Of a DNA stretch of 34,816 nucleotides, positions 1 to 34,816 are shown piece by piece (position 1 is the first letter of the stretch; the number at the start of each line of letters is the position of its first letter). The position numbers were made by a program, and so were the translations under genes. The notes under the pieces are model-generated. The model ran no database searches. It saw only the letters and a program-made list of their open reading frames with translations, and was not told the origin of the DNA. The stretch is from the IMG/VR virus record IMGVR_UViG_3300025880_000042, one strand, 5' to 3'. This DNA comes from a virus.

Positions 1-91
1 CTTAAATACTATTTTATCAATTAGCTTTCTCATTTATTTTCTCGTTTAGTCGTTTAATATCTTTTCTTACTCTTTCCCTTTCAAGTTTTAT
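1..91. repeat. Terminal direct repeat, left copy (identical to 34726..34816); circular closure or terminal redundancy
   Basis: Bases 1-91 recur base-for-base at 34726-34816. ORFs read through the junction. Confidence 0.95.
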
Positions 92-310
92 TTCTAATAT
101 CTCGCTTTCTAAAACTCTAATGTCAGGAAACACATAAGTATTTTGATTGAATCTTAGTGCCTTTGCCTCGCTCTCTGTGTCTGTTATTCTGCCCTCTAAA
201 TGTGAATATAGTAATACCGCACTACCAACTAATATAACTATCTGTATTAGCCATTTAATGTTTATGGATATTCCTGCATCATCATTTAGCTTAGGTAGAT
301 TTTCTCCCAT
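17..310 (-). CDS. Membrane-anchored coiled-coil protein in the lysis cassette (spanin- or antiholin-like candidate)
   Basis: 97-aa ORF. One N-terminal hydrophobic helix (WLIQIVILVGSAVLLY) is followed by a charged heptad-like tail (ILEIKLERERVRKDIKRLNEKINEK). It lies just upstream of the endolysin once the window is circularised. Confidence 0.55.
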   Translation of the reverse strand: MGENLPKLNDDAGISINIKWLIQIVILVGSAVLLYSHLEGRITDTESEAKALRFNQNTYVFPDIRVLESEILEIKLERERVRKDIKRLNEKINEKAN

Positions 311-473
311 TAATTTTGCCTTTCAAGTAATAGAATAATTCTTTTCCTAATAGACCAAAGAAGCCACCGACAAGACCAACTACTGCGGCTTGTGCTACTC
401 CCATAATTGTTACAGTTGATAGGGCAGTAAATACAAAGCCACTAATGAATGATATTTTATTGTCAAGTGTCAT
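291..473 (-). CDS. Small two-TM membrane protein (holin-like candidate)
   Basis: 60-aa ORF with two hydrophobic segments (ISFISGFVFTALSTVTIMGV and AAVVGLVGGFFGLLG) and a basic C-terminus. It is the first gene of the lysis cluster. Confidence 0.5.
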   Translation of the reverse strand: MTLDNKISFISGFVFTALSTVTIMGVAQAAVVGLVGGFFGLLGKELFYYLKGKINGRKST

Positions 474-486
474 AGTTTATATGGGT

Positions 487-503
487 GGGGGCATTAAGCC
501 CCC
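487..503. other. GC-rich stem-loop GGGGGC-ATTAA-GCCCCC between the receptor-binding gene and the lysis genes
   Basis: Perfect 6-bp G/C stem in an AT-rich gap. There is no U-tract on the minus (sense) strand; a T-rich tail follows on the plus strand. Confidence 0.35.
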
Positions 504-514
504 TTTCCCTTTAT

Positions 515-2536
515 TTAATTACAAGGTGTTTCGTCGTTAAACAATATACCTACTTCTGCTAAACTAAGTTCTTTGTTAAAGATTCTTACTTGGTCTATTT
601 GACCTTTAAAAAATCTTGCATTTAAAGTATCAGATAAACCCGCACCCATAGCTAAATTCATACCACCTGCCGTATATGGAATTTGTGTTCCTGCGGTGTA
701 TGTAACAGTATCTTCAAGAGAATTGTTAATATAAATTTTACTTACTCCATTAGAACTACTATTTGTTACTACAATATTATACCAAGTGTCAACGACAGGT
801 GTTGTTGTAGATGTAGCATAAACTGCAGGTAAAGACGTTAGAAAAGAAAACTTATTTGAATCTGTAAGCCTTAAAATCCAACCTTGATTTGCAGATGAAT
901 AATTACCTAACAATTCTTGGTTTGTTGAATTAACTAAACTTGGCTTTGCCCAAAAAGAAAAACTAAATTCTTGCAAATTAAACGCAGTTGTTAATTCTGT
1001 TTGAATACTTGAAGTACCAAAAGAACCTGCCAAATCAAAATACCCTTGTGGATAAGTAACATCTGTTTGTACTCCGTTATAATTACCACTTAAATCAGCA
1101 GGCGAACCATCTAAAGGATAAGCAGCTATACAACTTGTATCTCCACCTCCTAATATGTTTAATGTATGAGTAGTTCCTGCACAAGCACCTTTAGCACAAG
1201 CAGATTCAGCAAATAAAATATCTACCTCTGTAGAATTTAAGGCTTTGTTGAATATACGAACTTGGTCAAGTCCATTTAATGAAAAAGCAGCACTACTTGT
1301 ATCTGTACCTAAACCATTAGTTGAAGCTAAATTACCTATTGCAGTATTATCTGTTGGTATTGAATTACTATAAGCAACTTTATTTATATAAACAGTCTGT
1401 GTATGAGTTATTAAATCTATAACTTGAACTATATGAGTCCAAGCATTCGTGTTTACAGATGGTAAGGATAAAGTATCAGATTGTGTTCCATTTCCTTCAA
1501 AATATGCTCTCCAAGTATCGCAAGCTATAAGAGGGTTGTCTCCTCCTTGACCTAAAGCCCAAACAGACCCGTCTGCATTTGTTTTGTACCAACCGCTAAC
1601 ACTAACTTGATTAGTTAGGTTATAATCAGGGTTTTGTACTCTACCTGCGGTTAAACATAAATCAAACTCGCCTACTCCATAAGATACATCAGTAGGTGTT
1701 CCTGAATAATTACCGCTTAAATCATTAGCATTACCATCTAATTGGTATGTAGCAATACAAGAAGTATCTCCTAAGACTTGTAAGGTATCTACTGTTCCAT
1801 CACAAATACATAGTTCTTCTGTATATAAAGCCTCTACTTCTAAAGGTGTTAATGCGGTGTTGAATATTCTTACTTGGTCTATTGAGCCGTTGAAAAAACT
1901 CCCACTTTGATAAGCTCCTATTGTAGCAGATGTACTTGTTGTTCTTCCTGTGGATTGTGGTATTAAGTTGTGAGTTCCTAAAAAACTACCATTTAAATAA
2001 ATTTTAGCAGTACTTGCTGAAGCATCATAAACCGCAGATATATTATACCAAGTTCCTGCGGTTAAAACAGATTTAGCTGCGGTATTGTAATTGTTTGCAT
2101 ATTCTGTTGTGCTTCCGTAACATCTTTCAAAACTTATTCCCACTCCATCTGATTGAAAATAAATAAATGTTATAAATGGAGCAAATACATTTGCACTTTG
2201 ATTACCAAACAAACAAACTGATCCTGTTGTTGGCACAGAGCTGAAATTAACCCAAACAGAATATGAGCAATCAGTATCTGTATTAGGTATTGGATTAGTA
2301 AAATCTATTTTTGATGTACTCCCGTTAAACACTCCCGCTTGACCAAATACACCTGCACCATAAGATGAAGCTATAAATGTTCCATCATTTTCATTTGGGC
2401 TTAAATCATCAGCATTTCCATTTAGCTGCCAAAGACCCACACCACCACCATCAAATGGGTCAAAGTTATCTACTATATCAGTACAACCGCCGCCACCACC
2501 ACCTGCAACTTTAGTATTTATTAATCTATTATTCAT
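515..2536 (-). CDS. Tail fibre / receptor-binding protein with three tandem LamG-like (concanavalin-A-like lectin) domains
   Basis: 673-aa ORF. Three internal repeats each start with L(D/N)G(N/S)xxDLSxN and end with (I/L)DQVRIFN(K/T)xL(S/T)xxE(V), as in Laminin_G_3-type domains. It is the last gene of the virion module. Confidence 0.7.
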   Translation of the reverse strand: MNNRLINTKVAGGGGGGCTDIVDNFDPFDGGGVGLWQLNGNADDLSPNENDGTFIASSYGAGVFGQAGVFNGSTSKIDFTNPIPNTDTDCSYSVWVNFSSVPTTGSVCLFGNQSANVFAPFITFIYFQSDGVGISFERCYGSTTEYANNYNTAAKSVLTAGTWYNISAVYDASASTAKIYLNGSFLGTHNLIPQSTGRTTSTSATIGAYQSGSFFNGSIDQVRIFNTALTPLEVEALYTEELCICDGTVDTLQVLGDTSCIATYQLDGNANDLSGNYSGTPTDVSYGVGEFDLCLTAGRVQNPDYNLTNQVSVSGWYKTNADGSVWALGQGGDNPLIACDTWRAYFEGNGTQSDTLSLPSVNTNAWTHIVQVIDLITHTQTVYINKVAYSNSIPTDNTAIGNLASTNGLGTDTSSAAFSLNGLDQVRIFNKALNSTEVDILFAESACAKGACAGTTHTLNILGGGDTSCIAAYPLDGSPADLSGNYNGVQTDVTYPQGYFDLAGSFGTSSIQTELTTAFNLQEFSFSFWAKPSLVNSTNQELLGNYSSANQGWILRLTDSNKFSFLTSLPAVYATSTTTPVVDTWYNIVVTNSSSNGVSKIYINNSLEDTVTYTAGTQIPYTAGGMNLAMGAGLSDTLNARFFKGQIDQVRIFNKELSLAEVGILFNDETPCN

Positions 2537-2551
2537 ACTCTTGTTTTAAGG

Positions 2552-3055
2552 TTATACTAACTCTAAAGGGTCTATTGGCTCTACTAATACAATTTGATAT
2601 TTAAGCACTTCTGCAATAGTTTCTAAGGCATCAATTTCTAATTCAGCAGCATCTGCTTTAGTTCTTATGTCTTCTCTTTCGGCTGCTATATTTTCAGGAA
2701 TACCTGCGGATATGTCTGCATTTCTAATAACATACCAATCAGTAACTTTTAATAAGTCTCCTGCTTTCTTTTTAACCTCTGACTTCTTAGTCTCTTTAGC
2801 TTGTTCTAATGTTTGGCTAAATACCTTGTCTGTTACATCGTAAGTAAATACACTATCAGCCTCTACAAAATGTAAGTTAGATATTTGTTGTGTTATGCTA
2901 TCGTAAGAAGGCATAACTACATTATAGAAACCATAAGCCTCTGCTTCTGCATCAGATAGCTTGTTAAAGTTTAAGTGTACACCGCTCGCATCTTCCCAAG
3001 TCTTAGGGAGTCTGTTAAAGGTTTTAATTTTTCCGTTAATTTCTATTGCTTTCAT
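2552..3055 (-). CDS. Hypothetical protein (fibre-associated by position)
   Basis: 167-aa ORF tightly packed between two fibre-like genes. No motif recognised. Confidence 0.5.
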   Translation of the reverse strand: MKAIEINGKIKTFNRLPKTWEDASGVHLNFNKLSDAEAEAYGFYNVVMPSYDSITQQISNLHFVEADSVFTYDVTDKVFSQTLEQAKETKKSEVKKKAGDLLKVTDWYVIRNADISAGIPENIAAEREDIRTKADAAELEIDALETIAEVLKYQIVLVEPIDPLELV

Positions 3056-3058
3056 ATC

Positions 3059-3658
3059 TTATTGTTCTTGTGAAATTGATGTCCAATACTCGCCTGTGGC
3101 AGTTACTACGACTTGAATAAAGTTTATTCCTGTTGTTGGTGTTCCTGCTATAATTTTAGTCCCTGTTGGTAGCGTAAAAGTGTTTCCGTCAGCGTTAATG
3201 ATTAAGTCTTTAACCATTCCTATTTCTGTGCCTGCATATGTAAAATCAGTCGTTCCTGTAAGTGTTTTAGTAAATACTTGGGCTGAACCAAAATTAACTT
3301 CTGCGGCACTTATAACCGCACTTTCTGTAAATTCTACTGCTAACTTATCATATGTAACAATATCGTTAGCTAAGTGTACTGTATCAATAGAACCATCTAC
3401 GTATTGGTCTGAATCTACTGAATTAGCAGCCATTTTAGCGTTTGTTACTCCGCCATCAGTTATACTTACCGCTACCTCTCCTGTGGTTGGGGTAGCTGTT
3501 ATACCTCCACTACCTGTTACTGAGTTTACATCACTTGCATCAGCATCATATAATTCAGTGAAGTTTTCATTTATCCACTGAAAAGCCGTTGCTAATGGAG
3601 TTCCATTACCTGAATCTGCCCCTACAGCAGGTATTGTTACTATTGTTTTTTTTGCCAT
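3059..3658 (-). CDS. Tail fibre-like structural protein
   Basis: 199-aa ORF. The N-terminal GTPLATAFQWINENFTELY resembles the conserved N-terminal motif of many phage fibre proteins. The rest is Thr/Gly/Ala/Val-rich. Confidence 0.5.
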   Translation of the reverse strand: MAKKTIVTIPAVGADSGNGTPLATAFQWINENFTELYDADASDVNSVTGSGGITATPTTGEVAVSITDGGVTNAKMAANSVDSDQYVDGSIDTVHLANDIVTYDKLAVEFTESAVISAAEVNFGSAQVFTKTLTGTTDFTYAGTEIGMVKDLIINADGNTFTLPTGTKIIAGTPTTGINFIQVVVTATGEYWTSISQEQ

Positions 3659-3670
3659 GTTTTTTTATTT

Positions 3671-3871
3671 TTAAAGTTGTGTTCTATCTGCTGTTAATGT
3701 TGTTGTATCTGCCGTAAATAAAGTAGTGTCTGCTGTTAATCTGAACAAATCCCAACAAGTAGGGGCGGATATATCAGGTACTGCATTTGTACTCCAATAA
3801 GTGTCTGCTCCCCAACTATCATTGGTTGCCATATCACAATAAACTTTACCCCAATTTATGTTGTTTGCCAT
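3671..3871 (-). CDS. Small Trp-rich protein ending in three xTAD(T/R)T repeats
   Basis: 66-aa ORF with C-terminus LTADTTLFTADTTTLTADRTQL. The same short repeat occurs in ORF 15114..16214. Confidence 0.5.
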   Translation of the reverse strand: MANNINWGKVYCDMATNDSWGADTYWSTNAVPDISAPTCWDLFRLTADTTLFTADTTTLTADRTQL

Positions 3872-3952
3872 TGTTGTTAATTTGTTTTAAATAAGCTTCT
3901 AACTTTATTATATTACTTTGTTTAGGCTTATATGTTTTAATTTTATCTTTCT

Positions 3953-4468
3953 CTACAGAACCCATGAATGAAAGTTTACATCTTTGTCGGGGTACATCTC
4001 TCCATTAGTACTTTGATTATACTCAGGAAACAGTTGACTATAGAACCCCATGTAATCAACAAATCTCCTTGTGTAAAACTCAGCAGTCTCAGTAACCTTA
4101 TTTAGCATCATGGTCATTTCTTCCAACGAAATAGTTTCCGAGCTTTCTGAACGATGCTTGTAAACCCCTCCGTTACTGATCTGATACATTGCAAAAGGAA
4201 TGTAGTTGCTTTGAGTGAACCATATAAGCATAGGCTTGATATAATCATCCAATAAGTCTTTATAGTTTGAGTTACCTGCATCAGATATAGTTCCGTTTAA
4301 TATTAGTGTTTGTAATTTGTTATATAGTTTACCACCTAAGTAGTTTTGGATATGAGTATCTTGTGCTACTTCGATGAATTGTATAATTTTATCATTATCC
4401 ACATTTCCATCAATAATGGACTTGCGTTTTAGTTCTTCTAATCCTATGAATAGAGCTTTGTTCGCCAT
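3953..4468 (-). CDS. Hypothetical virion protein (head-tail connector candidate by position)
   Basis: 171-aa ORF immediately downstream of the portal gene. No diagnostic motif recognised. Confidence 0.45.
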   Translation of the reverse strand: MANKALFIGLEELKRKSIIDGNVDNDKIIQFIEVAQDTHIQNYLGGKLYNKLQTLILNGTISDAGNSNYKDLLDDYIKPMLIWFTQSNYIPFAMYQISNGGVYKHRSESSETISLEEMTMMLNKVTETAEFYTRRFVDYMGFYSQLFPEYNQSTNGEMYPDKDVNFHSWVL

Positions 4469-4473
4469 ATTAA

Positions 4474-6288
4474 TTATTTTTTAGTGTTTGGATAAGCTCC
4501 CCCATTCTTCATGTCAGAAGGTCTTACTGATACTTCTTTTGGGTTTTTGGGTTCAACAAATCCTTCTTCTGTAGCATCTGAAGCTTCAACTTCTGTGTTC
4601 TTACCCACTTTTTTCTTATAGACTCTTCTCTCCCACATGTGCTTACAGTTTTTTCCACCTTTGTAGAGAAACAAGCTATAGTTTTGCTTCTTATGTCCAA
4701 GATCTCTGTTAGCTCCTTTGAAAGACATCATTCCAATATCTTCTTTTCTAAACACTACATCTTTTTTAGTCAGAGCTTCCATCTTCTTGCAAAACACTCT
4801 ACTGTTAGCACTATTTCTTACAGGACCATAAGCATATCTTACTTTAAACCCTGCATTATCTTGCTTAGAGTCTTTATTGGGGTTGGCATCATCCTTAGAT
4901 ACTTTAGCTAAACTTGTTTTAAGCTCTTCTAATGAGGTTTCTGTTCCATCTAATAGTTGACTATCAATTAACTCCCATTCATCGCTTATAACCTCTCCTA
5001 AGTCTTCTAATTGCTCAAGCATATCCTCCCCATCTTCATCAGAGAAATCATCTAACTCAACTTCTTTTTGAGACGATAGGTTTTCAGATTGCTTCTCCCC
5101 TGTCTCTTCTTCCTTTCTTACTTTAGTAGATATGTTGTCTAACTCTGTAAATTCAATAGGTTGTAGAGTAATAAAGTATAGGTTTAAGAAGATTCCGTTA
5201 AAGTTTAGTATCTCGTTAAATCCATCAATTAAAGCCTGCTGAAATGGTCTAATAACAACATTGTCCATTATAATAGAAGCTGTTCTAAGCTCTTCTGCAT
5301 TGTTACCAAAGCCTGTGTTGTCCTTAATACCCATCAAGATAGGTGAAACAATTCTGTGACCCATCATAATCTTCTCTCTACTTTCTGTAGATAAGAATTG
5401 ATATTGTGCATGAGCATCAGGTAAATGTATTGGCTCTAAGTCAGCTTTAGTTTCTGCAGAGTCATTAAATGTAAGTATGAATTTACCTGCATTAGATGTT
5501 CCGCTAAACTTGTCGTATATCTTACTTTCTAATAACTCCTGAGTCTCTTCATTAGGTACTCCGTTATTAAAGTTGATTAGTAAGGAAGGTTGTAGACCAT
5601 TCTTTATGTTGTTGATATGGTAGTTAGATACTTCTTCTTCTAAAGAACAGTATTGTAAACAACCATTATAATCTACAGGTGCATAGTAATAAAAACCTGC
5701 TTTGTAAGGCTTAATTACAAATAACTCAATAACATCTGAATCAGAACCATTACCAAAAGTTGGTATTCTCTTAGGTTTGTCAGATGGTTTTATATCACAC
5801 CATTTAGGGTGGTAGTAGTAAGCTTTTATTTGACCATCAGTAGCTTTCTCAGCTCTTAATGTCTCCATTGGAAAGTGTAGTACTTTTACTATACTTGTTT
5901 TTTGCTTGTTGTAAACAAGCTGCATTGCAGACTGCCCAAGCATTTTATAGTCATTAACTACTTTCTTAACCTCTTTAGGTTTAAGTAGTAACTTCATTTT
6001 AGCATACATCTCAGGCTTAACATCTGAGTCAGTTGCATCTAAACCTCTACCATAAATCATCTCTACAATACCATTGATACAACCTGAATTGGTTGGACTA
6101 CCTAAGTATCTGTCAATTAACTGATCAAAGTAATCATTGTTTTCACCATACTGAACCCAATCCTTACCATACACCTCCTTAATCTCAGGAGCAGCATATC
6201 CTGAAAGATTAACAACCCTCACAGAACCCTCGCTAAATTTATTAGCAGGTTTTACGTTGTTATTTAATGTTACTCTTCTTTTAGCCAT
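4474..6288 (-). CDS. Portal protein fused to a C-terminal Mu-F / SPP1 gp7-like minor head domain
   Basis: 604-aa ORF. The N-terminal two thirds are portal-like (GSPTNSGCINGIVEMIYGRGL). An acidic linker is followed by SRVFCKKM...GGKNCKHMWERRVY, which resembles the Phage_Mu_F signature (R..C...nCrC/H). Confidence 0.7.
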   Translation of the reverse strand: MAKRRVTLNNNVKPANKFSEGSVRVVNLSGYAAPEIKEVYGKDWVQYGENNDYFDQLIDRYLGSPTNSGCINGIVEMIYGRGLDATDSDVKPEMYAKMKLLLKPKEVKKVVNDYKMLGQSAMQLVYNKQKTSIVKVLHFPMETLRAEKATDGQIKAYYYHPKWCDIKPSDKPKRIPTFGNGSDSDVIELFVIKPYKAGFYYYAPVDYNGCLQYCSLEEEVSNYHINNIKNGLQPSLLINFNNGVPNEETQELLESKIYDKFSGTSNAGKFILTFNDSAETKADLEPIHLPDAHAQYQFLSTESREKIMMGHRIVSPILMGIKDNTGFGNNAEELRTASIIMDNVVIRPFQQALIDGFNEILNFNGIFLNLYFITLQPIEFTELDNISTKVRKEEETGEKQSENLSSQKEVELDDFSDEDGEDMLEQLEDLGEVISDEWELIDSQLLDGTETSLEELKTSLAKVSKDDANPNKDSKQDNAGFKVRYAYGPVRNSANSRVFCKKMEALTKKDVVFRKEDIGMMSFKGANRDLGHKKQNYSLFLYKGGKNCKHMWERRVYKKKVGKNTEVEASDATEEGFVEPKNPKEVSVRPSDMKNGGAYPNTKK

Positions 6289-6293
6289 AAGTG

Positions 6294-6668
6294 TTATTCT
6301 AAAATGATATAATCGCCACCTGTGCCATTATACTCTTCATACTCATTTGTGTTTAAAGTATGTTTTATAGTTTTATCTACTTGATCAGTTGCGTAAGCTT
6401 TATCTCTAAACCACAACTCACCATCTTTTGTGAACTCTAAGTAATAACCATAACCCTCTCTTAAAATAGAGAAAGCTATGTCCATGTAAACATAGTTGCT
6501 ATTGTTATCAGGAATTTCAGCTACAATGTCTTCAATAGTTTCAGATATATTCGTACCATCCTCAGTTATAACCAAAGTAACATTATCAAAAGAAACCTCC
6601 TCAGTAGGAAACTCCCTTGGAACAACCGCAATTATCTGAGCTTCTGTATCAGGTAATAATCTTATCAT
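6294..6668 (-). CDS. Hypothetical acidic protein
   Basis: 124-aa ORF located 5 nt upstream of the portal start. Confidence 0.5.
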   Translation of the reverse strand: MIRLLPDTEAQIIAVVPREFPTEEVSFDNVTLVITEDGTNISETIEDIVAEIPDNNSNYVYMDIAFSILREGYGYYLEFTKDGELWFRDKAYATDQVDKTIKHTLNTNEYEEYNGTGGDYIILE

Positions 6669-6713
6669 ATTATGATAACTGAAAAGTTAAAATTTGTTTT
6701 TATTTTGGTGTAT

Positions 6714-6744
6714 AAAAAAAGTGGAGAGTAATAAAACCCCCCAC
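6714..6744 (-). terminator. Rho-independent terminator after the putative tail-tube gene
   Basis: Minus strand reads GUGGGGGG-UUUUAUUA-CUCUCCAC (8-bp stem with two G-U pairs) followed by U7. Confidence 0.6.
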
Positions 6745-6757
6745 TCTTTAATGTGTG

Positions 6758-6783
6758 TACTATGTTTAAGTACTATGTTTAAG
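6758..6783. repeat. Exact tandem duplication of the 13-mer TACTATGTTTAAG
   Basis: Copies at 6758-6770 and 6771-6783 are identical. The second copy contains the TAA stop (6779-6781) of ORF 6779..7306. Confidence 0.95.
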
Positions 6784-7306
6784 AACCACTAACGATAGTA
6801 AATCCTACATTTTCAGGAGTATCTCCTAAAAAGTTTGCAGGTGTTCTTTCCATAGCAGTTAAAGTAAGTGTGTAACCGCTCAAGTCAGACATTGCTGTAC
6901 CTGTAACGATAGTACCACCTGTTACTTCCGCACCATGCTCTAAACCTGCTAAAAAGAAGTTTCCGTTGTAATCTTCAATAATTACATGAGGTCTTCCGAA
7001 AGCCAAGATTTTAAGCTCTTTGTGGTCAGCTACAGTTAATTTCTTCAAAGTAACCTCAAGAACCTGCTCAAATGCAGTTGTTCCTGTATCTCTTGAAGAT
7101 TGAATGTTTTGAGTAAAAGAAGAAGCTCCTTTAATTTCGTATTTGTATGCGTTAGGTGTTCCTGCTACTGCATCAATTACATCTGAATCGGTTAAATCAT
7201 AAGTGATTGCTCCTAAATCATCGTAATTAACAAAGTACAAGTTTTTTAAGCCACCAACACTATCTTTGCAAGGTTCTATCCTTCCTAATGTTAAATCACA
7301 AGCCAT
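6779..7306 (-). CDS. Abundant virion protein, probable major tail (tube) protein
   Basis: 175-aa ORF directly after the capsid gene and bracketed by two strong terminators. The Gly/Thr-rich beta-type sequence is tail-tube-like. The call is tentative. Confidence 0.4.
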   Translation of the reverse strand: MACDLTLGRIEPCKDSVGGLKNLYFVNYDDLGAITYDLTDSDVIDAVAGTPNAYKYEIKGASSFTQNIQSSRDTGTTAFEQVLEVTLKKLTVADHKELKILAFGRPHVIIEDYNGNFFLAGLEHGAEVTGGTIVTGTAMSDLSGYTLTLTAMERTPANFLGDTPENVGFTIVSGS

Positions 7307-7334
7307 TTGTTATATATTTTAAGGTTATTGTTAT

Positions 7335-7371
7335 AAAAAAAGGGCAGGCAGGCTTTACGGCTTACCTACCC
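7335..7371 (-). terminator. Rho-independent terminator after the major capsid gene
   Basis: Minus strand reads GGGUAGGUAAGC-CGUAAA-GCCUGCCUGCCC (12-position stem with two G-U pairs and one mismatch) followed by U7. Confidence 0.7.
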
Positions 7372-7393
7372 TTTATCTTTATTTAATTTCTAA

Positions 7394-8326
7394 TTATGCA
7401 GGTGTGTAAAGAACGATGTCTGAACCGATTCCGTACTGTACTCCACTTGTGTAACGCATTACCACACGAACATTCTGACTTCCATCAATGTCTGCCATGT
7501 CAATAACCTTTACTAAGTTATGGTCTGAAAGTAATCCTGTTCCGAAGAAGATGTTAGATTTTTCAGCAGCCATGATGTAGTTATCTCCCAATCCGTTTGC
7601 AACAAAGATTTTTACACCATCAAAAGATAATGCTCCGTTGTTCCACCATTGAGTTCCTTGTGCATTCACACCATTAGCACCTAATCCTGCAGCTCCAAAT
7701 CCTCCTAAAGCTCTAACGTAAGCTCTTGCTACGTTTTGAGATACATATAGGTACAAGTCTTCTTTTCCGTAAACTGCAGATGGAATAGCATCAACAACTT
7801 TCCCTAATTCGTCAATTACGTTAGCAGCAGTAATAGAAGTTCCTGCTACATCAACAACAGAAGCATCAGCAGTAGCCAAAGCAACTAATCCATCGAATTC
7901 ACCTGCAGTAGCGTTAGCTCCTGACCAAATAGTTTCCTCTGTTTTTTCAGCAACTTTAGCAGCAACATGTGCAACTAAGAAGTCTTGAAAAGATGGAGGC
8001 AAGTTGTCAAATGCAGAATATCCCATTTGTACTGCTTCCCAATCAGATACGAAGTCTTTCTTACATAATTCTAAGTTTACTTGAAACTCTTCAGGTTGTA
8101 AGATTCTTTCAGTTAATGTAATAGTTGAAGTAGGATCAAAATCACAAGTTGCATCTGCAACAAGGTCATTTGTAGATAATTTTTTCATTACCTCTTTGTA
8201 CTTCACATTTGGTTTTACTGTAATTCCACCATTCTCAATAGTAGAAGCAGATAATAAAGCAGCAGAGATATATTTACCTGCAAACTCACCTGCGTAAGTA
8301 GTAGTAATGTTAGTAGTTGTAGCCAT
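7394..8326 (-). CDS. Major capsid protein (HK97-fold type)
   Basis: 310-aa ORF directly after an acidic scaffold-like gene and followed by a strong terminator. The sequence character is typical of phage major capsid proteins. Confidence 0.7.
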   Translation of the reverse strand: MATTTNITTTYAGEFAGKYISAALLSASTIENGGITVKPNVKYKEVMKKLSTNDLVADATCDFDPTSTITLTERILQPEEFQVNLELCKKDFVSDWEAVQMGYSAFDNLPPSFQDFLVAHVAAKVAEKTEETIWSGANATAGEFDGLVALATADASVVDVAGTSITAANVIDELGKVVDAIPSAVYGKEDLYLYVSQNVARAYVRALGGFGAAGLGANGVNAQGTQWWNNGALSFDGVKIFVANGLGDNYIMAAEKSNIFFGTGLLSDHNLVKVIDMADIDGSQNVRVVMRYTSGVQYGIGSDIVLYTPA

Positions 8327-8350
8327 TTTTAATTGTGTTTATTTAGTTTA

Positions 8351-8818
8351 TTATTTGTTAAATTTAGCCAAGACAGAATCTAATGTCGTCTGTGGTCTTT
8401 TTTGTCCGTAAAGATTTACTTGTCTTTTTTCTACCATAGCTTCAGGGTCGTGAGACATAGGCTGTGCGGCAGGTTCTTGAGCAGACAACTCTTCTTTTGC
8501 TTCTTCTAATTCTGCAGGCACTTCAGTTTCAGCTTCTGTAGACATATTCTCCATAATGGCATCATACATAGCTTTCATTTCAGCAACAGCAGTAGCTAAT
8601 TCTTCTTTGGTAGCATACTTATCTGCTTCTTCCGCCACATCTTCAATAGCATCTTCAGCTATATCTTCTGCAGGCATTTCTTCAGCAAGAGTTTCTTCTA
8701 CCACTTCTTCCTGAGAAGATTCTAACTGAACTTCCTCCTGTACTTCAGGTTGAGCTTCAATAGCCTCTTCACTTAGGAAAACATTCTTTAGTTTTTCTAC
8801 AAGTTCTGTGGTTTTCAT
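8351..8818 (-). CDS. Scaffolding protein
   Basis: 155-aa ORF, highly acidic (Glu/Ala-rich) and predicted helical, immediately upstream of the capsid gene. Confidence 0.6.
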   Translation of the reverse strand: MKTTELVEKLKNVFLSEEAIEAQPEVQEEVQLESSQEEVVEETLAEEMPAEDIAEDAIEDVAEEADKYATKEELATAVAEMKAMYDAIMENMSTEAETEVPAELEEAKEELSAQEPAAQPMSHDPEAMVEKRQVNLYGQKRPQTTLDSVLAKFNK

Positions 8819-8883
8819 ATATTTAATTGTTTATTAATTACAATATGTTATGTTAACTAAGATTTTTAATACTGTTGTATTTC

Positions 8884-9039
8884 TTAGTCTTCAGGTATAA
8901 ATGTAACACTACCTATACCTTGATTTATAATATTACCTTTGCAACATTTCCTTGAGTAAGTTCCGTTATCACAAAGGCATGCTCTCTTAGATGATTTTGG
9001 ACTTGTTCTACTTGGAGTAGCTTTCATTTTATCACGCAT
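8884..9039 (-). CDS. Small basic Cys-rich protein
   Basis: The track ORF 8884..9105 overlaps the upstream gene by 74 nt. ATG at 9039 (8-nt overlap) or at 9027 is more plausible. Contains CLCDNGTYSRKCC. Confidence 0.4.
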   Translation of the reverse strand: MRDKMKATPSRTSPKSSKRACLCDNGTYSRKCCKGNIINQGIGSVTFIPED

Positions 9040-9667
9040 AAGATTGTGTTTTTTGTATAAAGTATATAATATCCCATATTTTAGCCGTGCCTCCTGTGGA
9101 TTCAATTTCCCACCAAGAACCGTTATTTACAAAATTACTATCCGCATAGTATTGAAATACTTGATGGTAATTATGTTCTAAATCATTACCTTTTGTAAAC
9201 TGCACCTCGCCTGTTATTCTGTCGTATGGTGTTCCGTTCTCTCCCTTAAAGTTTATGTCTATAAGAGTCTGATTGGCATTAGCAGCACTACATTTAAACA
9301 CCACAGTAAACATATAGGTGTCATTAGCATTATCTGCAATTACTCTTTTAGTTGTGCTATTATAATAATCAAATCCTACATTGCTTCTTACTATGTTAGC
9401 AGCATTGTTTGGAATAATAACAGGCACACCATCAGCAAGGCTAAACTTATTAGCTGAGGTATATTGATCATCATCGTATCTTGCCCAACCTAATGCTTGG
9501 CTTGTTGGGTATTGTGGATATACTCTAACATTATTGTCATTATAACCCATATATAGACCTGTATTAGAAACCATCATAGCTCCCTGTTCTATATTTACTG
9601 AGTTTATTTCATCATCAGTCTCTCTTTGAACATGTACTTTATAAGCGGTGTTTTTAATTGCTCTCAT
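9032..9667 (-). CDS. Hypothetical virion protein
   Basis: 211-aa ORF between the protease and the scaffold. No motif recognised. Confidence 0.5.
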   Translation of the reverse strand: MRAIKNTAYKVHVQRETDDEINSVNIEQGAMMVSNTGLYMGYNDNNVRVYPQYPTSQALGWARYDDDQYTSANKFSLADGVPVIIPNNAANIVRSNVGFDYYNSTTKRVIADNANDTYMFTVVFKCSAANANQTLIDINFKGENGTPYDRITGEVQFTKGNDLEHNYHQVFQYYADSNFVNNGSWWEIESTGGTAKIWDIIYFIQKTQSYA

Positions 9668-10574
9668 CTATCTCTTTTAGTTTAGATATTGCCCAATTAA
9701 CACCTGCAGAACCACCCCAAGCATCCCACATAATACCTCCGCATCCTTCAGAGTAAGGTACATCTTTGTTTTGTTGATGTCTTTTAAATGAAGCCATTCT
9801 TGCAATAGTGGACCTACTTAAAGGCTCTTTATTTGCTAATTGATTAGCTCTTGTCCAACCCACAGAAGTTCCGCATGAAGAACCATTATCTTTCTTCCAT
9901 TTTAAGGCTCTCTTAGCGTTGTTTACGGCTCCTTGAGGGTAATCACTATAAGATTCAAGTTCTACTCCCTGAGCCTCTAAAAATGACTCCTCGAGTGCGT
10001 ATATCTGAGATAAAGCTTCCATTTCTGCAAAGTCTTCTTCTACAGACTCTCTTGGTCTTTCTTTAGAAGCATCTGCAAAGAATCCTTCAATACTGAATCC
10101 CTTAACCTTTCCGCTCTTGACAAATTCCTCCCAAATCTGATCGTTGTTTACTTTAACAGAAACCATCCAAGTACCCATAGGTACGTTTAGGTTGTATTTT
10201 TTGCTCTTGTCTTTTTCTAAGTCTTCTACTATCCAAGACTCTACGACTGACATGCCATTTAGTTCGACATCATGCTCCAATGTTGAATTGTTTTGTTTAC
10301 CTCTTGATAAAAACAACTCTGAAGCTTTCCTGACAGTTTCCTCGCTAAAGAAAATATAATATTCTTCTTCGCCATTAGTTCTGTATATTTTTTTATTAGG
10401 TATGAGAGCAGCACCCATAAGGATTCTCTTCTCAGTATCTACTTCAGCCAACTTAACTTCATGACTGTTCAATGCTATAAAGTCTTCTTCTATAGCAGGG
10501 TTCTCAACGATAGAGATAGCCTCTATTCCACTAAACTCGTTTTCTTCGTCTATATATAGTTCAATAGTCTTCAT
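9654..10574 (-). CDS. XkdF-like prohead protease with an extra C-terminal domain
   Basis: 306-aa ORF. The N-terminal 170 aa (ILMGAALIPNK...EHD...VESWIVED...GTWMVSVKV...GFSIEGFF) resemble the PBSX XkdF / S78-like family. The C-terminal 100 aa (AKRALKWKKDNG...MWDAWGGSAGVNWA) form a separate domain. Confidence 0.55.
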   Translation of the reverse strand: MKTIELYIDEENEFSGIEAISIVENPAIEEDFIALNSHEVKLAEVDTEKRILMGAALIPNKKIYRTNGEEEYYIFFSEETVRKASELFLSRGKQNNSTLEHDVELNGMSVVESWIVEDLEKDKSKKYNLNVPMGTWMVSVKVNNDQIWEEFVKSGKVKGFSIEGFFADASKERPRESVEEDFAEMEALSQIYALEESFLEAQGVELESYSDYPQGAVNNAKRALKWKKDNGSSCGTSVGWTRANQLANKEPLSRSTIARMASFKRHQQNKDVPYSEGCGGIMWDAWGGSAGVNWAISKLKEIDESN

Positions 10575-10610
10575 AAAATGATAACTTAATTTGTTGATTT
10601 TGTTTTATTA

Positions 10611-12872
10611 TTAACCTAAACTTGCAGTTGAAACAATGTTCCTATCCATCTCCTGTGCAGTAGACACATCTTTAGATACTACATAAGCTTTTACAGGTTG
10701 GTTAAATTGACCTTGTACTGCAGAAGCTAATTGATTACTTGCAGACTGACCTACTATGTTAAAATCAGGTGGTTGTATAGATGGTGCTGCCGCAGCTCCT
10801 CCGCCTGCACCTCCTTTAGGTGATGGAACTTCTGTTTTAAGTATATTTCTTACTTGCACAAATCCCATGGCTGCAACTGCTGCTGCTTGAGCAATATTCC
10901 ATGGTCCATAAGGTTTTGCTCCTAATGCCGCTGTAACTGCTTCATAAGTGTTCATGGTAGCCATAGCAACCGCAACTGCTTTACCTACAGCAGAACCTTC
11001 TCCTGCGATAGCTATAATTGCTTCACCTACTTGATTAGCAATAGCAAGTTTAGCTTGTTCACCATCTTCAAAAGCCTGAAGCCTTTTTTGATTTAACTCT
11101 TCTGTAGCATTAGCTATTTGCTGATCTTGAACAAAAGTATCTTGACCCGCCTTTATTCTAATCTTCTTCTCTTCCTCTATTAAGGCTATTTTTTGTGCAG
11201 CTTTTTCTTGCTCTAAAGCAAAGTTAGCGTCTATTCTATCTAAATCATTTGTAGCTAAAGCAGCAACAGAAGCTAATTCAGCAACTTGATTTTCATTTAG
11301 TAGTTGTTCAAATGCAAGGTTTTTCTGCCTTTCTAACTGAAGAGATTTATTGTTGAAGGAAGCTTCAAGTGCTAATAAAACATCATGATACTCTTTTCTT
11401 GCTGCTGCTGCAGAAGCATAAAACTTTGTTCTACCATCTCCAAGTTCTTTTTCAGCTTGCTCTACTTCTTTTCTTGTAGACTTACTGTTGTTTATAATAG
11501 CTTCTTTTTCTGCTCTAAATTCAGCAAATCTAAGCCTTTCCTTTTCTAAGAAATCATCTCTTCTTCTTTTGAGGTCAAGAATAGCAGCCTCTTTGTTTAT
11601 TTGAAGCCTTTCTTCTTCTGTGGTTCTTTCATCTGTTAAAGATTCTTTTCTGTACTTTAACTCGAGCTTTCTTAGGTTTAATAATCTCTGTTTAAAGAAA
11701 TCATCTATATTTTTAGCAGAAGCACCTCTACCTTTTTTGTCTTCTTTACATGTACCAAGCAATAAACAGAAAAATGGATTATCTTTATATCTATCCGCAA
11801 TTTCTTTTAGCCTCTTTTCGGAATCAGAACTTATAGCTTTAAATGAATCATTGTTTTTTCCTATTTCTTCTGTTAAAGCAGTCCAAGTTTTTGTATAGTT
11901 TTTATTTAGCTTCTCTTTGTTTATATAACTTTTCTGACCTCTCGCTTCTAAATCCTCTGCTTCTTGTAGTTTGCCTAAATATTCTTCAGTAGCAGAAGTT
12001 AGCTGTTCGTTCAGCTCAATATCTTTCTCTATTACTTTCTGAAGTTTCTTCTTTGTTATTTCTTCAGTAGCTTCAAACATAAGAAGATCCTTCTTGATAG
12101 CTAAATAATCATCAATACTACCAATAGCTTCATCAAAACCTTCTTTTTTTAGTCTTTCTAAAGCTACTCTTTGACTTGCAGTAGAAGCGGTTGAGTCTTT
12201 TAGTACAGCAGCTAATGACTCTATAGCAGCTACTTGACCTTTAGCTCCAACTATAGCTTCTGTAGCTTCCTCTGTAGCTCTTTTTGCCTCTCTTTGAGAT
12301 AAAGTGTATTTTTCTATAAAGAATATAACTAATTGAAATGCAATGATAAGTCCACCTGCACCAAGCATTTGCTTGCCCAAGTCTTTCATCGCATTTTTGA
12401 ACCCCTTGCTTTGATCAACTAAAGAAACAAAATAGTAACCTAATTGAGACAAGTTGTTTGCTACCGCCGTAAATCCGTAGTTAGCATCAGAGATAGTCCT
12501 ACCAACTTCGACAAGTGTTTGTGAGGCTAAACCTGCACTATTACGCATACCCTTAAAGCCTTGGCTTACAGCAGAATTTTTACCTTGGAACGTAGATAGT
12601 TCTTTTTGAAGACCTTCTATAGTTCTTTGATATTGCACATACTCAAAAGAAGTTATCTCAACAGATTTTTGTAATTGTCTTTGATAAGTAATCTGATCTC
12701 TTATAGACTGCTCAGTTCTTTTATAAGCAGGCTGTACAGCACCAACTAATGTTTTAGATAGATTCTTCTCCGCTGTATCTAACTTGCTGATACTTGAAGT
12801 TAGTCCATCAATCTCAAGCTTGCCTTTGCCGAAATCAACCCTTATGTTAATTATCTTAGTTAAATCTGCCAT
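10611..12872 (-). CDS. Tape measure protein
   Basis: 753-aa ORF with long coiled-coil stretches, an internal hydrophobic segment (GAGGLIIAFQLVIFFI) and an Ala/Gly-rich C-terminal region, as in siphovirus tape measure proteins. Confidence 0.6.
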   Translation of the reverse strand: MADLTKIINIRVDFGKGKLEIDGLTSSISKLDTAEKNLSKTLVGAVQPAYKRTEQSIRDQITYQRQLQKSVEITSFEYVQYQRTIEGLQKELSTFQGKNSAVSQGFKGMRNSAGLASQTLVEVGRTISDANYGFTAVANNLSQLGYYFVSLVDQSKGFKNAMKDLGKQMLGAGGLIIAFQLVIFFIEKYTLSQREAKRATEEATEAIVGAKGQVAAIESLAAVLKDSTASTASQRVALERLKKEGFDEAIGSIDDYLAIKKDLLMFEATEEITKKKLQKVIEKDIELNEQLTSATEEYLGKLQEAEDLEARGQKSYINKEKLNKNYTKTWTALTEEIGKNNDSFKAISSDSEKRLKEIADRYKDNPFFCLLLGTCKEDKKGRGASAKNIDDFFKQRLLNLRKLELKYRKESLTDERTTEEERLQINKEAAILDLKRRRDDFLEKERLRFAEFRAEKEAIINNSKSTRKEVEQAEKELGDGRTKFYASAAAARKEYHDVLLALEASFNNKSLQLERQKNLAFEQLLNENQVAELASVAALATNDLDRIDANFALEQEKAAQKIALIEEEKKIRIKAGQDTFVQDQQIANATEELNQKRLQAFEDGEQAKLAIANQVGEAIIAIAGEGSAVGKAVAVAMATMNTYEAVTAALGAKPYGPWNIAQAAAVAAMGFVQVRNILKTEVPSPKGGAGGGAAAAPSIQPPDFNIVGQSASNQLASAVQGQFNQPVKAYVVSKDVSTAQEMDRNIVSTASLG

Positions 12873-13018
12873 TATGCTATTGTTTTATGTCTTTTTAGTC
12901 TTTCTTTTAGCTCGGAATATGTTACAGGTGCTTTATATTTACCTTTTGCTAAATCTATATCTTCATCTCCAATTAACCAATCAGAGGCATTTAGTAAATC
13001 TATTATATTCTTTATCAT
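12872..13018 (-). CDS. Small ORF (48 aa) upstream of the tape measure gene
   Basis: Hand translation: MIKNIIDLLNASDWLIGDEDIDLAKGKYKAPVTYSELKERLKRHKTIA. It starts 1 nt after the upstream stop, and its TAA overlaps the tape-measure ATG (TAATG). Confidence 0.4.
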   Translation of the reverse strand: MIKNIIDLLNASDWLIGDEDIDLAKGKYKAPVTYSELKERLKRHKTIA

Positions 13019-13019
13019 G

Positions 13020-15113
13020 CTATTCTATATCTTCTATTAGTTCAACTTCACTATTACCATTTAAAAGGTTGGATGTTATTGAGTTTATTTTATAACTCTC
13101 ACCATTTATTATAAACCTATCTTTAAGTTCGTATTTAGCAAGAACTTTTATTGGTAGTAAAGCGTTTATTTTGGTTATTCTATTATATTGATTAAATACA
13201 GACTCTATGTATGTTTGATAATAGTTTTTAAATAAAGACTCCTCGTTAAATAACAAGTTAAACTCATCATTCTCTGTGTCGAAGTTTAGTGTTTGACTTT
13301 CATCTTCAGTTACATTACTCGGTCTATTATATGTTGATGGTGTAGAAAGTGTAATACCATCTGCACTCCTGAAGTATATGTTTTTACTACCTACCGTTTC
13401 ATTAACATTAAAGAATAATAATGGATTACCTTTTATGGCATCTTCATTTTCACTAACAAACCAACCATAAGCTATATTAGTTTCTCCACTATCATTTTCA
13501 TCAACTAATCTTTCGTATATAACCTTTTCAAATGGAAGTCTTACATCATAATTCTCACCATCAATATATTCTCCATCTATAATAACATTAAACTCTTCCG
13601 CTCCAAACTGCTGACCATTTCTTTCTTCAAACTCTACAGCTAAGAAAGTATAGGGATCTCCAAATCTAAAGTCAATGTTTCCGTAAAGAGGAACTCTTTC
13701 TATGGTAGACTCATCTACTTTAACGTAGTCTGTTATGTCATGTTTAGTGGCAGAATTGTAACTACCATAATAATTATCTAAAGTGTCTACGACTATTGTG
13801 CCTGCATCGTTAACATAAGCAGTTAAGTTAAACATCTTGAATAAACCTGTTAGTAGGTCTATTACTTTAATATCAGGAGTCTGATTTTCTAAGATCATAT
13901 CCCCAATCATGCTTTGATTTTCTGCCTGATATGTTTGCCCATTAAAACATCTCGCTCTATCGTCAGGCTGTATAAATATTGTTCTTATATACCACTCAGC
14001 ATCATATATAAGAAAAGCACTATCATCTTTTGTTGATATTTGAACTTGTATTTCATAGTCTCTACTCGCTTCTCCTTCTGCAGGAAGCATACCAATACCA
14101 ACTTCAGTTATACCTGAAACACCTGTCTCTTCTTTTAGAGTTGTGTCAGAAACTAAGTCAACTATCTTGTAACTATATTCTTCTCCTAAAGCATCAGGAG
14201 TTATAGTTAAATCTGCAATAATGTGTATGCTGTCATCAATGTTGGAATTTGTGGTGGTACATGAAAAGTATTCATCAGAGAAAGTAATTCTATTTTCGAA
14301 TACATCACACTCGGTAGTTGTTTCTGTTAACACCCAACCGCTAACATTCATGGTTGAAATACCTTCTGCATAACTTACCTGACCTGCCCCTCTGTGCATC
14401 CACATGTATAGCTGCTCAAATAAAGTTGTTCCAAAGAAATCTCTTGAGAATGTTAATGGATAGCTATCCTCTATAGCTTCAATAATTCTAATTAATCTAA
14501 TTGCAGGCTTTAAGTCTTGTGGAAGAAACCCATCTCCCGATAAAGCTGACCCAATATTAGCATAGTTGTCTATAGGTGTATATCCTGCGTTAGAATCATA
14601 TATAAACCTTCTTTTAGGGCTTATAAGTGGATATATAACTGCAGCAGCATCTCCATTAAACTCTAAACCTGTTTCTAAGCCTTCTAAGACATTATCATAG
14701 GTCCACTCATGGTTATATGCAGATAAATCTAAATTCTTCAGCTTATCGTCTCCTAATATCCTTGAAAGAGATACTATAGATCCAAAGAAAGTTAACTCAT
14801 AAGAATAAGCTTTATTATTCTTCATTTTAACTCTATTTAGCCTAATAGTACCCCTCTTAAAAGGAGAGTGGTTTAGTTCTATGATAGCTGTACTTCTGAA
14901 CCTTGCATCATAGCCATTCTGTATAGAGTTATTATAGTAGTGCTTAAATATTTTATTATTAGTCTTTGATGCAGGTACGTTAAAAGTTTGTGAATAGTCT
15001 GTAAATATTTTAGAAATATCTCTAACATCTTGTATAGATGAGGTTAACTGAATACTCTCATCATCAAACATTTCCACTCTCTGACCATCTATGTAGAGTT
15101 GTATTGTCTGCAT
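13020..15113 (-). CDS. Large tail/baseplate structural protein
   Basis: 697-aa ORF in the tail gene block. N-terminus is IQLYIDGQRVEMFDDESIQLTSSIQDVRDISKIFTDYSQTFNVPAS. The family was not identified with certainty. Confidence 0.45.
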   Translation of the reverse strand: MQTIQLYIDGQRVEMFDDESIQLTSSIQDVRDISKIFTDYSQTFNVPASKTNNKIFKHYYNNSIQNGYDARFRSTAIIELNHSPFKRGTIRLNRVKMKNNKAYSYELTFFGSIVSLSRILGDDKLKNLDLSAYNHEWTYDNVLEGLETGLEFNGDAAAVIYPLISPKRRFIYDSNAGYTPIDNYANIGSALSGDGFLPQDLKPAIRLIRIIEAIEDSYPLTFSRDFFGTTLFEQLYMWMHRGAGQVSYAEGISTMNVSGWVLTETTTECDVFENRITFSDEYFSCTTTNSNIDDSIHIIADLTITPDALGEEYSYKIVDLVSDTTLKEETGVSGITEVGIGMLPAEGEASRDYEIQVQISTKDDSAFLIYDAEWYIRTIFIQPDDRARCFNGQTYQAENQSMIGDMILENQTPDIKVIDLLTGLFKMFNLTAYVNDAGTIVVDTLDNYYGSYNSATKHDITDYVKVDESTIERVPLYGNIDFRFGDPYTFLAVEFEERNGQQFGAEEFNVIIDGEYIDGENYDVRLPFEKVIYERLVDENDSGETNIAYGWFVSENEDAIKGNPLLFFNVNETVGSKNIYFRSADGITLSTPSTYNRPSNVTEDESQTLNFDTENDEFNLLFNEESLFKNYYQTYIESVFNQYNRITKINALLPIKVLAKYELKDRFIINGESYKINSITSNLLNGNSEVELIEDIE

Positions 15114-16214
15114 CTATCTTATGTTGTTTATAGTGTCAAAAGCATAATCAAATTCAACCGTGAAGTTTATTAACTTGTCATTTACCTCTGTTTTATCTGT
15201 AAATGAAGTTGTTTTAGGTACTATAGGCTTAACCAATCCTTCTTCATGAATCCAAGCAGACTCCGTAAGCATTAATTGCTGTATAACCTCATTATGATCT
15301 TCAGTAACAAAACCCGTATTTAATATTAACCTTTTATTACCTATGACATTATGGGGATTCATAGACGCCTTATTTAAGGAATAATTAACAGATGTAGATG
15401 ATATATCTAATATATTTCTCTTGTATGAATCTTTCGCTACATCTAAGTTATCTGTTCTTTTCTTATCAAACCATAAATCCTGCACAACACCAAACTTATT
15501 TAAGAAAGACACTTTGTAAGGATCGTATTTAGAGCAGTCAATACATCTAATGTATAAAGTTTTTACAGTTCCATCAGCAAGGAGTATTTCTATTGTACTT
15601 GTGTTTTCAGGAACTTCTATCTCCTCTGTAACTTCACTTGAAACAGTTTTTAAGTAATAAGTATCTGCAGTTAAAGAAGTTATATCAGCAGTGTAATCTG
15701 TAGTGTCAGCAGTTATTTTAGTTATAGTCTCTTTAGTTACTGTTTCTCTTCTTATTACAACATCGTACTCGTCTAAATAAGTCACCTCAGTAGCTCCACC
15801 ACTACCTGTTAATAGTGGTATGTGTATTTTTTCTGTTGCTGAATTACAATTATGAAATATAGTCGTATTACTTATAAGAACATCATTACTTAATTGAGGG
15901 TTAATACCATCTTCAAAGTAGCCATATCCATTAAATGCTATTGCAGAACCAACTAACGTATCATCTACAGTGTCATCATCATAAGTGCGAATCATCTGCC
16001 ATTCAGCCCATGCAGATTGTTGAATAGAATCATAATCCCCTGTAAACAATACTTCGGTATAATCCCTTACAAGCTCACCTATCTCAAATACTATTATGTC
16101 TTCGTTTACTTTCTTCTCTTTATATATAATGTAATCAGGGTTATCTGCATCTTTACCCCCAAAATCACCTGTATATATCCAAAGATTTAATGTTGCGTTT
16201 ACTATATTTGCCAT
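15114..16214 (-). CDS. Virion structural protein carrying xTAD(T/I)T repeats
   Basis: 366-aa ORF abutting the next gene. Contains KITADTTDYTADITSLTADTYY, encoded at about 15660-15725. Confidence 0.45.
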   Translation of the reverse strand: MANIVNATLNLWIYTGDFGGKDADNPDYIIYKEKKVNEDIIVFEIGELVRDYTEVLFTGDYDSIQQSAWAEWQMIRTYDDDTVDDTLVGSAIAFNGYGYFEDGINPQLSNDVLISNTTIFHNCNSATEKIHIPLLTGSGGATEVTYLDEYDVVIRRETVTKETITKITADTTDYTADITSLTADTYYLKTVSSEVTEEIEVPENTSTIEILLADGTVKTLYIRCIDCSKYDPYKVSFLNKFGVVQDLWFDKKRTDNLDVAKDSYKRNILDISSTSVNYSLNKASMNPHNVIGNKRLILNTGFVTEDHNEVIQQLMLTESAWIHEEGLVKPIVPKTTSFTDKTEVNDKLINFTVEFDYAFDTINNIR

Positions 16215-16237
16215 TATTGTTTTTTATTATATTAAAT

Positions 16238-17152
16238 CTAATCTTCAGGGCAACAAGCTGTGTATTCAAAAGATAATGTAGTGCTTTCACCTGAATCAAA
16301 ATATCCAAAATCTACATCTTGAACAACACATGGATTGCTTAATTCATCTCCATTAACTTCATAATTTCTAATATTTATTGTTCCAAGATTACCATTTCCA
16401 TTGTTTTGAGCATTTCTCATTTCTAAAATGTTAGTTCCGTAATTAAGAAATGAAGGGTCAAATCTGTTTGTTACCATTAATGTTAGAGGGCAGGCAAAGT
16501 CTCCTGAAACTACATCAGCATTTTCATTTGTTGTAGCTATGAATATCCCTCCAACTTGAGCGTTTTGACTTAAATCTAAATATCCTATAAAATTATCATT
16601 TAGATATATATTGAAGTTATCATCTTTTGCTGAATTTGAATTACAAACTTGGAACACCAAAGCTCTATCAGGACAAGTAGGTGCAGGTGGTATTGCACTT
16701 GGACATGTAAAAGTTAAATTAAGGGAATCACTTAATATTGGACTTTGTACTGTAATGGTTGCTGTTAATGGGTCTGTACTTGCTTTTGGTAATGTTAATG
16801 TACCTGTTTTTGTCGATGTTGGTCCTGTGTTTATCTCAGAAGGGTCTATACCTAATGCAATTAATTCAGAATCGTAAGCATCTAAACCAACATAACCTGT
16901 AGTTACACTTGCTCCATTATAAGCCAATGTTATTTTAGCAGGTATGTTTCCACCATCATAGCCTATAGTTATATCCCCTGTATCTCCCGTCATAGTCAGA
17001 GTATAAATTCTCTTACCTATGAATCCCTCTGTTATAGCAACATCGCTACATGCAGCAGGGAAATAATCAACAGGCTCAACAGGTGATGGTGCAGGTTCAT
17101 CGCTTGATGTAATATAATATGGACTTCTTGAGTGTATTCTTTTTAATGCCAT
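16238..17152 (-). CDS. Hypothetical structural protein with a Cys-containing C-terminal domain
   Basis: 304-aa ORF in the tail block. No motif recognised. Confidence 0.45.
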   Translation of the reverse strand: MALKRIHSRSPYYITSSDEPAPSPVEPVDYFPAACSDVAITEGFIGKRIYTLTMTGDTGDITIGYDGGNIPAKITLAYNGASVTTGYVGLDAYDSELIALGIDPSEINTGPTSTKTGTLTLPKASTDPLTATITVQSPILSDSLNLTFTCPSAIPPAPTCPDRALVFQVCNSNSAKDDNFNIYLNDNFIGYLDLSQNAQVGGIFIATTNENADVVSGDFACPLTLMVTNRFDPSFLNYGTNILEMRNAQNNGNGNLGTINIRNYEVNGDELSNPCVVQDVDFGYFDSGESTTLSFEYTACCPED

Positions 17153-17673
17153 TACTTAACTTCTTTTAAATATCTTTCTAATGTGTATTCTAAATCTTCA
17201 CCAAATGCCTCAAGAACCTCCTGTCCAAAGACATCTTTTATATTGTTGTAAACTATATCTATTAAACCTGTTCCTGTATAGTTAAACCTTTTAATAGATC
17301 CGTTTCTTCCTAACGCTCTTGCTATTGCAAATGAAGCACTACGCATCTTATAGTCAGTTACAGTAGTAAATCTACCCTTAGAGTCTCTAAGCTTAACATT
17401 CTTCTCCCTCATCCAATGCAATATAGCTGTAGATGGTGGCATTTGTTGATTAGGACCTCTACCATCACTAATTGCAGTAATGTATTTCTCTCCTAATACA
17501 CTAAGTTCAGACTCTAAATCTGATATAGTAACTTCAGAATCAAGACTCTTGGAAGCTTTTCCGCTCGCATAAGTGCCATCAGCTTTTAGTCTATCTTGAT
17601 ACTGCTTTACAAATAACTCTCCATAGGCAGTTAATAGTCTTTTAAGGTTAACATATTTGTTCCCCTCTAACAT
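17152..17673 (-). CDS. Hypothetical protein (head-tail joining candidate)
   Basis: 173-aa ORF. It shares 1 nt with the downstream gene and overlaps the upstream gene by 7 nt. Confidence 0.45.
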   Translation of the reverse strand: MLEGNKYVNLKRLLTAYGELFVKQYQDRLKADGTYASGKASKSLDSEVTISDLESELSVLGEKYITAISDGRGPNQQMPPSTAILHWMREKNVKLRDSKGRFTTVTDYKMRSASFAIARALGRNGSIKRFNYTGTGLIDIVYNNIKDVFGQEVLEAFGEDLEYTLERYLKEVK

Positions 17674-18125
17674 ATAGAAATATCATTAGGCATTTCAATA
17701 ACTATATCTGCTCCCCAACCTGCTAATTCATTCTCAAACCTGTCCATAAAAGGCTGCACACTAACATCTTCCACTACCTGCAACCTATCTGTGAACAAAA
17801 GACCTCTTCTTAACTGAGATACAACATCATTTACCACCTGTAGTTGTGTGTTTAAGATGTCCTGCATGTTGTCATTCCCATAAAACTCATCGTCAGGATT
17901 ACTTTCTTTATTGTAGTCAACTATGTCTACACATAATAGCTGCAAAGTAAAAGATACTGTATGCTCTCTGATCGTTGCGTTAGAGATGTTTAAGTGAGAA
18001 AGTGGAAATATTGTTGTCTTATCCAAATCCACTTTTGTAATATCCCCATACGTTACAGAGAATACATTAGGATTTTCCCTCAACCTATCCTTTATCTTGT
18101 CTAATATGTCGTAAAACTGTGTCAT
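17667..18125 (-). CDS. Hypothetical protein (tail completion/terminator-like candidate)
   Basis: 152-aa ORF. The pattern (FPLSHL...FMDRFENELAGWGADIVIE) is reminiscent of neck/tail-completion proteins. Low certainty. Confidence 0.4.
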   Translation of the reverse strand: MTQFYDILDKIKDRLRENPNVFSVTYGDITKVDLDKTTIFPLSHLNISNATIREHTVSFTLQLLCVDIVDYNKESNPDDEFYGNDNMQDILNTQLQVVNDVVSQLRRGLLFTDRLQVVEDVSVQPFMDRFENELAGWGADIVIEMPNDISIC

Positions 18126-18127
18126 AA

Positions 18128-18400
18128 CTAACTTTTATATGCCCTTTTAATGGCATCTGCTTCTAATTTATTCTTCTCCTTCTCAAACTCAAGCCATATT
18201 AAGCATTGCTGTAGTGGAAGCTTGGTAACTTCTGAAATCCTTCTGACATCTCCCTGTGCAAGTCCGTAAATACTTTGATACCATCCCCACTTCTTTCCAA
18301 ATCCTTGTTCTGCGGTTGCAATTTGACCTGCTTGTCCACCTGATGCTGTAAATAGTCCATCATATAACCCGATAATTTTTTCCCTAAACGATAAAAAAAA
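18128..18400 (-). CDS. Start-less -1 frame extension reachable from ORF 18199..18927 by slippage on a T9 run
   Basis: Hand translation of the -1 frame after T_TTT_TTT (18394-18400): LSFREKIIGLYDGLFTASGGQAGQIATAEQGFGKKWGWYQSIYGLAQGDVRRISEVTKLPLQQCLIWLEFEKEKNKLEADAIKRAYKS. It stops at TAG 18128-18130, 2 nt before the next ATG. This frame contains no start codon. Confidence 0.5.
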   Translation of the reverse strand, partial: FFLSFREKIIGLYDGLFTASGGQAGQIATAEQGFGKKWGWYQSIYGLAQGDVRRISEVTKLPLQQCLIWLEFEKEKNKLEADAIKRAYKS

Positions 18401-18927
18401 ACAACCGCTCCTAAAGCAACATTTACAGGGGCATCTTTCATTATCTCTGCATACTTATCAGATCCTTCATAGTCCTCTATCACATAGAAACCTTTTTTAC
18501 CTGCAACAATAGGTCTATATAGCACGGCTAAAGCCTTGTGCATGTTCTGCCAATCCCCAATGTATTTCTCTACATCAATATACTCACCAAAGCTCATTTC
18601 ATCTAACTTAGGTATAAAGCCAAACTCTGCAGACACACCATCACTACCTGTCATGGTAAATCTCTGAACTAAAGGGGTATCCTCGTTAAAACACTCAGCT
18701 ACTTGTGCTATCACACTCTCAAACATAGATACAGGTAAACCATAACTATCCTTCAAAGTAAGATCACAGAATATCTCTAAAGACTTTAGATTTAAGAACT
18801 CTAATGCTTCAGGTGTCTCCTTATCTTCTATCCCATCTAATATCTTCAAATACTTCTGATACTGATGCAACTTGATAGCCTCTAAAGCCTGTGGCACTTT
18901 TACTTCTAAATCAACTACATTGCTCAT
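18199..18927 (-). CDS. Tail assembly chaperone-like protein (0-frame product)
   Basis: 242-aa ORF. MSFGEYIDVEKYIGDWQNMHKALAVLYRPI resembles tail assembly chaperone families. It carries the slippery T9 run. The 0-frame stop leaves an atypical 73-nt gap to the next gene. Confidence 0.45.
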   Translation of the reverse strand: MSNVVDLEVKVPQALEAIKLHQYQKYLKILDGIEDKETPEALEFLNLKSLEIFCDLTLKDSYGLPVSMFESVIAQVAECFNEDTPLVQRFTMTGSDGVSAEFGFIPKLDEMSFGEYIDVEKYIGDWQNMHKALAVLYRPIVAGKKGFYVIEDYEGSDKYAEIMKDAPVNVALGAVVFFYRLGKKLSGYMMDYLQHQVDKQVKLQPQNKDLERSGDGIKVFTDLHREMSEGFQKLPSFHYSNA

Positions 18928-19376
18928 ATAATAATCTCTATATATAGTATAACTAAAATCTATAATTATGTATCACTTATGAATAAACTATAAATTTTAT
19001 TTATGGTTAATTAAACAAATATAATAAAATAATATGACAATAGAGTGGTTTATGCTTGTACAAATTCCTGTTTTTTAGTTATCTTAGTATAGCAGTTGGA
19101 AATCTGTATAAGTTCCCAAACTTGTGTCATAAATGTTAGGCACTTGGATCAAGTAAACCTTGCTTAGGAATTGCGGTATTAGAACAATCTACTTTTATAT
19201 CTTTTGATGCACCCCAATACCATTCAACCTAACCATTCATTCAGCCATACAGTCTATTGGCACAGACACATATTAAAGATATTAAGGGGGTGCTTACATC
19301 TTCTTTCCATTTAATTCTATCAAGTCACCTCACTTGTACTTCCCTTAGAGAGTTACAACTAAGGTTACCAAAAGTT

Positions 19377-19457
19377 ATTGAATTCATAGAATCGGGTTAA
19401 TACACATACTAATCTTTCGTTTTACATTGAATTCATAGAATTGAGATAATACACATA
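19377..19457. repeat. Two 32-bp direct repeats (iteron-like), 49-bp period
   Basis: 19377-19408 is ATTGAATTCATAGAATCGGGTTAATACACATA and 19426-19457 is ATTGAATTCATAGAATTGAGATAATACACATA, a 29/32 match. Each has a TGAATTCA palindrome and ends in TAATACACA. Confidence 0.9.
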
Positions 19458-19525
19458 GAATATATTTATATTACGATCATTTAGCATAAGTAAACCTTAT
19501 ACTTAATCTAAGGCTATTTAGAGCG

Positions 19526-19561
19526 TGTTTAAGAGTGTTTAGAGTGTGGATAGTGTTAAGG
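19526..19561. repeat. Four tandem degenerate 8-10-mers including a DnaA-box-like 9-mer
   Basis: TGTTTAAGAG / TGTTTAGAG / TGTGGATAG / TGTTAAGG. TGTGGATAG (19545-19553) matches the complement of the DnaA box TTATCCACA at 8 of 9 positions. Confidence 0.7.
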
Positions 19562-19654
19562 TATTATTAATTTGTAATGGTTTGTTACCCCTATCCTATC
19601 TACTATATATGTAAACCAATAACCTACAAAAAAAGGCTATTAAAAACAAGGCAT

Positions 19655-19678
19655 AAAAAAACCCCCAATTAAGGAGGT
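19655..19678 (-). terminator. Rho-independent terminator closing the small-ORF island
   Basis: Minus strand reads ACCUCC-UUAAUU-GGGGGU (6-bp stem with one G-U pair) followed by U7, located 29 nt after the stop of ORF 19707..19931. Confidence 0.6.
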
Positions 19679-19706
19679 TTAAGACTGTTTAAATTGTAGG
19701 TATAAA

Positions 19707-19931
19707 TTAGGGGTTAATATATTTTAAAATTGTACCTATGTTTTCTAATTGCTCTTGATCTATGCTGAAATAGTTTGTTTTATTGCCATGCTCGTCACGA
19801 ATACAAAAGGAAAACCTTTGCTCTGTTCTTGCTAACCTATTGAATTGACTTTCTATATAATTATAGTTTAATAACCATTTGTCATTTTGTGTGTTTGTTT
19901 TCATGTCTTTAGTCTTTTTTAATGTGAACAT
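19707..19931 (-). CDS. Hypothetical small protein (accessory island)
   Basis: 74-aa ORF. An alternative ATG at 19904 would remove the 23-nt overlap with the upstream gene. Confidence 0.5.
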   Translation of the reverse strand: MFTLKKTKDMKTNTQNDKWLLNYNYIESQFNRLARTEQRFSFCIRDEHGNKTNYFSIDQEQLENIGTILKYINP

Positions 19932-20103
19932 CTATATAAATACCGTTAAGGTTTATATGTTCTATTTTGTAGCTCTTTATAAATGTTTTTTGATTTTTCC
20001 ACAGGCTTAATTTATCGGTTATTAATTCTAAGAAAAAAGAGTGTTGTTCATTTGTTGTTTGATTGTAAAATTCAATTACTTGTGTGTGTTGTTCGGGTGT
20101 CAT
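19909..20103 (-). CDS. Hypothetical small protein (accessory island)
   Basis: 64-aa ORF starting 1 nt after the upstream stop. Confidence 0.5.
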   Translation of the reverse strand: MTPEQHTQVIEFYNQTTNEQHSFFLELITDKLSLWKNQKTFIKSYKIEHINLNGIYIDVHIKKD

Positions 20104-20104
20104 A

Positions 20105-20335
20105 TTATTTCAATTTGTTTATATCTGTTAATACTTGATCGCTATAAATATCTTTGTAAGAATTAAACATTTGCTCAAACATTTCATGCAATGTGTTTTC
20201 ATTATTTGTGCGAGCATTAAAATTTTTTATGCGTTTCACTTTGTCTAAATTGTGTTTAAATTGTTTTTGTTTCATGATCTTTTTTGTTTTAATATATGTC
20301 CCCATTTTCTGTAAATTCATAACCATTGATGTCAC
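20105..20335 (-). CDS. Hypothetical small basic protein (accessory island)
   Basis: 76-aa Lys-rich ORF. A downstream ATG (for example at 20305 or 20275) would reduce the 47-nt overlap. Confidence 0.45.
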   Translation of the reverse strand: MTSMVMNLQKMGTYIKTKKIMKQKQFKHNLDKVKRIKNFNARTNNENTLHEMFEQMFNSYKDIYSDQVLTDINKLK

Positions 20336-20510
20336 AATGTTCTTTTATGTCGCATTCCTCCATGTCAATAAAGTAATGATATTTCATTTCCCCGCTTTCT
20401 GTTTCATATTCCAAAGGGTTAAAATCTAACCAATAAACAACATTTTCTTTTGCTTCTTTACTTAATTCATCAAATGAATAAATATTAATTGTTTTTGTCT
20501 CTTGTCTCAT
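20289..20510 (-). CDS. Hypothetical small, strongly acidic protein (accessory island)
   Basis: 73-aa ORF. By my count, roughly a quarter of residues are Asp/Glu. C-terminus is NGYEFTENGDIY. Confidence 0.5.
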   Translation of the reverse strand: MRQETKTINIYSFDELSKEAKENVVYWLDFNPLEYETESGEMKYHYFIDMEECDIKEHCDINGYEFTENGDIY

Positions 20511-20521
20511 GATATTTTATT

Positions 20522-20716
20522 TTATAATTCGTTTTTAATTGTAGGCAAGCAACCCATTAACCCGCCCTGATTCATATATTGGGTCCTGTGTTTTACTAAA
20601 TCATTTGTTAAGATGTACGAATTATCAGGCATTAAAATGATAAAGTCTTTTTTGCTTTTGCTTATTGAAAACCTTTGCTTAATTGGTAAGGCTTTTATTT
20701 TACTTATTAATGTCAT
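20522..20716 (-). CDS. Hypothetical small protein (accessory island)
   Basis: 64-aa ORF, tightly packed. Confidence 0.5.
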   Translation of the reverse strand: MTLISKIKALPIKQRFSISKSKKDFIILMPDNSYILTNDLVKHRTQYMNQGGLMGCLPTIKNEL

Positions 20717-20720
20717 GGTG

Positions 20721-21557
20721 TTATAATTTTATTAATTGTTTACCTATTGTATCAACCTCTTTTAATGGTATGTTGTGGCATCCTATTTTAAGTATATTGT
20801 CTTTTATTCCTATAACTGTGTAATAATCCAATTTAAAGCCTTTTATATCTTTACCCGCCTCAATTAGTTTATACAATACCTTTGCCTTTTTAACCTCTAT
20901 TCTAACACCTCCCGAGGTCTCAACGCTTGCACTATCTTTTGACAATCTTAAAAGACTGTTTTTAATTCCATGCAAATACATTTTATCATGGTTTCGCCAA
21001 AGTTTTATGTTTTCTTTATTCCTTTCGTATTGTCTTTTTTCTTTTGCCTTAACCATTTCGGCAACCTCTGAAAGTATTTTGTCTTTGTCTGTTTCAAGCC
21101 TTTGTACTATTTTCTTTATTTGCTTATATTCCTTTAGCTTAGAAACTTTTGTTTTTGTCTTTGTATATATTAGGTATTCATTTAGCCTTTCAAATAAGTA
21201 TAAAATTCTTTTTAAATACACCGCTTTATTTGTCCTTGCTTTGGGTATTTTTGGAAGTGTTGCGTTTATTTCGGCATGCACTAAAAAAAGGTCTGTTTCT
21301 GTTTTATTAAATCTTTTATATTGGGTTGTTGCATCTACTAAGGAATAAATATGTTTCGAGGTTGTAACGCTATACCCTTTGTCATTTATTAAAATAGTGT
21401 CTTTGTCTATAAATTCACCTAATAAATAATGGTAGCCATAAGAGTAAATTTTTGTACCCTCAAAAAATATGCTCCCGCTTTGGTTCCTACCCTCGCTTTG
21501 TGTTTGTTGGGCGTAAACATGTATTACCTCTTCTGTGTTTCTTAAAACTTTTCTCAT
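20721..21557 (-). CDS. Hypothetical protein (largest gene of the accessory island)
   Basis: 278-aa ORF. The N-terminus is VIHVYAQQTQSEGRNQSGSIFFEGTKIYSYGYHY, followed by a Lys/Glu-rich helical middle and the C-terminus KIGCHNIPLKEVDTIG. No function recognised. Confidence 0.55.
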   Translation of the reverse strand: MRKVLRNTEEVIHVYAQQTQSEGRNQSGSIFFEGTKIYSYGYHYLLGEFIDKDTILINDKGYSVTTSKHIYSLVDATTQYKRFNKTETDLFLVHAEINATLPKIPKARTNKAVYLKRILYLFERLNEYLIYTKTKTKVSKLKEYKQIKKIVQRLETDKDKILSEVAEMVKAKEKRQYERNKENIKLWRNHDKMYLHGIKNSLLRLSKDSASVETSGGVRIEVKKAKVLYKLIEAGKDIKGFKLDYYTVIGIKDNILKIGCHNIPLKEVDTIGKQLIKL

Positions 21558-21561
21558 GATA

Positions 21562-21753
21562 TTAAATATTAAAGTTAGTATATAATTTACTGAAAGCTAA
21601 AATTGTGCAAGCTCCAAAGATTCCAAAGGTCATATCATTTAAAGGTAAGTTAAAACCTAAGGTTAAAAATAAACCCGCAGTTAATACAATTAATGTATAA
21701 ATAAATAAAGCGGTTAAAAATGTAGCTGTTAAAATGTTGGATAATGTTTTCAT
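21562..21753 (-). CDS. Small two-TM membrane protein (first gene of the island)
   Basis: 63-aa ORF, almost entirely hydrophobic (two helices). Confidence 0.5.
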   Translation of the reverse strand: MKTLSNILTATFLTALFIYTLIVLTAGLFLTLGFNLPLNDMTFGIFGACTILAFSKLYTNFNI

Positions 21754-21785
21754 GGTGTTTTTTGTTTTAATGATTAATTACATTT

Positions 21786-21816
21786 CAAATGTACACCCTT
21801 TTTTTAAATAAACAAT
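21786..21816 (-). promoter_or_regulatory. Candidate Bacteroidota-type promoter for the small-ORF island
   Basis: Minus strand reads ATTG-N19-TACATTTG, compared with the consensus TTTG-N19-21-TAnnTTTG. The box ends 32 nt upstream of the ATG at 21753. Confidence 0.4.
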
Positions 21817-21964
21817 ACCATGCAAGAAAAAAACACACTTTTTTTTCACTTTTAACACTTTTTTAAGTTAAACCTTTGTTTTATCATGGTTTACATCTTT
21901 TCAAATACTTATATAATGAATCCCGCACACGCAAATACACCTTTATTTGAATTGTGCAAGCATT

Positions 21965-22011
21965 TTAACATTTATTTAACATTTGTAGGAAAATGGCTAC
22001 ATGTAGGAAAA
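21965..22011. promoter_or_regulatory. Cluster of short repeats and a 10-bp palindrome (operator-like)
   Basis: TTAACATTT occurs twice (21965 and 21976). TGTAGGAAAA occurs twice (21984 and 22002). There is a perfect palindrome CTACATGTAG at 21997-22006. Confidence 0.45.
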
Positions 22012-22034
22012 ATAACACAAGGGGCTAAGACCCC

Positions 22035-22128
22035 TACTATGTTTAAGAAGATGGTTGACCCCCTACTATGTTTAAGAGGATAGTAAACACCCTACTATGT
22101 TTAAGAAAAAACCCCTACTCGGTTTAAG
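22035..22128. repeat. Four same-orientation copies of the 13-mer TACTATGTTTAAG
   Basis: Copies start at 22035, 22064 and 22093 (all exact, each preceded by CCC) and at 22116 (TACTCGGTTTAAG). Spacing is 29/29/23 bp. Confidence 0.95.
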
Positions 22129-22136
22129 AGTAAGGG
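22106..22136 (-). terminator. Rho-independent terminator after the large terminase gene
   Basis: Minus strand reads CCCUUACUC-UUAAACC-GAGUAGGGG (9-bp stem with one G-U pair) followed by U6. The loop and 3' arm are the fourth 13-mer copy. Confidence 0.6.
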
Positions 22137-22178
22137 AAATAAAAAAAAATATTTTTACTGCCGTAGCAAAAAAAAAAA

Positions 22179-23399
22179 TTATCTAACTACATACTTTCCT
22201 GAATTAACTCCTTGCACTAAATATTGTAAAGAATATCTACAGGCATCCAAGAAGTGATTCCATTTGTCTATTGGCTTAGAGTTCTTATCCTGCCAAGTAT
22301 AGTTGTTAAGCTCTCTAATAACACCATGAGATTCTCTATCAACTATTATCTCAAAGTCTTGCATCAAGGCAATACCACTTAAAATACTCCCTTGTCTTTT
22401 GATAGTTGGTTTAACATTGACTCCTTTGCGTTTCATCTCGTTTATAAGTCTTGGTTCAGAGTTATCACAAATGATCAGGTCCATGCCGCACTCCATCTTA
22501 TTCCTTGTAGCTATCTCATCTGTGCTTAGACTCGGTTTACCATAAATCTCTTTAACCCACATCTTTCTACCTTCTTTATCTACAGAAATCTTTACAAGAG
22601 TTGTTAAATCGGTTGCGAACCCAAAATCCTGCCCATAACATGTATGCTCGGTCTGTAAGTACTCACCTACTCTCCAATTCTTAAAGATTGTTCCCTCTGC
22701 CTTAGCTAACCATCCCCCAAGGATCTGATGTTGGTATTTGTCAGGTCTTCTCTTCTTCATGTCCATTACCTGCACTAAGAAAGAGTCTGATAGGTTATCT
22801 TTATTATCTCTGTAGTCTGTGTGTATGTAAGTTATATCATTGTTAGAACCATTATAAGCATCTATAACACCATAAGACTGAAAGAATCTTTGGTATATCC
22901 AATGCTCTTTAGTTGTGGGGTTTAATATCAGAATACACCTGTTCTGTTTAGTCTGACTCCTTACAGAGAAGTCTATCTTATCAAAGACTGACTCATCTAT
23001 AAGCTCTTCTGCCTCATCTAATACAAAGGTTGTAACTCCGTTTAAAGACTTTAAAGCAGCAGTTTGATTACCCGATGATGTTCTAATACCCTTAAATATT
23101 ATAGAGCTTCCTGTAGTTAGATTTATGATCTCATCTTTAGTTATCCTAAAGTCTTCTGATACACCCATCATATCTATCTTCTCTATAAATTCAGGGATAA
23201 TAGAAGTCTGTGCGGAGATCATGGTATATCTTGTAAACAATACCTTATGACCTTCTTCATAGGTTAAGTTAAGTAAGAAAACGGCTACACCAAATGATTT
23301 ACCTGATCCTCGACCACCTGTAACTACAAAGTACCTACTTGGACTCTGCCATAGTGGTATATATTTCTCATGTATCTTTACCTCTTGTTTACTACTCAT
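22179..23399 (-). CDS. terL: Terminase large subunit (PBSX/XtmB-like family)
   Basis: 406-aa ORF. It has a Walker A motif (VVTGGRGSGKSF), a Walker B-like motif (TFVLDEAEE) and a C-terminal nuclease-like region, with the overall pattern of Terminase_3/PBSX-type large subunits. Confidence 0.85.
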   Translation of the reverse strand: MSSKQEVKIHEKYIPLWQSPSRYFVVTGGRGSGKSFGVAVFLLNLTYEEGHKVLFTRYTMISAQTSIIPEFIEKIDMMGVSEDFRITKDEIINLTTGSSIIFKGIRTSSGNQTAALKSLNGVTTFVLDEAEELIDESVFDKIDFSVRSQTKQNRCILILNPTTKEHWIYQRFFQSYGVIDAYNGSNNDITYIHTDYRDNKDNLSDSFLVQVMDMKKRRPDKYQHQILGGWLAKAEGTIFKNWRVGEYLQTEHTCYGQDFGFATDLTTLVKISVDKEGRKMWVKEIYGKPSLSTDEIATRNKMECGMDLIICDNSEPRLINEMKRKGVNVKPTIKRQGSILSGIALMQDFEIIVDRESHGVIRELNNYTWQDKNSKPIDKWNHFLDACRYSLQYLVQGVNSGKYVVR

Positions 23400-23820
23400 C
23401 GCTTTCTTCGTGGTCTATATCTATTGTGTTATCTATCTCTTTTTGTTCAGGAGCATTGTTATAGAAATTAATAACAGGTGCTTTAGTAGCCGCTACATTG
23501 TTTCCTTTCTCCTTGTCTATAGGTTTACCATACTTATACTGCCAAAGTAGGTTTAGGTGAGCGAATGATCCTTCCTTAGCCTTCTCTGCTAATGTCTCCC
23601 AAGCTTCAGACTCAGAACCAAACACTTTTTTCATAGCTTTTAAAGCATAGGTGGAAGCTCTATCCTTCTTTGCATTATTTATTTGTGCAGGTGTCATAGC
23701 TTTAGCTTTCTTAACAATCTCTCTTGTCTCTTGCTTAGATTGTTTCCTACTATTATTCTTCCTACCATCGGTAGACTTCTGATTCTTCATTGCTAAGGGG
23801 TTTTTTCTTGGTTTTGGCAT
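23392..23820 (-). CDS. Putative terminase small subunit
   Basis: 142-aa ORF that is basic at the N-terminus and acidic at the C-terminus. It overlaps the terL start by 8 nt. The call is mainly positional. Confidence 0.4.
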   Translation of the reverse strand: MPKPRKNPLAMKNQKSTDGRKNNSRKQSKQETREIVKKAKAMTPAQINNAKKDRASTYALKAMKKVFGSESEAWETLAEKAKEGSFAHLNLLWQYKYGKPIDKEKGNNVAATKAPVINFYNNAPEQKEIDNTIDIDHEESDE

Positions 23821-24056
23821 GATTTATTCATTATTTTAACACAAAGCTCATAAAAAGCCTTCCAAAGTGTGGAATCTTTGTATTCTTCATTCAAAATAGC
23901 GTGTTTATGCCCAAGTTCCATGTGAATTTGATAATTTCCACTCATAGGAGACAATTCTACAGGATAAATGACATAATTATTCCTCATGCACCATAAATGA
24001 GCTTCTGTTTCTTCTAATGAAGGCACATAAGTTGGTTTTCTGATCTTTTTAGGCAT
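23793..24056 (-). CDS. Hypothetical protein
   Basis: 87-aa ORF abutting the upstream gene. Confidence 0.45.
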   Translation of the reverse strand: MPKKIRKPTYVPSLEETEAHLWCMRNNYVIYPVELSPMSGNYQIHMELGHKHAILNEEYKDSTLWKAFYELCVKIMNKSCQNQEKTP

Positions 24057-24635
24057 CTACAACATCTTTACCATTGCGTTTAACCTCTCAACCACTATAG
24101 GTAACTTGTTTTCAGGTATTTTGTTCACAATATCCCCTAAAACATTAGCTACCTTAGTTGATTCCTGTAACATTTGCAGTTCTGCAGTTGTTTCACGAAG
24201 CTCTTCCTTAAGTTTGGTGTTCTCATAATGTAAAACAGACTCCTTCATAGCTATGGAATCAACACCCTCCTCCTGTTGCTGCTTTAACTCTAACATCTCT
24301 ACATATCTAACGGCATAATCATCAAATGACTCCAATCCTCTTTTGTAAACTCGATTATGTTTATTGTAGAACTCGTGATTGTTATTAATGCTATGTAAAA
24401 CAGTAGAATGATCCTTATTTAGTAAAGCACCTATCTCTGAAAGAGGTGTAGAAGTGTAGGTCCTACTGAGGTAGTAATACATAGTCCTTGCTTTCACATA
24501 CTCATCTTTCCTTGTATTTCTATCTATGTTAAAACCATAATACCTATCTACAAATTGCTTGATCTTCTCTAATCTAATCTTGTTATGTAACTTATCTAAT
24601 AAATCTTGCTTCGCTTCTTTAACTGTCTTTGTCAT
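24057..24635 (-). CDS. DnaA domain IV-like HTH DNA-binding protein with a coiled-coil C-terminus
   Basis: 192-aa ORF. KARTMYYYLSRTYTSTPLSEIGALLNKDHSTVLHSINN matches the DnaA C-terminal DNA-binding signature (aR.iamyl.r.lt..sl.eIG..f..rdHsTVlha). Confidence 0.65.
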   Translation of the reverse strand: MTKTVKEAKQDLLDKLHNKIRLEKIKQFVDRYYGFNIDRNTRKDEYVKARTMYYYLSRTYTSTPLSEIGALLNKDHSTVLHSINNNHEFYNKHNRVYKRGLESFDDYAVRYVEMLELKQQQEEGVDSIAMKESVLHYENTKLKEELRETTAELQMLQESTKVANVLGDIVNKIPENKLPIVVERLNAMVKML

Positions 24636-24894
24636 AATCTAATTTAATTTTGTCTGATAAATTTGTTTTCTCTGTTACTGAATAAAAATTCTTTATGAAT
24701 CTATATGTGTCTACTGCTCTATATACACCTGCACATTCTTCATACATCTCTTTTTCTTCCAACTCCTTTAATAGGAACTCAGCTTCGTATAAGCTATCAT
24801 CACCATCGCTATAAGATAGATCGAGCATAGTCATACGATATGCCTCATCTGTTAGCTTCTTCTTTTCTTCATCTGTTAAACTCTCTCTTGACAT
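24619..24894 (-). CDS. Hypothetical acidic protein
   Basis: 91-aa ORF, rich in Glu/Asp. Confidence 0.45.
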   Translation of the reverse strand: MSRESLTDEEKKKLTDEAYRMTMLDLSYSDGDDSLYEAEFLLKELEEKEMYEECAGVYRAVDTYRFIKNFYSVTEKTNLSDKIKLDYDKDS

Positions 24895-25273
24895 CTAAAT
24901 ACTTTTGATAATATACTTTAGTTTGATTGTAAGTGTAACCTTTATAGATACCTCCATTCCACATTCTAACCATCTCTGACTCTTTAGGAAATCTACCATG
25001 CTTCTTTAAGAACACTTCTCTACCATAGCAAATGTAAAGCTTAAATACTTCTTCAGAAGCCTTCTCAGAGAACATCTGATCATGATGATAGTTAGTGCCA
25101 TAAATTCTATTAACATCTTTTAGAACGCTCTCCTGTATCTGCAGGATGCCATAAGACCTTCCATTGTCTCCAATAGAATCAGGATTACTGTTTGTCTCTA
25201 CAACTTTCAGTATAGACATTATAGATGTTAAAGTAGATAGTATGTAAATCTTAAAGGACATCATGTGTAACAT
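24869..25273 (-). CDS. SLT-type lytic transglycosylase with an N-terminal hydrophobic anchor
   Basis: 134-aa ORF. VETNSNPDSIGDNGRSYGILQIQ matches the SLT motif (E-S/T...G..GLMQ). MWNGG resembles the AYN.G motif. The N-terminus FKIYILSTLTSIMSIL is hydrophobic. An ATG at 25261 is also possible. Confidence 0.6.
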   Translation of the reverse strand: MLHMMSFKIYILSTLTSIMSILKVVETNSNPDSIGDNGRSYGILQIQESVLKDVNRIYGTNYHHDQMFSEKASEEVFKLYICYGREVFLKKHGRFPKESEMVRMWNGGIYKGYTYNQTKVYYQKYLDVKREFNR

Positions 25274-26021
25274 AATTTCTAACTGAGTCTTTAGGGTTAT
25301 TCTCTAAGAAGAAATACTTATAGTTGTATATACCTCTTTCTATCTTATCATAGCCTCTCTGAATAAAGTCTGAACTACATTCAAATATACCAATATCTTT
25401 TGTGTCCTTATCTACTACAAGAAATATAAATTCAGTAGCATCAAACAATTCTAAGTACAATGCCGCTTGAAGGTCATAAGAAAAATGCTTTGTACTCCAC
25501 TTAAATTTAGAAAGGTCATTTGTTGTTTTCAGATCAATAATTGTAGATCCCTTCCTCGCATCTGCCTTTCCTCTAATAGCAATACCATCTATCATTTTAA
25601 CTGCAGGTTCTTCAAAGGTGCAACCATCTAATAACTCAGAAGCAGAATCGCAATCCTCAACAGCCTTAGTTATCCAATAAGCATTGTCCATCTCAGACTT
25701 AGTATAAACTGACTCAGCTCCAAACTCCTTTACCGCTTCCTTAAATCCTTTAGTTGCCTTAGTGCCATCTATTATAGTAAGTTCACTCAATCTATGCTTC
25801 TCTAACACGCTTAGATGTATTAACCTACCATCCCTAAGTGGTTGGGCATTACTATTAAATCTTAAAGACTTCTCATAAGCTTTAGGACTCTCAATTAGTT
25901 TCTTCAAGGCAGAGCTACTTAGTGCATGCTTACCTAAGTGTCCATAATAAAATGGATCATGTAACATCTCTTTTAAGATGTCCTTCTCCTGCCATTGTTC
26001 TCCGTTTAATAATGTAATCAT
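25251..26021 (-). CDS. PD-(D/E)xK exonuclease (RecE/Exo VIII-like recombination nuclease)
   Basis: 256-aa ORF. GKADA...IIDLKTT...YDLQAALY fits the D...(D/E)xK...QxxxY pattern of phage recombination exonucleases. Confidence 0.6.
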   Translation of the reverse strand: MITLLNGEQWQEKDILKEMLHDPFYYGHLGKHALSSSALKKLIESPKAYEKSLRFNSNAQPLRDGRLIHLSVLEKHRLSELTIIDGTKATKGFKEAVKEFGAESVYTKSEMDNAYWITKAVEDCDSASELLDGCTFEEPAVKMIDGIAIRGKADARKGSTIIDLKTTNDLSKFKWSTKHFSYDLQAALYLELFDATEFIFLVVDKDTKDIGIFECSSDFIQRGYDKIERGIYNYKYFFLENNPKDSVRNYVTHDVL

Positions 26022-26038
26022 AATAATTGTTTTAATGT

Positions 26039-26161
26039 TTATCTTAATGATGCCTCAAAGCATTGTGTTGAACATTCTCCTGCCTTATCCATAGGCTTTC
26101 CACATACTGAACATTCATAATCCTGCTCTTGTGGTTCTTCTAAGTAATCAAAGTAATTCAT
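26039..26161 (-). CDS. Small zinc-ribbon-like ORF (40 aa)
   Basis: Hand translation: MNYFDYLEEPQEQDYECSVCGKPMDKAGECSTQCFEASLR, with CxxC...CxxxC. It is preceded by a promoter-like box and a terminator. Confidence 0.4.
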   Translation of the reverse strand: MNYFDYLEEPQEQDYECSVCGKPMDKAGECSTQCFEASLR

Positions 26162-26182
26162 ATCTTATGTTTTAATGTTAAA

Positions 26183-26213
26183 CAAATATAAACAAAAATT
26201 GTTAATATTCAAC
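26183..26213 (-). promoter_or_regulatory. Candidate Bacteroidota-type promoter
   Basis: Minus strand reads GTTG-N19-TATATTTG, ending 21 nt upstream of the ATG at 26161 and directly after terminator 26222..26251. Confidence 0.35.
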
Positions 26214-26221
26214 TATGATAT

Positions 26222-26251
26222 AAAAAAAAGGAGAGATTTAATTGTCTCTCC
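26222..26251 (-). terminator. Rho-independent terminator
   Basis: Minus strand reads GGAGAGA-CAAUUAAA-UCUCUCC followed by U8. It overlaps the stop codon of small ORF 26238..26378. Confidence 0.7.
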
Positions 26252-26378
26252 ATTGAATGTAGCATACTGCTCGCCTTTGTTGTATGTTAGGGTATTCCCT
26301 AAGCATAACATCATCAGCCATACACCTGCTCATAAAATCCTTTTGCATCTCATCTTCTCGTGGTATTGGTAGTGGCAT
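26238..26378 (-). CDS. Small ORF (46 aa)
   Basis: Hand translation: MPLPIPREDEMQKDFMSRCMADDVMLREYPNIQQRRAVCYIQWRDN. It starts 2 nt after the upstream stop. Confidence 0.45.
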   Translation of the reverse strand: MPLPIPREDEMQKDFMSRCMADDVMLREYPNIQQRRAVCYIQWRDN

Positions 26379-26380
26379 AA

Positions 26381-26650
26381 TTATCTGTCTTTATAGTTAT
26401 AGCTGTATGGACTTACATGTCCATCTTTAAAGTCTTCTGCTTCTTTGTTTCTATTCTCCCTAACATAAGCTATCTCTCTTTCTATGTAATCTTTAGCTTT
26501 GTAAAGGTCCTGAAGCTCATCATCCTTCTTACCTGCTCTCGCTATGTACTTAACCACATTGCCTCTGTTGAAATTTAGCTTGTAATGATTGCAGACATCT
26601 ATAATGTCATAATCTCCTGTAGCTTCGTAGTGTATTGCGTTTCCTCTCAT
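26381..26650 (-). CDS. DUF3310-like phage protein
   Basis: 89-aa ORF. FNRGNVVKYIARAGKKDDELQDLYKAKDYIEREI matches the DUF3310 signature (GN..KYi.R...K...edL.KA..Y). Confidence 0.6.
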   Translation of the reverse strand: MRGNAIHYEATGDYDIIDVCNHYKLNFNRGNVVKYIARAGKKDDELQDLYKAKDYIEREIAYVRENRNKEAEDFKDGHVSPYSYNYKDR

Positions 26651-26651
26651 A

Positions 26652-27017
26652 TTAATCTATTCTTAAAAATTCAGCGGCTGCATGCTCTGCAAACCACTCT
26701 TTGTTTTCATTATACTTATCTATTACTGCGTTCATCATAACAAGCTCATCTATATTACCTCCCTTGATCTTATCAATCAAAGACTCTATAGAGTTTAAGA
26801 TGTTTGTTACCATCTCAGGATCTGTAGAGTAGATCTCATCATAACCCTGCTTTATGGTAGACTCTAACGAGTTGTTAAGTCTGTTATACATTTGTTTAAT
26901 GTTCTGTCTGTAGGTGGTAGTTAGAATAAGTTTGTCATTCGCCTCCAACCATAGTTGACCTATAAGCATCGACTTTAAGTAAGCTAACTGTACAGGATTT
27001 GTCTTTGTTTCTTCCAT
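26652..27017 (-). CDS. Hypothetical protein
   Basis: 121-aa ORF starting 1 nt after the upstream stop. Confidence 0.5.
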   Translation of the reverse strand: MEETKTNPVQLAYLKSMLIGQLWLEANDKLILTTTYRQNIKQMYNRLNNSLESTIKQGYDEIYSTDPEMVTNILNSIESLIDKIKGGNIDELVMMNAVIDKYNENKEWFAEHAAAEFLRID

Positions 27018-27020
27018 AGT

Positions 27021-27671
27021 TTAAAATATAATATTAATTTTCATTGCTAACATAGTGTTTATTTGATTAAAAACATAATCTTTATCATAAAATTCATCTC
27101 CATCGTAGTAAATTATTATGTGAGGTACACTATACTTCTCTCTATAAGCTTCTGCCTGCTTTTGATGATTCTCCTTAGCCTGCATCTGATAAGAACTATT
27201 CATCTTCTTATAACTTATTGGCTTGATCTGTATTCCAAATAATAACTGACCAAAAGAATAAGCCTCCCAATCTGTAAAGTACTGTTCATCTAATTCGTAG
27301 TTTGTCTTAACAAAGTCTGCGTTTAAGAACTCCCTACTTAATATACCAATCAAATGCTGCTCCTTAGCCATGCCATTCCAAGTTTGACCTACAACTCTAA
27401 AGTAAACATAGTTCTTAGCATAAGCCTCGGAGCAATCATACTCCTCAATTATATAATTAGCTATGTCTTCAAGAACGCTCTTATGTATAGTTTTTAAGTA
27501 AAACTTACTCCAATCATCCTTGTTAACATTTCCTTCAACACTATGATAGTAGTTATCATATATCTGAGTGCATTTACCTACATTTGATGATCTAAACTTC
27601 CTTGATAGCTTAGAATCTTTATTTAGCTTAGAATAAAGTGTTTTAGGTATATTTGATTCAAATAACTCCAT
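27021..27671 (-). CDS. Hypothetical protein (possible PD-(D/E)xK-like nuclease fold)
   Basis: 216-aa ORF. TDWEAYSFGQLLFGIQIKP is loosely D/E...xK-like. The fold assignment is weak. Confidence 0.4.
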   Translation of the reverse strand: MELFESNIPKTLYSKLNKDSKLSRKFRSSNVGKCTQIYDNYYHSVEGNVNKDDWSKFYLKTIHKSVLEDIANYIIEEYDCSEAYAKNYVYFRVVGQTWNGMAKEQHLIGILSREFLNADFVKTNYELDEQYFTDWEAYSFGQLLFGIQIKPISYKKMNSSYQMQAKENHQKQAEAYREKYSVPHIIIYYDGDEFYDKDYVFNQINTMLAMKINIIF

Positions 27672-28094
27672 CTACTTGTATTCGTTCATCAAAGTTTTTA
27701 ACTCATTGTAGGTAGACATAAAGCATCTGCCGCAAGAGGTAGTCTTTTTGTTTTGATGGAACACTCTATTGTATATCTTATTCATTTTCATTTGTTGAGC
27801 AGAAGGTATGGTAGTATCACCTACTTTAAATACTTCATCAAGGTAATTGTACTCCTCTTCTGTCAAACACTCAGGTTGCTTATATCTGAATAATTTATTT
27901 AGCTTTTCCTTGCGAGCATCGCACCCACAGTCTTCACCTGCAATAAACTTAACAGCCTTCTTAATTCCTGTAGCTTCTGTGATCTTCTCTACAGTATCTC
28001 CAAGTCCTTTAGACTCTTCTGATTGTTTAGCTTCAAACTTAGCCTTCCACTCTCTGTAGGCTTTGGTTCTTTTGTCTCCTTTAAATTCTTCCAT
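27672..28094 (-). CDS. Cys-containing protein directly downstream of the sigma factor (anti-sigma/partner candidate)
   Basis: 140-aa ORF containing EDCGCD and HQNKKTTSCGRC (CxC and CxxC). It starts 2 nt after the sigma-factor stop. Confidence 0.45.
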   Translation of the reverse strand: MEEFKGDKRTKAYREWKAKFEAKQSEESKGLGDTVEKITEATGIKKAVKFIAGEDCGCDARKEKLNKLFRYKQPECLTEEEYNYLDEVFKVGDTTIPSAQQMKMNKIYNRVFHQNKKTTSCGRCFMSTYNELKTLMNEYK

Positions 28095-28096
28095 GA

Positions 28097-28660
28097 TTAG
28101 TTTTTATTTATTAAATGATAGTCTCCGTTATAAAAGTCAAGGACATCTTCTTCAAACTTGTCCTTTAGTATTTTCTTATAATTCTTCACAGAGTTAAAGA
28201 TAGAGGTTAAGCTGATCTTACTTCCTGTAGCTATATCTCTCAAAGATAGATTAGATTTGTAGTATGTGTTGCACAACTTAGCATCGTACAAGTGCCAAGA
28301 GTTTATCTCTTCTGTAATACTACTCATTAACTTAGTGAAAGCCTGATCCTTTTCGAGGTCTGTCATGTCGTTAATAAACATCTCATCTTCATCATCTTCC
28401 TTGTCAGTCTCTATATACTCAAAGAAAGTATATTTATTTTTAGCTTTCCTGTAATCTATGTAAAGGTTTTTAAGTGTTACAAATACATAAAACCTATTAA
28501 CCTCTTCATCATTGTACATTATTTTATTCTCATCAGATATAAGTCTATGCAGTTTAATGTACATTTCTTGCACAATATCCTCCGCAACATCTTTAGAGCA
28601 ACCCATGTTTATAACCATCTTCAGCCACAACAAGTGTTCTTTAGCTAATAGTTCTAACAT
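28097..28660 (-). CDS. Phage-encoded sigma-70 family (ECF-like) sigma factor
   Basis: 187-aa ORF. It has a region-2-like segment (VAEDIVQEMYIKLHRL...FYVFVTLKNLYIDYRK) and a region-4 HTH-like segment (LSLRDIATGSKISLTSIFNSVKNYKKIL). Confidence 0.6.
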   Translation of the reverse strand: MLELLAKEHLLWLKMVINMGCSKDVAEDIVQEMYIKLHRLISDENKIMYNDEEVNRFYVFVTLKNLYIDYRKAKNKYTFFEYIETDKEDDEDEMFINDMTDLEKDQAFTKLMSSITEEINSWHLYDAKLCNTYYKSNLSLRDIATGSKISLTSIFNSVKNYKKILKDKFEEDVLDFYNGDYHLINKN

Positions 28661-28831
28661 TTACTCTCTATCTCTTTTAATTAGAATGTACATTGCAAAT
28701 ATCAAGAAATGAAATCTCAATAGGTCATACTGAGCTTCATCTAAATCATCTACCCCATCAGGAGTAATATCATAAACATAATCAATTCCTAAAATAAGAC
28801 CATAAAGAGCCTCGAAGCTTACTACTAACAT
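28661..28831 (-). CDS. Small ORF (56 aa) with a hydrophobic C-terminal segment
   Basis: Hand translation: MLVVSFEALYGLILGIDYVYDITPDGVDDLDEAQYDLLRFHFLIFAMYILIKRDRE. It starts 1 nt after the upstream stop, and its TAA abuts the sigma ATG (TAAATG). Confidence 0.45.
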   Translation of the reverse strand: MLVVSFEALYGLILGIDYVYDITPDGVDDLDEAQYDLLRFHFLIFAMYILIKRDRE

Positions 28832-28832
28832 A

Positions 28833-29282
28833 TTATTTTTGTTTGGTGGTTTTTATCAATTCTATAGTCTTATCGCACTCAGATTGATTCTGTGGCTTAT
28901 ATAGAGTATAGTTAGGGTATTTCTCAGATATAAGCTTCTTAAATAGCTTCCATCTCATTGGAAAGCTCTCATTAGCCCTACCCTTGGTTTCTATAATAAA
29001 ACCATCCCCAATAAAGTCAGGGGTGTACTTAATAGGTAGGACTTTCTTAGACCCTCTATTTCTATACTCCCCTTTCCCATTAGATTGTCTCTCATAGGAT
29101 TCATTTGCTAATTCAAAACCCTGCACAAGGACAAATTGTTCTCCTTCATATTCAGCTTTTATTTTAGCCTTTTTTAGAGCCATATACATATACCGCTCAA
29201 GACCTGAAGCAAAAGTAATTCCATCGTAAGTTATCTTCTTAGATTGTACAGGACCTCTCTTCTTACTTTTACCTCTTCTCAT
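28833..29282 (-). CDS. PD-(D/E)xK nuclease, DUF1064-like (resolvase/recombination endonuclease candidate)
   Basis: 149-aa ORF. ITYDGITFASGLE...KYTPDF...FIIETKG fits the DUF1064-type D...ExK arrangement. Confidence 0.45.
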   Translation of the reverse strand: MRRGKSKKRGPVQSKKITYDGITFASGLERYMYMALKKAKIKAEYEGEQFVLVQGFELANESYERQSNGKGEYRNRGSKKVLPIKYTPDFIGDGFIIETKGRANESFPMRWKLFKKLISEKYPNYTLYKPQNQSECDKTIELIKTTKQK

Positions 29283-29285
29283 ATA

Positions 29286-30134
29286 TTATACTACTTTAAC
29301 CACATTCATTCCCTCTAAAGGGTCGTAAAGATCTCCTACTACCTGCGGAAGACCATGCTCATTAACACTAAAAGAAAACTTCTCAAATGGGAAGCTTCTA
29401 CTTCTTTTACACATAACAGTTACCATATTCTCATGCTTTGTGTTTGCCTCTAACAATATCTGACACTCGGTCTTCTTCTCGAGGAAGGATCCAAGGTGTC
29501 CTGTGGGTTTGTCGCTACCAAAGTTACTATGAATAACTGTAATAATGTGTATGTTTAATTCTTGTGTCCATTTCATTAGGTACTGAACAACTGAAGATGA
29601 TTCTTCTATATTGTTCACATCAGAACATAAATCTGCAATTCCATCTAAAATTAACACTCCTAAATTTTCTACTTTATTATATAAATAATAATCTATAAAA
29701 GCTAACCTCTCTTTATAGCTATATTGTCTTAGAGCAAAGGTATGGTAGTTATCAAAACTATCCCTACCTGATATATCAAATGGTCTTCTAAACACTTTAG
29801 AGGCATGGAATTTTCCCTGCTCTGTATCTACATGTAACAACCCCCTTCCCTCTCTATGCCCTCTCATCTTACCTCCAAAAGAAACCTGATCATTCAAGTA
29901 AACACTACTCATTAAAGATATTAAAAAGGTCTTACGAGTTTTAGGAGGTCCATACACGAAACTGAAGTTACCATAAGTTCCAAGTGGTATAGGATATGTT
30001 TTTCCACCCATCATTGTCTCGCCCATTGATATAGCTACAGGTGGATGCTCTACCTTTTCAAAGGGGTTAACTTTACCATTTTTATCAATCTCTTCAAATA
30101 ACTTATAATCTTTCTCAGTATATTCATTGCTCAT
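29286..30134 (-). CDS. RecA-fold ATPase (DnaB-C / AAA_25-like; helicase or loader candidate)
   Basis: 282-aa ORF. It has a P-loop-like motif (VYGPPKTRKTF, with Arg where Gly is usual), a Walker B motif (GVLILDGIADL) and then ITVIHSN. Confidence 0.5.
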   Translation of the reverse strand: MSNEYTEKDYKLFEEIDKNGKVNPFEKVEHPPVAISMGETMMGGKTYPIPLGTYGNFSFVYGPPKTRKTFLISLMSSVYLNDQVSFGGKMRGHREGRGLLHVDTEQGKFHASKVFRRPFDISGRDSFDNYHTFALRQYSYKERLAFIDYYLYNKVENLGVLILDGIADLCSDVNNIEESSSVVQYLMKWTQELNIHIITVIHSNFGSDKPTGHLGSFLEKKTECQILLEANTKHENMVTVMCKRSRSFPFEKFSFSVNEHGLPQVVGDLYDPLEGMNVVKVV

Positions 30135-30244
30135 GTCTTTTGTCTTTGTCTTAATTTGTCTTTGTAATAAAAATAAAACCCTGAAATCACTTACTCCCCA
30201 AGTTGTAACACAGGAATAAATAATAACAGGGTTTATTGTTTAGA

Positions 30245-30562
30245 TTAGAATGGTAAACCACTATCATCTACAGATACAGGAGCTGCTTTCTGTTGTGCAG
30301 GTGCGGCATTTTCATCCTTCTCCGCTAAAACAATATTCCCATCTGTCCAAAATACTTTTCCATTTCCTAAGTATTCTTTAGGCTTCTTAGCCTCTCTTTC
30401 TTCTTGTGTTTGTGAATCAAATACAGAAACATTATTTCCATACTTAGAATCATCATTGATAGCCATTGTAAAGTTATAATATACTTTACCATTTTTACCT
30501 TTAGTAAACTTCTCTTTTGGAAGAGATGCTACATCAATACTTACGCTTAATAAACTTGCCAT
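30245..30562 (-). CDS. Short SSB-like protein with a canonical acidic C-terminal tip
   Basis: 105-aa ORF between erf and the ATPase. It ends in VSVDDSGLPF, compared with the bacterial SSB tip DDDIPF. Confidence 0.45.
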   Translation of the reverse strand: MASLLSVSIDVASLPKEKFTKGKNGKVYYNFTMAINDDSKYGNNVSVFDSQTQEEREAKKPKEYLGNGKVFWTDGNIVLAEKDENAAPAQQKAAPVSVDDSGLPF

Positions 30563-30586
30563 TGTAATAAAATTTAAAATTAATAA

Positions 30587-31168
30587 TTATGCTAATAATT
30601 TAGCTTCAACTGCTTTTGATATACTGTATTTCTTTTTAATGTCTGCGACACTATTACCTGCTTTTACATACGTTTGTGCTTTAGCAAACTCAGGAGTTCC
30701 TTCATTTAACCAAGGCTTCTTAACTAATGTAGTTGCAGGACCTTTTCCATGATCGTTTGTCGCATCACTATCTCGCGTGTCATCTATAAGAAAAATGCCG
30801 TTGAGACAGTACTTCCGAGCATAAGAAGAGCTACTTCCGAAAGATTGGGCTATATCCATTCCCTTTCTGTTAGGATCAATACCTGCTTGTGCTTTAGCTT
30901 CTACACTTCCATCGGGTGCATGTAATATAGCTCTTGCTTCTACAAAAACTAATCCACCTACTTCTTTAATCTCATCTGTAATAGTTAATGATAAACCATA
31001 CTTGTTTAAAAGCGGTTTAACGGCTTCTAAGATGTCTTCTTGATTTCTGTAACTATATTTACCAAAAGAATTATATTGGCTCTTAGGAGCTTTTAATTCA
31101 TTCTGAATAGCTACGACTCTACCATGAAAGGTAAGGTCTTCTACTTTTGTTGTTGTTTTCTTTGCCAT
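30587..31168 (-). CDS. erf: Erf-family single-strand annealing protein
   Basis: 193-aa ORF. FGKYSYRNQEDILEAVKPLLNKYGL...QSFGSSSSYARKYCLNGIFLI matches the ERF signature (Y.Y...e.v...v.p.L...Gl ... G...TYaRRY.l..l.gi). Confidence 0.75.
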   Translation of the reverse strand: MAKKTTTKVEDLTFHGRVVAIQNELKAPKSQYNSFGKYSYRNQEDILEAVKPLLNKYGLSLTITDEIKEVGGLVFVEARAILHAPDGSVEAKAQAGIDPNRKGMDIAQSFGSSSSYARKYCLNGIFLIDDTRDSDATNDHGKGPATTLVKKPWLNEGTPEFAKAQTYVKAGNSVADIKKKYSISKAVEAKLLA

Positions 31169-31194
31169 AATTGTTTGTTTTGTTTAAACTTTGT

Positions 31195-31202
31195 CAAATA
31201 TA
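31195..31202 (-). promoter_or_regulatory. TATATTTG (-7-type box) upstream of erf
   Basis: The box ends 26 nt upstream of the ATG at 31168. The -33 element is weak (TTTT). Confidence 0.3.
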
Positions 31203-31232
31203 ATGTATTTATTGTTAATAAAAAAATAATAT

Positions 31233-31484
31233 CTAAGTTTTATTGCATTTCATCTTTAGGGTTTCTAACTCTGTCTGTGTGTCATGAAGCTTTTTATATA
31301 GTAATCTATTCTCCATGTCTATTGAATCCTGCTTGTTAAATAGTTGGTTAGTGAACAAGAACATTTTGTCGTGCAAGCTAATCATGTTTTTAACTACTTT
31401 ATTATTAGGATCTTTAGCTAATCCATCTTTAAGAATGTTGTTTAGCTCCATGAACATCTCTAAATAACTATCCCTCGAATACAT
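31233..31484 (-). CDS. Hypothetical coiled-coil protein
   Basis: The track ORF begins at GTG 31487. ATG at 31484 is the likelier start. Confidence 0.5.
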   Translation of the reverse strand: MYSRDSYLEMFMELNNILKDGLAKDPNNKVVKNMISLHDKMFLFTNQLFNKQDSIDMENRLLYKKLHDTQTELETLKMKCNKT

Positions 31485-31641
31485 CACCCTTAACTATTCT
31501 TTTATAATCTTCAGGACAATCCTTATCACATAACTCATATATATATGTGGTAAGTTTCTCATTCCTTAATTCAAGCTCCTCTACTCTATTCAGTAGCGCT
31601 TCAATTCTTGCTTCTTTGTAACTTAATAAATCGTGGCTCAT
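31468..31641 (-). CDS. Small ORF (57 aa)
   Basis: Hand translation: MSHDLLSYKEARIEALLNRVEELELRNEKLTTYIYELCDKDCPEDYKRIVKGDVFEG. Confidence 0.45.
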   Translation of the reverse strand: MSHDLLSYKEARIEALLNRVEELELRNEKLTTYIYELCDKDCPEDYKRIVKGDVFEG

Positions 31642-31652
31642 ATTTTTATTGT

Positions 31653-31820
31653 TTACTCATCAAAAAATTCCTTTACTTGGTCTGTATTCCAAGCTGCTGC
31701 TAATGTTATTTGTCTTAACAGGTCTATATATTCTGTGAAAGATATATCTGAATGGTCTACTTCTACCGAGTATTTATACTCGTACTGTTCTATTGTTATT
31801 CTGTAAGGTTGTTTTTTCAT
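31653..31820 (-). CDS. Small ORF (55 aa)
   Basis: Hand translation: MKKQPYRITIEQYEYKYSVEVDHSDISFTEYIDLLRQITLAAAWNTDQVKEFFDE. It has an ATGA overlap with the upstream ORF. Confidence 0.45.
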   Translation of the reverse strand: MKKQPYRITIEQYEYKYSVEVDHSDISFTEYIDLLRQITLAAAWNTDQVKEFFDE

Positions 31821-31969
31821 AACTCTGTTTTTATATCTAATGTTGGATATGCTTCTGCATACTTTTTCTCTTCAGATAAATGCCTTCCTCTATCTGACCT
31901 TTCGGGAGGGGTCAATCCTGTTATTGGATTTAACCCCATATCCCACCAAGGTTCTGCTAACTTACTCAT
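31817..31969 (-). CDS. Small ORF (50 aa)
   Basis: Hand translation: MSKLAEPWWDMGLNPITGLTPPERSDRGRHLSEEKKYAEAYPTLDIKTEL. It starts 1 nt after the ParB-like stop. Confidence 0.45.
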   Translation of the reverse strand: MSKLAEPWWDMGLNPITGLTPPERSDRGRHLSEEKKYAEAYPTLDIKTEL

Positions 31970-31970
31970 A

Positions 31971-32687
31971 TTAACTAATTGCTTTTAGTGATTTTAAATA
32001 AAGCTTCTTCATATAATTGAATTGATCAACTTCATTTGAGTAACCCTGAATAAAGTTTCTTTTAGTCATGTGATGTATTGCATCAGGATTTATTCCATCA
32101 AAGTCATAATAAAGTTTCTTTAAAGCTCTTACTACTTTGTTTCCAAAAGGATTAGCACCCGTCTCCAAATCACTCATTATCTTAACACACTCATAAACCT
32201 CGCTCGCAATCTTCTTGTTTATAAAGTATTTTCCATGCTTTAGTCTGTATAAGATATTATAACCTGAAGTGTCTATAAGAAGCTCTAATGTTTTAATCAT
32301 AGACATCTTTCTGTTTGTTTCTTCATACCAAACTTTAGCTATCTCTAAAGCATCTGCACAATCCTTATTACCTTTTTTTGCCCAACTATTACAGTAGTCT
32401 AAAGCGGTCCATTTCTTGCTCTCTTGCAATTTAGATATATGATCTTCAGATGCTCCTCTTGACACTATATAAGGTACAGGTAATTTATTGCTCTTCAATG
32501 CTAAGAATCTGTGCTGACCCTCTATAATGTCATAATTACTGTTAACAACAATAGGAACTTGAACACCTATATCTAAGATAGATTCCTCGATCTTTTTAAG
32601 GTTAGCCTTGTTAATCTCTCTGTTGCTTTCTACGAAGTTAAAGATTGAATAATCTCTTGTCTCTCCTAAATACCAATTTGTAGTCAT
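31971..32687 (-). CDS. ParB/Srx-fold (ParB N-terminal nuclease-like) domain protein
   Basis: 238-aa ORF. VPIVVNSNYDIIEGQHRFLAL is the ParB-N motif. EGQHR also resembles the DGQHR motif of DndB-type proteins. Confidence 0.6.
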   Translation of the reverse strand: MTTNWYLGETRDYSIFNFVESNREINKANLKKIEESILDIGVQVPIVVNSNYDIIEGQHRFLALKSNKLPVPYIVSRGASEDHISKLQESKKWTALDYCNSWAKKGNKDCADALEIAKVWYEETNRKMSMIKTLELLIDTSGYNILYRLKHGKYFINKKIASEVYECVKIMSDLETGANPFGNKVVRALKKLYYDFDGINPDAIHHMTKRNFIQGYSNEVDQFNYMKKLYLKSLKAIS

Positions 32688-32717
32688 TTTGTTTTTGTTT
32701 TAATGATTAATATGAAG

Positions 32718-32749
32718 CGAATATATATAATAATATAATTCAAGTCAAG
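32718..32749 (-). promoter_or_regulatory. Candidate promoter for the ParB-like operon
   Basis: Minus strand reads CTTG-N20-TATATTCG (one mismatch in each Bacteroidota element). It can also be read as TTGACT-N17-TATATT. It lies just downstream of terminator 32778..32809. Confidence 0.35.
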
Positions 32750-32777
32750 GCTTTAACAAAACTTTAACATAGTTAAC

Positions 32778-32809
32778 AAAAAAAGAGGTTAGCTTTCACT
32801 AACCCCTCT
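32778..32809 (-). terminator. Rho-independent terminator
   Basis: Minus strand reads AGAGGGGUUAG-UGAAAG-CUAACCUCU (9-bp stem with one G-U pair, extendable by two more pairs only by drawing on the following U-tract) followed by U7. Confidence 0.7.
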
Positions 32810-32870
32810 TCTTACATTAAAACAAATTAATAGCAAAGATACAAAGACAAAATTGTATTCTTTTAAGGAC

Positions 32871-33257
32871 CTACCAAAGATAGAATGCCCTTTCTTTTAA
32901 ATCATCAGTATCGAAATACACAGTCTCTCTGTTTACTGCTATTCTCTCAACACCAAATTCAACTAACGCTTTTATTATTACCATTCTCTTTTTATGACCT
33001 ACACATCTTAGTCTTACAGCTTTACCAACTCTATGACTATCTGTAGACACTAAACCCATCTTGTCAGCTACAGGCTTAGATACATAACCAAGCTCTACAT
33101 TCATCTTAGCTTGAGTCTTTCTTACTATAGCATCTAATATAAGGACAGGTTCTCTTTCCATGAACCTAAAACCACTTCCCTTTGAATCAGGACTGTCAAA
33201 CATATCCCATGTTAGGTATGTTAATCCTTCGCAGTTCTGTAGCTCTTCTTTAGTCAT
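32871..33257 (-). CDS. Degenerate Peptidase_M15-like protein (paralog of the endolysin that lacks two of the three zinc ligands)
   Basis: 128-aa ORF that aligns by eye with ORF 34235..34603 (FDSPDxxGSG; SGYRT/LGYVS; SSHLKGLAADI/DSHRVGKAVRL; FIHVD/VYFD). The Asp ligand is replaced by Arg and the second His by Tyr. Confidence 0.6.
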   Translation of the reverse strand: MTKEELQNCEGLTYLTWDMFDSPDSKGSGFRFMEREPVLILDAIVRKTQAKMNVELGYVSKPVADKMGLVSTDSHRVGKAVRLRCVGHKKRMVIIKALVEFGVERIAVNRETVYFDTDDLKERAFYLW

Positions 33258-33505
33258 TAGGCTTCTTTGTTTTTATACTCTTTATCTTGATAGTATAATA
33301 ACTGAGAGCCTGCAAAACTATCTAAGTCCTTTATAGCTCTATAGATTACCCTACTCTTTTTTTTTACTTCTTCCACATCAGATTTAGTAGAATCAGAACC
33401 TAAGTTGGTGTACATATTGGTATCAGCCTCCAAAAGCTCATCAATTCTCTCCTTGATGCTTTTATTGAAGTCTTCTGCGATTCTTTTTACTTCTTCCTTA
33501 TCCAT
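33257..33505 (-). CDS. Hypothetical protein
   Basis: The track ORF starts at TTG 33532. The first ATG (33505, MDKEEVKR...) is more plausible. A TATATTTG box lies at 33510-33517. Confidence 0.5.
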   Translation of the reverse strand: MDKEEVKRIAEDFNKSIKERIDELLEADTNMYTNLGSDSTKSDVEEVKKKSRVIYRAIKDLDSFAGSQLLYYQDKEYKNKEA

Positions 33506-33757
33506 ATAACAAATATATAATAAAGAGTACAATATAAATGTTAATAACTCGTTTAGTTATCAACTTGATTATGTCAGAAAAAACAACTAACTTTACAAAA
33601 TAAAATGAAAGGCTTATTATTAATCTTTAGAGCCGTAGTCTCAAACGAAGGCGAATAAAGAAGTAGAAGTAAATATTATTTTATATAAATACAATAGGAT
33701 AAGTATGTTCTATAAAAAAAGCTTCTGTTACAATAGAGTTGTTTAGAGAAGGTATTA

Positions 33758-34210
33758 TTACCTGTTCTCTTTTTTAGCAGATCCAAAGTAGAATCCAAAT
33801 ATACTTAAAGCAACACCCTCTACAATACCTAATAGGTGTATAAATATCTCTTTATTAGATGCAGGAACTTCTGTAGTAACAACTGTATATACTAAAAATG
33901 CAAAAGCTAAAAGACCTACGATACCTGTTACATTAAACATCCAATCAGTACCATACTTTCTAAGAGCTACCTCTCTTCTCCTCGCAGAATCTCTATCTCT
34001 AACCTCTAACTCATACATGTCAACTAAGTGAGCATGAGCCTGCTCCTTTTCATCATCAGTTAAATCAGGGTCTGTATCTATAAGTTTCTTAACAACACCT
34101 AATAAACCTCTATCAGGTAATAAGTCACCTATAGCTTCTCCTACAGAAGAACTACTACCTAAAAGGAATTTACCGAGCTTAGTATCTCTAAATGGTTTCT
34201 TATCTATCAT
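33758..34210 (-). CDS. Holin-like membrane protein
   Basis: 150-aa ORF immediately after the endolysin. It has two clear C-terminal TM helices (WMFNVTGIVGLLAFAFLVYTVV and IFIHLLGIVEGVALSIFGFYFG) and a charged middle (DRDSARRRE), and resembles GTA/3TM-type holins. Confidence 0.5.
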   Translation of the reverse strand: MIDKKPFRDTKLGKFLLGSSSSVGEAIGDLLPDRGLLGVVKKLIDTDPDLTDDEKEQAHAHLVDMYELEVRDRDSARRREVALRKYGTDWMFNVTGIVGLLAFAFLVYTVVTTEVPASNKEIFIHLLGIVEGVALSIFGFYFGSAKKENR

Positions 34211-34211
34211 A

Positions 34212-34239
34212 TACTATGTTTAAGAGTACTATGTTTAAT
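34212..34239. repeat. Two copies of the 13-mer TACTATGTTTAAG filling the endolysin-holin junction
   Basis: 34212-34224 is an exact copy. 34227-34239 is TACTATGTTTAAT (1 mismatch) and contains the endolysin TAA stop (34235-34237). The first copy ends 1 nt from the holin-like ATG. Confidence 0.95.
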
Positions 34240-34603
34240 AGGTCCAAATTACATTGGCTACTTTATCGGGATCTCGATCTACATGTATAAATGTATCAGC
34301 AATACCTATCCTATTTAAACCAACCTTTAATAATGCACTTATTATTATATGCCTTGCAGAGCTATTTGTGCAAGCAATATCTGCTGCTAAACCTTTTAAG
34401 TGAGAAGATTTAGTTGATGCTTTATAACCTCTTTTCAATAACCCTTCGTTATACTCTTTAGTTCTATAACCTGATGTTATTCTAAATGGTATGTCGCACA
34501 ATGAACGAGCCTGATCAAGCCTACTTAAAAACTCTTTATCCATAGCTTCGCCACTTCCCACCATATCAGGACTATCAAACTCAGAAAGTTTAAAATACTT
34601 CAT
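34235..34603 (-). CDS. Peptidase M15 family endolysin (zinc D-Ala-D-Ala / L-Ala-D-Glu peptidase type)
   Basis: 122-aa ORF with SGYRT, SSHLKGLAAD (H-x6-D) and FIHVD, the intact His/Asp/His zinc-ligand pattern of the Peptidase_M15_3/VanY-like fold. Confidence 0.8.
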   Translation of the reverse strand: MKYFKLSEFDSPDMVGSGEAMDKEFLSRLDQARSLCDIPFRITSGYRTKEYNEGLLKRGYKASTKSSHLKGLAADIACTNSSARHIIISALLKVGLNRIGIADTFIHVDRDPDKVANVIWTY

Positions 34604-34758
34604 ATAATCTTACCTAATAAAATACTTGTTAAAACCATTACTAACATGACAAATAAAGCAAACTGAAACTTATCCCAAGTACTACCATTTTTCTTTTGGT
34701 GTAGCCATATCTTAAATTCTATAAACTTAAATACTATTTTATCAATTAGCTTTCTCAT
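34600..34758 (-). CDS. Small ORF (52 aa) with a C-terminal TM helix, crossing into the terminal repeat
   Basis: Hand translation: MRKLIDKIVFKFIEFKIWLHQKKNGSTWDKFQFALFVMLVMVLTSILLGKII. It has an ATGA overlap with the endolysin start. Its ATG (34758, equivalent to position 33) overlaps the 3' end of ORF 17..310. Confidence 0.45.
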   Translation of the reverse strand: MRKLIDKIVFKFIEFKIWLHQKKNGSTWDKFQFALFVMLVMVLTSILLGKII

Positions 34759-34816
34759 TTATTTTCTCGTTTAGTCGTTTAATATCTTTTCTTACTCTTT
34801 CCCTTTCAAGTTTTAT
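34726..34816. repeat. Terminal direct repeat, right copy (identical to 1..91)
   Basis: Exact 91-bp match to the window start. Confidence 0.95.

Follow-up and report, generated by a model that had tools for sequence, protein, structure and literature searches.

The window is the whole 34,816-nt stretch of virus DNA that was analysed (IMG/VR record IMGVR_UViG_3300025880_000042), and its ends have an exact 91-nt overlap in common, so it represents a closed phage genome of ~34.7 kb. Essentially all of its genes lie on the minus strand.

The frameshift locus and its neighbourhood

The features that matter here are as follows.

22179..23399, minus strand: terminase large subunit (TerL) gene
19659..19680, minus strand: terminator-like hairpin that closes the upstream operon
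18199..18927, minus strand: 0-frame ORF of 242 aa, ATG at 18927, TAA at 18201-18199
18393..18401, minus strand: T9 run (A9 on the plus strand)
18400..18394, minus strand: in-phase heptamer T_TTT_TTT, phase GT/T TTT TTT/T
18128..18394, minus strand: -1 frame extension of 88 start-less codons, followed by TAG at 18130-18128
18202..18393, minus strand: dual-frame overlap, 64 0-frame codons over the -1 frame
17667..18125, minus strand: next gene, 152 aa, with its ATG 2 nt past the -1 frame TAG
10611..12872, minus strand: tape-measure-like protein of 753 aa, five genes downstream of the frameshift gene

Codons 176-179 of the 242-aa ORF read GTT TTT TTT TAT. We found that the -1 frame, entered at 18394, holds 88 sense codons that start LSFREKIIGLYDGLFTASGG and end WGWYQSIYGLAQGDVRRISEVTKLPLQQCLIWLEFEKEKNKLEADAIKRAYKS (in full, LSFREKIIGLYDGLFTASGGQAGQIATAEQGFGKKWGWYQSIYGLAQGDVRRISEVTKLPLQQCLIWLEFEKEKNKLEADAIKRAYKS), and that ATG, GTG and TTG are all absent from it. 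Joined to codons 1-178, it would give a long form of 266 aa whose predicted sequence across the -1 junction is ...DAPVNVALGAVVFFLSFR and whose shifted part carries a conserved helical C-domain (FGKKWGWYQSIY...LEFEKEK). The short form consists of the same 178-aa N-domain and a 64-aa alternative tail, of which LSGYMMDYLQHQVDK is an example of a 0-frame-specific peptide; it ends 73 nt before the next ATG. The first-pass annotation, made from the letters of this DNA, had located the ORF, the T9 run, the -1 frame and its stop, and every one of these coordinates was correct. The start-less frame that stops 2 nt before an ATG was confirmed in the sequence, as was the 73-nt gap after 64 further 0-frame codons; the long 0-frame tail that it had called atypical is atypical, yet conserved. 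T9 itself matches six times in this 34% GC window against 4.0 expected, so the significance of the site rests on its conservation and not on rarity.

The order of transcription is TerL, small genes, the hairpin, a spacer, the frameshift gene, ORFs of 152, 173, 304, 366 and 697 aa, and then the 753-aa tape-measure-like gene. The proteins of 304 and 366 aa are candidates for tube proteins. The ~730 nt between the hairpin and the frameshift gene contain no ORFs, and together hairpin and spacer indicate that a new transcription unit begins with the frameshift gene. This gene leads the tail module, and the tape measure gene follows 5.3 kb downstream; the product of the latter is rich in coiled coils, has hydrophobic segments and a Gly/Ala-rich C-terminus, and matches phrog_3336 (tape measure) weakly. 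Downstream of the 753-aa gene follow an XkdF-type protease, a probable capsid protein, a portal and fibre-like proteins. Most neighbours of the frameshift gene had no match to a functionally named Pfam, NCBIfam or PHROGs family, Rfam and tRNA scans of the window returned no match, and no close DNA relative turned up when the locus was compared by megablast with 50,697 phage genomes. The same gene layout was found in the cultured phage P12024S and in two further loci (L083 and L084), and the window is an Inhavirus-like marine phage of Flavobacteriaceae.

Conservation of the run and of both frames

Loci for comparison were gathered by similarity to the N-domain only, a selection that is independent of the sequence after the run. 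This yielded 80 loci from IMG/VR and 34 from genomes or MAGs; 107 loci with both parts, the window included, were counted. In all 107 it is the -1 frame that encodes the C-domain, beginning exactly at the junction, at amino acid identities from 72% down to 31%, and tblastn likewise placed it at the junction in the -1 frame in all relatives (35-64% identity). Conservation begins right at the junction (LSFRE...), and nothing downstream of the slip is better conserved than the C-domain. The site itself is T9 in 98 loci, T10 in six and A_AAT_TTT in three, so that a T-run of at least nine is present in 104 of the 107. In the six T10 loci the run stands in another phase or includes one more Phe codon, and the -1 shift is still needed. 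In the three exceptions (L045, L046 and L047, from three metagenomes) the run is replaced by ATA AAT TTT, which contains the heptamer A_AAT_TTT, a canonical X_XXY_YYZ site in the correct phase and one codon upstream. Their predicted fusion, GAINF-YLPFRN, aligns without gaps to GAVVF-FLSFRE.

A pattern scan of IMG/VR, separate from the similarity search and permitting T8 to T11, returned 114 T9 sites, two in-frame T10 sites and three sites with T10 plus 2 nt that still need the shift. Among the 107 loci are integrated prophages of three isolates, Galbibacter pacificus, Flagellimonas onchidii and Maribacter sp., each with C-T9-GG; the Galbibacter pacificus locus lies on an 871-kb contig with 468x coverage. 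These prophages of cultured isolates indicate that the hosts are Flavobacteriaceae. The protein database held 1,638 homologues among 90% clusters, and an exhaustive profile search gave 3,157 clusters at 50% identity (E <= 1e-3). Furthermore, in most relatives the TGA of the -1 frame overlaps the ATG of the next gene (ATGA), suggesting that ribosomes do read the -1 frame and that its translation is coupled to the operon.

The only relatives in culture are the Nonlabens (Persicivirga) phages P12024S and P12024L of the genus Inhavirus, which have the same gene order. P12024S (NC_018271) carries the orthologous gene with the site C-T9-ATCATTTAGGGA (sequence at the slip, ...ATAC TTTTTTTTT ATCATTTAGGGAA) and the C-domain in the -1 frame, which reads FFLSFRERLRDLYPELYTT...FSLKWSWYHTF... 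It shares with the window the T9 site, the -1 C-domain and the order TerL, frameshift gene, tail block, tape measure and head genes; TerL directly precedes the frameshift gene there. It differs in having only ~22% amino acid identity, a 0-frame tail of 25 codons after the slip, and an annotation as two hypothetical genes, gp38 (175 aa) and gp39 (55 aa), with no frameshift.

The first-pass annotation had proposed a comparison of the orthologous locus, and had named a -1 frame that is not kept in relatives as an outcome against programmed recoding; the comparison decisively showed the opposite. Its alternative of a homopolymer error is refuted, the -1 arrangement being present in every relative examined, including the high-coverage isolates and P12024S. 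Judged from these sequence comparisons, the T9 site is a conserved, putative -1 recoding site and no sequencing or assembly error.

Constraint at the nucleotide level was measured as synonymous-site identity, the fraction of identical codons among pairs with the same amino acid, in 26 representatives of <80% identity. It was 0.47 across the N-domain and 0.78-0.80 around the slip, stayed raised for ~18 codons past the slip and then fell to ~0.5. This peak indicates that the slip site is under selection. Extra constraint on the 0-frame tail is limited to its first ~18 residues (YRLGKKLS.Y...YL). The 0-frame nevertheless stays open for 47-87 codons past the slip in all IMG/VR and genome-derived relatives. 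Over the N-terminal part of genes in this family, a stop interrupts the +1 frame every ~8 codons (mean open run, 6.4), which supports the earlier remark that two long overlapping open frames are unexpected here. When the codons of the C-frame were resampled synonymously with the first 21 fixed, the observed 0-frame length was reached at P ~0.015 per lineage. As far as these patterns tell, the 0-frame is one in which stops appear to be avoided without conservation of sequence, and this avoidance fits selection on the length or disorder of the tail, or on unshifted ribosomes ending nearer to the next gene. We rejected the 0-frame tail as a second functional domain: its NGxGI and SLxE motifs are dictated by the KWGWY and GD that the -1 frame encodes, and synonymous sites are at baseline ~18 codons past the slip.

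Ribosomal and transcriptional slippage at the run

From this anatomy and conservation we infer a mechanism, an isoform ratio and a function. We lean towards a conserved programmed -1 recoding at T9, with ribosomal slippage as the favoured route, that yields forms of 242 and 266 aa. Most ribosomes would read through T9 and make the 242-aa protein, in which the N-domain is followed by a prolonged helix and a tail of low conservation. Some would move into the -1 frame on the U-run and produce the 266-aa protein, in which the 178-aa N-domain is followed by the conserved helical C-domain of ~50 residues. The shift would be a tandem -1 slip of two tRNA-Phe on U_UUU_UUU with no dedicated stimulator, in the manner of lambda G/GT. 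Stuttering of RNA polymerase on the same T9 may contribute, and the two isoforms, with or without the C-domain, would plausibly act in fixed proportion to each other while the tail or neck is assembled.

The heptamer stands in the 0-frame phase of an X_XXY_YYZ site (T_TTT_TTT, or A_AAT_TTT in L045-L047), and both the site and the trans-frame ORF are conserved in homologues. No stimulatory element was found. RNAalifold on 27 diverse sequences downstream of the slip gave 0 conserved pairs, and single-sequence folds of the downstream region had z-scores of ~0 to +1.3, no better than shuffles. An ATCGT...ACGAT pairing seen by eye in some loci was among the pairings that RNAalifold did not recover as conserved, and a CCGUU/AACGG hairpin after the heptamer in L045 is lost in L046. 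An upstream AGGAG in the window was considered as a Shine-Dalgarno-like stimulator and rejected: it consists of Gly-Ala codons whose third position (GGN) varies among relatives. Ribosomes of Bacteroidota do not use Shine-Dalgarno signals. With no conserved stimulator, the efficiency of a ribosomal shift may be low; in E. coli, U_UUU_UUU is a weaker shifter than A_AAA_AAG, with modest activity (PMC5009743).

The first-pass annotation had left programmed frameshifting, transcriptional slippage and a homopolymer error side by side. Programmed recoding stood and the error fell; between the two kinds of slippage, we think it somewhat probable that the shift is mainly ribosomal, and possible, at about half that probability, that it is mainly transcriptional. 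In the latter case the polymerase would add one U on T9 and the U10 transcripts would give the 266-aa protein, whereas U8 transcripts would end at a conserved +1-frame TAG two codons later. On runs of nine A or T, bacterial RNA polymerase slips efficiently and such slippage is put to productive use (PMC5009743), and with a threshold of about nine or more taken from the same source, 104 of the 107 loci have such a run. A length of at least nine is kept even where phase or flanks are altered (L208, L209, L219 and L224); the phase varies, as in TTT TTT TTT CTG (L224) and ATT TTT TTT TTG (L219), yet no such run is shorter than nine. The absence of a conserved RNA stimulator also suits polymerase slippage, and T10 variants in the DNA yield exactly the long ORF that is predicted from it.

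Against a mainly transcriptional origin, the run is not present in all members that require the shift: L045, L046 and L047, with no more than A3T4, still have both frames and a C-domain in the -1 frame. A3T4 is too short for polymerase slippage, which points to a ribosomal slip. Moreover, the two extra T's that flank the heptamer are forced by codons, those for V/L/I before it and those for Leu (-1 frame) or Tyr/Trp (0-frame) after it. Ribosomal and transcriptional slippage may also both operate on the same run.

A broader version, in which T9 would be primarily a site of programmed transcriptional slippage across thousands of lineages of Flavobacteria phages and prophages, with three outputs, we regard as rather unlikely, a little more so than a mainly transcriptional shift as such. 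If it were true, U9 transcripts would give the short form, U10 the long form and U8 a form truncated at the invariant +1-frame TAG; the open 0-frame tail would keep the majority of ribosomes ending near the next gene and the operon coupled; and phage morphogenesis genes would have their first widespread case of programmed polymerase slippage.

Far less probable is a DNA-level switch or error, in which the functional state would be T10 with a single 266-aa ORF, or the run would be hypermutable and toggle. In-frame variants do exist (T10 in L082, L084, L114, L181 and L239; T8 in L083). They encode the C-domain in one ORF with the alternative frame still open, which suggests recent indels or assembly errors, and some T10 contigs are low-coverage, long-read-like assemblies, two of them labelled '2.23x' and '4x'. 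By comparison, the -1 shift is needed in 107/107 loci found by similarity, T9 outnumbers in-frame T10 by 114 to two in the pattern scan, and high-coverage isolate genomes carry T9. A switch at the level of the genome, furthermore, cannot give both forms in one infected cell. In-frame database proteins were considered as deep single-ORF relatives and rejected: the readable ones are T10 or T8 with the other frame open, and one comes from a low-coverage contig with T9 and a second indel.

Hardly credible, finally, is an absence of recoding, with the 242-aa protein as sole product and the -1 ORF an independently started small gene or a relic, as the in-frame ATG of the P12024S -1 ORF (annotated as gp39) and the 55-aa pieces of gp39 type in phrog_38404 might suggest: the -1 ORF of the window lacks ATG, GTG and TTG, conservation starts at the junction (LSFRE...), upstream of that ATG, the C-domain is best conserved after the slip, and a relic would not remain open in 107 lineages.

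Protein products and their relation to known systems

The frameshift protein had no match in Pfam or NCBIfam and none to a functionally named family in PHROGs, where it matched phrog_32199 and phrog_38404, both of unknown function. The match of the 242-aa product to phrog_32199 (E 1.4e-13) runs through residue 199, an extent into the 0-frame that agrees with the ~18-codon constraint after the slip. A sequence profile search of the PDB gave no match, and Foldseek of the AlphaFold model against the PDB gave no informative match (best E-value 0.89).

For the long form we modelled a fused (T10) homologue with AlphaFold2 from a 23-sequence alignment (pLDDT 84, pTM 0.79). The model has an alpha/beta N-domain; the slip site falls within a long helix (165-185), after which come a disordered linker (193-203) and a three-helix C-domain; on this prediction, the fused long-form protein is one compact unit with a real fold. 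The 242-aa product, modelled from a 44-sequence alignment (pLDDT 78), has a confident N-domain, a helix at 168-203 and a low-confidence tail after it (pLDDT 35-54). Since the 0-frame product ends in this other tail, the short form is without the conserved C-domain. Searches of BFVD returned only uncharacterised phage proteins, some of them of 260-270 aa and covering the whole model (TM 0.77), and these single chains suggest that the long form is the full-length architecture. These BFVD models were also the only source to suggest truly single-ORF distant relatives. A BFVD match to a 'tape-measure chaperone' was discarded as not significant (E 0.1, TM 0.17). The predicted fold of the frameshift protein is new, with no match in the PDB.

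With respect to function, we infer that this is a morphogenesis factor, as yet uncharacterised, whose gene stands first in the tail-gene block. It is possible, though we think it doubtful, that the protein is a functional analogue of G/GT; otherwise it would be a neck or tail assembly factor. The chaperone idea arises because a -1 shift, a tail block and a tape measure are present and no other recognisable frameshifted chaperone pair is. Chaperones of the gpG/gpGT type bind the tape measure and major tail proteins and are absent from virions. The first-pass annotation had drawn this analogy, and one part of it holds: the frame architecture, conserved in 107/107 loci, predicts two products that share an N-terminus through a -1 shift. 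Position, 0-frame length, family and fold do not agree with it. The gene is not immediately upstream of the tape measure gene after a major tail gene, and the 0-frame does not end close to the slip (64 codons in the window, 47-87 in relatives, 25 in P12024S). The annotation had itself flagged the distance to the tape measure gene and the long 0-frame as atypical for G/GT, rightly so, with five genes (5.3 kb) and 64 codons here. Its impression that the N-terminal domain looks chaperone-like found no support, as neither sequence nor fold resembles known chaperone families, and no tail-assembly-chaperone (TAC) family was matched in Pfam, PHROGs or NCBIfam.

The likeness to lambda gpG/gpGT lies in a -1 slip on a heptamer in a morphogenesis gene of a tailed phage, a longer product with an extra C-terminal domain, an arrangement retained despite great sequence divergence, and a phage that has a tail-gene block and a tape measure. 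The lambda shift likewise needs no strong stimulator (Levin 1993; Xu, Hendrix and Duda 2004, summarised in PMC5009743). However, the lambda gene sits between the major tail and tape measure genes and its 0-frame stops near the slip, whereas here the gene is the first of its block, the 0-frame continues for 47-87 codons more, the 178-aa N-domain has no chaperone match and the slip falls in the middle of a predicted helix.

Other recoded genes share single traits. Thermus thermophilus dnaX and Shigella mxiE (PMC5009743) have a coding T9-type run at which one added nucleotide joins two frames with no RNA structure; in contrast, the present family has three members with a ribosomal-type heptamer and no long run, and it is a phage gene in a Bacteroidota host. 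The tau and gamma isoforms of E. coli dnaX also differ in C-terminal domains and arise by a -1 slip on a homopolymeric heptamer. In that gene the shifted frame ends almost at once and Shine-Dalgarno-like and hairpin elements act as stimulators, whereas here the shifted frame carries a conserved domain and no stimulator was found. Frameshift-extended structural proteins of phages include T7 10A/10B and SPP1 gp17.1*. The major head protein of Lactobacillus phage A2 has a -1 frameshift-extended form as well (PMC10885494). All three resemble the present case in that recoding makes a minor, C-terminally different isoform of a virion-module protein. They are capsid or tail-tube proteins of known folds, and the frameshift protein has neither fold.

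A -1 recoding that gives two C-terminal isoforms of a phage morphogenesis protein is thus of a kind already well known. Our literature search found no prior description of the T9 site of this family; as far as such searches show, the family, the site and their extent are undescribed, and reference genomes mis-annotate them. Its unusual traits are a T9 without a stimulator, natural heptamer variants, a long stop-free overlap, a place at the front of the tail block and an unmatched fold. The family is widespread in marine Flavobacteriaceae phages and prophages, where it is consistently mis-annotated, either as a protein cut short or, in the reference phage P12024S, as a pair of genes, and the conserved C-terminal domain is consequently missing from protein catalogues. 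The occurrence of T9 and A_AAT_TTT members in one family provides a natural experiment on ribosomal versus polymerase slippage, and the dual-frame overlap of 47-87 codons, with its stop avoidance and little sequence constraint, is an unusual case of selection on overlapping frames. Culturable systems (P12024S and the Galbibacter, Flagellimonas and Maribacter prophages) open recoding to study in Bacteroidota, whose translation signals differ from those of E. coli. If the protein were a tape measure chaperone, the G/GT logic would have survived both relocation and a different fold.

Genome form and order of the tail block

The first and last 91 nt of the window (1-91 and 34726-34816) overlap exactly, indicating that it is a phage genome closed as a circle of ~34,725 bp. 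Its gene order is syntenic with that of P12024S, a cultured phage of Nonlabens in the genus Inhavirus. Almost every gene of the window is encoded on the minus strand. On the upstream side of the tape measure gene, and adjoining it, we found a gene for a 697-aa protein (13020-15113) that is homologous to P12024S gp45 (15667-17931 in L081, the P12024S locus), which bears a BACON carbohydrate-binding domain. Thus, the order of the tail block is non-canonical: a receptor-binding-like gene, then the tape measure gene, then the head genes.

Spacer and other homopolymer runs

The following features lie outside the frameshift gene (minus strand, 18927..18199).

19680-19659, minus strand: terminator-like hairpin
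22141-22149, minus strand: T9 run
22168-22178, minus strand: T11 run, immediately past the stop of the terminase large subunit gene
33357-33365, A9 on the coding strand: run within the minus-strand gene 33505..33257, codons GTA AAA AAA AAG

The interval 18928-19680 takes in this hairpin and, between it and the frameshift gene, an AT-rich stretch of ~730 nt without an ORF; neither Rfam nor tRNA matches were found there. This spacer may carry a late promoter, a packaging site or a region with a regulatory role. Among the small genes that separate the terminase gene from the frameshift gene, GC content falls to 0.285 (20001-22000), compared with ~0.34 elsewhere. The T11 and T9 runs could be the tail of a terminator, or else a tract with a regulatory role. 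The A9 run contains, in phase, an A_AAA_AAG heptamer of the classical dnaX type; the -1 frame meets a stop two codons on, so that a slip here would truncate the small protein.

The frameshift gene in relatives

In six relatives, L083 (at ~10512), L082, L084, L114, L181 and L239, the slip-site run is T8 or T10 and both domains lie in a single frame, with the other frame remaining open. We also infer a T11 variant from P0017 and P0018. These variants reflect either natural polymorphism in homopolymer length or assembly errors. A different arrangement was seen in the IMG/VR contig L025, where the matches (5110-5589 and 7230-7472) place the C-domain ~2 kb from the N-domain and on the opposite strand, and this contig may be rearranged or chimeric.

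In the annotation of P12024S, the locus appears as two hypothetical genes, gp38 and gp39 (L081 12001-12695, equivalent to NC_018271 23136-23830), which PHROGs splits into the separate families phrog_32199 and phrog_38404. In fact, gp38 and gp39 are the 0-frame and -1 frame portions of one frameshifted gene.

Follow-up and report, generated by a model that had tools for sequence, protein, structure and literature searches.

Organization of the intergenic region

We analyzed the 779-bp region at positions 18928-19706 of a viral DNA of 34,816 nucleotides (the window), in which every gene lies on the minus strand and a standard large terminase and portal are encoded. On that strand the region extends from the stop of the gene at 19707-19931 to the start of the gene at 18199-18927, and Pfam and PHROGs searches returned no function for either of these flanking genes. 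An earlier note on this DNA had described the region as an ORF-free gap, and it indeed has no ORF that reaches 50 aa: the longest on the plus strand (TTG start) measures 47 aa and the longest on the minus strand 26 aa. The same note described the genome as otherwise gap-free, which is wrong: a second gap of 425 bp is located at 21754-22178, and other ORF-less stretches of 110-359 bp occur elsewhere in the working gene list, some of them containing short ORFs in a fuller ORF listing. The center of the region is less AT-rich, as had been suspected, with a GC content of 0.36 at 19100-19400 versus 0.21-0.29 in the flanks. ARAGORN detected no tRNA or tmRNA genes in the window, and a scan with the sigma-70 consensus promoter gave matches at chance level only. 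Terminator-like hairpins were seen by eye within the late operon at 7307-7393 and 6669-6778.

The gap is a composite region. In the order proposed along the minus strand, the terminator of the upstream small-ORF island would be followed by ~350 bp of conserved DNA motifs that are probably a promoter or operator region, then by an RNA gene of ~206 nt, and finally by an AT-rich run-in that would lead to the first tail-module gene. The individual features are as follows:

19659-19680 (minus): intrinsic terminator closing the upstream island of small ORFs, AAACCUCC-UUAAUU-GGGGGUUU and then a U run
19509-19548 (minus): three CTCT(T)AAA(C/T)A units, similar to half of the CTTAAACATAGTA motif
19488-19504 (minus): small conserved hairpin AAGUA-loop-UACUU, seen by eye in alignment A7
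19377-19457 (minus): two 32-nt direct repeats 49 nt apart, each with (C)TATGAATTCAA, the upstream copy continuing ...TGTAAAACGAAA
19321-19366 (minus): CCUUAG/CUAAGG and CAAGU/ACUUG hairpins, lineage-specific filler outside the conserved element
19088-19293 (minus): conserved structured RNA core of 206 nt, from the S1 5' strand to the P8 3' strand, defined by covariance and homologues
19072-19087 (minus): conserved tail CUAAGAUAACUAAAAA
19016-19023 (minus): candidate -7 promoter box TATATTTG

The terminator previously assigned to the small-ORF island corresponds to the hairpin at 19680-19659, the stem of which carries compensatory changes among relatives (AAAGGCUA/UAGCCUUU and AAGCCCC/GGGGCUU, alignment A7). 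The reported iterons amount to the three short CTCT(T)AAA(C/T)A units and nothing beyond those; the CTTAAACATAGTA motif is present in other intergenic regions, CTCTTAAACACGCTCTAAATAGCC is near-invariant at 19509-19548 across the window's lineage, and this stretch is possibly a protein-binding or promoter region. Of the reported DnaA-box-like sites, a single one was found (CTATCCACA at 19545-19553, an 8-of-9 match), but it is not conserved in relatives and does not exceed the chance level, with 16 near-matches genome-wide versus 11.4 expected. The hairpin at 19488-19504 reads AGGUA/UAUUU in L324 and L355 and pairs there via G.U on the minus-strand reading only, a hint that the minus strand might be transcribed upstream of the core. 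Several other lineages also have the (C)TATGAATTCAA motif, ~60-200 nt ahead of the RNA, and the two repeats that contain it are candidates for the RNA's promoter or operator. The CCTTAG/CTAAGG and CAAGT/ACTTG hairpins are present in the window as noted earlier but are deleted in its closest relatives (L251, L322, and L301; alignment A7). Similarly, the 11-nt direct repeat AAGTAAACCTT is exact but not a conserved repeat pair, because L251 and L322 differ at several positions within the copy that lies inside the RNA.

Downstream of the core, the CUAAGAUAACUAAAAA tail is probably a separate element, either a 3' part of the RNA or a DNA site adjoining the downstream promoter, since L001 and L003 retain the tail without the RNA core. 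The TATATTTG box matches the Bacteroidetes -7 promoter consensus, TAnnTTTG, and is a candidate host-type promoter of the tail-gene operon. This box is not conserved, because L322, L301, and L349 have a ~600-bp insertion at its site (containing an HNH gene in L322). The TATATTTGTTTAA string also occurs in the 26022-26380 gap.

Conservation and fold of the RNA core

The homology search suggested for this region, using a covariance model built from 11 relatives and then from 46, returned full-length matches at 53-219 bits on contigs from IMG/VR and metagenomes, amounting to 46 distinct homologues. They include dozens of uncultured marine phages and represent about eight lineages, with many of them closely related. 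The match on the window spans 19062-19294, where model R1 scores 209 bits. The window and L251 share 90% identity in the core, compared with ~82% in the surrounding 1.2 kb, and the sole in-helix substitutions between the two are a compensatory pair at positions 19217 and 19179.

Across the 46 homologues, pairing is kept through compensatory changes in seven helices, namely S1, X, P3, P4, P6, P7', and P8. Three of these, S1, X, and P3 (extended by P4), are mutually crossing and are arranged around a 6x6 internal loop (UUGAAU/GCAAUU) that hardly varies. The crossing core is the first pseudoknot of the RNA, P7'/P8 is the second, and an insert in the window's lineage is the third. From 5' to 3', the elements of the core are:

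19287-19293 (minus): S1 5' strand GCACCCC, pairs with 19209-19215
19275-19282 (minus): X 5' strand AUAUCUUU, pairs with 19197-19204 and crosses S1 and P3/P4
19244-19267 (minus): optional inserted H-type pseudoknot, GUCUGU-GCCA-AUAGAC-UGUA-UGGC
19228-19232 (minus): P4 5' strand UUAGG, covarying
19222-19227 (minus): internal-loop strand UUGAAU (GUGAAU in one lineage)
19216-19221 (minus): P3 5' strand GGUAUU, covarying
19209-19215 (minus): S1 3' strand GGGGUGC, directly adjoining the P3 5' strand
19197-19204 (minus): X 3' strand AAAGAUAU, pairs with 19275-19282
19175-19180 (minus): P3 3' strand AAUACC, covarying
19169-19174 (minus): internal-loop strand GCAAUU, invariant
19164-19168 (minus): P4 3' strand CCUAA, covarying
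19124-19150 (minus): conserved GAUCCAA, variable hairpin P6 (GUG...CAC), and conserved AAGUUUG
19088-19116 (minus): 3' H-type pseudoknot P7'/P8 with covarying stems
19113-19116 with 19098-19101 (minus): P7', GGAA/UUCC, covarying
19104-19110 with 19088-19095 (minus): P8, UAUACAG/CUG-C-UAUA, covarying

In the four core helices of 24 distinct sequences, 94% of cells pair, versus 71.8% in shuffles and 35-45% in slid registers. The register of helix X was optimized for each sequence, which inflates the pairing percentage of X; no such optimization was applied to S1, P3, and P4, for which invariant motifs served as anchors. None of 500 shuffles reached 94% core pairing, and double changes were observed in 18 of the 27 core pairs. 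For X, an unconstrained 'longest helix' test had too little power in AU-rich sequence, and anchored blocks were used instead. RNAalifold independently found P3 and P4, with compensatory changes in 9 of 14 pairs. The MFE z-score of -0.14 was unremarkable, as expected when pseudoknots are ignored, and this score was uninformative on either strand.

The pair of complementary segments GATGCACCCC and GGGGTGC..CATC singled out in the earlier note exists and is the conserved helix S1 (19287-19293 with 19209-19215), in which three of seven pairs show double changes and one pair is A-U in 13 sequences and G-C in 10. Helix X occurs in approximately ten sequence versions, all complementary, with double changes in seven of nine pairs. 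The first three to four pairs of P6 appear as UAGG/CCUA, GUGA/UCAC, GUGG/CCAC, GUGU/ACAC, GUAU/AUAC, UCAG/CUGA, and CAG/CUG. Variants of P7' include GAAG/CUUC, GCAA/UUGC, GUUG/CAAC, GUAG/CUAC, and GUGG/CCAC, and those of P8 include ACAGA/UCUGU, AUAGA/UCUAU, AGAG/CUCU, and ACUCC/GGAGU. Both stems of the insert are kept in the variants GUUAUU-GCCU-AAUAAC-AGGC and GUUCUU-GCAA-AAGAAC-UUGC; versions of this pseudoknot were recognized by eye in L269 and L271, and lineages A, E, F, and H are without it. Two further hairpins seen in the window, P5 (CAAG/CUUG) and P7 (AAGUU/AACUU), are unsupported across lineages, and P7' accounts for the double changes better than P7. Comparison of the homologous sequences establishes both the conservation and the fold, in which S1 (7 bp) and X (8-9 bp) would be connected by linkers of 1-4 nt and 4 nt. 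Among the options raised in the earlier note, a structured non-coding RNA is thus strongly supported by conservation and compensatory changes in seven helices of 46 homologues, and we are highly confident that the conserved core is a functional structured RNA.

From these sequences we infer that the RNA is expressed, that it is transcribed from the minus strand, and that its ends lie as given above. A U.G pair closing P3 is invariant in all 46 homologues, with further G.U pairs close by, in L339 and L210 intrinsic terminators follow the RNA on the same strand, and the minus strand is also the one that carries all genes of the window. The counts of wobble versus A.C cells in the four core helices (16 versus 13) do not decide the strand.

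Genomic contexts and patchy distribution

The RNA was found in at least four genomic contexts. In the first, it lies 7-750 nt upstream of a homologue of the 18199-18927 gene, and at some loci the two are separated by an HNH gene on the opposite strand or by a small ORF; in lineages A-E it is always directly upstream of this same late gene, on the same strand and with no terminator in between. In the second (L339 and L210), it stands alone, divergent from the neighboring genes and followed by terminators. In L339, a terminator and an operator-rich promoter region separate it from the next genes, and in L210 its terminators are followed head-on by the end of the structural operon. In the third context (L260), the RNA is downstream of an endolysin homologue, and in the fourth (L271), a bacterial-looking contig, it is located beside tRNA-Met and an integrase fragment. 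ARAGORN identified no tRNA or tmRNA at the element in L210, L339, L260, or L271.

The distribution of the RNA among related genomes is patchy. Only one of 40 relatives of L210 carries it, and a second model, R2, detected no divergent copies in the other 39 or in 72 further loci. L358 has the same slot and the same terminator module, with a 65-aa ORF in place of the RNA. It is absent from L001, L003, and L005, whose flanking protein is 63-65% identical and thereby as close as in the RNA-carrying relatives, as well as from the L018-L080 relatives that have the same late genes. In the cultured Nonlabens phage P12024, TerL is directly followed by the 18199-18927 homologue, with neither a gap nor the RNA. 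Because of its four contexts, the terminator on its own strand, and its absence from close relatives, we read the RNA as an autonomous accessory gene, an assignment that is probable on the present evidence.

Comparison with known RNAs

The RNA matches no Rfam 15 family. Searches of the whole window against the 4227 models at gathering thresholds gave no match; at E-values up to 10, the 1.25-kb segment 18700-19950 produced only noise (9-22 bits) outside or across the core, and at E-values up to 5 none of ten homologous loci yielded anything on the element. No real match was obtained when 50,697 GenBank phage records were searched by megablast and blastn with the gap and with the L339 unit. A sequence-pattern scan of 185,579 species genomes gave 25 matches, none of which was matched by the covariance model. 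We found no description of this RNA in the literature.

GOLLD and ROOL RNAs form stand-alone units in phage or prophage genomes; they are 500-800 nt long and occur near tRNA genes, mostly in Firmicutes and in rumen or lake samples. The present RNA resembles them in being a complex-folded, strongly covarying non-coding RNA recognized by comparative genomics, whereas it is only ~200 nt long, has no sequence or model match to them, and is found in marine Flavobacteriia-type siphophages. Both of these 'ornate' RNAs are orphan Rfam families that have been studied by cryo-EM (bioRxiv 10.1101/2024.12.08.627333). With HK022 put it shares its position in a phage, at the head of a long operon, and the lack of a fixed distance to the controlled genes. 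In contrast, put is a cis-acting processive antiterminator consisting of two simple stem-loops of ~70 nt in total, and the present RNA has at least seven helices and two to three pseudoknots and also occurs in terminated, stand-alone copies. The phi29 pRNA is likewise a phage-encoded structured RNA (120-174 nt), which acts in trans as a machine part; it is known only from phi29-like podoviruses, whereas the window encodes a standard large terminase and portal, and no Rfam model, pRNA included, scores on the present RNA. The likeness to the dicistrovirus IGR IRES (~190 nt, three pseudoknots, intergenic ahead of structural genes) is one of form only: the latter is a eukaryotic RNA-virus element abutting a start codon, whereas the phage RNA has a variable distance to the gene, can have opposite-strand genes in between, and occurs in some stand-alone copies. 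HDV-like ribozymes similarly have a 7-bp first helix where conservation begins, crossing helices, and variable peripheral inserts. Their nested double pseudoknot has the strand order P1-P2-P3-P3'-P1'-P4-P4'-P2', which differs from the order found here, S1-X-P4-P3-S1'-X'-P3'-P4', and no HDV-type model of Rfam scores.

Proposed role and alternative explanations

The best overall explanation, to which we assign a probability of approximately 0.7, is that the gap is a composite region containing a pseudoknotted RNA that is probably an accessory unit and may act in trans. The main competing explanation, which we consider unlikely, is that the RNA serves the late operon (tail and head genes) as a leader in cis, folding on the nascent transcript and controlling downstream expression. 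Such a leader might, for example, make RNA polymerase terminator-resistant in the manner of the HK022 put RNA or protect the 5' end of the long late mRNA. The arrangement in lineages A-E, on the same strand and directly upstream of the first tail-module gene, fits a leader, as does the window itself, where no terminator-like site lies between the RNA and this gene and the hairpins at 7307-7393 and 6669-6778 inside the late operon would require read-through. Moreover, relatives tolerate an opposite-strand HNH gene or small ORF in between, and the insertion in L322 replaces the candidate -7 box, suggesting that transcription of the late genes may start at a promoter ahead of the RNA. A put-type antiterminator layout is compatible with lineages A-E and L339 but not with L210, where terminators and then a convergent structural operon follow the RNA. 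Further arguments against a leader are the terminator and operator-rich promoter region downstream of the L339 copy, the absence of the RNA from L001, L003, L005, the L018-L080 relatives, and P12024, all with the same late genes, and a fold far more elaborate than that of put. The late-gene control region considered in the earlier note is a possible reading: conserved DNA motifs lie upstream of the RNA, but some copies of the RNA are not near late genes, and close relatives with the same late genes lack it. Somewhat less probable than a leader is a new self-cleaving ribozyme or ligand-sensing, riboswitch-like RNA, with the knotted core and the 6x6 loop as its pocket. In favor of this possibility, conservation sets in sharply with the first S1 base, which recalls ribozymes whose cleavage site is at the 5' edge, and the many invariant unpaired bases, covarying helices, and several pseudoknots are characteristic of RNAs that catalyze reactions or bind ligands. 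Phage intergenic regions also commonly harbor small ribozymes. However, no Rfam ribozyme or riboswitch model scores on the 1.25-kb query or the ten homologues, and the strand order is not the HDV-like one. A riboswitch would combine an aptamer with an expression platform upstream of a consistent gene set, whereas the RNA occurs in four contexts, has no expression platform or terminator after the core in the window, and is 7-750 nt from the next gene, with opposite-strand genes between them at some loci and some copies standing alone.

Explanations that dispense with an RNA fare worse. That the region is only a DNA-level element, such as a replication origin, a packaging site, or a late promoter/operator array, with the complementary segments acting as DNA inverted repeats, is very improbable. 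The AT-rich flanks, short direct repeats, DnaA-like box, and conserved DNA motifs upstream of the core are consistent with it, but duplex DNA gives no reason for compensatory changes that keep crossing helices 50-90 nt apart. The replication origin raised as one option in the earlier note is unsupported: GC skew has no inflection at the gap and cumulative skew is monotonic, the single 8-of-9 DnaA-like site is unconserved and at chance level, the repeats are three short units only, and the genome's stronger tandem repeat array occupies 22030-22130, within the other gap. A long ORF-free region in a compact genome might suggest that a protein gene has decayed or that sequencing introduced a frameshift, but the chance of this is negligible given that 46 independent assemblies contain this ORF-free element, with indels that are not multiples of three, stops in every frame, and substitutions that are concentrated in loops or compensatory. 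No ORF is conserved across the homologues; the 26-aa frame of the window is, by eye, interrupted by a TAG codon in several lineages, and stop codons in other lineages disrupt a small conserved-looking peptide (VWELIQIS...).

Under the preferred explanation of an accessory, trans-acting RNA, the element would be a self-contained 'RNA moron' that moved between phage genomes rather than a fixed late-gene control. It would act through its tertiary fold, most plausibly on a protein or small ligand bound at the invariant loop. We tentatively favor such a trans-acting binder or decoy over a cis leader, ribozyme, or riboswitch, although the odds of this specific role are somewhat below even. A bolder and more doubtful proposal is that the RNA constitutes a new class of compact, multiply pseudoknotted RNAs carried as independent cargo in marine Flavobacteriia phages and endowed with its own biochemical activity: it could be catalytic, bind a specific ligand, or act as a decoy that inhibits a host factor such as a defence or RNA-processing enzyme.

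Ribozymes, riboswitches, and RNA-protein machines have repeatedly emerged from the class of complex, pseudoknot-rich RNAs in which many unpaired bases are invariant. Bacteroidota are a dominant group in the sea, yet their phages have yielded very few such RNAs. At ~200 nt, the present RNA is short enough for direct biochemistry and structure determination, and a usable alignment and covariance model for it now exist. Its behavior as a mobile accessory gene would extend the picture of phage 'morons' and anti-defence from proteins to structured RNAs; should it be a late-gene leader after all, no element of that kind would have been described before in this group of phages. The analysis also removes the annotation of the gap as a replication origin, which is tempting but lacks support. 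The RNA could already sit among the unnamed candidates of Fremin et al. (2023; PMC10690425), who reported 10,006 csRNAs of viruses and also screened IMG/VR.

Genome setting and the ORF-free gap

An identical 91-bp direct repeat at both ends of the window (1-91 and 34726-34816) marks it as a complete, circularly assembled phage genome with a unit length of 34,725 bp. Every plausible gene is encoded on the minus strand. PHROGs identifies the following:

22179-23399 (-), large terminase (TerL)
4474-6288 (-), portal
7394-8326 (-), major capsid-like protein
28097-28660 (-), sigma-factor-like protein

The nearest cultured relative is the flavobacterial Nonlabens (Persicivirga) phage P12024S/L, with a TerL identity of 49.5%, and no DNA-level match to the gap region was found among GenBank phages. 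The structural module ends with a 673-aa protein (515-2536, minus strand) in which ...DQVRIFN(K/T)AL... closes each of three repeats and the linkers are rich in cysteine. This protein is probably a receptor-binding fibre whose lectin-like domain is present in three copies.

The gap at 18928-19706 separates the small-ORF island, whose stop is at 19707, from the first tail-module gene, which starts at 18927. As the earlier note had described, it is free of ORFs (the longest on either strand has 47 aa), its G+C content rises in the centre relative to the flanks, and a terminator-like hairpin (19680-19659) follows the small-ORF island. The accompanying description of an otherwise gap-free genome does not hold: a second gap, of 425 bp, occupies 21754-22178, and by the working gene list ORFs are also lacking from several stretches of 110-359 bp.

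A family of homologous RNAs

Eighty IMG/VR loci were collected via the flanking protein encoded at 18199-18927. Comparison of the gap with these loci by blastn revealed a single block of ~165 nt (window 19072-19235), ~70% conserved, in 13 loci that have only 59-65% identity in the flanking protein; no ORF spans the block in these relatives. In four successive alignments (A1-A4), invariant runs were broken by positions changing in pairs. Searches of IMG/VR and JGI/ENA metagenomes with pattern scans and a covariance model (R1) built from the RNA of relatives yielded at least 46 distinct full-length matches (53-219 bits) and several more ended by contig ends, a diversity of about eight lineages. 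Contig names (Tara, "marine metagenome") indicate marine samples. When species genomes of bacteria and archaea (185,579) were searched for exact copies of the invariant motifs, a criterion that divergent copies could escape, the model rated all hits as chance matches. The core is 90% identical between the window and a close relative, L251, and the sole in-helix substitutions between them form a compensating pair (19217 and 19179).

Searches against Rfam 15 returned nothing at gathering thresholds, nothing meaningful for the gap region at E values up to 10, and nothing for the element in ten homologous loci, and ARAGORN detected no tRNA or tmRNA. We found no description of the RNA in the literature, leaving aside the 10,006 unnamed candidate structured RNAs of an IMG/VR screen (PMC10690425, 2023).

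Fold of the RNA

The element (19088-19293, minus strand) comprises a 5' core of four helices (S1, X, P3, and P4) and a 3' part. Blocks were anchored on the invariant motifs CCCC/GGGG (S1) and UUGAAU and GCAAUU (P3 and P4), and the register was optimised for X alone, fitted per sequence. In 24 distinct sequences, the four helices formed standard pairs in 94.0% of cells, compared with 71.8% after shuffling (reached in 0 of 500 shuffles) and 35-45% in slid registers. The covariation score was 0.595 (0.18 shuffled, 0.025-0.074 slid), and changes on both sides were observed in 18 of 27 pairs (15.7 shuffled, 3-7 slid). A blind RNAalifold run on the model alignment recovered both P4 and P3, and 9 of the 14 pairs are compensatory.

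Helix S1 is the first complementary pair picked out in the earlier note and is conserved, reading GCACCCC/GGGGUGC in the window and AGCCCC/GGGGCU, GGCCCC/GGGGCC, or CUCACCCC/GGGGUGGG elsewhere; two further hairpins proposed there (19321-19366) are deleted in L251 and two other relatives, L322 and L301. Helix X occurs in about ten complementary versions, such as AUAUCUUU/AAAGAUAU, UAUAACCUU/AAGGUUAUA, UCUGUAUUU/AAAUACAGA, and UGGAUUU/AAAUCCA. The strands follow one another along the RNA in the order S1a, Xa, P4a, P3a, S1b, Xb, P3b, P4b, and S1, X, and P3 therefore cross mutually, an "ABCABC" topology of three crossing helices that is rare.

On the 3' side of the core, the P6 hairpin lies between conserved CCAA and AAGU and is found in eight pairing versions. 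It is followed by a second H-type pseudoknot formed by P7' (GGAA/UUCC, GAAG/CUUC, GCAA/UUGC, GUUG/CAAC, GUAG/CUAC, or GUGG/CCAC) and P8 (ACAGA/UCUGU, AUAGA/UCUAU, AGAG/CUCU, or ACUCC/GGAGU). In the window's lineage and three others, X and P4 are separated by an extra small pseudoknot with two covarying stems (by eye in L269 and L271). At the level of comparative analysis, these data show a conserved, multiply pseudoknotted fold of RNA type with a nearly invariant 6x6 internal loop (UUGAAU/GCAAUU). The structured non-coding RNA suggested earlier as one reading of the gap is strongly supported by a conserved fold and covarying helices across homologues.

Strand and genomic context

Several features favour reading of the RNA from the minus strand, on which all genes of the window lie. 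A U.G pair closes P3 in 46 of 46 sequences, with further G.U pairs in the P3 region. The counts of wobble and A.C cells in the four core helices (16 and 13) favour neither strand. Strong intrinsic terminators lie on the RNA's strand ~480-540 nt from its start in L339 and L210, and the homologous slot of L358 holds a 65-aa ORF oriented as the RNA.

In lineages A-E, the RNA lies 5' of the homologue of the 18199-18927 gene on the same strand, at a distance of 7 to ~750 nt. An opposite-strand 92-aa ORF lies between the two in L006. In L322, this interval holds an opposite-strand gene for a 210-aa HNH homing endonuclease (10069-10701, minus strand); L301 and L349 carry comparably sized insertions at this point. 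In L339 and L210, the RNA stands alone, divergent from the neighbouring gene and followed by terminators; the copy in L210 points towards the end of the structural operon. The RNA of L260 is downstream of an endolysin homologue.

A hairpin-plus-terminator module is common to slots with the RNA (L339:1230-1275 and 1300-1420; L210:7740-7900) and with the 65-aa ORF (L358:5790-5930). In L339, four TTGATAATCAAC-like palindromes between this module and the next genes look like an operator array.

A further family member (L271:1200-1430, minus strand) resides in a 1.3-kb ORF-free stretch of a bacterial-looking contig, near a truncated integrase-like ORF (3128-3325) and a tRNA-Met (3434-3508); by eye, the contig also carries an AnmK-like ORF and the tail of a Fis-type regulator. 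This copy may be a decaying island or a remnant of an integrated element.

The distribution is patchy. Only the contig of L210 itself carries the RNA among 40 IMG/VR relatives of L210, and the core is missing from L001, L003, and L005, which are as close as RNA-bearing relatives. L003 (5071-5529, minus strand; 152 aa) and L001, in the corresponding region, have an opposite-strand ORF beside the locus that resembles a GIY-YIG endonuclease; free-standing homing-endonuclease genes of this and the HNH type beside the RNA locus are consistent with a conserved target sequence nearby. L001 (5600-5870) and L003 (5550-5830) share a different non-coding block of ~270 nt, >90% identical and more conserved than the adjacent endonuclease gene, with hairpins of its own (e.g., AUAACAAC/GUUGUUAU) and, at its end, the same ACUAAGAUAACUA tail as RNA-bearing loci. 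It may be a second, unrelated RNA in the same slot.

In P12024L (JQ823123.1, 22741-24506), TerL is followed within 3 bp by the 18199-18927 homologue, so the small-ORF island, both large gaps, and the RNA are an insertion relative to P12024. The window's whole stretch from TerL to the tail genes therefore resembles an accessory island that ends with the RNA.

Possible function

We infer that the RNA is a self-contained accessory unit, which would be transcribed from the minus strand and act through its tertiary structure. Stand-alone, terminated copies and the patchy distribution favour a role in trans, in which the RNA would bind or decoy a protein or small ligand (probability about 0.4). A cis-acting leader of the late operon is less likely but reasonable for lineages A-E, where the RNA precedes the tail-module gene. 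Somewhat less probable again, the RNA could be a ribozyme or ligand sensor. Explanations at the DNA level are, taken together, very improbable.

Other elements of the gap and the second gap

The window's lineage keeps several DNA motifs 5' of the RNA core:

upstream of core, conserved DNA motif GTAACAAAC
upstream of core, conserved DNA motif CTCTTAAACACGCTCTAAATAGCC
19488-19504, upstream of core, small conserved hairpin
upstream of core, two 32-nt repeats containing TATGAATTCAA

The extended motif ATGAATTCAACGTAAAACGAAA or close variants also occur 5' of the RNA in L209, L037, and L251, with shorter forms in L306 and L311, and it is the best candidate for a promoter or operator of the RNA. Downstream of the RNA, TATATTTG (19016-19023) fits the Bacteroidetes -7 box; the insertions of L322, L301, and L349 are at the position of this box. 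In L006 (3090-3180) and other lineage A loci, an exact TATATTTG box lies 5' of the RNA and precedes two hairpins that have GCAAG in common and are mutually exclusive (ACUUGC...GCAAG versus GCAAGCC...GGCUUGC), a pair that looks like an attenuator.

The gap had also been proposed as a possible replication origin with iterons and DnaA-box-like sites, a role for which no support was found: the cumulative GC skew falls steadily genome-wide with no turn at the gap, a single DnaA-like site (8 of 9 positions) occurs at chance frequency and is not conserved, and the repeats are short, with three half-motifs CTCT(T)AAA(C/T)A. These half-motifs are related to the genome's strongest tandem repeats, located in the 425-bp gap (21754-22178) just after the terminase gene, where about four 29-nt units built on CTTAAACATAGTA(GGGG) occupy 22030-22130. 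A 13-mer of this unit has seven exact copies, which lie on the minus strand without exception and are always arranged as tandem pairs or arrays; the three intergenic sites concerned are 22030-22130, 6758-6783, and 34212-34239. Near-matches number 12 in total versus 3.3 expected. The 29-nt repeats may represent a pac site, iterons, or a promoter or operator specific to the phage; as an iteron or pac-type site, the 22030-22130 array is a stronger candidate than the gap that holds the RNA.

What the first reader, a model, noticed from the sequence alone, without database searches (positions are those of the whole stretch)
22035..22128. Four same-strand copies of a 13-mer (TACTATGTTTAAG) downstream of terL; the same 13-mer recurs in tandem at two other gene junctions
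Plus-strand copies start at 22035, 22064 and 22093 (exact, each preceded by CCC) and at 22116 (TACTCGGTTTAAG). Spacing is 29/29/23 bp. By eye, the only other copies are tandem pairs at 6758..6783 and 34212..34239. That gives 8 copies, 6 of them exact, all in one orientation. There is also an 11/13 inverted copy at 32762..32774 and GTTTAAGA cores near 19527 and 19677. An exact 13-mer should not recur by chance in 35 kb. The array sits in a 425-bp ORF-free gap next to T11 and T9 tracts, and its fourth copy forms the loop and 3' arm of the terL terminator. It is not palindromic. Candidate roles are (a) a binding array for a phage DNA-binding protein, such as the small terminase at a pac-type site, the ParB-like protein or the DnaA-type HTH protein; (b) a module-boundary recombination sequence; or (c) an RNA element (CUUAAACAUAGUA on the sense transcript). 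I cannot assign it to any described element.
Basis: seen in the sequence. Interest (0 to 1): 0.8.

Follow-up and report, generated by a model that had tools for sequence, protein, structure and literature searches.

The report
Polar box arrays ending phage operons
A 13-17 bp one-directional DNA motif, repeated in pairs or fours right after the terminase gene and at two other gene ends of an uncultured marine flavobacterial phage, is real and conserved in hundreds of relatives; it is most likely the binding box of the phage's own small protein that carries only the DNA-binding domain of DnaA, so the unknown role of such proteins in marine phages becomes testable.

Summary
TACTATGTTTAAG occurs 6 times exactly (0.03 expected), plus 2 near-copies, all on the + strand. 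All genes lie on the minus strand, so the sense form is CTTAAACATAGTA.

Comparison with relatives widens the site to about 17 nt: YY-C-TTAAAC-RY-AGTA-SS. Arrays are almost always sense-oriented and hold 2 or 4 copies in 82 of 98 unique arrays. They start at or within 12 nt of the upstream stop codon in 60 of 98, and sit next to intrinsic terminators. The array after terL is positionally conserved. Sister phages carry other motif families (B, C, D) at the same place.

No per-unit RNA fold, Rfam family or multi-copy cluster among the returned bacterial or archaeal genome hits was found. The terS-like protein does not covary with motif type.

The best candidate ligand is the window protein 24057-24635, a DnaA-domain-IV fold plus coiled coil. 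Its residue equivalent to DnaA His434 is His in all A-type phages, Arg in B/C and Tyr in D. The motif core TTAAACATA matches the DnaA box at 6 of 9 positions. Finer B-versus-C covariation fails.

Most likely function: polar protein-DNA barriers (stoperator-like) at the ends of transcription units. An origin-iteron role is the main rival. An odd-period spacing rule remains unexplained.

The parts
22116..22128 (-). First (terL-proximal) copy of the main array, degenerate: CTTAAACCGAGTA. It forms the loop and 3' arm of the terL terminator hairpin.
22112..22136 (-). Intrinsic-terminator-like hairpin (9 pairs) followed by T6, downstream of terL.
22093..22105 (-). Exact copy CTTAAACATAGTA followed by GGG.
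22064..22076 (-). Exact copy CTTAAACATAGTA followed by GGGGG.
22035..22047 (-). Exact copy, last of the array, followed by GGGG.
22017..22037 (-). Second terminator-like hairpin, overlapping the last three bases of the last copy and extending downstream of it.
6771..6783 (-). Exact copy. Its TAA (6779-6781) is the stop codon of gene 6779-7306, the gene that follows the major-capsid-like gene.
   Evidence: Positionally conserved in relatives found with the portal protein.
6758..6770 (-). Exact copy directly abutting the previous one (period 13).
6709..6749 (-). Strong terminator hairpin plus U7, starting 8 nt after the tandem pair.
   Evidence: z = -4.1
34227..34239 (-). One-mismatch copy ATTAAACATAGTA. 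Its TAA (34235-34237) is the stop codon of the M15-peptidase (endolysin-like) gene 34235-34603.
34212..34224 (-). Exact copy ending 1 nt before the ATG (34208-34210) of gene 33758-34210.
   Evidence: The same junction occurs in L016, L097 and L288.
19671..19694 (-). Two degenerate copies (ATTTAAACAGTCT, CTTAAACCTCCTT) at the end of the small-gene island, overlapping terminator 19659-19680. This is the remnant of the second array seen in relatives.
19521..19533 (-). Degenerate copy CTTAAACACGCTC.
24057..24635 (-). Candidate ligand: a 192-aa protein with an N-terminal DnaA-domain-IV-like HTH and a C-terminal coiled coil.
22179..23399 (-). Large terminase gene, the positional anchor of the main array.

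Best explanation
The motif is a polar (asymmetric, one-orientation) protein-binding box of about 17 bp, YY-C-TTAAAC-RY-AGTA-SS. It is used in tandem sets of two or four at the 3' ends of transcription units.

Its most likely ligand is the phage's own DnaA-domain-IV-like protein (window 24057-24635). This protein has a monomeric HTH module of the kind that reads asymmetric 9-mers, joined to a coiled coil that would pair two modules.

Bound arrays would act as orientation-dependent protein-DNA barriers that back up or modulate the adjacent intrinsic terminators. They would work at three places:
- after terL, where they would insulate the inserted, hypervariable small-gene island from the flanking operons;
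- after the capsid-adjacent gene;
- between the endolysin-like gene and the next gene.

Because the boxes are the only sequence conserved between diverged relatives at these junctions, they also serve as recombination points for module exchange.

What is shown: the motif, its polarity, its positional conservation, its association with terminators and stop codons, the existence of motif families, the fold of the protein, and coarse covariation between protein and motif.

What is inferred: that this protein binds the boxes, and that binding blocks transcription.
For: 1. The recurrence is non-random: 6 exact copies against 0.03 expected.
2. Polarity. There are 487 sense against 15 antisense core matches over 155 loci plus the window. 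The antisense ones are loose singletons, mostly inside genes. The 39 loci tabulated from the portal-protein scan have no antisense copies.
3. Position.
- The array directly after terL is kept in all relatives with terL at 79% identity or above whose contig extends past terL, except L017 (80%), which carries motif D there; it is also kept in some relatives at 77%.
- A second array closes the variable island in L022, L069, L093 and L082.
- The pair overlapping the stop codon of the capsid-adjacent gene, followed by a terminator, is kept even though the terminator sequence is replaced.
- Of 98 unique arrays, 35 use the motif's TAA as the upstream gene's stop codon, and 25 more begin within 12 nt of it.
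- Copy number is 2 or 4 in 82 of 98.
4. Terminator hairpins lie before, inside or just after the arrays.
5. The evidence points to a DNA-level element.
- There is no per-unit fold.
- Flank complementarity shows no excess.
- The 3' flank is GG or CC but rarely A/T.
- Many copies lie downstream of strong terminators.
6. Sister phages carry motif families B, C and D at the same site.
7. The candidate ligand.
- Pfam Bac_DnaA_C scores 1e-14.
- The AF2 model has pLDDT 81. Residues about 20-95 superpose on DnaA DNA-binding domains bound to DNA, with TM 0.76-0.79.
- The profile alignment equates R42 with DnaA R399 and D75-H76 and H81 with D433-H434 and H439.
- In DnaA, R399 reads 5'-TTA and the helix reads TnCACA (PMC5742627). 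The motif core TTAAACATA keeps TTA, C6, A7 and A9.
8. Covariation.
- The H434-equivalent is His in every A-type locus, covering at least 14 helix variants. It is Arg in every B/C-type locus, covering at least 7 clusters. It is Tyr in D-type L017, whose protein is otherwise nearest to A-type proteins.
- Contigs recovered through a Tyr-type protein (P0049) carry the D array.
- Contigs recovered through the C motif carry C-type proteins.
- Between B and C phages terL is 93-94% identical and terS 92%, but this protein is only 37-39% identical.
9. Precedents. Stoperators of Cluster A mycobacteriophages are oriented with transcription (PMC6550527). The DnaA/dnaA-box complex terminates transcription in one orientation; for this I saw only the titles of Schaefer & Messer 1988 and 1989 in a reference list.
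Against: - Fine covariation fails. L054 has a C-type protein but an array reading B B C B B B. L034 has C copies with a third protein type. L047 and L072 have B arrays with other Arg-type proteins.
- Within the A type, the protein diverges to 26-33% identity with no change in the motif.
- The coarse His/Arg/Tyr correlation rests on few independent evolutionary events and could reflect linkage.
- The motif matches the DnaA box at only 6 of 9 positions, and the extra GTA-SS part has no assigned reader.
- Placement relative to terminators is inconsistent for a simple backstop. At 6758-6783 the boxes precede the hairpin; after terL most copies follow one.
- No binding, transcript-end or timing data exist.
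- The phage shows no integrase or repressor, so an immunity role like that of stoperators is unlikely.
- The odd-period rule is not explained by this model.
Confidence: 0.4

Rival explanations
1. The arrays are replication-origin iterons. The terL-distal array or arrays are the phage origin, bound by the same DnaA-domain-IV-like protein acting as origin-binding protein. The pairs elsewhere are auxiliary or regulatory sites.
For: - Four tandem direct repeats lie next to the most AT-rich part of the window, at 28.5% GC.
- A conserved GC-rich island lies 100-250 nt downstream.
- The candidate ligand has the fold of an initiator's DNA-binding domain.
- In relatives, arrays bracket a segment as in bipartite origins.
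- The protein gene is hypervariable and the motif comes in families, as with lambdoid O/ori specificity types (from my own knowledge).
- A PF08299-only protein in pelagiphages has been suggested to act in replication (PMC8477408).
Against: - An origin does not need strict co-orientation with transcription.
- It does not explain why arrays begin at or within 12 nt of stop codons in 60 of 98 cases.
- It does not explain the conserved pairs after the capsid-adjacent gene and the endolysin gene.
- The protein lacks an AAA+ or unwinding domain.
- The array is about 2 kb from the gene, beyond terS and terL.
- GC skew gives no signal.
Confidence: 0.22
2. The motif is a sense-strand RNA element in 3' UTRs and intergenic mRNA. 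It would be a binding site for an RNA-binding protein or RNA that controls termination, antitermination, mRNA stability or translation of the next gene.
For: - Copies are sense-strand only.
- They sit immediately after stop codons, and sometimes 1-6 nt before the next ATG.
- They lie upstream of the terminator at the capsid-adjacent site.
- The motif resembles boxA/nutL at 10 of 12 positions when the ACU flank is present (recalled from memory; a lead only).
Against: - There is no conserved fold and no flank pairing.
- No Rfam family matches.
- After terL, most copies lie downstream of strong terminators.
- The CUC flank needed for boxA is not conserved; position -1 can be any base.
- GG and CC flanks are interchangeable.
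- All genes are on one strand, so sense-only polarity does not discriminate between RNA and DNA.
- Motif family tracks a DNA-binding protein.
Confidence: 0.15
3. The array after terL is the packaging recognition site (pac or cosB-like), bound by the small terminase.
For: - The array is adjacent to terS and terL in every relative.
- It consists of tandem direct repeats, as in some pac/cosB regions (from my own knowledge).
- Many metagenomic contigs end near the array.
Against: - The terS-like protein 23392-23820 is 92% identical between B and C phages and similar between A and D, so it does not covary with the motif.
- Conserved copies occur at other junctions.
- Contig ends are not at a fixed nucleotide and are expected at repeats.
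- The D-type phage region shows the array only once, but that does not identify terS as the binder.
Confidence: 0.08
4. The boxes have no ligand. They are short conserved boundary sequences, or selfish mini-repeats, maintained because they promote homologous exchange of modules.
For: - Mosaic breakpoints coincide with arrays. L007 against L011 is 96% identical upstream, 100% across the array and 35% downstream. L011 against L018 is 71% upstream and 91% downstream.
- Insertions of foreign genes occur at or within arrays.
- Copy number and spacers vary between close relatives.
Against: - Exact conservation of a 13-mer across phages whose proteins are 26-60% identical needs selection on the sequence itself, as do the fixed polarity, the 2/4 copy number and the odd period.
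- Recombination alone does not explain distinct motif families at the same site.
Confidence: 0.07

Closest known systems
Stoperators of Cluster A mycobacteriophages (L5 gp71 / Bxb1 repressor sites)
   Same: Both are 13-bp asymmetric sites. [quoted passage not shown] In both, the consensus differs between related phage groups (PMC6550527). The proposed action is the same: a bound protein blocks elongating RNA polymerase.
   Different: This phage has only about 8 copies, in tandem pairs or quads at 3-4 loci, rather than 20-30 dispersed single sites. No repressor, integrase or other sign of lysogeny was found. The candidate ligand has a DnaA-domain-IV fold, not the L5-type repressor. The hosts are marine Bacteroidota, and the boxes are tightly associated with intrinsic terminators.
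DnaA boxes and the DnaA/dnaA-box transcription block
   Same: Both are asymmetric sites read by a DnaA-domain-IV HTH. The 5' TTA plus C6, A7 and A9 of the box are retained. DnaA-box clusters occur in one orientation, and the DnaA/box complex is reported to terminate transcription in one orientation (Schaefer & Messer 1989; only the title was seen, in the reference list of PMC10950094).
   Different: The match to TTATCCACA is 6 of 9, and the site is longer (13-17 bp). The protein is a 192-aa phage product with no AAA+ domain. The sites lie at gene ends in a phage genome, not at oriC or in promoters.
Iterons of phage and plasmid origins (for example lambda ori/O specificity types, P1 incC/incA)
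   Same: Both are tandem direct repeats in sets of about four, next to AT-rich DNA. In both, repeat sequence and binding protein come in specificity types, and extra repeat clusters occur away from the main set.
   Different: Spacing here is irregular (13-49 bp) rather than helically phased. The boxes keep strict polarity with transcription, overlap stop codons and include sites within late operons. The initiator-like protein lacks known helicase-loading or unwinding parts.
PeSL regulatory cassettes of T4-type phages and 'boundary sequences' of lambdoid phages
   Same: Both are short conserved intergenic elements that flank hyperplastic accessory-gene regions and coincide with mosaic junctions.
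   Different: PeSLs are promoter-plus-stem-loop units. The boxes here are neither promoters nor hairpins.

Membership tests
Stoperator (Cluster A mycobacteriophage) | Asymmetric site of about 13 bp | tested here: met
   The 13-mer is non-palindromic, and the position matrix shows an asymmetric 17-nt site.
Stoperator (Cluster A mycobacteriophage) | One orientation relative to transcription | tested here: met
   487 sense against 15 loose antisense matches; no antisense array was seen in the loci inspected. However, nearly all genes are on one strand, so the test has little discriminating power.
Stoperator (Cluster A mycobacteriophage) | 20-30 mostly single sites dispersed over the genome | tested here: not met
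   There are 8 good copies in three clusters, plus degenerate remnants, in 34.8 kb.
Stoperator (Cluster A mycobacteriophage) | Bound by the immunity repressor of a temperate phage | tested here: not met
   Pfam and PHROG scans of 46 of the 56 window ORFs (those left out are mostly short) found no integrase or repressor. Binding itself cannot be tested with these tools.
DnaA box | 9-mer close to TTATCCACA | tested here: not met
   The core TTAAACATA matches at 6 of 9 positions (read from the sequence; consensus parts from PMC5742627).
DnaA box | Read by a DnaA-domain-IV HTH | tested here: inconclusive
   A phage protein with this fold exists and tracks motif family coarsely. Fine covariation fails. 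Binding was not tested.
Origin iterons | Tandem direct repeats of about 17-22 bp next to an AT-rich unwinding region | tested here: inconclusive
   The repeats are present, and the neighbouring DNA is the most AT-rich in the window. No unwinding element was defined.
Origin iterons | Single locus in or next to the initiator gene | tested here: not met
   Sites occur at 3-4 loci. The main array is about 2 kb from gene 24057-24635, beyond terS and terL.
pac / cosB small-terminase binding site | Repeat type covaries with the small terminase | tested here: not met
   The terS-like protein is 92% identical between B- and C-type phages, and the D-type protein resembles the A type.
pac / cosB small-terminase binding site | Genome termini or a packaging start at the site | not testable with these tools
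   This needs raw reads (PhageTerm) or virion DNA. Contig ends near the arrays are not at a fixed base.
Intrinsic terminator | GC-rich hairpin followed by a U tract | tested here: not met
   This holds only for the copy at 22116, which borrows flanks to form a hairpin. The motif itself has no stem, and flank pairing is at chance level.
boxA / nut antitermination site | Conserved GCUCUU(U)A core in the transcript, upstream of the terminators it suppresses | tested here: not met
   The CU at positions -3/-2 is only Y-Y, and position -1 varies among C, A, G and T. Most copies after terL follow a terminator. The boxA consensus is recalled from memory.
Curated RNA families / tRNA / CRISPR-like arrays | Match to an Rfam model or a tRNA | tested here: not met
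   No Rfam hit reached the gathering threshold. One sub-threshold chance hit had E = 0.85. No tRNA was found.

The most novel reading that the evidence does not exclude
The boxes and the DnaA-domain-IV-only protein form a fast-diversifying specificity pair. Virulent marine flavophages, and by extension the many marine phages that carry PF08299-only proteins, would use it as programmable polar barriers. The strict odd-period rule (A 97 of 106 spacers, B 35 of 37, C 18 of 20) together with the 2/4 copy rule would mean the arrays are read by a motor that steps 2 bp at a time, such as the packaging terminase. Adjacent copies would then always cover both registers. On this reading the arrays are polar stop or pause signals for a DNA translocase rather than for RNA polymerase.
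Probability: 0.1. Interest if true: 0.85.

Novelty: new variant of a known kind. Interest (0 to 1): 0.6.

Why it matters
Small proteins that consist only of the DnaA DNA-binding domain are common in marine phages. A profile search found 145 clusters at 50% identity with E <= 1e-10, and such proteins are also noted in HTVC010P-type pelagiphages (PMC8477408). No target or function is known for them.

This locus offers a concrete and abundant candidate target: a polar box with defined families (A to D), fixed genomic positions and a testable residue-to-motif correspondence (His, Arg or Tyr).

If confirmed, it would extend the stoperator principle, in which dispersed polar protein roadblocks punctuate a phage genome, from temperate actinophages to apparently virulent phages of Bacteroidota. 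It would also explain why mosaic junctions cluster after terL in this large uncultured group. Finally, it would give annotators a marker for the ends of transcription units in genomes that lack Shine-Dalgarno and sigma-70 signals.

Tried and rejected
- **Host repeat (USS-, Chi- or REP-like).** No multi-copy clusters were seen.
- **Cultured relatives.** There is no megablast hit in INPHARED. The nearest isolate, Nonlabens phage P12024L (terL 49.5% identical), has no such arrays, and its terL abuts the homologue of 18199-18927. The region after terL in this phage family is therefore an inserted island.
- **RNA structure.** Folding three arrays gave only the known terminators. z was -3.7 for the window region, driven by two hairpins, and -1.9 and -1.3 for the others. 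Flank complementarity around copies equals the shuffled expectation.
- **Rfam and tRNA.** Nothing was found.
- **terS as ligand.** Rejected for lack of covariation. The PDB sequence search with the terS-like protein was empty.
- **Stop codons in all frames.** Periods are spread evenly over the mod-3 classes.
- **Helical phasing.** There is no 10.5-bp periodicity.
- **Promoter reading.** The -7 box TAnnTTTG is not satisfied on either strand once the variable flanks are considered.
- **Conserved small island gene as ligand.** 20522-20716 (64 aa) is present in most A-type islands but absent from several A-type clades. I did not pursue it.
- **Strict B-versus-C covariation with the DnaA-like protein.** It was first suggested, then contradicted by L034 and L054.
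- **Exact 16-mer hits in other viral contigs.** Several lie inside PDDEXK genes, encoding ILKHSRA, and are not arrays.
- **Literature.** The Schaefer & Messer 1989 and Fujikawa 2003 papers could not be read.

Full report
**1. Observation**

The 13-mer TACTATGTTTAAG occurs six times exactly on the + strand, starting at 6758, 6771, 22035, 22064, 22093 and 34212. The expectation from shuffles is 0.03. Near-copies lie at 22116 and 34227.

All credible ORFs are on the minus strand, so the sense form is CTTAAACATAGTA. At 6779-6781 and 34235-34237 the TAA inside the motif is the stop codon of the upstream gene. The copy at 34212 ends 1 nt before the next ATG. The copy at 22116 sits inside a hairpin-plus-T6 terminator (22112-22136), and the last copy abuts a second hairpin. 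The pair at 6758-6783 is followed 8 nt later by a strong hairpin plus U7.

**2. The genome**

- terL is 22179-23399 (PHROG 2).
- The portal gene is 4474-6288, and the capsid-like gene is 7394-8326.
- An M15 peptidase gene lies at 34235-34603.
- ERF, PDDEXK, AAA_25, a sigma-like gene and a ParB-like gene are also present.
- No integrase or repressor was found.
- Leaders are A-rich, lack Shine-Dalgarno sequences and carry TAnnTTTG boxes.
- The nearest isolate is Nonlabens phage P12024L, with terL 49.5% identical.

The window therefore comes from an uncultured siphophage of marine Flavobacteriaceae.

**3. Relatives**

A terL scan of IMG/VR returned 80 loci at 75-97% identity. A 16-mer scan returned 79 loci, many with 2-4 copies.

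The array directly after terL is present in all relatives with terL at 79% identity or above whose contig extends past terL, except L017 (80%), which carries motif D there. It is also present in some at 77%.

A position matrix from 292 unique contexts gives YY-C-TTAAAC-RY-AGTA-SS. The middle dinucleotide is AT (298 copies) or GC (149), and rarely AC (11) or GT (1).

Core matches are 487 sense against 15 antisense, and the antisense ones are loose singletons.

Other conserved positions are:
- a second array that closes the variable small-gene island, 0.3-3 kb downstream;
- the endolysin / next-gene junction;
- the stop codon of the capsid-adjacent gene, followed by a terminator whose sequence differs between relatives.

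At the last site the boxes have decayed in some lineages while the terminator remains.

Of 98 unique arrays, 82 have 2 or 4 copies. Thirty-five use the motif's TAA as the upstream stop codon, and 25 more start within 12 nt of it.

**4. Motif families**

Phages with terL at 75-78% identity carry other repeats at the same site:
- B, GTTTAATAT(G/A)ATGGGGT;
- C, TCCGTCTTTGTTATGGGGGT;
- D, CCTCTTTTTTTTAGTACCCCC.

A and D share CTT-N5-TAGTA-SSSS. A and B align in the same orientation at 7 of 12 positions.

**5. What it is not**

- It is not a repeat within any bacterial or archaeal genome returned by the capped scan.
- It is not an Rfam family or a tRNA.
- It is not a per-unit hairpin.
- It shows no helical or codon periodicity.
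- It is not tied to the terS-like protein, which is 92% identical between B and C phages.
- P12024L has no arrays, and its terL abuts the homologue of 18199-18927. The region after terL in this phage family is therefore an inserted island bracketed by arrays.
- Mosaic breakpoints fall at the arrays.

**6. Candidate ligand**

Gene 24057-24635 encodes a 192-aa protein.
- Pfam Bac_DnaA_C scores 1e-14.
- The AF2 model is all-helical with pLDDT 81. Residues about 20-95 superpose on DnaA domain IV bound to DNA, with TM 0.76-0.79, and long C-terminal helices follow.
- The profile alignment equates R42 with DnaA R399 and D75-H76 and H81 with D433-H434 and H439.
- In DnaA, R399 reads 5'-TTA in the minor groove and the helix reads TnCACA (PMC5742627).
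- The motif core TTAAACATA keeps TTA, C6, A7 and A9.

An HMM of the family finds a homologue in most loci whose sequence covers the region (108 hits), including B- and C-type loci.

The His434-equivalent residue follows the motif family:
- His in all A-type loci (at least 14 helix variants);
- Arg in all B/C loci (at least 7 clusters);
- Tyr in D-type L017, whose protein is otherwise closest to A-type proteins.

Contigs retrieved through a Tyr-type protein (P0049) carry four D boxes after terL. Contigs retrieved through another His-type protein (P0032) carry four A boxes. C-motif contigs carry C-type proteins.

The gene is the most diverged in its syntenic block: 37-39% identity, against 92-94% for terS and terL.

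There are caveats.
- L054 pairs a C-type protein with a mostly-B array. L034 pairs C copies with a third protein type.
- A-type proteins diverge to 26-33% identity without any change in the motif.
- The number of independent evolutionary events behind the correlation is small.

**7. Mechanism**

I favour polar protein-DNA barriers at the ends of transcription units, for four reasons:
- the strict polarity;
- the start of arrays at stop codons, even where the intergenic space is long;
- the association with terminators;
- the precedents of stoperators (PMC6550527) and of the DnaA/dnaA-box transcription block (titles only).

The main rival is an origin-iteron role for the terL-distal arrays. RNA-level, pac-site and pure recombination readings are less likely. 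Confidence in the favoured model as a whole is about 0.4.

**8. Unexplained**

Centre-to-centre periods are almost always odd: 97 of 106 unique A spacers (49 of 58 spacer clusters), 35 of 37 for B and 18 of 20 for C. The longer even periods (38, 44, 46, 64) hide a degenerate copy, so each is the sum of two odd periods. No model above predicts this. One speculative reading is register coverage for a motor that steps 2 bp at a time.

**9. Novelty**

Proteins consisting only of the DnaA DNA-binding domain are widespread. The profile search found 145 clusters with E <= 1e-10, and they have been noted in pelagiphages. No target site has been reported in the searched literature. I rate this a new variant of a known kind: dispersed polar binding sites with a cognate phage protein.

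Noticed in passing
All A-, B- and C-type arrays (the window plus loci L001-L364): Centre-to-centre spacing of adjacent copies is almost always odd: 97 of 106 for A, 35 of 37 for B and 18 of 20 for C. Copy number is 2 or 4 in 82 of 98 arrays. There is no helical or codon periodicity, and I have no explanation.
   Followed up: partly
window 18928-19706 (minus strand): A 779-nt ORF-free gap follows the small-gene island. It holds a near-consensus DnaA box CTATCCACA (19553-19545) and two roughly 33-nt direct repeats, GTGTATTAxCxCxATTCTATGAATTCAAT (about 19455-19370). No Rfam family matches.
   Followed up: partly
window 21922-21932 (+ strand CCCGCACACGC); L368 12810-12870; many loci: A GC-rich island, mostly alternating purine-pyrimidine, lies 100-250 nt downstream of the terL array. 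Its position is conserved in A-, B- and D-type relatives within otherwise AT-rich DNA. It could be a cleavage site or part of an origin.
   Followed up: no
Relatives: L007-L010, L022, L026, L069, L076, L082; window remnant about 19507-19522: The palindrome TTATTTAGA-N4-TCTAAATA lies immediately downstream of many arrays and upstream of the next promoter. It looks like an operator for a dimeric regulator.
   Followed up: no
window 21754-21775 and 32688-32710, with 32740-32790: An identical leader, TAATCATTAAAACAAAA, precedes the ATG of genes 21562-21753 and 31971-32687. Each is preceded by TGTTAAA(G) repeats and a TAnnTTTG box.
   Followed up: partly
L086, L089, L111, L140, L153: The exact 16-mer CTTAAACATAGTAGGG also occurs inside PDDEXK/DUF3799 nuclease genes of other phages, where it encodes ILKHSRA. 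These are probably chance matches picked up by the exact-match scan. The window's own PDDEXK gene lacks it.
   Followed up: partly
L013, L066, L039, L061/L067 (just downstream of terL): Foreign insertions sit between terL and the array or inside it: a ParB-like gene (L013), an HNH-like gene (L066), a tRNA-like sequence (L039) and an antisense 95-aa ORF that splits a B array (L061/L067). The site is an insertion hot spot.
   Followed up: no
window 26022-26380 (minus strand): This 359-nt 'gap' contains an unlisted small ORF that encodes a cysteine-rich (CxxC...C) peptide of about 42 aa, after a terminator and a promoter-like region.
   Followed up: no
window 28097-28660 (minus strand): This gene encodes a sigma-factor-like protein (PHROG 1740, 1.8e-5; weak YlxM/sigma-4 HTH). 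It is conserved in A- and B-type relatives and in P12024L. Its promoters were not identified.
   Followed up: no
window 3914-3926: A two-mismatch sense copy (CCTAAACAAAGTA) lies in the intergenic space between genes 3953-4468 and 3671-3871. It may be a decayed single box.
   Followed up: no
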